Assembly: GCA_027859125.1 (NCBI GenBank)
Contig: JAQIBK010000043.1
Coordinates: 1 to 41,307, forward strand
From: Actinomycetota bacterium
GTDB lineage: Bacteria; Actinomycetota; Coriobacteriia; Anaerosomatales; UBA3086
Length of the DNA stretch: 41,307 bases
Direction: 5' to 3'
This document shows positions 1 to 41,307 of the stretch, in pieces. Numbering within the stretch: the stretch's first letter is position 1; the number at the start of each line of letters is the position of its first letter. The notes under the pieces were generated by a model. That model had not been told where the DNA came from and searched no databases. It worked only from the letters and a program-made list of their open reading frames with translations. Made by a program: the position numbers and the translations under genes.

Positions 1-1983
1 CGTCACCGGTGGCGCCTCGGGCGCCGACGGTTCATCGGGACTCGTCGGCGCAGCAACATCCTCTGCATCCTTCGGCTCATCAGGAACCTCTGCGTCATCG
101 TCTGTCTTGGGAGGTGCCGCCTCGGCTTCGGCAGTTTCCTGGGCCAGATACTCGTCCCACTGGTCGCCGAGCAGTGCCACCAGCTCATCTTTGTCCACGG
201 TTTCGCGCTCGACCAGAACAAGCGCTATCAGATCAAGCTGGGCACGGTTCCCTGTCAGAATGTCTCGCGCGGTATCGAAGGCCTCGTCGATCAGCCGACG
301 AATCTCCTTGTCGATCTCATACGCGATCTCAGGACTGTAGTCAGCGTTGGCCGAGAAATCACGACCAAGGAAGACCTCGTGACTGGCCTCGCCGAACGTC
401 TGAGGCCCGAGCTTCTCGCTCATGCCATAGCGAGTGACCATCTGCTTGGCCATCTTGGTCGCACGTTCGATATCGTTACTCGCACCGGTGGTGATGTCAC
501 CCATCGCCAGTTCCTCGGCAACACGCCCGCCCAAGAACATAGCGAGATTGTCGAGCATCTGCTGACGCGAAGTGAGAAAGCGATCCTCGTTCGGCATCGA
601 GAGCGTGTAGCCCAGCGCCTGCCCGCGCGCGATGATGCTTATCTTGTGAACCGGATCCGTATTCTTGAGCTTGTGACCGACAAGAGCGTGACCCGCTTCG
701 TGGTAGGCGATGGTCTTCTTCTCCTCGTCGGAGATGAGCCTGCTCTTGCGCTCGGGACCAGAAACTACACGCTCGATAGCCTCTTCGAGCTCATCCATGT
801 CTATGCGCTTCTTGCCATGACGTGCGGCGAGCAGAGCGGCCTCATTGACCAGGTTGGCCAGATCGGCACCGGTGAAGCCCGGAGTGCGCGAAGCCAAGAC
901 GCTGAGTTCGATACCCTCGGCCAGTGGCTTGCCGCGCGTATGGATCTTGAGGATGCCCTCGCGCCCCCGCTTGTCGGGACGGTCCACGACGATCTGACGA
1001 TCGAACCGGCCGGGACGCAGGAGCGCCGGATCCAAGATGTCCGGACGGTTGGTGGCCGCGATGAGGATAACGTTGTCCTTGATATCGAAACCGTCCATCT
1101 CGACCAACAGCTGATTGAGGGTCTGCTCGCGCTCATCGTGCCCGCCACCGAGACCGGCACCACGCTGACGACCGACTGCGTCGATCTCGTCCATGAATAT
1201 GATACAGGGCGCAGCGGTCTTGGCCTGCTCAAAGAGATCACGCACGCGACTCGCACCCACGCCGACGAACATCTCCACGAAATCAGAACCTGAGATCGAG
1301 AAGAATGGCACAGCCGCCTCGCCCGCGACAGCGCGAGCCAGCAGCGTCTTTCCGGTGCCTGGAGGGCCTACGAGGAGAACACCTCTGGGGATCTTGGCGC
1401 CCAGAGCCAGGAACTTGCCCGGATTGGCAAGGAAATCCCTGATCTCCTCGAGTTCCTCGATTGCCTCATCCGCGCCTGAAACGTCCTTGAACGTGATGCG
1501 GGGTTGATCACGTGTCATGCGTTTGGCTTTGGACTTGCCGAACGACATGACCTTGGAGTTCCCTCCCTGCATCTGGCTCAGGAAGTAGACCATTACGCCG
1601 ACGAGCAGAAGTATCGGCAACAAGTTCAGGAGCAGCGCTCCCCATGAGAATCCCGTCTGCGGATCGACCTCGTAATCAACCTCCGGGTGATCCGCCAGCA
1701 GCACACTGAGCGTATCCGGACCCATGAAAGTAGAGGTGAAGGGTGTCTGACTGTCCTCACCGCCCTCTATGTCGGACTCTTCGACATAGTAGAACCCCTC
1801 GAGCTCACCCGCCTGCAACAGAACGGTCACCGAGGCCATGCGGCCATCGTCAAGCGCGCCTATGAACTCACTTGTATTGAGCTCCGTTGGAGCGTCGGGC
1901 GCCGCCACACTGCTTGCAACGAAATACACAAGTGCCGCAAGTAGCGCCAGATAGAGCAGTACCTGTCTCAGATTCCTGTTCAC
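1..1983 (-). CDS. ftsH: ATP-dependent zinc metalloprotease FtsH (3' end runs off the window)
   Basis: Read manually (absent from ORF track because there is no stop in the window). GTG at 1983 after SD AAGGAGAGG; [17 protein letters not shown], second TM, Walker [12 protein letters not shown] region, HEAGH Zn motif; acidic Pro-rich tail at the window edge; conserved tilS-hpt-ftsH order. Confidence 0.97.
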
Positions 1984-2012
1984 GCGATCCTCTCCTTAGC
2001 GGGGATCGGGAT

Positions 2013-2552
2013 TCAGTCGGTGTAGATCGCCGGCTTCAATACGCCAATATACGGCAGATTGCGATAGCGCTCTGCATAGTCCAAACCATAGCCCACGACA
2101 AACTCGTCGGGAACCTCAAACCCGATGTACTTACACGAGATAGGTACCCGCTGCTTGCCATCCTTGCTGAGCAGCGTGCAGACCTCGAGACTCTTGGGCT
2201 TTCGGCTCGCAAGATTCTTGAGCAGATACTTGAGAGTGAGGCCCGTGTCGAGGATATCCTCGACCACCAGAACGTGACGTCCTTCGATATCTTCTTCCAA
2301 GTCCTTGATGATGCGCACCACTCCGGACGATTTCGTGGACGAGCCGTAACTGGACACCGCCATGAAATCGATCTCAATGGGCGATGATATCTGCCTGGAA
2401 AGGTCCGCGATGAACAACGCTGCTCCGCGCAGAACGGCGATCATGAGAACCGGCTCGTCACCATAGTCCCCACTTATCTGGGCACCTATCTCTGCGATAC
2501 GCTCCCGGATTCGCTCCTCCGTCAGAACGATCTCCTGAATATCGCTGTGCAT
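2013..2552 (-). CDS. hpt: hypoxanthine phosphoribosyltransferase
   Basis: VLRGA, SSYG, VLVVEDILDTGLTL PRPP motif, FVVGYGLDYAERYRNLPYIG. Start taken at MHSDIQE (2552); the ORF is open to 2612. Confidence 0.96.
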   Translation of the reverse strand: MHSDIQEIVLTEERIRERIAEIGAQISGDYGDEPVLMIAVLRGAALFIADLSRQISSPIEIDFMAVSSYGSSTKSSGVVRIIKDLEEDIEGRHVLVVEDILDTGLTLKYLLKNLASRKPKSLEVCTLLSKDGKQRVPISCKYIGFEVPDEFVVGYGLDYAERYRNLPYIGVLKPAIYTD

Positions 2553-2612
2553 CTGCACACCCATCCCTTCGCTCAAAGTTGATTCCGGCGCCTCGAGCGC
2601 GCCGGGTGACAC

Positions 2613-4055
2613 TCAGTGCCTCCAAGTGAGCCGCAGCGCGTTTCGCGTTCCGGGCCCCACCTTGTGGATCTCACTCATTCTCACGCCCGCAAGCCAGACG
2701 ATGCGCTCACGATCTCGCACAACAGGCACGCGATCCCTCTGTCGGCGCGGCACCTTCGTGTCCACCAGGATGTCGGAGAGCTTTCGGCTCCCTTTCATAC
2801 CCAGCGGCTGCATCCGGTCACCTGGTCGAATCCAGCCGGCGACGAGATCGCCGACCACCGTATCAGCATCGATCACGATGCTGTCAGGTCCACCGGTCCG
2901 ATCAGTCGGATCCGCCCGTTGCACCAGGATCTCTCCATCACCAACTGGCGTGATTCCGTCCGAATCGAGCAGGACGGGCGCCAGAGACTGCGGATCATCC
3001 CCCGTGCGAGAGACGACCATTCTACCGTACTCGGAATACGCCCGCAGACCCTCCGGGAGATCTCTTGCGAAACCCTCTGAAGCAAGCCCGTCGACCAGTG
3101 CCTCGATATGATGCGACTCCAACCGAGATGCCTCAGGAAATGCATCCAGCAGAGCCGTACGCACGGTACGTCTCGCCATCGGCCGCGACAACGTGATCAT
3201 CATCGATCGCTCGAAGCGTACCTCGGAATCCTGACACTCCACGAAATCTCCGGAGAACGCCTGCGCCATATCCGCCAGAAGGTCGTCCTCGTCGGCCAGA
3301 AGGTCGATAGTGCGTGAGAGAGTTGTGGAGAAAGAAGGGTTGATCGACTCGAACACGGGCACGAGGTCGTGTCTGACGAGCGAGCGAAGTCTGGAAGTGT
3401 CGGCATTCGTGGCATCCTCACGCCATCGATGACCCCCAGCCTCAAGATAAGCGACCACATCCGATCGGCGGGCGCCCAGGATCGGGCGAACGATCCGATC
3501 CCTGGTGGGTCGAAGCGACGTCAGTCCGCCCGCTCCTGCGCCTTTGGCCACACGCATGAGGAACGTCTCCACCCTATCGTCGAGTGTGTGGCCAACGGCG
3601 ACGCGGCCGGATGGCCGCGGGGCGCCCAACATGTCGCAGCGGGCATCGATCTCCTCGGCGGCAAGGCGGTAGCGCACCTGTCTTCCGGCGTCTTCGAGGT
3701 TGAGGCCGTGCTCTTGGGCGAACGCAGCCACATCGTAACGGACCACTCGACACGGAACACCCAGCGATCGAGCGAGCTCGGCCACGAAAGCAGCATCCTC
3801 ATCGGCAGCCTGGCCACGCAGCAGGTGGTTGACGTGCAAAACGGAAACGTCCATGTCCTGACCGATCCCGCCTGAGGCGAGCAGCCTGAGCAGCGCGGTC
3901 GAATCCGCGCCTCCCGAGACCATGGCCAACACCACGGCACCGGTGGGCAGCATGTCGTGGCGCGCGACCATGTCCCGCGCGAGAGCAGGCAGGTCCGAAT
4001 CAGTTGGCTCAGTCATCTCAGGTTCGTCCATCATGCTCCCGAGGGTAGTACGCAC
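2613..4055 (-). CDS. tilS: tRNA(Ile)-lysidine synthetase
   Basis: PP-loop SGGADS, HVNHLLRG, GHTLDDRVET, RPIL, EDATN, C-terminal GDRMQPLGMKGSRKLSD domain. True start may be 4034 or 4031. Confidence 0.95.
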   Translation of the reverse strand: MRTTLGSMMDEPEMTEPTDSDLPALARDMVARHDMLPTGAVVLAMVSGGADSTALLRLLASGGIGQDMDVSVLHVNHLLRGQAADEDAAFVAELARSLGVPCRVVRYDVAAFAQEHGLNLEDAGRQVRYRLAAEEIDARCDMLGAPRPSGRVAVGHTLDDRVETFLMRVAKGAGAGGLTSLRPTRDRIVRPILGARRSDVVAYLEAGGHRWREDATNADTSRLRSLVRHDLVPVFESINPSFSTTLSRTIDLLADEDDLLADMAQAFSGDFVECQDSEVRFERSMMITLSRPMARRTVRTALLDAFPEASRLESHHIEALVDGLASEGFARDLPEGLRAYSEYGRMVVSRTGDDPQSLAPVLLDSDGITPVGDGEILVQRADPTDRTGGPDSIVIDADTVVGDLVAGWIRPGDRMQPLGMKGSRKLSDILVDTKVPRRQRDRVPVVRDRERIVWLAGVRMSEIHKVGPGTRNALRLTWRH

Positions 4056-4071
4056 GTCCTTCGGGCGCCAC

Positions 4072-4827
4072 CTACGCCGAGTCCGCTTCCTGCAAGGGAA
4101 CGGCGAAACCGTGCTCCACCTGCCCCAGCAGGACGTCGATCAGGACGGCAAGCACTGCGGCGGGTAACGCACCCTCGACCACGTAGGCCATATTCCGAGT
4201 AGCCAGGCCACCGATGATCGGAACACCCAGGCCCCCGGTACCGATGGTGGCGCCGATCGTAGCCGTACCGATATTGATCACGACCGACGTACGAATTCCG
4301 GACATGATGATCCTGGAAGCCAAAGGCAGCTCCACCCGGAACAGGACCTGCATAGGGCTCATGCCCATACCCTTCGCAGCCTCAAGAGTGGACGTCGGAA
4401 CGGAGTCCAAGCCCGCAATGGTGCTGCTGACAACCGGGAACATGCCGTACAGGAACAGAGCAACGATCGTGGGCTTGAACCCGAAGCCGAGCACCGGCAT
4501 GGCCAAAGCCAGAACGGCGACCGGCGGGAAGGTCTGGCCCAGGTCGACGGAGGCTGCAACGAGTTGCCGGAAGTCACGTCCGGAACTGCGCGTGACCCAG
4601 ATTCCGAGCGGCACCCCGACAAGCACGGTCAGCCCGCTCGATATCGCCACTATCGCCAAGTGCTCTACCGTCAGAGAGACAAGATCCGCACGTGGGTGGA
4701 GCCAGGAGACCTCCGTGGGAAACGCCCACTTGAGCGCGGCTTCGAGCCAAGAGGTGCGTGTCAGAAGCCACGCGAACACGAATGTGGCGAACGCGGCCAG
4801 CACCGGTGTTCTTCGCGACGGCCTCAT
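4072..4827 (-). CDS. yehW: osmoprotectant ABC transporter permease (YehW-like)
   Basis: QTFPPVAVLALA and EAAKGMGMS EAA motif, VELPLA; last gene of a yehZYXW-like order. Confidence 0.88.
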   Translation of the reverse strand: MRPSRRTPVLAAFATFVFAWLLTRTSWLEAALKWAFPTEVSWLHPRADLVSLTVEHLAIVAISSGLTVLVGVPLGIWVTRSSGRDFRQLVAASVDLGQTFPPVAVLALAMPVLGFGFKPTIVALFLYGMFPVVSSTIAGLDSVPTSTLEAAKGMGMSPMQVLFRVELPLASRIIMSGIRTSVVINIGTATIGATIGTGGLGVPIIGGLATRNMAYVVEGALPAAVLAVLIDVLLGQVEHGFAVPLQEADSA

Positions 4828-6032
4828 GTGCAGTCACCCTGATCATCGCTGGCAATCGACTCGAGGACGGAATCGTCAGACGTGTCCTCGGCGCTGTACT
4901 CGGCCATGTGCTCCGCTGGACGTGCTCCCTGGTGTTCATCGCTCTCGGTCATTGCGCCCTCAACCGAACCGAGGGTCACCTGACCGACGAGCCGTCCATC
5001 GGACTCCACAACTGCGATCGAGCGGAAACCGAGACCCAGCATGCGCGACAACGCTTCCTTGAGAGACGCGTCCGGCCGAACGGCGACCTGCGCCGGGTCG
5101 GCATCCGACAGTGCATCCTCGACGGTGCAGCCCCCTTTGAGCTGCGCACGATCGAGCCACCCGGTGAGACGACCCTGTTCGTCGACTAGGTACACGAAAC
5201 GCGTTCTCCCCACCTCGGCGAGCATTTCCTTCGCTCCTGCTGAGCGACGCGCAACAGGTGGAGCAGTGTCCATGACGTCCCTGACTGGTACGCGCACGAG
5301 CCTCTTGAGCGCGCGATCACTGCCCACGAAATCGCGCACGAAGTGATCGACGGGGTTGTCCAGGATAGTCTCGGGCGTGTCGTACTGCACCAAACGACCG
5401 TCCCGCATGATCGCGATCCTGTCGGCGAGACGAATCGCCTCATCTATGTCGTGGGTCACGAAGACGACGGTCTTGTGCAAGTCGCGCTGAATGCGGGCGA
5501 ACTCGCCCTGAAGTCGCCCGCGATTGAGAGGATCGACCGCACCGAACGGCTCGTCCATGAGGAGCACGGGCGGGTCTGCCGCAAGCGCCCGAGCCACACC
5601 GATCCGCTGCGCCTCACCGCCGGAGAGCTGGCGCGGATACTTGCCCATGTACTGCTCAGGTTCCAGACCCACCAGTTCCAGCAATTCACGGGCACGGCCG
5701 CGCAAGCGCGGCTTGTCCCAGCCCAACAGACGCGGTACCACCGCGATGTTGGCGGCGACATCGAGGTGAGGGAACAAGCCGACGGACTGTATCGCATAGC
5801 CGAGGCTTCGGCGAAGCTCTTCGGCCTTGAGCTCGGATGCGTCCTGCCCGTTGATCATGATTCGCCCGCTCGTGGGCGTGATCAGTCGGTTGATCATGCG
5901 CAGAGTCGTGGTCTTTCCGCAGCCGCTGGGGCCGATCAGAACGCATACCTCTCCCTCTGCGACATCGAGCGTGAGGTCGTCGACCGCGACGGTGTCCCCG
6001 TATCGTTTGGTCACACCGTCGAGATGGATCAT
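4824..6032 (-). CDS. yehX: osmoprotectant ABC transporter ATP-binding protein with CBS domains (YehX/OpuCA-like)
   Basis: GPSGCGKT, LSGGEAQR, LLMDEPF, FVTHD; C-terminal CBS pair and acidic tail; 4-nt overlaps with both neighbours. Confidence 0.9.
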   Translation of the reverse strand: MIHLDGVTKRYGDTVAVDDLTLDVAEGEVCVLIGPSGCGKTTTLRMINRLITPTSGRIMINGQDASELKAEELRRSLGYAIQSVGLFPHLDVAANIAVVPRLLGWDKPRLRGRARELLELVGLEPEQYMGKYPRQLSGGEAQRIGVARALAADPPVLLMDEPFGAVDPLNRGRLQGEFARIQRDLHKTVVFVTHDIDEAIRLADRIAIMRDGRLVQYDTPETILDNPVDHFVRDFVGSDRALKRLVRVPVRDVMDTAPPVARRSAGAKEMLAEVGRTRFVYLVDEQGRLTGWLDRAQLKGGCTVEDALSDADPAQVAVRPDASLKEALSRMLGLGFRSIAVVESDGRLVGQVTLGSVEGAMTESDEHQGARPAEHMAEYSAEDTSDDSVLESIASDDQGDCT

Positions 6033-7213
6033 GCGGCTCTGACCCCCTTGGGAGTGACTGCATCTGCAATGAAGGACAAGCCCACGTCAGCAACGATGGC
6101 GAGCACGATTATCGGCAACGCGCCGAGCAAGATGAGGTCGGGTGCGGCTTGGCCCAGGCCCTCGAAGATGAACGAGCCAAGATTGCGAGCGCCAACGAGC
6201 GCGGTGACCGCTGTGATGCCCACGAGCAGCACCGCGCCTGCTCTGACTCCCTCGAGAACCAGCGGCAAGGCAAGCGGCATCTCGACTCGCCACAGCAGCT
6301 GACCGCGACTCATGCCCATACCCCTGCCTGCGTCAACGACCGCAGGATCGACCTCCGCGAGCCCGACATACGTGTTGCGCACTATCGGCAACAGCGCGTA
6401 GAGCGTGAGGGCGATCATTGCTGGAGTCTCGCCGATGCCGCGGATCCCAAGCTGCCGCAGTACCGGATAGGCGGCAGAGAGCGCCGCGAGCGGGGCGATC
6501 AGAAGACCGAGCATCGCGAGTGACGGGATGGTCTGGATGATGCCTGTGACACCGAGCGCGACCCGTCGGATACGCGCATCACGAGCCGCGATAATACCGA
6601 GAGGGACGCCCATCGCAAGGCCGAGCACCAGGCTCACTCCAGCGAGACGGAGATGTGCGATGACACTGGGCCAGAACACAGCCGTTCGGATACCGTACTC
6701 GGCGGCAAGAGAGATCGTGTCGAGGCCTCCGAAAGCGACTGCCGCAAACAGGAATGCTGCCGTGGCCAGTGGGTAGACCATTCGCACGTGTGTTCCCTGG
6801 CTCGCCGATTCCTTCCCCATCAATGCCTGCCAGCCGGAGAATGCGACTATCGCCGCTCCGGCAAGCATCAGCCATGTCCCCGAGCCGATCGAGACCCTGG
6901 CGATCGAAGGGGCATCGACCATCAAGGACTCGGACAGAGCCCCGAGCGAAAGAGCGATTCCGCCGATCAGCAGGACACCCGCCGAAGAGAGCACATGTCC
7001 ACGAAGAGAGCGGCTGCACAGGAACGATGCGAATACAGCGAGTAGAAGCGCCAGCATGGGAACGGCCAGGATCGCCCCCGCTGCCAACCATGAGTGGGGA
7101 TCGCCCTGGGCGAGCCTGTTCGGGCGCAGCGTGCCCGCAGGGAGCATGAGAGCACTGACGAGGGCCAGGACTGCCCCCGTCAGTGCGACTCTGTCAGGTG
7201 AACGTGTCAGCAC
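6029..7213 (-). CDS. yehY: osmoprotectant ABC transporter permease (YehY-like, long N-terminal TM region)
   Basis: PNRL N-terminal motif, QTIPSLA, LYALLPIVRNT, DAGRGMGMS EAA loop. Confidence 0.88.
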   Translation of the reverse strand: MLTRSPDRVALTGAVLALVSALMLPAGTLRPNRLAQGDPHSWLAAGAILAVPMLALLLAVFASFLCSRSLRGHVLSSAGVLLIGGIALSLGALSESLMVDAPSIARVSIGSGTWLMLAGAAIVAFSGWQALMGKESASQGTHVRMVYPLATAAFLFAAVAFGGLDTISLAAEYGIRTAVFWPSVIAHLRLAGVSLVLGLAMGVPLGIIAARDARIRRVALGVTGIIQTIPSLAMLGLLIAPLAALSAAYPVLRQLGIRGIGETPAMIALTLYALLPIVRNTYVGLAEVDPAVVDAGRGMGMSRGQLLWRVEMPLALPLVLEGVRAGAVLLVGITAVTALVGARNLGSFIFEGLGQAAPDLILLGALPIIVLAIVADVGLSFIADAVTPKGVRAA

Positions 7214-7234
7214 GTGGCTGCGCGGTCTCCTCGG

Positions 7235-8200
7235 CTAGCCCACATAACCGTTGTCCGTCAGGAACTCATGGACCACATCTGCGGCAGCCTCGCCGTTGAC
7301 CGATACTCGGCCATTGAGGTCCTGCAGGATCTCTAGAGTGAGGTCCGCGAACACGGGATCCAATATCTCGGCGATCTCCGGGTACATCTCGAGCACGTCA
7401 GCGCGAACGGTGGGAGCCGGCTCATACACGGCCCACACGCTCATGGGGTCGCGCAAGACCACGAGACCCAGCGCCGAGAGGTTGCCGTCAGTGCCGTAGG
7501 CCATCGACGCGTTCGCACCGTCGGTGCCGTTCGCAGCAGCGGACTCGGACTGTGCCGTATTGCCTCCGGCGAGAATGATCAGCTGATCGGAAGCGAGTTC
7601 GAAGCCGTATCCTTCCTCGGCGGCCTTGAGGGCATCCTCGCGATCGACGAACTCCTGCGAGCCGACGAGCTTGGCCTCGCCACCCTCGGAGATCCACTCG
7701 GCCCAATCGCCGATCGTCTCGATGGCGTTCGCATCGGCAAGCTCCTGAGGAATGGCGATCGCCCACGTGTTGTTGGCCGGCGCGCGACCGAGCCACACGA
7801 TATCGTTGCCAGCGTCGTACTCCTTGGCCGCATCGTAGAGCGCCTGAGCGTCCTTGCTGACCTCGGGAGTGATCTCGGCGTCCGTGAACATCCATGCCGC
7901 AGTCCCCGTATACTCCGGATAGATGTCGATCTCACCGGATTCGAGTGCTGCGCGAACGACATCGGTCGTCCCGGTCTTGATCTGGTCGACCACATCGAAA
8001 CCATTGGCCTCGAGCAGCTGCATTATCATCTGGCCGAGGACTTCTCCCTCTGTGTCTATCTTGGAGCCGACCGTCACCGTACCGATTGGTTCCTCGGCGG
8101 CGGAGTCGCCGTCAGCCTCGTCGGTCGTGTCGGCAGTAGTGCAACCGACCACCGCCAGCAGCATAGTGGCGACGAGAACGAGTGCCGTCCATTTCCTCAT
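7235..8200 (-). CDS. osmF: osmoprotectant ABC transporter substrate-binding lipoprotein (OsmF/YehZ-like)
   Basis: ATG at 8200 after SD GGGAGG; lipobox AVVGC; VGSKIDTEG, IYPEYTG, APANNTWAIA, MAYGTDG motifs. Confidence 0.9.
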   Translation of the reverse strand: MRKWTALVLVATMLLAVVGCTTADTTDEADGDSAAEEPIGTVTVGSKIDTEGEVLGQMIMQLLEANGFDVVDQIKTGTTDVVRAALESGEIDIYPEYTGTAAWMFTDAEITPEVSKDAQALYDAAKEYDAGNDIVWLGRAPANNTWAIAIPQELADANAIETIGDWAEWISEGGEAKLVGSQEFVDREDALKAAEEGYGFELASDQLIILAGGNTAQSESAAANGTDGANASMAYGTDGNLSALGLVVLRDPMSVWAVYEPAPTVRADVLEMYPEIAEILDPVFADLTLEILQDLNGRVSVNGEAAADVVHEFLTDNGYVG

Positions 8201-8321
8201 GTGCGTGTCCTCCCTTGGAGTCCATTGCCCCCGCACGATACTCTCGACCGTCATGCGCAACGGGCGGTCATGGGGACGCTCTCTCCTTGTTCAGCGTTTC
8301 ATAGGTTTGTATCCCAGTGGC

Positions 8322-8330
8322 TGGTATGAT
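8322..8330 (+). promoter_or_regulatory. putative extended -10 element (TGgTATGAT) for the GT2 operon
   Basis: TGn-TATGAT in the divergent intergenic region about 100 nt upstream of ATG 8433. Confidence 0.35.
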
Positions 8331-8432
8331 TATCCGCGATTCGAGCATGAAAGGCACTCGCGAACACCACGGGAGGGGCCGACGCGAGAAAAGACGCGGT
8401 TCGAGAACGCCACCCGGAGAGAGTTGTCGCGC

Positions 8433-9395
8433 ATGAAACTGATCATACAGATCCCCTGCCTCAATGAGGCCGACACCCTGGCCATCGCGCTGGCAGAACT
8501 CCCGCGCGACGTCCCGGGCATAGATGTCGTCGAGTGGCTCATCGTTGACGATGGATCGACCGACGCGACCGTCGATGTTGCACGGGCGGCCGGCGTCGAT
8601 CATGTGGTATCGCACAAGAGCAATCTGGGTTTGGCATCGGCATTCAAGACGGGCATCGATGCATGTCTTCGCCTCGGGGCGGATGTCATCGTGAACACGG
8701 ATGCTGACAATCAGTACTGCGCACAGGACATACCCGCTCTCGTTGCGCCTGTGGTCGCAGGCGATGCAGACATGGTGATCGGTGAGCGGCCTATCAGCGG
8801 TATCGACCACTTCTCTCCGATCAAGAAGACACTTCAGCGTTTGGGAAGCTGGGCGGTCCGCGTCGCGAGCAAGACGGATGTCCCCGATGCGCCCAGCGGC
8901 TTCCGCGCCATGAGCCGGGATGCGGCGATGCGTCTCAACGTGTTCAACACGTACACATACACGTTGGAGACGATAATCCAGGCCGGCCAGAAGGGAATGT
9001 CCATCATAAGCGTGCCCGTCCGGGTGAACGACGATCTCCGCCCATCGCGTTTAGTCAAGAGCATTCCGTCGTACGTGAGACGATCGATGCTCACGATCAT
9101 TCGCATCTTCATGACCTACAAGCCGATGAAGTTCTTCATGGTGCCCGGCTTGTTCGTCATCAGTTTCGGCATCATCACCGGTCTCCGATACCTGTACTTC
9201 GTCGCCATCGGTCAGGGCGGAGGACACGTGCAGTCCGTGATACTCACGGCCGTTCTGCTGCTCGTAGGGTTCCAGCTTGCCCTGTTCGGACTCATCGCAG
9301 AACTCTTCAGCGCCAACCGCAAGGTACTCGAGGACATCCAGTACCGCGTGAGACGTGCGGACTACGAACACGCTGAGGAACCTCTGACTCGGTGA
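8433..9395 (+). CDS. family 2 glycosyltransferase (DPM1-like, polyprenol-phosphate type, two C-terminal TMs)
   Basis: MKLIIQIPCLNEA, VDDGSTD, NTDADNQY DxD motif, DAPSGFRA. The upstream part of track ORF 7923..9395 overlaps osmF and is not used. Confidence 0.9.
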   Translation: MKLIIQIPCLNEADTLAIALAELPRDVPGIDVVEWLIVDDGSTDATVDVARAAGVDHVVSHKSNLGLASAFKTGIDACLRLGADVIVNTDADNQYCAQDIPALVAPVVAGDADMVIGERPISGIDHFSPIKKTLQRLGSWAVRVASKTDVPDAPSGFRAMSRDAAMRLNVFNTYTYTLETIIQAGQKGMSIISVPVRVNDDLRPSRLVKSIPSYVRRSMLTIIRIFMTYKPMKFFMVPGLFVISFGIITGLRYLYFVAIGQGGGHVQSVILTAVLLLVGFQLALFGLIAELFSANRKVLEDIQYRVRRADYEHAEEPLTR

Positions 9396-10318
9396 GCGGA
9401 CGAAGAACATCCATCTGGATCCGCAGCGTCATCTCAGTCGCGCTACTTGCCGGTCTCGTTTGGTGGACCGGGATCGATCGCATCGTCGAGGGTCTTGCCG
9501 AGGTGCAAGTGGGGTGGCTCCTCGCTTCGACTCTCGTCGGTTACGTGGCCATTGCCGTCGGCAACCTGAATGTGTTCCTTCTAACGCGAGTCCTGCTTCC
9601 CGGAATCGATTGGCGTGACGTGACCCGGGCGTACCTTCGTTCCTGGGCTGCAGGCATGCTCGCTCCAGGCAAGGTGGGTGACCTGTCGTATGCGCACTTC
9701 ATCTCCTCTGACGACACGAACCTGGCTCCCGGACTGGTGGTCGGCATCGTCGACAAGATCGTCACGTTCGCTGTGACTTCAGCAATCGCGGTCACCGGCA
9801 TTCTCCTTCTCCTGGAGAAGGGGGCGGCCTTCCTGGCTGGAGGTGCGGCATTCGCCGCGTTCGTTGCGGCGATCGTTGTTCTGCGCAGCGCGCGAGCACG
9901 TCAACTCGTGCGTGAGCGTGTTCTGGGCAGGCATGCTTCACGACTGGGGGGCTTCGGCAGCAACCTCGATACGATCCTTCTCCACAGCCCTCGTACAGTA
10001 TCCGTGAACGTGCTGCTGACAATCGTGCGGACCCTCATCCAAGCTCTGGCCGTCACGCTGGCCCTGCGGGCTTTCGGTGCGCATGTTGCCCTGATCGACG
10101 CCCTGATCGTTCACTCGATCGCAGCTCTCATGTCATTGATACCCATCACCTTGTCCGGCCTCGGGGTCCGGCAGGGCACATCCGTGGTGCTCTTCGAGCG
10201 CATATCAGGGATAGCCGCCGCGCCGGTACTGAATCAGTCACTGACATCCACGCTCATCATCTATGGAACCGTCGCGGTTCTGGGAGCCACCCTGGGGCTC
10301 GGTCGGCGACGGAACTAG
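9392..10318 (+). CDS. lysylphosphatidylglycerol synthase TM-region / flippase-like membrane protein (UPF0104)
   Basis: Multi-TM protein, PGKVGD and PITLSGLGVRQ motifs; GTGA overlap with the GT2 gene. Confidence 0.8.
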   Translation: MSGRRTSIWIRSVISVALLAGLVWWTGIDRIVEGLAEVQVGWLLASTLVGYVAIAVGNLNVFLLTRVLLPGIDWRDVTRAYLRSWAAGMLAPGKVGDLSYAHFISSDDTNLAPGLVVGIVDKIVTFAVTSAIAVTGILLLLEKGAAFLAGGAAFAAFVAAIVVLRSARARQLVRERVLGRHASRLGGFGSNLDTILLHSPRTVSVNVLLTIVRTLIQALAVTLALRAFGAHVALIDALIVHSIAALMSLIPITLSGLGVRQGTSVVLFERISGIAAAPVLNQSLTSTLIIYGTVAVLGATLGLGRRRN

Positions 10319-11427
10319 GCTCCGTCGCCAAGAGCCGCCGCCGCAAGACGCTCCCAGGTCATGTTCGCGGAGACTCGCATGATGCCTTCACTCATGTCCC
10401 GGTCAGAACGATCGGCGAACGCGCGTATCGCCCCTGCAACAGCCGCAGGGTCGTCGGCAGGTACGATGTAGCCGCTCTCCTGATCCTGAACCACGTCTGG
10501 CAGACCGCCCACATCTGTGACGACAACCGGTTTGCCATAGCGGTAGGCGCAAGGAATGACTCCGGATCCAGTCGCACTCCGATACGGCAGTACCACGAGG
10601 TCCGCGCGCGTGAAGTAGTTCGCCGCCTCGACATCGGACACGTAGCGCGTCACGAACTCCACTCGATCCGCCATGCCCGCACGTGCAACACCGTCGACGA
10701 TCCGCGACATGTCCTCCCACGACTCGCCCACCACTGATAGCATCACATCGAGATCAGCGAGCATGGGCATCGCGTCCAGCAGCACAGGCAACCCCTTGTA
10801 CGGACGAATGAAGCCGAAGAAGAGCAGCTCCAGATCGGCTCTCTTGGGCAACTCCTCCGAGGGGTCGGGGAAACCCTCGTACACAGGATGCGGACACATG
10901 CCCACCTCGGCACCCGGAACGAGTTCGGTCAGCCTTCTGGCGTCGGAGAGTGTGTGGGTGACGAATCGATCTCCAGAGCGCAGTACTCTGGCCGTCAGTG
11001 CAGTCTTCCAGGGGGCCGCCTCGTGCTCGATCACGTTGTGACACATGAACACGACCTCGATTCCTGCGCGACGCAACCCTCGGGCAAGATATCCGAAACA
11101 GGGTGCCCAGAAGATGGTCCACCACGGCATCACAACCGTATCAGCCCCCCATGAGCGGAGCTCGGACAGCGCTCGGCGCCATGTTCGCGGATCCATCGAG
11201 TCGATCAAGTAGTCAGTTCCGGGTTCGACATGACCTTCGAGAGCGGGATCGCGATCGGACTCCCCGGGGAACAGCCACACCGGGTACTGACGTTCGAAGG
11301 AGATCACGCGAAGATCGCATACCTCATCGAGCGCTCGTCCGAGAAGCATTGTGTGTTGCGCGATTCCACCCCTGAATGGAGGGACGGGACCCACGAGTCC
11401 AACACGGCGCGACGTCCGTTCGCTCAT
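10315..11427 (-). CDS. family 4 (GT-B) glycosyltransferase
   Basis: GPVPPFRGGIAQH, FFGFIRPYKG, VVLPYRSATGSG, PVVVTDVGGLPD. Confidence 0.9.
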   Translation of the reverse strand: MSERTSRRVGLVGPVPPFRGGIAQHTMLLGRALDEVCDLRVISFERQYPVWLFPGESDRDPALEGHVEPGTDYLIDSMDPRTWRRALSELRSWGADTVVMPWWTIFWAPCFGYLARGLRRAGIEVVFMCHNVIEHEAAPWKTALTARVLRSGDRFVTHTLSDARRLTELVPGAEVGMCPHPVYEGFPDPSEELPKRADLELLFFGFIRPYKGLPVLLDAMPMLADLDVMLSVVGESWEDMSRIVDGVARAGMADRVEFVTRYVSDVEAANYFTRADLVVLPYRSATGSGVIPCAYRYGKPVVVTDVGGLPDVVQDQESGYIVPADDPAAVAGAIRAFADRSDRDMSEGIMRVSANMTWERLAAAALGDGA

Positions 11428-11579
11428 CTATGTCTCCTCGGCAATTCCGGTCATTCTAATCCGTTGTCCGACCGCAGAAAGAGTAACTCATGATCAGCAT
11501 AGCGTGCGCGATCGAGCCAAAGCGCTAGAATGGGACGGTCGCGGTCGCAAGTCATGAAGACACAGGTGAAAGGCACTAT

Positions 11580-12863
11580 ATGAAGAAGCAGATCACAGTT
11601 TTTGGGGCAGGTTATGTTGGGCTGATCGCAGGCGTCTGTCTGGCCCACTCGGGCCATGACGTGACCGTATGTGATATTGACCGAGACAAGCTGGCAGAAC
11701 TGACTGCCGGATACAGCCCGATCTTCGAACCAGGCCTTGAAGCACTTCTGACGGAGGGCTTGAACAAAGGCAACCTGCGTTTCTTCCACACCGACGATCT
11801 GCCGGAAGTCCTTTCAGGGATCATCTTCGTGGCGGTCGGCACCCCGCCGACACCCTCTGGCTCGGCCGACATGACATATGTGAGGACGGTCATCGACTCG
11901 GTGGCGATGTGCGCAGAGCCGGACACCCTGCTGGTCATGAAGAGCACTGTCCCTCCGGGAACCGGAGTGAAGCTCTCTTCACGCCTCAATGGTTCGGGAG
12001 TCGAATACGTCTCCAATCCTGAATTCCTCCGAGAAGGTTCCGCGGTCAACGACTGGTACCGCACCGACCGAATCGTGCTGGGTGGATCCGAGAAAGCCGT
12101 CAGTAGAGCGGCAGCGCTGTATGCCGATGTCGAAGCACCCATGCTCGCCTGCGATATCACGAGTGCTGAGATGATCAAGTACGCGAGCAACGCATTCCTG
12201 GCCACCAAGATCTCCTTCATCAACGAAATCGCCTCCATATGCGATCTGGTGGGTGCTCAGATCGACTTTGTGGCACAAGGTGTCGGAATGGACGGACGCA
12301 TCGGCCCGGCGTTCCTCAAGCCCGGCATAGGCTACGGCGGCTCATGCTTTCCCAAGGACACCCGAGCACTGGACTTCCTGGCCTCATTCAACGGTTACGA
12401 CTTCCACCTCCTTCGCGGAGTCATAGAGGTCAATGCTCGTCAACGCATGATGCCGGTTCGTGCCCTCATGGAGCATATCGGCGACTTGGACGGCAAGCGC
12501 GTCGCAGTCCTGGGCCTTACTTTCAAGCCGGACACTGACGACACGCGCGAAGCGCCCGCAGTGGATATCATCTCCATGCTCGCAGCAGAGGGCGCTGACG
12601 TGACCGGCTACAATCCGGTGCCTACAACGTTGACAGGGCCGTTCACAGTTGCCGACTCGATCGATGCCGCCGTGGAAGGCGCAAACGCGGTGATCGTCAC
12701 CACCGAATGGCCGGAGATCTGCAACGCAGACTGGGCAGCACTCGTGCCCGGGATGGCACCCGACGTGCTGATATACGACGGTCGCAACTGTCTCTCCCCC
12801 GACACGATCCGGTCATCTGGCGCCAGGTACGTGGGCGTGGGTCGACCCCAGATCGGGGCATGA
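11580..12863 (+). CDS. ugd: UDP-glucose 6-dehydrogenase
   Basis: GAGYVG Rossmann motif, VGTP, KSTVPPG, SNPEFLREG, KYASNAFLA, GYGGSCFPKD catalytic Cys, FKPDTDDTREAP. Confidence 0.93.
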   Translation: MKKQITVFGAGYVGLIAGVCLAHSGHDVTVCDIDRDKLAELTAGYSPIFEPGLEALLTEGLNKGNLRFFHTDDLPEVLSGIIFVAVGTPPTPSGSADMTYVRTVIDSVAMCAEPDTLLVMKSTVPPGTGVKLSSRLNGSGVEYVSNPEFLREGSAVNDWYRTDRIVLGGSEKAVSRAAALYADVEAPMLACDITSAEMIKYASNAFLATKISFINEIASICDLVGAQIDFVAQGVGMDGRIGPAFLKPGIGYGGSCFPKDTRALDFLASFNGYDFHLLRGVIEVNARQRMMPVRALMEHIGDLDGKRVAVLGLTFKPDTDDTREAPAVDIISMLAAEGADVTGYNPVPTTLTGPFTVADSIDAAVEGANAVIVTTEWPEICNADWAALVPGMAPDVLIYDGRNCLSPDTIRSSGARYVGVGRPQIGA

Positions 12864-12908
12864 ACGTTTCAGAGCAATATGTCAGTCTCTTTGGCTCTAG
12901 GAGGACCC

Positions 12909-14027
12909 GTGTCCCGTTTCAATCTGAACGACTCCGCGCTCGAACCGATCGCCGACAAGATCGTCGCTGGTGAACGCCTATCCCGCGAGGACGGCATCGC
13001 ACTGTATGCAAGCCGTGACCTCGTAGGCATCGGGCAACTGGCCGACTTCGTTCGTCGCGAACAGAACGGCGACCGAGTTCACTTCATGGTCAATCGTCAC
13101 ATCAACCCCACGAACGTGTGCCGCAACCGCTGCAAGTTCTGCGCCTTCGCCCGCAGTGAGGGCGAGGAGGGCGCTTATGCCATGACGCTCGATGCGATCG
13201 TGGACGCCGCCATCGAAGGCGCCAACGACGGCGCGTACGAGGTTCACATCGTGAGCGGTCTGCACCCCGAGTGGAGCTACGAGTTCTATGTGGACATGGT
13301 GCGCCGTGTCCGGGAGGCGATCCCCAAGCGTGTCATCGTGCAGGCGTTCACCGCCGTTGAGATCGAGCACATGGCCATCATCGCCGAGAAGAGCACGCTC
13401 GAAGTCCTGCGCGATCTTCAGGAGGCCGGGCTGGACGCCCTACCCGGTGGCGGTGCAGAGATATTCTCGGATCGCACACGAGCGGCGGCCTGGGACAAGA
13501 AGACGACAAGCGACGTCTGGCTTCGCATCCACGGTGAGGCCCACTCGCTAGGAATCAAGACCAACTGCACCATGCTCTACGGCCATATAGAGACCTCTGA
13601 AGAACGCGTGGACCATCTGATCACCTTGCGGGAGCAACAGGACAAGAGCGGAGGCTTCCTGGCCTTCATCCCGCTCGCGTTCCATCCCGCCAACACCGAG
13701 CTCGAGGACCTGCCGGGAACGACCGGTTTCGATGACCTCAAGACCTTGGGGATCGCACGCCTCATGCTCGACAACATCCCGCACATCAAGGCGTTCTGGA
13801 TCATGATCGGGCTCAAGATGGCTCAACTCTCGACCGTCTTCGGTGTCGATGACATCGACGGCACGGTCGTAGAGGAGAAGATCACTCACATGGCCGGTGC
13901 CACCACGCCGGAGGCGCTGTCCAAACAGGACCTAGTGGACATGATCCGCGAGACCGGCCACACGCCGGTGGAGCGAGACACGCTCTACAACTACATAAAG
14001 GTGTACGACGCGGACACGACCGAATAA
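12909..14027 (+). CDS. mqnE: aminofutalosine synthase (radical SAM)
   Basis: GTG at 12909 after SD AGGAGG; NRHINPTNVCRNRCKFC, PGGGAEIF, TMLYGHIE, HIKAFW, DIDGTVVEEKI. Confidence 0.92.
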   Translation: MSRFNLNDSALEPIADKIVAGERLSREDGIALYASRDLVGIGQLADFVRREQNGDRVHFMVNRHINPTNVCRNRCKFCAFARSEGEEGAYAMTLDAIVDAAIEGANDGAYEVHIVSGLHPEWSYEFYVDMVRRVREAIPKRVIVQAFTAVEIEHMAIIAEKSTLEVLRDLQEAGLDALPGGGAEIFSDRTRAAAWDKKTTSDVWLRIHGEAHSLGIKTNCTMLYGHIETSEERVDHLITLREQQDKSGGFLAFIPLAFHPANTELEDLPGTTGFDDLKTLGIARLMLDNIPHIKAFWIMIGLKMAQLSTVFGVDDIDGTVVEEKITHMAGATTPEALSKQDLVDMIRETGHTPVERDTLYNYIKVYDADTTE

Positions 14028-14028
14028 C

Positions 14029-14862
14029 ATGCGCCCCCGCCTGGGTCACATCCAGTTCCTGAACTGCCTGCCGCTCTACTACGGTCTGGTCAAGAACGAC
14101 GTGCTCCTTGACGTCGACCTGGTTCAAGCGGCCCCCAAGGACCTCACCCGCATGCTGCTGGACGGCAAGCTCGACATCGCACCGATACCTGCGATCGAGT
14201 ACGCGCGCAACGCGAAGGACCTCGTACTGCTCCCCGACATCGCGATCTCGAGCGAAGGGGAGGTCCAGTCGATCCTGCTGCTGTCCAAAGTGCCCGTAGA
14301 TGAGCTCGATGGCGCCCGCGTGGCCCTGACCGACACGTCGCGCACATCTCAGGTGCTGGCCCGAGTGCTGCTCCAGAACCACTGGGAAGTGACCCCCGAG
14401 TATGTGGAGATGCCACCGGATCTTCCCGCGATGCTTCGCGATGCCGATGCAGCGCTCCTCATCGGCGATGAGGCCCTACGTGCGTACTGGGAGCATGACG
14501 AGAACCTGCACGCATACGACCTGGGCGATGTCTGGACACAGTGGACGGGCCTTCCCATGGTTTACGCCGTATGGGCCGTGAGACGCGACTACGCCGAGAA
14601 TGAGGCTGGCGCTCTCTCGAGCGTTGCGCACGCCCTCTCAGGCTCACTCGCCTACTGTCGGGCCAACCTGGACGACATCGCCGAGTACGCTGCTCGCTGG
14701 GAGTCCTTCCCCGTCGGCCACTTCCGTTCGTATTTCGACGCGCTTCAATTCAGATTCGAGCCCCGCTACCGTGAAGGCCTCGCTCGCTACCTCAGCGAGG
14801 CCCACAACATAGAACAACTGGAAACGATCCCACGGATAGAGATCGCGGAGGTCTCCACATGA
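14029..14862 (+). CDS. mqnA: chorismate dehydratase
   Basis: GHIQFLNCLPLYYGL, VQSILL, SRTS, LLIGDEAL, DLGDVWTQWTGLPMVYAVW. Confidence 0.93.
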   Translation: MRPRLGHIQFLNCLPLYYGLVKNDVLLDVDLVQAAPKDLTRMLLDGKLDIAPIPAIEYARNAKDLVLLPDIAISSEGEVQSILLLSKVPVDELDGARVALTDTSRTSQVLARVLLQNHWEVTPEYVEMPPDLPAMLRDADAALLIGDEALRAYWEHDENLHAYDLGDVWTQWTGLPMVYAVWAVRRDYAENEAGALSSVAHALSGSLAYCRANLDDIAEYAARWESFPVGHFRSYFDALQFRFEPRYREGLARYLSEAHNIEQLETIPRIEIAEVST

Positions 14863-15959
14863 TGGACAGGGATACCGCACGGGAACTCGCTCTCAAAGCG
14901 GGGAACGGGGAGTACCGCCTCACCGACGACGAGACACTGCTGTTGCTCTCCTCGGCGGAACTGCTCGACTTGGGCTCCTCGGCCACCGCCATGCGGAACA
15001 GACTCCATCCGGGCGACGACGTCACCTTCATAGTCGACCGCAACGTGAACTACACCAACGTCTGCGTCTCACGCTGTCGTTTCTGCGCGTTCTATCGCGA
15101 CCAGGACGAGCCCGACGCATACGTTCTCACGCAAGAGCAGCTGGACGAGAAGATCGCGGAGACGCTCGACTTGGAGGGAACGGCGATCCTGCTCCAGGGC
15201 GGCATGCATCCGGAGCTGGGCGTCGACTGGTACGAGCACATGCTCCACAGCATCAAGTGCGGGCATCCTGACATCCACGTCCACGGCTTCGGTCCGCCGG
15301 AGATCGTGCATATCGCCCGCGTGTCCGACCTCTCAGTACATGACACGCTGATCAGATTGCGTGATGCCGGGCTCGACTCCCTGCCCGGTGGCGGCGCGGA
15401 GATCCTGTCGGATCGGGTCCGTGCGTACTCCTCGCCCAAGAAGGCGACCGCCGAGGAGTGGATCGGCGTCATGCGCAAAGCGCACGAGATCGACATGTCG
15501 ACGACCGCCACCATGATGTTCGGCGGCGCCGAGACGATCTTGGAACGAGTCGAGCACCTGCGACGCATCCGTGACCTGCAGGATGAGTCGATGGCGGCCG
15601 GACGCGTGGGCTTTCGCGCGTTCATCCCCTGGTCATTCCAGCCGGGCAACACCGAACAGGGTGGCGGAACAGCCACGAGCTGGGAGTATCTGCGGATGCT
15701 CGCCGTGTCACGTTTGTACTTGGACAACGTGCCCAATATCCAGGCCTCATGGGTCACACAGGGGGAGAAGATCGGACAGGTCGCGCTCGCCTTCGGTGCC
15801 AACGACATGGGCTCGACGATGATCGAAGAGAACGTTGTGGCTGCAGCGGGGGTGCGATTCCGTGTCGGCCGTGACGAGCTTGTCTGGTTGATACGCGAAG
15901 CTGGTTTCACACCTGTGCAACGCGACACCCTATACCGCGAAGTCAGACGTTTCGGGTAG
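14859..15959 (+). CDS. mqnC: cyclic dehypoxanthinyl futalosine synthase (radical SAM)
   Basis: DRNVNYTNVCVSRCRFCAFY, LLQGG, TATMMFG, AFIPWSFQ, NIQASWVTQG, GSTMIEENVV. Confidence 0.93.
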   Translation: MMDRDTARELALKAGNGEYRLTDDETLLLLSSAELLDLGSSATAMRNRLHPGDDVTFIVDRNVNYTNVCVSRCRFCAFYRDQDEPDAYVLTQEQLDEKIAETLDLEGTAILLQGGMHPELGVDWYEHMLHSIKCGHPDIHVHGFGPPEIVHIARVSDLSVHDTLIRLRDAGLDSLPGGGAEILSDRVRAYSSPKKATAEEWIGVMRKAHEIDMSTTATMMFGGAETILERVEHLRRIRDLQDESMAAGRVGFRAFIPWSFQPGNTEQGGGTATSWEYLRMLAVSRLYLDNVPNIQASWVTQGEKIGQVALAFGANDMGSTMIEENVVAAAGVRFRVGRDELVWLIREAGFTPVQRDTLYREVRRFG

Positions 15960-15992
15960 GCTTTTCAGTAGACTGGAACCACAGGAGGCCAT

Positions 15993-16880
15993 ATGCCCGA
16001 TCAGAACATACCCCGAGCCACGTTCGGAATATGCGGCGGTTCAGGAACTCTGTCCTTCGCATTTCCTGCAGGCCTGGACGACAACCGTGTGACCGTACTG
16101 GCAGAGGACCTCGTGTTCGACACACCGTTCGGTCGCTCTCCGGTGTTCACGCACTTCCGCGTCGATGGCCCCCATGGTCCCCGCGAGGCAATGTCCGTCA
16201 AGATGCACGGGTGGCGTCGTGGCGTGAAGCGCGCAGACGCCTCGCTCCAGACCTTCTGGGTGTTCCATGAGGCCGGAGTCAGCAAAGTGCTCGCCGACGG
16301 CGGTGTAGGCTCTCTCAACCACCTTCTAGACCCCCGCGACATCGTGATCCCCAATGACTTCATGGATCTGAGCATGAAACAGGACATCTACGTTCGCGGA
16401 GACCACCTTCTGATCATGCGTCAACCGGTCTGTGGGAACCTATCGGCCCAGCTGTTCAACGCGGCAAGTGAATCCTTCGATCGAGTCTATCGACGTGGCA
16501 CCTACACGGTGACGGATGGACCTCGATTCGAGTCGGTGGCAGAGGTCGACTACATGAAGCGACTCGGGGGCGACGTCATCGGTCAGTCCTTCTCGCCAGA
16601 GGTCTTCCTGGCCCGTGATATCGGCGCCTGTTACGCGGGCATCTACATCGTGGTCAACTACGGCGAGGGCATCGTGCGCGACTGGGAGCACGATGAGCTC
16701 AAGTCGATCTTCTTCGACGAGTCCACGACTATCGCCCGTTGCGTGATCGACGCGGTCAGCGCCACGGACATGGGCGCCCCCTGTGAGTGCGCGGAGCATC
16801 GCAAGCCGAGTCTTCTGGATATCGCCGACGAGCGTCCCGATGATCAACGACCCATGCCCACTTCGAGCAGAGAACAGTAG
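15993..16880 (+). CDS. MTAP/PNP-family nucleoside phosphorylase-fold protein with atypical active site (candidate futalosine hydrolase)
   Basis: GICGGSG, DTPFG, xHG, VGSL, GPRFES, PEVFLARD, VVNYG; SD AGGAGG; inside the mqn cluster. Confidence 0.85.
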   Translation: MPDQNIPRATFGICGGSGTLSFAFPAGLDDNRVTVLAEDLVFDTPFGRSPVFTHFRVDGPHGPREAMSVKMHGWRRGVKRADASLQTFWVFHEAGVSKVLADGGVGSLNHLLDPRDIVIPNDFMDLSMKQDIYVRGDHLLIMRQPVCGNLSAQLFNAASESFDRVYRRGTYTVTDGPRFESVAEVDYMKRLGGDVIGQSFSPEVFLARDIGACYAGIYIVVNYGEGIVRDWEHDELKSIFFDESTTIARCVIDAVSATDMGAPCECAEHRKPSLLDIADERPDDQRPMPTSSREQ

Positions 16881-16889
16881 GTCTGAACT

Positions 16890-18209
16890 GTGCTACTCAC
16901 TGCTGACTGGGTCATCCCGGTTTCAGGTCCACCCATCAGGAATGGCGCGATACTCGTCAAGGGTCACACGATCGATGAGATCGGCACGATCGACGATCTT
17001 GCCCAGAAAGACCCCCGTGCCGTGCGAAGCGACTTCCCCGGGTGCGTGATAACGCCCGGGTTGGTGAATGCGCACACGCATCTCTCTCTAACAGTTCTCG
17101 GCGGGTTGATTCCGCCACAGGAGTTCCACGATTGGATCGCACATGTTCCGGCGACTGTTCGAGCGTTGGACCAGAACGATCTTGCCGCATCCGCCTCGGC
17201 TGGTGCGATCGAATGCCTCATGACCGGGGCCACTGTTGTCGGTGACATCGCGTACGGGCCAGAGGCCCCTTCCGCAGCGTCGGACATGGGATTGGCCGGC
17301 ACTTTCTTCTGGGAGGTGCTGGGGATTGCAGGAGAGGATCTCGAGCGTCGACTCAAAGAAGATGACTATCCTGAGAGCCCTCCAAAGTCATGCTCTGGCA
17401 GGGCGCGATGCGGACTTTCTCCGCACTCACCCTACACATCTGGACCAAGCCTCCTTCGAGCGGTCCGCGATCTGACGAGAAAACATGAAGTCGGTTTCGC
17501 CGTGCATATCGCCGAGTCCCCCGCTGAGGTCGAACTGATCAGAGACGGCACCGGACCACTGGCTCATCTGGCCTCTCGTTTTGCGACGGAGTTCCGCACG
17601 CCAGGAGTCACTCCGGTCAGGTACCTGCATTCGCTGGGCGCACTGGAGGGCGCAGTTGCAGTTCACTGCGTACACGTACCTCCCGCTGACATCCCACTTC
17701 TGGCGAATCAAGCCCGCGGAGTGGTCTTCTGTCCGCGCTCCAATGCCTATCTGAACGCTGGTCAGGCGCCGGTCACCAGGATCATGAACGCCGGAGCCCG
17801 TATCGGACTGGGAACGGACTCGTCGGCGAGCAACATTGACTTGGACCTGCTCAAGGAACTCCGAGTGCTCATTGCGGGTGCGCCAACGATCTCACCGGAA
17901 CGCGGCCTGCGAATCATAACCATCGAAGGGGCGGAGGTCCTTGGACTCGATGACGCGTTCGGCAGCCTGGAACCAGGGAAACAGGCCGACATCTCGATCT
18001 GGAGAATGCCTTCGACGGACCAACCTGTTCGCGACCTGATCGAGCAAGGGAGCGGCAAGTCGATCGAAGCCGTGATGAGTTCGGGGATCTGGAGAATACG
18101 AAGCGGCCAGCCCGCGTTCCCGACCGGGAACATCGAACTGGCCGCCAAGCACGCGCAGATCAAGGCTGCTCTGGCCCTGAAAGGGTCGCAGCCGAGTTCG
18201 TCGGCCTAG
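16890..18209 (+). CDS. metal-dependent amidohydrolase, probable aminodeoxyfutalosine deaminase
   Basis: PGLVNAHTHL, SPHSPY, VHIAESPAE, AVHCV, LGTDSSASN, GSLEPGKQAD (COG0402 type); mqn context. Confidence 0.8.
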   Translation: MLLTADWVIPVSGPPIRNGAILVKGHTIDEIGTIDDLAQKDPRAVRSDFPGCVITPGLVNAHTHLSLTVLGGLIPPQEFHDWIAHVPATVRALDQNDLAASASAGAIECLMTGATVVGDIAYGPEAPSAASDMGLAGTFFWEVLGIAGEDLERRLKEDDYPESPPKSCSGRARCGLSPHSPYTSGPSLLRAVRDLTRKHEVGFAVHIAESPAEVELIRDGTGPLAHLASRFATEFRTPGVTPVRYLHSLGALEGAVAVHCVHVPPADIPLLANQARGVVFCPRSNAYLNAGQAPVTRIMNAGARIGLGTDSSASNIDLDLLKELRVLIAGAPTISPERGLRIITIEGAEVLGLDDAFGSLEPGKQADISIWRMPSTDQPVRDLIEQGSGKSIEAVMSSGIWRIRSGQPAFPTGNIELAAKHAQIKAALALKGSQPSSSA

Positions 18210-18913
18210 ACCTCACCCAGGTACGTCTTGCGCACCAGTTCGTTGGCGAGAAGCTCCTTGCCCGGACCCTCGAGCACTACCTTGCCCGTCTCCAGAACGT
18301 AGCCGCGGTTCGCGATCGACAGTGCCATGTGAGCGTTCTGCTCGACCAGCAGGATCGTCATGCCCTCCTTGTTCAAGCGCACGATGGTCTCAAAAATGGT
18401 ATCGACGATGACCGGCGCAAGACCCATCGAAGGCTCATCGAGCATGAGCAACAGGGGCTTGGCCATCATGGCACGGGCCATCGCAAGCATCTGCTGCTCG
18501 CCACCGGACAGCGTGCCACCCTTCTGGTTCTTACGTTCACGCAGGCGCGGGAACAGCTCGAAGGCGCGTTCGATATCGGCTGCGATCTCCGCCTTGTCGT
18601 TGCGCAGGAACGCACCCATATCCAGGTTCTCCTGCACTGACATCTGCGGGAAGATGTGACGACCCTCGGGCACCTGGATGATTCGCTTGGCCGTCACCTC
18701 ATGAGACAGCATGCCGCTGACAGTCTCACCTAGGAACTGCACGTCACCCTCAGTAGGATGCAACTGTCCCGAGATCGTCTTCAGGGTGGTCGACTTGCCC
18801 GCTCCATTCGCACCGATCAACGTGACGATCTCGCCCTCGTTCACCTCGACCGAGATGCCTTTGAGAGCCTCGATCTTGCCGTAGAATGTGTGGATGTTGT
18901 TTACCTTGAGCAC
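18206..18913 (-). CDS. livF: branched-chain amino acid ABC transporter ATP-binding protein
   Basis: GANGAGKST, VPEGRHIF, LSGGEQQMLA, LDEPSMGLAP, LVEQNA. Confidence 0.95.
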   Translation of the reverse strand: MLKVNNIHTFYGKIEALKGISVEVNEGEIVTLIGANGAGKSTTLKTISGQLHPTEGDVQFLGETVSGMLSHEVTAKRIIQVPEGRHIFPQMSVQENLDMGAFLRNDKAEIAADIERAFELFPRLRERKNQKGGTLSGGEQQMLAMARAMMAKPLLLMLDEPSMGLAPVIVDTIFETIVRLNKEGMTILLVEQNAHMALSIANRGYVLETGKVVLEGPGKELLANELVRKTYLGEV

Positions 18914-18925
18914 GTGGTGGCCCTC

Positions 18926-19708
18926 CTAGCTCTGAGCCAAGAGCGCTTCGGCACCAGAGCCGAGATACGCCTCGATGACCTTGGGGTTCTTCTGGATCTC
19001 CTCGGGCAAGCCCTCGGCGATCTTCTCACCGAAGTCCAGCACGATGACACGGTCCGCGATACCCATCACGACCTTCATGTCGTGCTCGATCAGTAGAACA
19101 GTGACGCCCACATCGCGGATCTTGCCGATCAGATCGGTAAGACCGCCCGTCTCCTGCGGGTTCATCCCCGCAGCCGGCTCGTCGAGCAAGATGAGCTTGG
19201 GTTCGGTGGCGAGTGCACGCGCGATCTCGAGCTTGCGCTGGCTGCCATACGGCAGGTTCATAGCCAGTTCGTTGGCCACATTCTCCAGGCCAACGAAACG
19301 CAGCCATTTGCGAGCCTCATCCTCAGTGTGCTGCTCCTCACGCTTGAATGCCGGCGTGCGAAGCACGGCCTGAAGTGGCGTGACATGGGTGCGCACATGG
19401 CGACCCACCATGACGTTCTCAAGAGCGGTCATGTTGGAGAACAGTCGGATGTTCTGGAACGTACGAGCTACACCCATCGCGCAGATGCGGTGCGCCTTCT
19501 TGCCCGTGAGCGACTTGCCGTTGAACAACAGCGAGCCGCTCGTGGGCTGGTAGATGCCTGTCAGCAGGTTGAACATCGTCGTCTTGCCAGCACCGTTCGG
19601 GCCGATAAGAGCCACGATCTCCCCGTCGTCGAGAGAGAACTCGACCTCGGAGAGAGCCTTCAGGCCACCGAACTGCATCGTGATGTTGTTGATCTCAAGC
19701 ATTGCCAT
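18926..19708 (-). CDS. livG: branched-chain amino acid ABC transporter ATP-binding protein
   Basis: GPNGAGKTT, ARTFQNIRLF, LPYGSQRKLEIARAL, LDEPAAG, IEHDM. Confidence 0.95.
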   Translation of the reverse strand: MAMLEINNITMQFGGLKALSEVEFSLDDGEIVALIGPNGAGKTTMFNLLTGIYQPTSGSLLFNGKSLTGKKAHRICAMGVARTFQNIRLFSNMTALENVMVGRHVRTHVTPLQAVLRTPAFKREEQHTEDEARKWLRFVGLENVANELAMNLPYGSQRKLEIARALATEPKLILLDEPAAGMNPQETGGLTDLIGKIRDVGVTVLLIEHDMKVVMGIADRVIVLDFGEKIAEGLPEEIQKNPKVIEAYLGSGAEALLAQS

Positions 19709-19728
19709 TACAGTTCCTCCTTTCGGCC

Positions 19729-20943
19729 CTACAGGTCGTGGTTCGGGGTATTGGTGTTGTGCTCGGCTTCCCAGATCTGCTGGTCCTCGTGCTCTTTGAT
19801 CGACTCATCGATCGGGTGCAGCTCTCGCGCCCGCCGTTTGGACGGCAGGATACCCTGGGGTCTCAGTGCCATCATGACGACCATCAATCCACCAAAGATC
19901 AGGAAGCGATAGTCACCCAGCAGAGACGCCTGCTCCGGCGTGATGAAGCCCGAGAAGATATCGAGCGTCGCGAGCCAGCGAATGATCTCGGGGAGACCCG
20001 CGATGATCACGGCACCGAGCACCGCACCTCGGATCGAACCCATGCCACCAAGAACGATCATGCAACAGATGAGCACCGACTCCATGAAGTTGAAGGACTC
20101 AGGGCTGATGAATCCGATCCAGTACGCGTAAGTGACACCTGCGATGCCGCCCCACATAGCGCCGAGCGAGAACGCCCAGAGCTTGGTCTTGGTGATGCTG
20201 ATGCCGACGGACGCTGCTGCTACCTCGTCCTCTCTCATCGCGACCCATGAGCGACCCAAACGGGAGTCATCCAGTCGCCTGATCACAAAGACGGCAAAGA
20301 GGCACAGCAACACGATCAAGTAGTACCAGAAGAGGTTCTTGGTGAAGACGAAGTCGCCCATCGAGAAGGTGTCGATCGCCCACTGCTGGCCCGCTGCTGC
20401 GGGAATGCTCTCGCCGACGCGGGGCAGACCAGCTGCTCCACCCGTCAGCTTGGAGTAGTTGGTCAGGAAGATCCTGACGATCTCACCGAAACCGAGGGTG
20501 ACGATCGCCAAGTAGTCGCCCCGAAGCCTGAGAACCGGTGTGCCCAGCGCAAGACCCGTGATCGCGCCAGCCAGAGCGGCAACGGGCAACATGAGCCAGA
20601 ACGTGAAGCCGTCAGCCTTGTCGCCAAGGAAGCTCAGACTGCGCAGCCAGTCCTGGACCACGAACCCGAACAGAACACCCGCGTACGCCCCCATTCCATA
20701 GAAGGCCACGTACCCAAGGTCGAGCAGTCCAGCGTACCCGACAACGATGTTGAGGCCGAGCGAGAGCAGAACGTATATACCGATGACGCCCGCGATGCGA
20801 ACCATGAACATGTTGCCCACAGACTGGAAGTAGATCGGCAGACCTACCACGACCAGCGCGAGCAGCACGTAGCTCACGATCCTCTTTGTCGTCCACTTGC
20901 CTGTGTCCAGCTCCGTGCGGAGCTCCATCTTGCTTCCGCCCAT
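19729..20943 (-). CDS. livM: branched-chain amino acid ABC transporter permease
   Basis: GLNIVVGYAGLLDLGYVAF, LRLRGDYLAIVTLGFGEI, RPQG. Start may be 20928. Confidence 0.93.
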   Translation of the reverse strand: MGGSKMELRTELDTGKWTTKRIVSYVLLALVVVGLPIYFQSVGNMFMVRIAGVIGIYVLLSLGLNIVVGYAGLLDLGYVAFYGMGAYAGVLFGFVVQDWLRSLSFLGDKADGFTFWLMLPVAALAGAITGLALGTPVLRLRGDYLAIVTLGFGEIVRIFLTNYSKLTGGAAGLPRVGESIPAAAGQQWAIDTFSMGDFVFTKNLFWYYLIVLLCLFAVFVIRRLDDSRLGRSWVAMREDEVAAASVGISITKTKLWAFSLGAMWGGIAGVTYAYWIGFISPESFNFMESVLICCMIVLGGMGSIRGAVLGAVIIAGLPEIIRWLATLDIFSGFITPEQASLLGDYRFLIFGGLMVVMMALRPQGILPSKRRARELHPIDESIKEHEDQQIWEAEHNTNTPNHDL

Positions 20944-20946
20944 GAG

Positions 20947-21864
20947 CTACACCTTCTCCACAACGGACTCGCCCAGAAGACCACCGGGCTTGAATACCAG
21001 GACAAGGATCAGGATCGCGAAAGCGATGACGTCTTTGTAGCCCGTGCTGATGAAGCCAGCAGCGAGCGCCTCGATCATCCCCAACGTGAATCCGCCCAAC
21101 ATCGCGCCGCGCAGGTTTCCGATACCGCCGATGACGGCCGCGGTGAACGACTTGATGCCGGGAATGAAGCCCATGTTGTACTTGATGCTGCCGTAGTACA
21201 TTCCTGAGAAGATACCGGCGGCACCACCCAGTGCAGGGCCGATGAAGAACGTCAGCGCGATGATGTAGTTGATGTTGACGCCCATGAGCCCGGCGGCTTC
21301 ACGGTCCTGCGAGACAGCTCGCATGGCCTTGCCGACCCGGGTCTTGGAAACGAAGGTGTCGAGCACCAGTAGAAGAAGGATCGTCGTACCGACGATCAGA
21401 ATCTGCATGCTTGATACGTTGACCCCTGCAATGTCGTCCTGCCTGATCTCAAAGAGGATCGGGAACGGGATCGAACGCGATGATATCCACAGCAAAGCGG
21501 CATTCTGAAGGAATAGAGAAACCCCGATAGCCGAGATGAGCGGAGCGAGCCGAGGCGCATTGCGCAAAGGCCGATAAGCGAAACGCTCCGTCAGCATTCC
21601 GAGCAGACCGGTCACGATCATGCCCGCCAGGAATGCGAGAACATACAGTAGTAGGAGACCGACATTGCTAGAGGTGAAGAAGTCGATCTTGCTCAAGCCA
21701 ATGAGTGTGAAATAGCCGACGTACGCGCCGGTCATGAACATCTCACTGTGTGCAAAGTTGATCAGCAGCAGGATGCCGTAGACGAGCGTATAGCCAAGAG
21801 CAATAAGGGCGTACAATCCCCCCAACGTGATTCCGTTGACCATCTGCTGGCCGATAATCTCCAT
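20947..21864 (-). CDS. livH: branched-chain amino acid ABC transporter permease
   Basis: NGITLGGLYALIALGYTLVYG, INFAH, GKAMRAVSQD, FTAAVIGGIG. Start placed at MEIIGQQ (GGAG upstream); ORF open to 21885. Confidence 0.93.
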   Translation of the reverse strand: MEIIGQQMVNGITLGGLYALIALGYTLVYGILLLINFAHSEMFMTGAYVGYFTLIGLSKIDFFTSSNVGLLLLYVLAFLAGMIVTGLLGMLTERFAYRPLRNAPRLAPLISAIGVSLFLQNAALLWISSRSIPFPILFEIRQDDIAGVNVSSMQILIVGTTILLLLVLDTFVSKTRVGKAMRAVSQDREAAGLMGVNINYIIALTFFIGPALGGAAGIFSGMYYGSIKYNMGFIPGIKSFTAAVIGGIGNLRGAMLGGFTLGMIEALAAGFISTGYKDVIAFAILILVLVFKPGGLLGESVVEKV

Positions 21865-21895
21865 AGACACGAGAGCTCCATCCATTACCAGTACG

Positions 21896-21933
21896 GTCTG
21901 TCCGAGCCACGGATCCGCAGTGCTCAGACAGAC
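21896..21933 (-). other. intergenic RNA hairpin 2 (livK-livH)
   Basis: Minus-strand GUCUGUCUGAGC...GCUCGGACAGAC, 12-bp stem with one G-U pair. Confidence 0.55.
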
Positions 21934-21967
21934 GGGGGTTGCTACAACCGATCACACACCCACAACA

Positions 21968-22010
21968 ATCCGGACGGGGGACTGTCTTGCATCTCCTCCC
22001 CCGTCCGGAT
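21968..22010 (-). terminator. intergenic hairpin after livK (mRNA stabiliser or partial terminator)
   Basis: Perfect 14-bp inverted repeat ATCCGGACGGGGGA / TCCCCCGTCCGGAT with a 15-nt loop and only a weak U-tract. Confidence 0.6.
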
Positions 22011-22053
22011 CGATTTCAATAATGTGGGTTAGCTACCGGCTACCCTGCGTCAA

Positions 22054-23250
22054 TTACTTGACGGGTACCCAGGCACCACCTTCGACGACGTACGGAGTGA
22101 TGGCCTTGTTCAGCGTGTCACCCTTCTCGTCGAAGGAGACCGCGCCAGTGACACCGGCGTAGTCGGTTGCGGCAACGGCCTCGATGATGGCCTGCTTGCC
22201 AGCAACGGACGTCAGCTCGTCGGCGCCCATATCGGCGGCAACGGCCTTGATGGCCTCGATGATGACCATGGCGGCATCGTAGGCATACGTGTCATACGCC
22301 TCGATGGTCTCGCCGGGGTAGGCCGCCTCGAAGGAAGCGATGAAGTCCTGACCCTTGGGCTGCTCGTTCAGGGGCAGACCAACGGAGGTGGAGTAGTCAC
22401 CCTCGTCGCCACCGATCTCAATGAACTGCTGCGTGTAGAGACCGTCGCCACCCATGATCGGGGCGGTCATGCCGGCCTCTTTGGCCTGACGGGAAACCAG
22501 ACCGGCCTCGGTGTACATACCACCGAAGTAGATCATGTCAGGGTTGAGAGCTTCCATCTTGGTGACGAGTGCCTTGAAGTCCTGGTCCTTGAGCTGGATC
22601 TTCTCGGAAAGGAGAATCTCGCCGCCCTCGGCCTCGAACTGCTTGGCGAACTCAGCGGCCAGACCCTCACCGTATGGGGTGGAGTCGTCAAGCACGACGG
22701 CAGTCATGGCGCCGAGCTCGTTGTAGGCGAAGGTGCCCGCATACGAACCCTGGACCGTGTCGATGGTGCAAACACGGAAGACGTTCTTGAAGCCCTGCTC
22801 GGTGAGCTGGGGATTCGTGGACGCCGGAGAGACCTGCACTATGCCAGCCTCGTTGTACACAGCAGACGTGGGAATCGAGACACCCGAGTTCAGGTGAGCC
22901 ACGACACCGACGACCTCGCTATCGGAGATCATCTGGTTGGCAGCATTGACGCCCGTCTTGGGGTCAGCAGCATCGTCAACCGCGAACGCGCTGAGGTCGA
23001 TGCCGAGATCGGCAAGCTCATCAGCCGAATCGGAGATCGCCAGAAGTGCGCCGTTCTTGATACCAAGGCCGAGTGCCGCAACGTCACCGGTGAACGGAGA
23101 GCTGACACCGATCTTGATCTCGACCAGATCACTGGTGCTGGCGGAATCGCCAGAGTCAGCATCTTCGCTACCGCAACCGGTAACGACCATCGCCAGAAGA
23201 ACAAGTACGGCGATGAGGGTGAAGAGTCTCTTGCTCTTTACCACAGTCAT
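22054..23250 (-). CDS. livK: branched-chain amino acid ABC transporter substrate-binding lipoprotein
   Basis: SD GGGAGG; lipobox VVTGC; HLNSGVSIP, VSPASTNPQLT, FRVCTID, YGEGLA, YAYDAA. Confidence 0.92.
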   Translation of the reverse strand: MTVVKSKRLFTLIAVLVLLAMVVTGCGSEDADSGDSASTSDLVEIKIGVSSPFTGDVAALGLGIKNGALLAISDSADELADLGIDLSAFAVDDAADPKTGVNAANQMISDSEVVGVVAHLNSGVSIPTSAVYNEAGIVQVSPASTNPQLTEQGFKNVFRVCTIDTVQGSYAGTFAYNELGAMTAVVLDDSTPYGEGLAAEFAKQFEAEGGEILLSEKIQLKDQDFKALVTKMEALNPDMIYFGGMYTEAGLVSRQAKEAGMTAPIMGGDGLYTQQFIEIGGDEGDYSTSVGLPLNEQPKGQDFIASFEAAYPGETIEAYDTYAYDAAMVIIEAIKAVAADMGADELTSVAGKQAIIEAVAATDYAGVTGAVSFDEKGDTLNKAITPYVVEGGAWVPVK

Positions 23251-23348
23251 ACCTCCCTATAGTTTTCTAGCTTCCCAGCTTCCCTTTGCAAGCCAAAGCA
23301 TGGAACGCTCCGCAGATATCTCAAAGGACAATCCTGTGAGACCGTGGG

Positions 23349-23357
23349 AGTCTATCA
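23349..23357 (-). promoter_or_regulatory. putative extended -10 element (TGaTAGACT) for the liv operon
   Basis: Minus-strand TGATAGACT with TTGTTG 18 nt upstream of the hexamer, about 100 nt before livK. Confidence 0.35.
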
Positions 23358-23405
23358 GAATCAAACCATGCACAACAAGCAGGATCATCACAGTGGGAAC
23401 GCATA

Positions 23406-23438
23406 GAAAAAAGTGCATGACGACCCCTCATGCACTCC
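23406..23438 (-). terminator. Rho-independent terminator of the cysK-rrf2 operon
   Basis: AGTGCATGA-N7-TCATGCACT stem running into a U-tract on the minus strand, about 30 nt after the rrf2 stop. Confidence 0.8.
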
Positions 23439-23466
23439 CGAAACTTAATGGCCATTCATTATTCAT

Positions 23467-23883
23467 CTAGATGAAATACATATGTTGCTCACGACGCTCT
23501 ATCTCGTCCTGAATATGTGCGAGATCGGCCACAGTCACAGCTGCCATGACCCCCTTGAGCGTGTCAGCAACTTCTGTCCACATCAGGGACACGGCATCAT
23601 GCATATCGCTCCGCCGATCGAGGACGGTGCCCTCAAGCTCAAGCGCCACATCCGCGACGTTGATCTCGTCGGCCGATCGCGAGAGCCGACATCCGCCTGC
23701 GGGACCCCTTCTGCACTCGATCAACCCCTTGCGCGACAGTTCCGTGATCTGCTGCTCCAGGAACCTTCTCGGCAGACTGAGTCGGAGGGATAATCCCGCC
23801 ACAGACAGGCGCTCTCCGGAATCCAGACGTGCGAGTTCGACCAATGCACGGAGCGCGTGGTCCAACCTCTTTGTGACTCGCAT
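23467..23883 (-). CDS. cymR: Rrf2-family transcriptional regulator, CymR-like
   Basis: Rrf2 wHTH (ALRALVELA, FLEQ, RGPAGG); no Fe-S Cys triad; C-terminus MYFI; ATG overlaps the cysK stop (TGATG). Confidence 0.8.
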   Translation of the reverse strand: MRVTKRLDHALRALVELARLDSGERLSVAGLSLRLSLPRRFLEQQITELSRKGLIECRRGPAGGCRLSRSADEINVADVALELEGTVLDRRSDMHDAVSLMWTEVADTLKGVMAAVTVADLAHIQDEIERREQHMYFI

Positions 23884-24833
23884 CAGGCCAGACCCTCCCA
23901 CAGAGCCGTGGTGAGGTAGCGTTCGCCGGTCGATGGCGCCACGGTGACGACAGTCCCTCCCTGCATGCCCTCCTCGGCGGCAAGGCGGAGCGCGGCAACA
24001 ACGTTGGCGCCGCTGGAGATTCCGGCCATGATGCCCTCCTCGGCGGCAAGGCGGCGTGCCATCACGATGGCATCCTCGCCTTTGACGGTGTAGACGTCAT
24101 CGAGCACATCGAGGTCCAGCGTGTCAGGAATGAAGTTGGCGCCGATACCCTGAATGATGTGTGGACCCGGCGTGAGCGTCTCACCGGCGATCCGCTGAGA
24201 GATGATAGCCGACTCTGCCGGCTCAGCAGCGACGATACGCGTTGCTCCGTCCTTCTCCTTGAGGTACCTGCCCACACCGGAGACAGTCCCTCCAGTACCC
24301 ACGCCAGCAACGAACGCCGTGGGCACCCCACCCATGGCTTGAACGATCTCAGGCCCGGTCGTGCGGTAGTGCGCCAGGGGGTTGGCGGGATTCGTGAACT
24401 GTCCGGGCATGAACGCGCCTGGGATGGAGTCCAGTAGTTCCAGGGAACGATCGACCGAGCCCCGCATGCCCAGTCCGCCAGGAGTGAGTATGAGCTCGGC
24501 ACCGTATGCGGCGAGAAGTCGTCGTCGTTCGACCGACATGCTGTCGGGCATCGTCAGGATGACACGGTAGCCGCGCGACGCGCCGATCATCGCCAGCGCG
24601 ATGCCTGTGTTCCCTGAAGTCGGCTCGACCAGCACTGTCCTGCCGGGCTCGATCAAGCCCCGCGCTTCGGCATCATCGATCATGGAGAGCGCGATACGGT
24701 CCTTCACAGCGCCACCGGGGTTTCGGGATTCAAGTTTGATGTACACCGTGACGCCGCCATCGACCGATATATGCGACAACCGCACCATAGGAGTGGCACC
24801 GATCGTTTCGACTACAGTTGGGCTGATCTCCAT
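23883..24833 (-). CDS. cysK: cysteine synthase A (O-acetylserine sulfhydrylase)
   Basis: IGATPMV, KLESRNPGGAVKDR (PLP Lys), EPTSGNTG, QFTNPAN, GVGTGGT, IQGIG, GISSGA, STGERYL. Start at MEISPTV. Confidence 0.95.
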   Translation of the reverse strand: MEISPTVVETIGATPMVRLSHISVDGGVTVYIKLESRNPGGAVKDRIALSMIDDAEARGLIEPGRTVLVEPTSGNTGIALAMIGASRGYRVILTMPDSMSVERRRLLAAYGAELILTPGGLGMRGSVDRSLELLDSIPGAFMPGQFTNPANPLAHYRTTGPEIVQAMGGVPTAFVAGVGTGGTVSGVGRYLKEKDGATRIVAAEPAESAIISQRIAGETLTPGPHIIQGIGANFIPDTLDLDVLDDVYTVKGEDAIVMARRLAAEEGIMAGISSGANVVAALRLAAEEGMQGGTVVTVAPSTGERYLTTALWEGLA

Positions 24834-24853
24834 GCGTGCACCAATCCAATCAA

Positions 24854-24905
24854 CTATAAACACATAGGCATTACGTACTATATGACACAACAGGGCGCAA
24901 ACCAA
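24854..24905 (-). promoter_or_regulatory. putative sigma-A promoter of cysK (TTGGTT-17-TATAGT) with a downstream CTAT-N6-ATAG inverted repeat
   Basis: -35 at 24900-24905 and -10 at 24877-24882 on the minus strand; palindrome at 24854-24867 just downstream of the predicted start site; AT-rich region. Confidence 0.45.
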
Positions 24906-25042
24906 ACAGTGTGGTCCCTGGAGAGCGCCAATCGGTCACAATCAGAGTCACACGGATGATTTCCATGAGATTCTCGGTTGGGCGATATGAGATATGGATA
25001 TATATAGAAATCTAGTGTCCGTTTCTGGGCAAGGAGGCAAGC

Positions 25043-25480
25043 ATGGTCAATATCTGGTTCTGGGTTTGGGTAGCACTTGCAGCGATTCTGTTCACAGCAG
25101 AGATCTTCACGGCAGGTTTTTTCATGCTGCCTTTTGGAATTGGCGCAGCCGCTGCAGCGCTGCTGGAGTTCCTGGGAATGGGTGTGGGCTGGCAATGGGC
25201 CGTCTTCATAGTGGTCTCCGCCATCAGCCTGGTGTTCTTCAGACGGTTCTCAGACAGCGTGACTCATGAGCCTCCGGTCAAGATGGGGGCCGATCGCCTG
25301 ATCGGGATGTCCGGAATCGTGGTGGAGGATCTGACACCCCACAGTTCGAAGGGCGCAATCAGAGTGGATCACGAGGAATGGCGTGCTGAGACCTCTGATT
25401 CGGCCTCTGCGCCTGTAGGCACCGTGGTGATCGTGAAAGCCGTGGAGGGCACGCATCTAGTGGTGGATCCTAAGAAGTAG
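25043..25480 (+). CDS. NfeD-family membrane protein (C-terminal OB domain)
   Basis: SD AAGGAGG; N-terminal TMs ([17 protein letters not shown]), [21 protein letters not shown]; upstream of the SPFH gene. Confidence 0.88.
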
Positions 25481-25542
25481 AAAGGCAGCGGCGTAGTGGC
25501 TCGAGTCGCGAGTCAGATCGTCGCCGAGATGGGAGGAAAGAG

Positions 25543-26499
25543 ATGGCAGAGGGAATCGGAGCGGTGTTTTTCGGCATCATCCTGATCGGAGTGCTGTTCG
25601 TATACGCGATCGCGGCGATACGGATCGTGCGCCCATACGAAAAGGGAATCATTGAGCGGCTGGGCAAGTACCAGCGCACGTACGAGTCGGGTCTGCACCT
25701 GATCATCCCGTTCGTTGACAAGCTCTCCAAGGTGGACATGCGCGAGAACGTCGTGGATGTTCCGCCGCAGGAGGTAATCACCAAGGACAACGTCGTGGTC
25801 ACCGTCGACGCCGTCGTGTACTACGAGGCGACCGATCCTGTGAAGCTCATGTACAACGTGGCCAACTTCTACATGGCCGCCACCAAGCTGGCACAGACGA
25901 ACCTGCGAAACGTCATTGGCGAGATGCAGCTCGACGAGTCCCTGACGTCGCGCGAGAAGATCAACGCCGCACTGCGGCAGATCCTCGACGACGCCACCGA
26001 CAAGTGGGGCGTGCGAGTCGTTCGAGTGGAACTGCAGCGCATTGAACCGCCGGTCGATGTGACCGAGGCCATGCACCGCCAAATGAAGGCCGAACGCACG
26101 AAGCGTGCGGACATCCTCGAAGCCGAGGGTGACAGGCAGGCGGCGATCACGCGCGCAGAAGGCTCGAAGCAGTCAGCGATCCTGGAGTCCGAAGGCCAGG
26201 CCGAAGCGATCAAGCGGGTCGCCGAAGCGCAGAAGTTCCAGAGGCTGACGGTGGCCGAGGGAGAAGCGCTCGCAATCTCATCGGTCTACAAAGCGATCCA
26301 TGAAGGTGGTCCGACCAACGATCTGATCGCCATCAAGTATCTGGAGTCTCTTGAGGCGATCGCCCAGGGACCTGCGAACAAGGTGTTCCTCCCAATGGAG
26401 GTCGCTGGGATCATGGGAAGCATCGGCGGGATCGCCGAGCTGTTCAAGAACGACGCGGTACGCCCAACGTCTCCCACTCCCCCTCCGCCTGTGCGGTAG
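25543..26499 (+). CDS. SPFH/band 7 (stomatin/QmcA-like) protein
   Basis: [46 protein letters not shown] coiled coil. Confidence 0.93.
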
Positions 26500-26523
26500 A
26501 GGGAGTCATGAACTGCACGAACA

Positions 26524-26558
26524 GAAAGGAGCGTCGCAAAGCGGCGCTCCTTCTCTTT
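26524..26558. terminator. probable bidirectional terminator between the SPFH gene and mog
   Basis: AAGGAGCGTCGC-AAA-GCGGCGCTCCTT stem flanked by A-rich and T-rich runs between convergent genes. Confidence 0.7.
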
Positions 26559-26580
26559 GCCATCACTTGTTCACAGAAAC

Positions 26581-27063
26581 CTAGTGGCCCCCACCGACAA
26601 CCATATCGTGTGCGTGCTCCATCTGATCGACGATGAAACCGAAGCACTCGGTGGCCGCCTTCCGACTGCCAGGCAGGTTCACGATCAGAGTCGTGCCCCT
26701 GAGACCGGCTGTAGCGCGCGAAAGCATCGCCCGACGGGTGACCTCGAGGCTGCCTATCCTCATCGCCTCAGCGATTCCGGGAGCCATTCTGTCGCATACC
26801 GTCGCAGTGGCCTCCGGAGTAACGTCCCGAGCACTGAAACCGGTCCCCCCGCACGTGAGAACGATGTCTGTGTGCGCGTCGTCGGCAAGTGACTCGAGGG
26901 CGATCACGATCGCGTCTTGATCATCGGGGACCACACGGTGATCGATCACGATCCAGCCATTCTCAACACATGTTGCAGCCAGAGCCGCGCCCGCCGTGTC
27001 CTCGGCCAGCGATCTGGTATCGCTGCATGTGAGAATCGCAATGTTCAGTGAACCCACTCCCAC
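26581..27063 (-). CDS. mog: molybdopterin adenylyltransferase (MogA/MoaB family)
   Basis: ILTCSD, DTAG, VVPDD, TCGGTGFSARDVTPEAT, AMLSRATAG, IVNLPGS. Confidence 0.9.
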   Translation of the reverse strand: MGVGSLNIAILTCSDTRSLAEDTAGAALAATCVENGWIVIDHRVVPDDQDAIVIALESLADDAHTDIVLTCGGTGFSARDVTPEATATVCDRMAPGIAEAMRIGSLEVTRRAMLSRATAGLRGTTLIVNLPGSRKAATECFGFIVDQMEHAHDMVVGGGH

Positions 27064-27570
27064 TCACTCCCCTTCTGGCTCAGGAACACGGTCACATGTG
27101 CCATCGCCAACAGAGTCGATGACTATCTCATCGCCCGCCTTCATCTCTCCGGGCTCGCAGACCACAGCGAAGACGCCCTCCTTGGGCATCACGCAGTCGC
27201 CTGCCTGGTAGTAGATGGCACAGCGGTTGTGGCACACCTTGCCGATCTGACTGATCTCGAGCACGACACCTTCACCGACGGACAGACGCGAGCCGACGGG
27301 CAACGCCGGAAGATCGAGGCCCCTTGTGGTCACATTCTCGCCAAAATCCCCAGCTGTGACGTCGAGACCCTTTGCCACCATCTTGTCCACCGACTCTTGG
27401 GCGAGAAGACTCACCTGCCTGTGCCAGTCACCCGCGTGCGCGTCACCATCGACCCCGTGATCGTGAACGAGGTCGATGCACGCAGTGGGAGTCTTGCGCA
27501 CACCTTTACGATCGGAGATGTTGACGGAGACAACCGTACCGCGCATTCCGGGTTGAATGGAAACTGTCAC
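27064..27570 (-). CDS. MOSC-domain protein
   Basis: [46 protein letters not shown]. Start GTG at 27570 (GTGA overlap with the moaC stop). Confidence 0.88.
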
Positions 27571-28079
27571 CGTTCCTCCTCCTGACGCACCCATCTGCCG
27601 GATCGACCGCCCTCTTTGCTGAGCAGCCGAACATCCTCGATGACCATGCCGCGGTCCACGGCCTTGCACATGTCGTAGATGGTGAGCGCGGCGGTCGCCG
27701 CAGCGGTGAGCGCCTCCATCTCGACACCTGTTCTTCCGGTTGTCTCGGCCGTCGCCTCTATCTCGATTCCTACTCTAGCGTCGCCTGAGGGCGCGAGCTG
27801 GACGGTCACACTCGTGAGCGGAATCGGGTGGCACAGCGGGATCAGATCCGATGTTCGTTTCGCGGCCGTGATGCCAGCTATCCGAGCGACCGCCATGACG
27901 TCTCCTTTCGCAGCCGTCCCCGACTCGATTAGAGCAAGCGTCTCCGGTCGCATCCGAATGAAGGATCCCGCGACCGCAACACGTCGAGTCTCCGGCTTCT
28001 CGCCAACGTCCACCATGTGCGCGTGACCTCTCGCATCAAGATGCGTGAGCCCATCGCCCCGAACGGGAGTATCAGACAT
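27567..28079 (-). CDS. moaC: cyclic pyranopterin monophosphate synthase
   Basis: [48 protein letters not shown]. Confidence 0.96.
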
Positions 28080-28083
28080 TGCC

Positions 28084-29103
28084 TCACCCTCCAATCTGCG
28101 ACATGCCGCGCACAGTACCGCGTCGCTGCTCGTGCGTTTCAGGCTTCTCTCTCAGTGCGGCGGCAATCACCTCGTTCACTTCTCGGTCCGTGCCCTCACG
28201 CAGCGCTGTCTTGACATCGAACTCCCGGTCCGAGAACAAACATGGCCTGATTCGACCGTCGGCCGTCAGACGCAACCTGTTGCACTCGCCGCAGAAGTGC
28301 CGCGACAGCGGTGAAATGACACCCAAAGTGCCGACGGAAGCCGGCATCGTGAAGTAGCGAGCCGGACCCCATCCCTCGGGACCCTGGCCTTTGTGCACGG
28401 CCTCTATGGGCCCCAGCCCCTGAGCCGACATTGCAGTGCCGAGCGTTTCAATGATCTCGTCCGATGGCACGTGATCGGCCTCGGTCCAACACCCTTGGTG
28501 CCCTCGCGCGCCCACAGCGTTGGCGTCTCCGACAGGCATGTACTCGATGAACCGCACGTGGATCGGTCGATCGATCGCCAACTTGGCGAACGAGGCGAGA
28601 TCCTGCTCCAACGAGCGAACCACGACCACATTGAGTTTCACGGGCTTGAACCCGACCTCCAGTGCGGTATCGAGCCCGTCAAGAGCATCCTGAAGTCGTC
28701 CGCCTCGTGTCATCTCCGCGTAGACATCGGGATCCAGTGAATCGAGTGATATGTTCACACGCGACAAGCCCGCGTCGCGCAGCTGCTGTGCATACTTGGG
28801 CAACAGGATCGCATTCGTCGTGAGCGCGATGGAGTCGAGTCCGGTGATCGCCCTCAAGCGTCTGACATGCCCGACGAGACCCTTGCGCACCAGTGGCTCC
28901 CCGCCTGTGAGGCGAATCTTCCGGATCCCATTCTCCACCGCGATCGCCGCGAACCGCTCGATCTCCTCAAAACTCAGGATGCCCTCCATGGGCTTCCACT
29001 CAATGCCCTCAGGCGGCATGCAGTAGACGCAGCGCAAGTTGCATCTGTCGGTGACGCTTATTCGCAGATAGTCGATCGTACGTCCATGCGAGTCATGCGC
29101 CAT
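28084..29103 (-). CDS. moaA: GTP 3',8-cyclase
   Basis: [39 protein letters not shown]...PCL, C-terminal MSQIGG. Start at MAHDSHGR. Confidence 0.96.
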
Positions 29104-29617
29104 TCCGGTTCGCTCCTTCCACGTTCGTGAGGAATGTAGCTTCCAGGAATCCTGCGATTCCCGCCGCATCGTCAAGATCGAACGATGGAACGCCGGGCAG
29201 CGTCGCAAAGTCAGTGACCAGAGCGATAACGTCCTTGGGGGCACTGATCAACTCAGTCGATCGAGCCTTGCGCGCAACCTCGATCCGTGCACGAGCTGTG
29301 CGCTTGAAGCCCTCAGCGATGAGTATGTCCACGTCGCCCGCATACTGCACTATCTCGTCGATCGAGAGCTCATGCTCGACCTTGCGCATGACCGCGAACT
29401 TGGTGGGCGCCGATACCATCGACACCACGGCCCCTGCCTGCGCGTGGCGATACGAGTCCTTGCCGGGAACGTCGATCTCAAAGTCGTGAACGTGGTGCTT
29501 CACCGTAGCCACCCTGTGACCGCGGGAGGCTAGTTCAGCCACGACCTTCTCCACTACCGTCGTCTTGCCCGAGTTGGATTCGCCGACGAAGGCCACTATG
29601 GGAACGCCCGTCTCCAT
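29093..29617 (-). CDS. mobB: molybdopterin-guanine dinucleotide biosynthesis protein B
   Basis: GESNSGKTT, VKHHVH, DVPGKDSYRH, EGFK. Start at METGVP. Confidence 0.92.
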   Translation of the reverse strand: METGVPIVAFVGESNSGKTTVVEKVVAELASRGHRVATVKHHVHDFEIDVPGKDSYRHAQAGAVVSMVSAPTKFAVMRKVEHELSIDEIVQYAGDVDILIAEGFKRTARARIEVARKARSTELISAPKDVIALVTDFATLPGVPSFDLDDAAGIAGFLEATFLTNVEGANRNGA

Positions 29618-29648
29618 ACTGTGGGTTCTCCTCACACGTCTGACCGGA

Positions 29649-29861
29649 TCAGAAGCAGCCCAGACCGCAATCATGCACCCTGATCTCGTTCAGGTCGGCT
29701 GCGGCTCCGGCGACTTTGTACGAGACATTCATGTCCTCGGCCAGCTTGCGCAGCACGGCGCACGTGATCTTCCCATCCGACGCGGCGCCCATGACGGCGG
29801 CGGCCAGTTCCGGGGTCACACGATCCGCGATCGCGGGGTCGACTTTCTTGGTTTCACTCAT
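29649..29861 (-). CDS. small Cys-containing hypothetical protein (70 aa, ends CGLGCF)
   Basis: ATGA overlap with the moeA stop; fills the moeA-mobB gap; HTH-like segment ITCAVLRKLAEDMNVSYKVAG; Cys34, Cys65, Cys69. Confidence 0.8.
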   Translation of the reverse strand: MSETKKVDPAIADRVTPELAAAVMGAASDGKITCAVLRKLAEDMNVSYKVAGAAADLNEIRVHDCGLGCF

Positions 29862-31111
29862 AGCTGGATCCCTTCGTCGATATCAAGCCGTATACAGTCC
29901 ACGATCTGGCCTGCTGAGAACTCCCGCTCGCCCTCGGGCAGGACCACGAAGCAGTTGCCCTTGTGCACCGACATGAGAAGCGCAGATGACTGGTTGCCGG
30001 AGAGTGCGACCTCAAGCCCATCTTCTGCGCGTGACACGACCCCGCGCATGAAATAGCGCCTGTCCGGCTTCTTGCGAACGTCATGCGCGAGCCGAGCCCG
30101 GACGATCGGACGATCGAGCTCTGTGTGACCGAGCATGTATCGAATCGCCGGCCTCACGAACATCTCAAAACCCACATATGTGCTGGTCGGATTGCCCGGT
30201 AGCCCAAAGAACGGCGTCTCATCGATCATCCCCATCGTCTGAGGATTGCCAGGACGCATGGTCACCTTGCAGTACATCAGCTCTCCAAGTTCCTGGAGCA
30301 CTGGCTTGACGTAGTCGAAGTCGCCTACCGAGACTCCTCCGGTGGTCACAATGAAATCCGAGTTCGCAGCCGCGTGAGTGAAAGCCTCACGCGTCGCCTG
30401 CATGTCGTCGGGCACGATGTCATAACGCACCGGAATGCCTCCGGCAGCGATCACCTGCGCGGCCACCGAATACGAGTTGGAGTTCCGTATCTTGCCGGGA
30501 CCTGGGACCTGGTCGACCTCGACCAACTCGCTTCCCGTGGACAGCACCGCCACTCTGGGACGACGATACACCGACACCTTCGCGTGCCCCGTGGACGCAA
30601 GCAACCCGAGTCCTGCGGGGCCGATTGACTCACCGCGGTTCAACACGACGTCGCCGGCGCGAACCTCCTCGCCACGGCGCCTCACATTCTCGCCCTCGGC
30701 AACAGCGCGGCTAAGAGCAACAAGTGAATCGATCGCACCATCACCCTCGATCACCGAGGAATACTCGACCATCACGACCGCGTCAGCTCCCAGTGGCATG
30801 GGAGCTCCTGTCATGATGCGCGACGCCTCGCCAGGGCCGACCTCCAGTTCGGGGTAGTCCCCAGCCGCGATGTGCTCGATGATCCGCACCCGAGCCGGCG
30901 TCTGTTCACTCGCCCCGTTCAGATCAGCTGCACGCACAGCAAACCCGTCCATGGCGGAATTGTCGAATGGCGCCACATCGATATCGGATGCCATGTCCTG
31001 TGCAAGTACACGGCCCAAGGAGTCGAGTAGGTCCACCCGCTCGACGTCCATCACTTTCACATGTTGAAGTAGCAGCTCACGCGCCTGCTCAACAGTCATG
31101 GTAGAACTCAT
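29858..31111 (-). CDS. moeA: molybdopterin molybdenum/tungsten transferase
   Basis: GRVLA, PFDNSAMDGFA, IMTGAP, STGSEL, NSN, TTGGVSVGDFD, GLPGNP, SGNQSS. SD GGAGG; start MSSTMT. Confidence 0.96.
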   Translation of the reverse strand: MSSTMTVEQARELLLQHVKVMDVERVDLLDSLGRVLAQDMASDIDVAPFDNSAMDGFAVRAADLNGASEQTPARVRIIEHIAAGDYPELEVGPGEASRIMTGAPMPLGADAVVMVEYSSVIEGDGAIDSLVALSRAVAEGENVRRRGEEVRAGDVVLNRGESIGPAGLGLLASTGHAKVSVYRRPRVAVLSTGSELVEVDQVPGPGKIRNSNSYSVAAQVIAAGGIPVRYDIVPDDMQATREAFTHAAANSDFIVTTGGVSVGDFDYVKPVLQELGELMYCKVTMRPGNPQTMGMIDETPFFGLPGNPTSTYVGFEMFVRPAIRYMLGHTELDRPIVRARLAHDVRKKPDRRYFMRGVVSRAEDGLEVALSGNQSSALLMSVHKGNCFVVLPEGEREFSAGQIVDCIRLDIDEGIQL

Positions 31112-32508
31112 ACCGAACCTCCTTCCCTGATACGCCATGCGTTCGTGTAGATCACTAGTTTGCCGCCTCTCGCATAGCCGATCAGAGTGACTCCGAGCTC
31201 GCTCGCCACCTCTGCCGCAAGATCAGTGACTGCCGTGCGTGACACTACTATCGGCACACCGGCGCGCATCGCCTTGACCGCCATTTCCGAGGAGATCCGT
31301 CCACTTGTCAGCAACACGGCGTGATCGAGGGTAGCTCCATCGCGCCACGCTGCCCCAAGCACCTTGTCGAGCGCGTTGTGCCTGCCGACATCCTCACGCA
31401 TGAAGGCGATAGTTCCGCCCATACCGATCGCACACGCGTGCATACCGCCCGTCTCACGGTAACGCTCTGCGCCTCTGGCCATCTGGCCCATCATGTCGTA
31501 CACGCTCTCCGCAGTGATGGACAGGCCCGATTCAACCGGATCCACGCCGGTCAGATGACCTGCGGATGTGAACGTGACACCTCGGCCGCAGCCGCTGGTC
31601 ACGTAGCGCTTGCGCCCTCGCATACTGACGGGCGTCTCCTCGTCCGAAGTCACGAAGACCATGCCCCGACGGGCGTCCACCTCGATGCAGCCGAGCCGAT
31701 CGCGGTCAGTCAGGAATCCCTCAACGTGCAGGAACCCCACGGCCATGTCCTCCAAGTCACTCGGCGTTGCCTGAGCATTCACCATCTCGACTCCATTGAG
31801 ATAGACGGTGATGGGCTTCTCCGAAGGCATTCCTCGGACACGGCGTGTGCCGACCTCGACCACATGCATCCGAACCGTAGTCTCGGACTCCGTTTCCCCG
31901 GAGGTGGTGCGATCCAGATCGTGAGGCGTGTTGATGTTGATCAGGCTCTTGAGATCCGGGTCCACCAACCGCAGCTCATCGGAGGAGACCTCGGTGACCT
32001 TCAGGCGAGCGAATGGCGCCACGGGGCGGCGCTCTCCCGCATCGAGCGTCTCACGAGCCACCGAAAGCACCGTCTTCACGCGATACAGGGCCAGTAACGG
32101 TTCAAGCCCCTTGCCGTCATTGGGTACGACCACATCGGCACCATCTCTGCGTTTCCAGAGCTCGAGCACGACCGCAGAAGTCACCCAAGGCATGTCGGCA
32201 GCCACGACCAACAGCCATTCATCTCTGGCTTGGGCGAGTCCAGTGACAATGCCGCCCAACGGTCCCAGATGATCCACCTCGTCCGTGACTATGAGCACCC
32301 CTTCAGGAAGCCCTGCCTCCGCTGCAGCCTGGGGCCTGGTAGTAACGACCATCACGTTGCGACAGATCTCGCCCATTGCCGACACAACGCGAGACACCAT
32401 CGGGATGCCCTCGATCTCAAGCAGGGTCTTGTCGACGCCCATTCGTTGGGATCGACCGCCCGCCAGCACCGCCGCAGTGATCGGAAGCTTCTCGGTCTCC
32501 TCAGTCAC
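31108..32508 (-). CDS. fdhD: MobA (Mo-cofactor guanylyltransferase)-FdhD (FDH cofactor sulfurtransferase) fusion
   Basis: N-terminal LAGGRSQRMGVDK, GPLGGI, ADMP, EPLLALY, NINTP (MobA). C-terminal EKPITVYLNG, TSGCG, TGGMH, EDVGRHNALDK, SGRISSEM (FdhD). One continuous frame; start GTG at 32508. Confidence 0.9.
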   Translation of the reverse strand: MTEETEKLPITAAVLAGGRSQRMGVDKTLLEIEGIPMVSRVVSAMGEICRNVMVVTTRPQAAAEAGLPEGVLIVTDEVDHLGPLGGIVTGLAQARDEWLLVVAADMPWVTSAVVLELWKRRDGADVVVPNDGKGLEPLLALYRVKTVLSVARETLDAGERRPVAPFARLKVTEVSSDELRLVDPDLKSLININTPHDLDRTTSGETESETTVRMHVVEVGTRRVRGMPSEKPITVYLNGVEMVNAQATPSDLEDMAVGFLHVEGFLTDRDRLGCIEVDARRGMVFVTSDEETPVSMRGRKRYVTSGCGRGVTFTSAGHLTGVDPVESGLSITAESVYDMMGQMARGAERYRETGGMHACAIGMGGTIAFMREDVGRHNALDKVLGAAWRDGATLDHAVLLTSGRISSEMAVKAMRAGVPIVVSRTAVTDLAAEVASELGVTLIGYARGGKLVIYTNAWRIREGGSV

Positions 32509-33607
32509 TTCCCTCGCCCTCCTCCTTCGCGACTCTGACTGCGGTTGCCTTGAATGCGAAGCTGACCTGATCTCCCACTGAGACTTCGAGGTCTCGCACC
32601 GCCGCATCAGATATCGATGCGGCAAGACTCAAACCGTCAACGGCTCCAACCAATGTCCAACTCACACCGCTGCGCCGCAGCGAGGTCACTGTGACATCCA
32701 GTCTGTTGCGAGCTGAAGCCGTTCCCTCAGGCGGCTGCTTCCACACGGTCACGTCTTCCGGCCTCACAGCCAACCGAACACGCTCCCTCGCCGCGATTTC
32801 ACCGGAAGCATAGACCATGGTGCCTCCGACCCGAATGACCATCAGTCCGGCGGAGATCGACTCGACGACCCCGAACAGCGGTGCCTCGACTCCCAGGAAC
32901 GACGCCGTCCATACATCCTGGGGCACGCCGATCACCTCATCGGAGAACCCTTCCGCAACGATGCTCCCGTCCCGCATGATCGCAATGCGGTCGGCCAGCA
33001 CGAGAGCCTCATCGTGATCGTGGGTCACGTATACGGTTGTGATGCCTCTGGAACGGAGTATCTCCGAGAACTCCAACTGCATGCGCCGCTTGAGCATCAG
33101 ATCGAGCGATGACAGCGGCTCATCGAGCATGAGCAGCCGAGGTTCAAGCACCAGAGCGCGAGCCAATGCGACTCGTTGAGCCTCTCCGCCCGAAAGCGCG
33201 CCCGCTGACCGCTTCTCGAATCCGGAAAGACCCACGACCTCGAGTATCTCCGAAACCCTGCGAGCGGTCTCCCGGCGATCCACTCGGCGCAACTTGAGTC
33301 CGTAGGCTACGTTCTCCTCAACGGTGGCCTTGATCAGATACGGCCGCTGAAAGACTGCCGCCGTGAGTCTGCGCGATTCAGAATCGCGAGGTTTGCGACA
33401 TACGCCATCAACGCGCACCTCGCCTGTGTCCGGCGCCTCAAGCAGCCCGGCAATCTCAAGGAGCGTCGACTTCCCGGCACCGCTGGGGCCGAGCAGCGCG
33501 AGCGTAGATCCCGCGGGAACGCGCAGGTACGGGACCGACAGCCTGAAGCCGGCCTTGAACGCGCGCTCCACGCCCATCAGTTCGAGCTCGACTGGCGAGT
33601 CGCTCAT
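32501..33607 (-). CDS. tupC: tungstate ABC transporter ATP-binding protein with TOBE-like C-terminus
   Basis: GPSGAGKST, LSGGEAQRVALARA, LDEP, YVTHD; follows tupAB. Confidence 0.85.
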   Translation of the reverse strand: MSDSPVELELMGVERAFKAGFRLSVPYLRVPAGSTLALLGPSGAGKSTLLEIAGLLEAPDTGEVRVDGVCRKPRDSESRRLTAAVFQRPYLIKATVEENVAYGLKLRRVDRRETARRVSEILEVVGLSGFEKRSAGALSGGEAQRVALARALVLEPRLLMLDEPLSSLDLMLKRRMQLEFSEILRSRGITTVYVTHDHDEALVLADRIAIMRDGSIVAEGFSDEVIGVPQDVWTASFLGVEAPLFGVVESISAGLMVIRVGGTMVYASGEIAARERVRLAVRPEDVTVWKQPPEGTASARNRLDVTVTSLRRSGVSWTLVGAVDGLSLAASISDAAVRDLEVSVGDQVSFAFKATAVRVAKEEGEGSD

Positions 33608-34320
33608 CGGTGGCCCTCGTATCGCTCGGCCGACGTCTGACCGATCACCAGCACCGCGTTCACGATCGCGATCATCCCCAGCAACATCATGGCGAGAGAA
33701 AGCGCCTGACCATATCGGCCCATCCGCGTGAACTGCACGATCGCCGTGGTCATCACACGGGTGTCGCCGGCGATGTTTCCGCCGACCATCTGCACTGCCC
33801 CCACCTCGGAAATGATGGCACCGAACCCGGCTGCAACTGCTGCAGCCACGCCCACCCTGGCCTCTTTCAACACGAGCAGAACCTCATGGAAGCGACTAGC
33901 GCCCAGCGCCCGCGCCTGAAGTCGAAGCTGCCGAGGAACCGCAGCCACTGATGCCGCCGTGAAGGCCACGACCAACGGCAGTGCGATGAGAACCTGCGCG
34001 ACCACCATGGCATCACGCGTGTACAGCATGCTGAGTTCGCCGAACGGCCCACGTCGGGAGAGTCCCATCGCAACGATCAATCCAACAGCGACCGGGGGAA
34101 GCCCCATGCCCGTGTTCGCAACGAGCAATCCGATCCTTCGTCCCGCGAATCGCCGTATTCCCCGCCAGACACCGAGAGGAACACCGACTCCCAGTGCGAT
34201 GAGCGCAGCGGTGCCTGAGACGGCCATCGAGACTCTGATGATCACCCAGACATCCACCGCGCCCGAAGCTAGGAGCTCGATACCTTCGGTCAGGGCATCT
34301 GTGTAGATGCTCCAGCCCAC
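33604..34320 (-). CDS. tupB: tungstate ABC transporter permease
   Basis: NTGMGLPPVAVGL, SRRGPFG, AGFGAIISEVGAVQMVGGNIAGDTRVMTTAI (TupB-type). Confidence 0.9.
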   Translation of the reverse strand: MGWSIYTDALTEGIELLASGAVDVWVIIRVSMAVSGTAALIALGVGVPLGVWRGIRRFAGRRIGLLVANTGMGLPPVAVGLIVAMGLSRRGPFGELSMLYTRDAMVVAQVLIALPLVVAFTAASVAAVPRQLRLQARALGASRFHEVLLVLKEARVGVAAAVAAGFGAIISEVGAVQMVGGNIAGDTRVMTTAIVQFTRMGRYGQALSLAMMLLGMIAIVNAVLVIGQTSAERYEGHR

Positions 34321-34332
34321 TCTGCCTCCCGA

Positions 34333-35220
34333 CTACTTGGCGTTGGGGACGAAAAGGGGTTCACCGAATGTGTCGACTCCGTAGTCAACGATCACGGCTT
34401 GGCCCTCAGCGCTTGTGATCCAGTCAGAGAAAGCCTGTGCGCCTTCCATGTTGGTCGCATCGGTGACCACGATCACGCCGTACTGGTTGAAAAGGTCATC
34501 GGAACCCTCATAGACGACTCCTATGTCCAGCGCATCAAGCAGGTTGAGGAAGGTCGCGCGATCCGTGAGGGTGTAGCCTTGCTTCTCGGACGCGATCTTG
34601 AGCGTGTCGCCCATTCCCTGCCCGGTCGCCAGGTACCAATCCCCTTCGGGAGTCTCCACGCCAGCGGTCGCCCACAGAAAGAGCTCCTTCTTGTTCGTGC
34701 CGGAGTCATCTCCCCGCGAGTAGAACGTGCCACCGTTGTCCATTATCGCTTTCAGAGCTTCGGCAGCCGTGGCGGCGCTACCGGCTTCAGCTGAGTCGCC
34801 ATCAGGACCCACGACGACGAAATCGTTGTACATGACATCCTTGCGTTCAATGCCGAACCCATCTGCGACGAACTCCCCCTCTGAGGATTTTGCGTGCACA
34901 AGAAGCACGTCCGCATCCTTGTTCTCACCCATCGTCAGCGCTTCGCCAGTGCCTACCGCAACGACCTTTGCTATGTACTCTGGATAGGCCTCGTGGAATG
35001 CCGGGATAAGCACATCGAACAACCCGGAATCCTGTGTCGAGGTAGTCGAAGCTAGTATGATCTCCGTCTGCTCGACTTCCGGTGATTCGATCTCAGGTGC
35101 TTCGGAACCCACATCTGCCTCCATCGTTGCATCGGAGCAGCCCAAAAGCACGACTGCCATCAGTACGACGAGGAGAAGAATCGAGAGTTTCGACACCAAC
35201 GTGAAACGTACTCTGCCCAT
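34333..35220 (-). CDS. tupA: tungstate ABC transporter substrate-binding lipoprotein
   Basis: Lipobox VLLGC; ASTTSTQDSGL (TTTS-like), VGTGEAL, VHA, MYNDFVVVGP, SRGDDSGT, GQGMG, YTLTDRAT, NQY. Confidence 0.9.
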   Translation of the reverse strand: MGRVRFTLVSKLSILLLVVLMAVVLLGCSDATMEADVGSEAPEIESPEVEQTEIILASTTSTQDSGLFDVLIPAFHEAYPEYIAKVVAVGTGEALTMGENKDADVLLVHAKSSEGEFVADGFGIERKDVMYNDFVVVGPDGDSAEAGSAATAAEALKAIMDNGGTFYSRGDDSGTNKKELFLWATAGVETPEGDWYLATGQGMGDTLKIASEKQGYTLTDRATFLNLLDALDIGVVYEGSDDLFNQYGVIVVTDATNMEGAQAFSDWITSAEGQAVIVDYGVDTFGEPLFVPNAK

Positions 35221-35335
35221 ATTGATCCCCTTCCAGAACGGGAGATCGCACAGTTTCCCATGCGACCCTGTCGGTCCGGCCACCTTGGCCTGGCAGTGTA
35301 CGGCTACAGGTGAATCGGACTAGGAGTTATTGCGT
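35221..35335 (-). ncRNA. Moco RNA motif (riboswitch candidate), P3-less Tuco-type variant
   Basis: Minus strand: AAUAACUCCUAG-UCCG..CACCU...AGGUG..CGGA-CCGAC-AGGGUCGCAUGG GAAA CUGUGCGAUCU-CCCGUUCUGGAAGGGGA-UCAAU-AUG. This matches the Moco motif layout (GNRA-capped P4, CUCCCG-N4-GGAA(A)GG end holding the SD) and lies directly upstream of the tup/moa operon. Confidence 0.85.
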
Positions 35336-35442
35336 GTTCAATCGTAGAACACGACGGTCAAACGATAGCACGACGGAACCAACCGCGCATTATTCACCGA
35401 TTTCCATTAACACCGTGTCGCATAACGGGCCTTCACGGATTA

Positions 35443-35460
35443 TTGTGCAGGTTTTCACAT
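35443..35460. promoter_or_regulatory. Rex-like (or Crp/Fnr-like) operator TTGTGCA-GGTT-TTCACAT
   Basis: 12 of 14 positions match TTGTGAA-N4-TTCACAA; lies between the divergent tup and fdh operons. Confidence 0.55.
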
Positions 35461-35483
35461 GATGATACAGGCAGGAAACATGT

Positions 35484-35512
35484 TTGGCGTGTGCGTCCAA
35501 CAGGCATAAACT
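35484..35512 (+). promoter_or_regulatory. putative sigma-A promoter of the fdh operon
   Basis: TTGGCG-17 nt-TAAACT. Confidence 0.4.
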
Positions 35513-35724
35513 GGACATAATATACGCGTGCGACGCGTGTGCTTGCGCAAGGCCTGGAGTTCTTTGCGCGCGCTCACTCACAAAGTCGCGCATTCGAATC
35601 GCTGATTCGAATTTCTGCATCGGGTATCACCCGAGGCAAGGAGGCGAGAAGCGCACTTGGCACCTGATGCCGGCTGATTGAACCAAACAGTCGTAAGGGT
35701 CATCGGTCCAAGAAAGGGGGAAAT

Positions 35725-38700
35725 ATGAATATCACTAGGCGTGGCTTCTTCAAGCTATCCGGGGCAGCTTTCGCTGCTGGAGTCCTATCCGATTTCGTCG
35801 GACAGAGCACGGCCCTCGCAGCGGAAACACCATTGGAATGGCGTCTGTCCGACGTCATGGAGACACCGAGCATCTGTTGTTACTGCTCGGTCGGATGCGG
35901 AAGCATCCTGTCCGTCAAAGACGGTGAACTGGTCAACCTCGAGGGAGATCCCGATCATCCCATCAACAGAGGTTCTCTTTGCTCAAAGGGTTCGGCTCAG
36001 TTCAACGTCAGGAACGTGTACGACCCCGAGTCCGGGGACCTAATACTCAACCCGTACCGCCAGACAACGGTCAAGTATCGTGCCGCTGGTTCAAGTGAAT
36101 GGGAAGAGAAGGACTGGGACTGGGCGATCATGGAGATCGCCAAGCGCGTAAAGAAGACTCGAGACGAATCTTTTGAGACCACTGACGCCAACGGTGTCAC
36201 CGTAAACAGAACCGAGGCGATCGGCTTTCTGGGTGGCGCTGCCCTCGATGACGAGGAATGCTACGTTATCCAGAAGTTGGCAAGGGCACTTGGCGTCACA
36301 TTCATCGAGCATCAGGCTCGTATTTGACACAGCTCAACTGTTGCCGGTCTTGGCAACACATTTGGGCGAGGCGCCATGACGAATCACTGGATCGACATCC
36401 GTAACTCCGATGTCATCATGGCAATCGGCGGCAACAACGCCGAGAATCACCCCATCTCAATGAAGTGGGTCACAGAGGCTCGCAAGAACGGCGCGAAGTA
36501 TATCGTCGTCGACCCCCGCTTCACCCGAAGCGCTGCTGTCGCAGATCTCTATGGTCCGATCCGTTCAGGCTCGGACATCGCCTTCTTCGGCGGTCTCTAC
36601 AAGTACATCTTCGACAACAAGCTCTACCACGAGGCTTACGTCAAGAACTACACCACGGCCTCGTGGCTCGTGAACCCCGACTACGATTTCGAGGACGGGC
36701 TCTTCTCGGGCTACGACGAAGCCAGCCGCAAGTACAGCAAGGACACTTGGCAGTATCAGACCGACGGTGAGACTCCGTGGGACACCGAGGGCGCGTTCGC
36801 GTGGGTCAATGCACCTGGGACACCGGCCTTCACGACGCCGGTCGCCAAGACGCCCATGAAGGATATGACGCTGTCAGATCCGAATTGCGTCTTCCAGCTC
36901 ATGATGAAGCACTACGAGCGCTACACGCCCGAGGTCGCCTCTGCAGTCTCCGGAATGCCGCTCGAGCGTATGCTTGAGATCTGGGACCTCTTTGCTTCCA
37001 CAGGCCAGCCGGGCAAGGCAGGCACCATCCTGTATGCAATGGGCATGACCCAGCACACCTATGGCTCGCAGAACGTGCGCGCCATGGCCGTCACACAGCT
37101 TCTTCTTGGCAACATGGGTATGCCTGGCGGTGGCGTCAACGCGCTTCGCGGCGAGTCCAACGTTCAGGGCTCCACGGACATGGCGATGTTGTTCCATATC
37201 ATCCCCGCGTACATGGCCACACCGAACGCAACCGTTCATGAGAACCTCCGTGGCTACCTCGAGAAGGAGACTCCTTCGGGTGGGTACTGGACCAACAAGC
37301 CGAAGTTCTTCATCTCGTTGCTCAAGGAGATGTACGGAGACTATGCGACTGAGGCGAACGACTATGCGTACGCCATGATGCCCAAGCTCAACGGCAAGAA
37401 TCACAGCCACATCGCGATGTTCGAGGCGATGAATGAGGGAGTCATCAAGGGCTTGTTCCTCTGGGGACAGAACCCGGCAGTCGGCGGTCCCAACTGCTCC
37501 ATGGAGCGCAAAGCCATGGAGCAGCTGGACTGGATGGTCTCTGTCGACCTGTGGGAGACCGAAACAGCCGCATTCTGGAAGGCCCCCACTATCGATCCCG
37601 CAACGGTCAACACCGAGATCTTTATGCTTCCGGCTGCTTGCCACTACGAGAAGCAGGGATCGGTCGCCAACTCCGGACGCTGGATCCAGTGGCGATGGAA
37701 GGCAGTCGATCCTCCTGGCGAAGCCAAGGACGACGCGGAGATCTGCACTGAGATCACACTCGCACTGAAGGCTCTCTACGAAGCCGAAGGTGGCGCAGTT
37801 CCAGAGGCCATCACCAAGCTCACGTGGGACTACGTGGACGAGAACGACCACGTCGATATCTCCAAGATCGCACGCGCCGTGAACGGCTACACCGTCGCCG
37901 ACGGCAAGCTCCTGTCGAACTTCACGAAGCTTGCGGCCGATGGATCGACAGCCTGCGGCAACTGGATCTACTCAGGCTATTGGAACAACGAAGACTCAAT
38001 GGAGGCAGTAGACCAGCCGACCGGTGCCCGCGATGACACCGACCCAACCCGCAAGGGACTCGAGGGCGGAATGGGATCCTACCTCGGTTGGTCGTTCGCA
38101 TGGCCGGTCAACAGGCGCATCATCTACAACCGTGCGTCCTGCGATCTCGACGGCAAGCCATGGAACCCGGACAAGCCGCTCTTCGAGTGGACCGGTACTG
38201 AGTGGCTCTCAAATGACGTCCCGGACTTTGGAAACAAGGCCGCCGACGGCACCGAGACCAAGCCACCAAATGCGACCGCTTTCATCATGCTTCCCGAGGG
38301 CGAAGCACGCCTGTACGCGCAGGGTATGGCCGACGGTCCGTTCCCCGAGCACTACGAGCCCTTCGAGAGTCCCACAGACAATGCTCTGTCCAGTCAACAG
38401 AACGACCCGGCCGTCGTGATCTGGGAATCCGCCAGTCTCGGCACAAAAGAGAATTGGCCAATCGTAATGACCACGTATCGTCTGACCGAGCACTGGCAGA
38501 CGGGTCAGATGACCCGCAACCTGCCGTGGCTGGTCGAGATCATGCCCAAGATGTTCGTTGAGCTCTCCATTGAGCTCGCCGATGACAAGGGCATCGTTTC
38601 CGGTGACAACGTGATCATCGAGAACAACCGTGGTGCCATCAAGGCCTACGCGATGGTCACAAACCGCTTCAAGCCATTCCAGATCAACGGCGAGACCGTC

Positions 38701-38853
38701 CACCAAATCGGTACTCCGTGGCACTGGGGCTACACCGGCTCATGCTCAATCGGTGGAATCGCGAACGACCTCACTCCTAATGTTGGCGACGCCAACACGA
38801 TGATTCCGGAGTACAAGGCGTTCTTGGTCGACATCCGGAAGGAGGAGGTGTAG
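35725..38853 (+). CDS. fdnG: selenocysteine-containing formate dehydrogenase alpha subunit (FdnG/FdhA type, Tat-exported), 1042 aa
   Basis: Joins track ORFs 35725..36327 and 36376..38853 through the in-frame TGA at 36325-36327, giving HQARI-U-HSSTVAGLGNTFGRGAMTNHW. Tat motif TRRGFFK, CCYCSVGC..C [4Fe-4S] motif, ALRGESNVQG, GPFPEHYEP. Confidence 0.95.
36325..36358 (+). other. Sec codon (UGA) and bacterial SECIS element
   Basis: UGA, an 11-nt spacer, then stem UGUUGCC/GGCAACA with loop GGUCUU; same geometry as the E. coli fdhF SECIS. Confidence 0.9.
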
Positions 38854-38856
38854 ACA

Positions 38857-39663
38857 ATGGCTGAGATGGCTATCTTCTACGACGCCTCCAAGTGCACCGC
38901 GTGCAAAGGGTGCCAAGTGGCGTGCAAGCAGTGGAAACAACTGCCCTCGCCGCTGACGGCCGACGAGTTCGAATTCACCAAGAGCTACCAGAGTCCGCTA
39001 GAAGTCAGCCCTAACACATGGATCATCATGACCTTCGATGAGGTAGACCAGGAAATCGGCGTCGAGTGGAACTTCATGCGTCGCGCATGCTTCCACTGTT
39101 CGGACGCAGCCTGCGAGCAGGCGTGCCCGGTGGGTGCGATCTCAAAGAAGGACAATGGCGCAGTGGTCATCGATCAGGAGAAGTGCATCGGGTGCCAGTA
39201 CTGCACCAATGCCTGCCCCTTCGATATCCCCAAGTGGGAAGAGGCCGACAACAAGACGTTCAAGTGCTGGCTATGCCAGGACCGTCTTGCCAACGCCCGC
39301 CTTCCGGGTTGCGTCACGACGTGCCCCACGGGCGCCCTCACGTTCGGAGAGCGCACCGAGATGGTCGCAGCGGCCAAGACGGCACTCGACGATGTCAAAG
39401 CCAGAGGCTTTGACAAGGCTGAGCTCTACGGCGTCGACGAGCTCGAGGGCATGCACGTTCTCTTCCTCGCACATCGTGGTCTTGAGGCCCATGGCCTCGT
39501 TCGTGACCCGAAGGTGCCGGATATGATCGAGTTCTGGCAGCTCCTCAAGCCGCTCGGTGGCGTAGCATTCGCCGCCGCTGTCGGCGGTCTGGGTCTGTCA
39601 TACCTGTCAGGCATCGGCTACAAACGTGAAGAGCCGGATGAGCCCGAGGAGGTGGAGAAGTAG
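38857..39663 (+). CDS. fdnH: formate dehydrogenase iron-sulfur (beta) subunit
   Basis: Four Cys clusters (CTACKGCQVAC, CFHCSDAACEQACP, CIGCQYCTNACP, CWLC..CVTTCP) and a C-terminal TM helix; SD GGAGGT. Confidence 0.92.
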   Translation: MAEMAIFYDASKCTACKGCQVACKQWKQLPSPLTADEFEFTKSYQSPLEVSPNTWIIMTFDEVDQEIGVEWNFMRRACFHCSDAACEQACPVGAISKKDNGAVVIDQEKCIGCQYCTNACPFDIPKWEEADNKTFKCWLCQDRLANARLPGCVTTCPTGALTFGERTEMVAAAKTALDDVKARGFDKAELYGVDELEGMHVLFLAHRGLEAHGLVRDPKVPDMIEFWQLLKPLGGVAFAAAVGGLGLSYLSGIGYKREEPDEPEEVEK

Positions 39664-40350
39664 ATGCGATACATACAGAGACAAAGCAAGCACGCGCGGA
39701 CCGTTCACTGGTTCCATACGATCGCATGCCTAAGCCTCTTCATCACGGGACTCTTCCTGTACGTGCCGGCCTTCGCCGGTGGGCTCGATGTTGGCGTGCT
39801 GCAAGCTGGTCGCCTCATTCACCGCATCGCAGCGGTGATCTTCATAGGTGTTCCGCTGATCGGCACCCTCGTCAATCCCAAGGCAGTGGCGCATAAGTTC
39901 AAGGAGTACTTCCAGGCGTGGACACCAGAGGACAAGGAATTCATGAAGAAGTTCCTTCCCTACATGTTCGCACCCAAGAAGGTTCACATGCCCAAGCAGG
40001 ATCGCTACAAGTCTGGACAGAAGGTCGCCGATCTCGCGGCGATCGTCTTCTCCATGCTGATCGCGATCAGTGGAGCGTTCATGTGGATCGGCGTGTCACC
40101 AACCTTGAACGTGGAGTTCTCAGCCAGCCTCATGCGATTCATGTACTTCATGCATGACGGCTCGATGATTGCTCTTGGAGTCCTGCTACTTGCACATATC
40201 TTCGTGGGCGCAGGCATCTTCCAGCCATATCGCGGAACGCTCCGTCTGATGTTCGGAGATGGCAAGATTTCCGAAGAAGAGGCCAGGTTCCACTGGGGCT
40301 TCTGGGCCGAGGATGAGCTCAAGAGTGGGAAGAACGTGACCGAGGAGTAA
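39664..40350 (+). CDS. fdnI: formate dehydrogenase cytochrome b (gamma) subunit
   Basis: Four TMs with heme-ligand His residues (VHW, IHR, MHD, AHI) and YKSGQK motif. Confidence 0.9.
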   Translation: MRYIQRQSKHARTVHWFHTIACLSLFITGLFLYVPAFAGGLDVGVLQAGRLIHRIAAVIFIGVPLIGTLVNPKAVAHKFKEYFQAWTPEDKEFMKKFLPYMFAPKKVHMPKQDRYKSGQKVADLAAIVFSMLIAISGAFMWIGVSPTLNVEFSASLMRFMYFMHDGSMIALGVLLLAHIFVGAGIFQPYRGTLRLMFGDGKISEEEARFHWGFWAEDELKSGKNVTEE

Positions 40351-40383
40351 GCTCCAGGAGCTTTTGGAGCCCAATCTGCACGA

Positions 40384-40420
40384 CGAAGGCCGGGTCATCT
40401 GACCCGGCCTTCGGCTTTTG
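40384..40420 (+). terminator. Rho-independent terminator of the fdh operon
   Basis: 13-bp perfect stem CGAAGGCCGGGTC-ATCT-GACCCGGCCTTCG followed by GCTTTTG. Confidence 0.8.
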
Positions 40421-40445
40421 TGTGATAGAGCGCGAACTGTGCTCT

Positions 40446-40925
40446 CTACTCGGTGGTCGGTGCATCGGCGGGATTGGAATCGATATTCGTGCCCTCACCG
40501 TCGATCGTCTCCCGGGGTGTAGCTTGCGCATCTCCTGCCACGTCCGCGATACCGCGCTCAATGAACGTGACCATGTTCTCCTTCGTCGTCGCGCCGGTCA
40601 CCCGATCCAGCTCGACACCATCAGCGTCGAGAAGAACAAACGTGGGAGTCAGGAATACGCCGAACTCTTCGACCTTGGCCTTGCCCTCATCTGTCGTGAT
40701 GTTCACGATCTCAAAAGAGTCGATCTTGGGCGTGTACTCATCCTGAAGCTCCGCGACTATTGGCTCCATCTCTTGACAGAAAGGACACTCGGGATCATAG
40801 AACTGAATGAACTGCAGCGCGGCCTTCTCTGTGGGCACATCATCGGCAGCGCAGCCCGTCATAACGGGCCCGACTGTCGTGATCAGCGCCAACACTGTCA
40901 CCAGAAGCGATACTCTCTTGAACAC
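40446..40925 (-). CDS. thioredoxin-family lipoprotein (CPFC)
   Basis: GTG after SD AAGGAGG; signal peptide ending VMTGC; FYDPECPFC; cis-Pro motif TPTF. Confidence 0.85.
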   Translation of the reverse strand: MFKRVSLLVTVLALITTVGPVMTGCAADDVPTEKAALQFIQFYDPECPFCQEMEPIVAELQDEYTPKIDSFEIVNITTDEGKAKVEEFGVFLTPTFVLLDADGVELDRVTGATTKENMVTFIERGIADVAGDAQATPRETIDGEGTNIDSNPADAPTTE

Positions 40926-40970
40926 GTCTCCTCCTTTGCGTCGAGCCACCTTGGGTCCGACGGCGTATCC

Positions 40971-40993
40971 GCGCAAGCCGATGCGGCTCGCGC
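40971..40993 (-). other. intergenic hairpin between the peroxiredoxin and thioredoxin genes
   Basis: Minus-strand GCGCGAGCCG-CAU-CGGCUUGCGC, 10-bp stem, no U-tract. Confidence 0.4.
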
Positions 40994-41006
40994 TGTTCTT
41001 TGGGCG

Positions 41007-41307
41007 CTACTTCGCTGCACTCAACTCCTCGACTGCGGCGAGCATCTCATCGATGTCTCGGGCTTCATTGAGTGTGGAATGCTGGACGAAGCGCACAACG
41101 CCCTCCGTGTCGATCAGGTAGCTCCACCTGTTGGCGACCATCTGTCGCTCGTTGTAGGCACCGAACTCAGGGGTGACGTCACGGCCCCAGTCCGCCAGCA
41201 GATCGAACGGGAGCTCGAGCTGCTTGCGGAACTCTCCCGCTGAGGCATATGAATCAAGGCTTATACCGAAGACCTCGGTATTCATCTCCTGCAACCGGTC
41301 GTAGTTG
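41007..41307 (-). CDS. peroxiredoxin / AhpC-TSA family protein (5' end outside the window)
   Basis: NYDRLQEMNTEVFGISLDS...FDLLADW...FGAY...ANRWSYLIDTEGVVRF; frame stays open to the window edge. Confidence 0.85.
   Translation of the reverse strand, partial: NYDRLQEMNTEVFGISLDSYASAGEFRKQLELPFDLLADWGRDVTPEFGAYNERQMVANRWSYLIDTEGVVRFVQHSTLNEARDIDEMLAAVEELSAAK

What the first reader, a model, noticed from the sequence alone, without database searches (positions are those of the whole stretch)
15993..16880. MTAP-fold enzyme with a rewired active site in the mqn operon: candidate non-orthologous futalosine hydrolase (MqnB replacement)
Seen: mqnE-mqnA-mqnC are followed directly by this gene and a deaminase, with no mqnB or mtnN in the cluster. 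A by-eye comparison with human MTAP motifs, recalled from memory, shows the phosphate site altered. LARHG becomes VKMHG (Arg to Met71), VTTACGSL becomes ADGGVGSL (Thr to Gly103, with a new Asp102) and NMT becomes GQS. The base site looks 6-oxopurine specific: GPRFE (Glu180) and VVNYG (Asn222) replace TDYD. Known: MqnC needs dehypoxanthinyl futalosine with a free 1'-OH, made by hydrolysis (MqnB or MTAN), and MTAN-type hydrolases use a carboxylate-activated water where phosphorylases bind phosphate. Inference: this protein converted from phosphorylase to hydrolase and removes hypoxanthine from futalosine, a possibly undescribed variant of the pathway.
Basis: partly seen in the sequence, partly recalled or inferred. 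Interest (0 to 1): 0.82.

Follow-up and report, generated by a model that had tools for sequence, protein, structure and literature searches.

The report
MTAP-like enzyme in menaquinone operon
A diverged relative of methylthioadenosine phosphorylase sits in the operon for the futalosine route to vitamin K2 and probably cuts the purine base off a pathway intermediate, in bacteria that lack both of the usual enzymes for that part of the route.

Summary
Window 15993-16880 (+) encodes a 295-aa PF01048 protein between mqnE-mqnA-mqnC and a deaminase-type amidohydrolase. Aligned to human MTAP and to the genome's own canonical MTAP, it has lost the phosphate-binding Arg (Met71). It has Asp102-Gly103 where MTAP has Thr-Thr, and it carries the 6-oxopurine pair Glu180/Asn222. 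These are family hallmarks: among 256 members, Arg71 occurs in 0, Asp/Glu102 in 241, Glu180 in 253 and Asn222 in 244.

The family is not new. Ravcheev & Thiele (2016) named a PF01048 gene next to mqnEAC "mqnZ" and proposed that it replaces MqnD, not MqnB. No biochemistry was found in the library searched.

In 41 genomes of the same order, the gene is present in exactly the 33 that have mqnA. MqnB, MTAN and MqnD were not found in any of the 41. In a 201-genome phylum sample, all 15 carriers lack MqnB and MqnD, while 16 of the 20 other mqn-positive genomes have MqnD.

Best reading (0.6): a futalosine-pathway nucleoside-cleaving enzyme, probably phosphate-independent, that removes hypoxanthine after deamination. 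The missing MqnD remains unexplained, so the enzyme may cover both steps (0.3).

The parts
12879..14027 (+). mqnE, aminofutalosine synthase (radical SAM)
   Evidence: TIGR03700 506 bits against cut-off 434.6
14029..14862 (+). mqnA, chorismate dehydratase; the only PF02621 gene in the genome
   Evidence: PF02621 262 bits; PDB SCO4506 252 bits against MqnD TTHA1568 41 bits; single PF02621 match in the own genome
14859..15959 (+). mqnC, cyclic dehypoxanthinyl futalosine synthase
   Evidence: TIGR03699 474 bits against cut-off 428
15993..16880 (+). target: MTAP-fold NP-I protein of the probable MqnZ family, 295 aa
   Evidence: PF01048 98.5 bits and no NCBIfam model over cut-off; best PDB match human MTAP, E 4.6e-19; Shine-Dalgarno AGGAGG before the ATG
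16035..16073 (+). GGSGT loop (Ser17 kept) followed by the family-specific insertion LSFAFPAG
   Evidence: alignments; Ser17 in 247 of 256 members
16197..16220 (+). VKMHGWRR: Met71 replaces the phosphate-binding Arg; His72-Gly73 are kept; Trp74 is a family hallmark
   Evidence: Arg71 in 0 of 256, His72 in 253 of 256, Trp74 in 212 of 256
16293..16316 (+). ADGGVGSL: Asp102-Gly103-Gly104 in place of T92-T93-A94 of human MTAP
   Evidence: Asp/Glu102 in 241 of 256, Gly103 in 233 of 256
16518..16535 (+). GPRFES: Phe179 and Glu180 (PNP-type 6-oxopurine contact)
   Evidence: Glu180 in 253 of 256
16581..16589 (+). GQS in place of the NMT of MTAP
   Evidence: Gln198 in 194 and His198 in 48 of 256; Ser/Thr199 in 249 of 256
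16650..16691 (+). VVNYGEG...DWEH: Asn222 replaces Asp220 of MTAP; Trp231 is a family hallmark in the region that lines the 5'-substituent pocket in MTAP
   Evidence: Asn222 in 244 of 256, Trp231 in 231 of 256. The pocket assignment is recalled from MTAP structures and was not modelled here.
16782..16790 (+). C-terminal CxC motif, shared with the genome's canonical MTAP
   Evidence: Cys264 in 245 of 256 and Cys266 in 243 of 256
16890..18209 (+). amidohydrolase of the deaminase type, the likely aminofutalosine deaminase
   Evidence: PF01979 160 bits; best PDB match DR_0824 (2IMR) at 134.5 bits, with HxH, HxxE, H and D motifs aligned; NF006269 aminofutalosine deaminase family 140 bits against cut-off 320

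Best explanation
The gene encodes a dedicated futalosine-pathway enzyme of the nucleoside phosphorylase-I fold (trimeric MTAP/PNP branch). It very probably belongs to the family that Ravcheev & Thiele called MqnZ. Proposed route: MqnA and MqnE make aminofutalosine; the neighbouring amidohydrolase deaminates it to futalosine, which is a 5'-substituted inosine; this enzyme binds the hypoxanthine through Glu180/Asn222 and breaks the N-ribosidic bond, giving the free-C1'-OH sugar that the pathway needs around the MqnC step. The only phosphate-binding Arg is gone and an Asp/Glu now sits beside the old phosphate site. The cleavage is therefore most likely hydrolytic, with the carboxylate activating water and Ser17, His72 and Ser199 holding it. 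Shown here: fold family, residue pattern, operon linkage, phyletic linkage, and the failure to find MqnB, MTAN or MqnD. Inferred: substrate, hydrolysis, and the order relative to MqnC. The enzyme appears to descend from methylthioinosine-phosphorylase-like proteins, which already act on 5'-substituted inosines downstream of a deaminase.
For: (1) Fold and site: PF01048. The alignments to human MTAP and to the own-genome MTAP show Arg to Met71, Thr-Thr to Asp102-Gly103, Ser to Glu180 and Asp to Asn222. (2) Family-wide constraint in 256 members at 31-85% identity: Arg71 0, Asp/Glu102 241, Glu180 253, Asn222 244, His72 253. A conserved purine site argues for a nucleoside substrate. (3) The nearest outgroup (71 sequences) keeps Arg71 (51) and Met198 (51) and already has Glu180 (58) and Asn222 (57), so it is MTIP-like. 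(4) Linkage: the order mqnE-mqnA-mqnC-target, or a close variant, occurs in 42 of 65 metagenome loci of at least 6 kb. mqn genes lie within 8 kb in 19 of 30 genome loci. (5) Phyletic pattern: in 41 genomes of the order, the target is present in exactly the 33 that have mqnA and absent from the same 8. The canonical MTAP is present in nearly all 41, so the target is not the housekeeping enzyme. (6) No alternative nucleosidase was found: MqnB TIGR03664 is over cut-off in 0 of 41 and MTAN TIGR01704 in 0 of 41, and MqnB is over cut-off in 0 of 15 carriers in the phylum sample. (7) Deaminase partner: it is adjacent in 26 of 29 family loci and in 9 of 11 distant Actinomycetota loci where the partner is only 32-37% identical. 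It carries the deaminase metal and catalytic motifs and its best PDB match is DR_0824. That DR_0824 deaminates aminofutalosine is recalled from Goble et al. 2013; only the citation was seen, in a reference list. (8) The late pathway genes UbiD and UbiA are present and adjacent in 5 of 5 complete relatives, so the product is needed.
Against: (1) The same genomes also lack MqnD: 33 of 33 mqn-positive relatives and 15 of 15 carriers in the phylum sample have a single PF02621 gene, and it is MqnA. A pure MqnB replacement leaves that step without an enzyme. (2) MqnD and the target are mutually exclusive and nearly exhaustive among 35 mqn-positive genomes (15 target only, 16 MqnD only, 4 neither, 0 both). 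By contrast, 7 of the 16 MqnD genomes have no MqnB over cut-off and no target. Five of these were examined: four carry an MTAP or MTIP above an NCBIfam cut-off, in G055 that MTAP is the only PF01048 protein, and G170 has only sub-threshold proteins. The own genome also has a canonical MTAP, so the base could in principle be removed without this gene. (3) In the Bacillota-like loci the deaminase is adjacent in only 7 of 65. (4) Three of the old phosphate ligands are retained, so anion binding and phosphorolysis are not excluded.
Confidence: 0.6

Rival explanations
1. The enzyme replaces MqnD only, as in the published MqnZ proposal. It converts base-free cyclic dehypoxanthinyl futalosine to 1,4-dihydroxy-6-naphthoate, and the base is removed earlier by another enzyme such as the canonical MTAP.
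For: Ravcheev & Thiele 2016 found the PF01048 gene only with mqn genes and never with mqnD (PMC4746308, passages read). Here, target and MqnD are exclusive: 0 of 15 carriers have a second PF02621 gene, and 16 of the 20 other mqn-positive genomes do. In the order, MqnD was found in 0 of 33. No MqnD lies in 121 family loci covering 1.46 Mb. Four of the five examined genomes with MqnD but no MqnB carry a canonical MTAP or MTIP (G170 has only sub-threshold proteins), and the own genome has a canonical MTAP too.
Against: The substrate of MqnD has no purine, yet Glu180 (253 of 256), Asn222 (244 of 256) and Phe179 (235 of 256) of the purine and ribose site stay fixed across a family that has diverged to about 31% identity. 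The tight pairing with a purine-deaminase-type amidohydrolase in Actinomycetota makes sense only if the enzyme sees the base. No NP-I enzyme is known to me to catalyse a ring-opening retro-aldol reaction (recalled).
Confidence: 0.15
2. It cleaves futalosine but is still a phosphorylase, giving the sugar 1-phosphate. That product is then dephosphorylated or used as such downstream.
For: Ser17 (247 of 256), His72 (253 of 256) and Ser/Thr199 (249 of 256) of the phosphate site are kept. The ancestors were phosphorylases. Four of the five MqnB-less MqnD genomes examined (G043, G055, G060, G220) carry only canonical phosphorylases of this fold; the fifth, G170, has only sub-threshold MTAP-like and DeoD-like proteins.
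Against: The sole phosphate-binding Arg is absent in 256 of 256 members. Thr93 is Gly in 233 of 256, and an Asp/Glu, which would repel phosphate, lies next to the site in 241 of 256. No phosphatase is conserved in the operons.
Confidence: 0.15
3. It is a salvage enzyme that, together with the deaminase, clears 5'-deoxyadenosine or methylthioadenosine produced by the radical SAM enzymes MqnE and MqnC. The route would run through 5'-deoxyinosine or methylthioinosine. It would not be a biosynthetic step.
For: A deaminase plus a 6-oxopurine-specific MTAP homologue is the known MTA/5'-dAdo route in Pseudomonas aeruginosa and Methanocaldococcus jannaschii (review PMC6302742, passages read). The amidohydrolase scores equally on the 5'-deoxyadenosine deaminase model (NF005557, 141 bits) and the aminofutalosine deaminase model (NF006269, 140 bits).
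Against: The genome already has a canonical MTAP and a PNP. The family lost the phosphate Arg that the MTIP-like relatives keep. Its exclusivity with MqnD and MqnB is not expected of a by-product scavenger.
Confidence: 0.07

Closest known systems
MqnZ (bioinformatic prediction; Ravcheev & Thiele, Front Microbiol 2016, PMC4746308)
   Same: The only family similarity is to PF01048. The gene is co-localised with mqnC/mqnE or the mqnEAC operon, and the genomes have no mqnD. Named Bacillota members of the target's family include a Negativicute (Propionispora hippei, 50% identical), Heliobacterium and Thermaerobacter.
   Different: They proposed an MqnD function and did not analyse the active site. 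They saw it in Bacillota, whereas here it is in Actinomycetota MAGs, paired with a deaminase, in genomes that also lack MqnB and MTAN.
Human and archaeal 5'-methylthioadenosine phosphorylase (MTAP; PDB 1CB0, 1WTA)
   Same: Best solved relatives (E 4.6e-19 and 1.8e-18). It shares the same fold family, the GGSG loop, His61, the GPRF motif and the C-terminal CxC motif of archaeal and bacterial MTAPs.
   Different: Identity is about 25%. The Arg60 equivalent is Met. Thr92/Thr93 are Asp/Gly. The adenine-specific Asp220/Asp222 are Asn/Gly. Met196 is Gln. There is an 8-residue insertion after the GGSGT loop. TIGR01694 scores 102 bits against a cut-off of 275.
Methylthioinosine phosphorylase (MTIP; NF006599; Pseudomonas aeruginosa PDB 3OZB)
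   Same: It is a 6-oxopurine-type MTAP homologue that works downstream of a deaminase on a 5'-substituted inosine. The nearest non-family relatives of the target have this residue pattern.
   Different: MTIP-like relatives keep Arg71 and Met198. The target scores 88 bits against a cut-off of 223 and is linked to mqn genes.
Futalosine hydrolase MqnB (TIGR03664) and MTAN (TIGR01704)
   Same: The proposed reaction is the same: removal of the purine from futalosine or aminofutalosine. They belong to the same broad PF01048 superfamily. MTAN-type hydrolases use a carboxylate-activated water where phosphorylases bind phosphate (recalled).
   Different: They belong to a different branch of the superfamily. 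Neither model appears among the target's NCBIfam matches at E<=0.01. Neither was found over cut-off in the own genome or in 41 relatives.

Membership tests
PNP_UDP_1 / nucleoside phosphorylase-I superfamily (PF01048) | Profile match above the Pfam gathering score | tested here: met
   98.5 bits against 25.1, residues 32-253
PNP_UDP_1 / nucleoside phosphorylase-I superfamily (PF01048) | Trimeric MTAP/PNP fold with the active site at subunit interfaces | not testable with these tools
There is sequence similarity only, to 58 solved MTAP/PNP chains.
MTAP (TIGR01694 equivalog) | Score above the curated cut-off | tested here: not met
   102.2 bits against 274.85
MTAP (TIGR01694 equivalog) | Phosphate-binding Arg (R60 of human MTAP) | tested here: not met
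   Met71; Arg in 0 of 256 family members
MTAP (TIGR01694 equivalog) | Adenine-specific Asp220/Asp222 | tested here: not met
   Asn222/Gly224
MTIP (NF006599) | Score above cut-off, and the phosphate Arg together with 6-oxopurine residues | tested here: not met
   88.3 bits against 223. Glu180 and Asn222 are present but the Arg is absent.
MqnB futalosine hydrolase (TIGR03664) | Profile match | tested here: not met
   Not among the NCBIfam matches of the protein at E<=0.01; no match in the genome at E<=0.1
MqnB futalosine hydrolase (TIGR03664) | Hydrolyses futalosine to dehypoxanthinyl futalosine plus hypoxanthine | not testable with these tools
   Needs an enzyme assay
MqnZ (Ravcheev & Thiele 2016) | PF01048-only protein co-localised with mqnC/mqnE or mqnEAC | tested here: met
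   Window gene order; 42 of 65 metagenome loci and 19 of 30 genome loci
MqnZ (Ravcheev & Thiele 2016) | Occurs in genomes without mqnD | tested here: met
   Single PF02621 gene, which is MqnA, in the own genome, in 33 of 33 mqn-positive relatives and in 15 of 15 phylum carriers
MqnZ (Ravcheev & Thiele 2016) | Orthology to the named loci (e.g. MHY_27640 of Megamonas) | not tested
Indirect support: a Negativicute member (Propionispora hippei, P0350) is 50% identical and has all hallmarks.

The most novel reading that the evidence does not exclude
One enzyme replaces two. The MqnZ-type protein removes hypoxanthine from futalosine, or from futalosine already cyclised by MqnC. It then uses the carboxylate that now occupies the former phosphate site to open and isomerise the resulting hemiacetal, so that 1,4-dihydroxy-6-naphthoate forms without MqnD. 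This would define a shorter mqnE-A-C-Z futalosine pathway that is widespread in Actinomycetota and Bacillota.
Probability: 0.3. Interest if true: 0.85.

Novelty: new variant of a known kind. Interest (0 to 1): 0.62.

Why it matters
The futalosine pathway is the menaquinone route of many anaerobes and of several pathogens, and it is treated as a drug target. Its textbook form needs MqnB (or MTAN) and MqnD. Here a large, conserved family of MTAP-like proteins marks genomes in which neither enzyme can be found although the late steps are present. Pathway reconstruction from metagenomes currently labels these genes 'MTAP family purine nucleoside phosphorylase' and would score the pathway as incomplete. 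The single published idea about the gene (an MqnD substitute) conflicts with its conserved purine site. Three assays would settle which step or steps the enzyme performs. They would also show whether a phosphorylase scaffold became a hydrolase by losing one Arg and gaining one carboxylate.

Tried and rejected
Looked for a conserved extra gene that could supply MqnD. Genes inserted between mqnC and the target in 15 relatives vary (Pyr_redox_2 in 4, DUF2750, NhaA, SPFH and others) and none is conserved. The frequent neighbours in 65 metagenome loci are housekeeping genes: UPF0182, Ddl, GuaA, PFK, a GDSL lipase and others.

Asked whether MqnC differs in carrier genomes, which might mean a different substrate. 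In a quick IQ-TREE (LG+G4, SH-aLRT only) of 63 MqnC and 7 MqnE sequences, MqnC from target-type and MqnD-type genomes is interleaved. The target-type Actinomycetota label needs 6 changes and the MqnD-type label needs 5. Before the tree, 18 near-identical (>=80%) metagenome rows were dropped, reducing 88 rows to 70. So there is no sign of a specialised MqnC. This weakly disfavours, but does not exclude, a changed order of steps.

Asked whether MqnA might double as MqnD. The MqnA proteins of carrier genomes are ordinary: they score 144-252 bits to chorismate dehydratase and 25-41 bits to MqnD. Nothing supports the idea.

Fusion proteins did not help. P0122 (491 aa) carries RNase H plus the domain, and other long hits have no second Pfam domain.

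Expression: the look-up of sequencing runs listed no RNA holder. It listed 3 DNA runs of one study, and read laying was not used.

Bacillota genomes could not be checked for MTAN or MqnD. For Bacillota I rely on the 2016 paper and on flanks of up to 10 kb.

Literature: the searches for 'futalosine/MqnB/phosphorylase', 'futalosine hydrolase/missing/mqnB', 'MqnZ', 'dihydroxy-6-naphthoate/mqnD/lack/futalosine pathway/PF01048' and 'cyclic dehypoxanthine futalosine/MqnD/mechanism/hemiacetal' found no biochemical study of this family in the library. Subscription journals are mostly not held, and supplements (for example the gene tables of PMC4746308) were not seen. Goble et al. 2013 was not held, so the activity of DR_0824 is recalled.

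Unpublished genomes: the tool flagged G128, G186, G108, G088, G160, G211, G058 and G041. They enter only the denominator of 201 genomes, and none is among the 35 mqn-positive genomes.
Full report
**What is there**

The window is contig C284 of a 2.39-Mb, 322-contig, 90.7%-complete genome. The closest protein relatives are from MAGs labelled Coriobacteriia or Actinomycetota. On the + strand lie a UDP-glucose dehydrogenase (11580-12863), mqnE (12879-14027), mqnA (14029-14862), mqnC (14859-15959), the target (15993-16880) and an amidohydrolase (16890-18209). The gaps are 1-33 nt or the genes overlap, and a liv-type ABC transporter converges from the other strand. mqnE and mqnC score above their NCBIfam equivalog cut-offs. 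The PF02621 protein is MqnA, not MqnD: it scores 252 bits to chorismate dehydratase SCO4506 and 41 bits to TTHA1568. The target has a Shine-Dalgarno AGGAGG before its ATG.

**The protein**

It matches PF01048 (98.5 bits) but no NCBIfam model above cut-off. The best solved relatives are human and archaeal MTAPs, with E about 1e-19. The genome holds two ordinary paralogues. One is a canonical MTAP on C164 with RHG, NACGSL, INMT and TDHD motifs. The other is a PNP on C109, next to SAH hydrolase.

Arg60 becomes Met71. Thr92-Thr93-Ala94 become Asp102-Gly103-Gly104. Ser178 becomes Glu180. Asn-Met-Thr becomes Gly-Gln-Ser. Asp220 becomes Asn222 and Asp222 becomes Gly224. There is also an 8-residue insertion after the GGSGT loop and a DWxH motif after the base loop.

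**The family**

A scan of 1.84 billion representatives gave 38 clusters at E<=1e-30. Word-indexed searches gave hundreds of close members. Named members include Propionispora hippei (a Negativicute), Heliobacterium chlorum, Heliobacillus mobilis, Thermaerobacter, Effusibacillus, Paenactinomyces, Brevibacillus fulvus, Paenibacillus abyssi, Caldinitratiruptor, Maliibacterium, a Treponema MAG and a Firestonebacteria MAG. All are annotated only as 'MTAP family purine nucleoside phosphorylase' or similar.

I built an HMM from a 35-sequence alignment (A4) and scored all 384 sequences in hand. The scores were bimodal: 118 scored below 200 bits and 243 scored at or above 300 bits. I took 256 full-length sequences scoring at least 200 bits as family members. 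The family was defined with a profile built from its own members, which is partly circular, although the clear score gap supports the split.

| Position | Residue | Family (of 256) |
|---|---|---|
| 71 | Arg | 0 (Met 172, Phe 69) |
| 72 | His | 253 |
| 74 | Trp | 212 |
| 102 | Asp/Glu | 241 |
| 103 | Gly | 233 |
| 180 | Glu | 253 |
| 198 | Gln / His | 194 / 48 |
| 199 | Ser/Thr | 249 |
| 222 | Asn | 244 |
| 231 | Trp | 231 |

The 71 lower-scoring relatives mostly have Arg71 (51), Met198 (51), Glu180 (58) and Asn222 (57). The nearest outgroup therefore looks like methylthioinosine phosphorylase. The 6-oxopurine site is inherited. The family's own innovations are the loss of Arg, the new carboxylate, Gln198 and the Trp residues.

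**Linkage to the pathway**

- Of 30 genome-contig loci, 29 are family members; the thirtieth is a Sphingomonas canonical MTAP at 35% identity. mqnE, mqnA or mqnC lie within 8 kb in 19 loci, and the amidohydrolase is directly downstream in 26.
- In 11 loci from more distant Actinomycetota (50-54% identity), the order mqnA-mqnC-target-amidohydrolase holds in 9, although the amidohydrolase is only 32-37% identical.
- A metagenome scan seeded with a Bacillota-centred alignment returned 80 loci, of which 65 are at least 6 kb. Of these, 40 have mqnC immediately before the target, usually as mqnE-mqnA-mqnC-target. Two have target-mqnE-mqnA-mqnC. 32 have mqnA, and only 7 have the amidohydrolase adjacent.
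- No MqnD or MqnB gene lies in any of 121 family loci covering 1.46 Mb. The only tblastn hits of an Actinomycetota MqnD were weak (23-30% identity) and fell on the mqnA genes.

**Phyletic pattern, same order (41 genomes including the own)**

PF02621 is found in 33 genomes, always as one gene; in two assemblies that gene is in pieces. This includes the closed genomes G018 and G019. The target is found at E<1e-60 in exactly those 33, split in three of them. It is not found in the other 8, which have only the canonical MTAP at E 1e-15 to 1e-20. MqnB is over cut-off in 0 of 41 and MTAN in 0 of 41. UbiD and UbiA are adjacent in 5 of 5 complete relatives. In the own assembly UbiA sits at the start of contig C214 and UbiD was not found, most likely because of a contig break.

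**Phyletic pattern, phylum sample (201 genomes at least 90% complete)**

35 genomes have strong PF02621 matches, and 15 have the target at E<=1e-28.

| Group | Genomes | PF02621 genes | MqnB over cut-off |
|---|---|---|---|
| Target present | 15 | exactly one in all 15 | 0 of 15 |
| Target absent, mqn-positive | 20 | two or more in 16; one in 4 | 10 of 20 (9 of the 16, plus G045) |

In f59, a lineage of target carriers, the single PF02621 gene was checked and is MqnA. In G187 the second PF02621 gene was checked and is MqnD, at 260 bits to TTHA1568. The other second copies were not individually checked.

Seven MqnD genomes have neither MqnB over cut-off nor the target. Five were examined. Four carry an MTAP or MTIP above an NCBIfam cut-off, and in G055 that MTAP is the only PF01048 protein. 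G170 has only sub-threshold MTAP-like and DeoD-like proteins.

Four mqn-positive genomes have neither MqnD nor the target (G045, G091, G104, G232). G091 has mqnE-A-C-amidohydrolase-ubiE-reductase-nuo, and G104 has mqnE-A-C-ubiX running to a contig end. Related genomes are not independent, so these are counts and not statistics. On the MqnC tree, however, the two configurations interleave and need 5-6 changes each, so the exclusivity has been re-established several times.

**What is known**

Ravcheev & Thiele 2016 (PMC4746308, passages of sections 9 and 12 read) reported a PF01048-only gene. It clusters with mqnC and mqnE in Mitsuokella, Megamonas and Selenomonas, and with mqnEAC in Pelotomaculum, Syntrophomonas, Syntrophothermus and Thermosinus. 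It was never found together with mqnD. They named it mqnZ and proposed that it replaces MqnD, noting that the sequence gave no support for that chemistry. The searches named under Tried and rejected found no later biochemical work in the library.

A review (PMC6302742, passages read) points out that methylthioinosine resembles futalosine, and that a promiscuous archaeal MTIP might accept futalosine-type substrates. Zhi et al. 2014 (PMC3914697, passages read) surveyed MqnA, MqnC and MqnD and do not mention this gene.

**Interpretation**

Two lines of evidence pull in different directions. The active site says nucleoside. A PNP-type 6-oxopurine pocket is held nearly invariant over deep divergence, and in Actinomycetota the gene is locked to a deaminase. 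That deaminase has all the catalytic motifs, and its best solved relative is DR_0824. This points to futalosine, a 5'-substituted inosine, as the substrate. The loss of the only phosphate Arg, together with the new carboxylate, points to hydrolysis.

The phyletic pattern says MqnD. The gene and MqnD are mutually exclusive and together account for 31 of 35 pathway-positive genomes. MqnB, by contrast, is dispensable even where the gene is absent. That is the published idea. Neither single replacement fills both holes in the 48 carrier genomes that lack MqnB, MTAN and MqnD alike.

I therefore commit to the core statement that the enzyme cleaves the N-ribosidic bond of a futalosine-type nucleoside within the pathway (0.6), most likely hydrolytically (about 0.7 given the first). 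I rate at 0.3 the bolder reading that the same enzyme also makes MqnD unnecessary. It could do so by acting twice, or by acting on the cyclised nucleoside and then catalysing hemiacetal opening and isomerisation with the new carboxylate. MqnD-only (0.15), phosphorolysis (0.15) and by-product salvage (0.07) remain open.

**Limits**

- No structure model could be made.
- Bacillota genomes could not be queried.
- Only one second PF02621 copy was verified as MqnD.
- The MqnC tree is a quick search without bootstraps.
- The identity with MqnZ rests on shared properties and on a Negativicute member, not on the original locus.

Noticed in passing
whole genome G000 and relatives G001-G040; window 14029-14862: MqnD (1,4-dihydroxy-6-naphthoate synthase) was not found. 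There is one PF02621 gene per genome, and it is MqnA, in 33 of 33 mqn-positive genomes of the order, two of them closed. UbiD and UbiA late-step genes are present in the 5 complete relatives checked.
   Followed up: yes
window 35725-38853 (+), TGA at 36325-36327: A molybdopterin oxidoreductase reads through an in-frame TGA in the context HQARI-TGA-HSSTV and has a twin-arginine signal (RRGFFK). It is probably a selenocysteine formate dehydrogenase alpha subunit. It is followed by a 4Fe-4S subunit (38857-39663) and a cytochrome b561 subunit (39664-40350), which would make a quinone-linked Fdn-type enzyme.
   Followed up: partly
window 28084-35283 (-): A molybdenum cofactor cluster: MoaA (28084-29244), MoeA (29858-31138), a MobA-FdhD fusion (31108-32625) and a molybdate-type ABC permease and binding protein (33604-35283). 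It lies next to the formate dehydrogenase.
   Followed up: no
L087, L090, L116, L119, L120, L123 (metagenome loci): A variant operon has two MqnE paralogues, followed by mqnC and the target, with no mqnA in the operon. In L087, the only locus checked, both paralogues score above the TIGR03700 cut-off (461 and 445 bits). The variant occurs in 6 of 65 loci.
   Followed up: partly
G043, G055, G060, G170, G220 (loci L160-L171): These Actinomycetota genomes have MqnA, MqnC and MqnD but no MqnB, MTAN or target. Four carry an MTAP or MTIP above an NCBIfam cut-off, and in G055 it is the only PF01048 protein. This suggests an ordinary phosphorylase may remove the base there. G170 instead has a second, diverged MTAP-like protein (135 bits).
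   Followed up: partly
G091:C64 (L157, L159): The operon is mqnE-mqnA-mqnC-amidohydrolase-ubiE-FAD reductase-nuoB/C/D/E/F. It has no target, MqnD or MqnB in a 97%-complete genome. This is a fourth configuration, and the enzymes for its middle steps are unknown.
   Followed up: partly
L005, L012, L016, L018: In 4 of 15 relatives with a gap between mqnC and the target, the inserted gene belongs to one blastp cluster. One member (L012) was scanned and is a Pyr_redox_2 protein of about 424-486 aa, possibly a type II NADH:quinone oxidoreductase.
   Followed up: no
P0122 (representative library): A 491-aa protein joins an RNase H domain (residues 10-158) to a full copy of the target's domain (212-455). 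It may be a true fusion or a merged gene call.
   Followed up: no
G000:C214:514-1233: The only UbiA-family prenyltransferase of the own assembly lies at the very start of a contig, and UbiD was not found in the assembly. In relatives UbiD lies just upstream of UbiA, so the own UbiD is probably lost at a contig break.
   Followed up: partly
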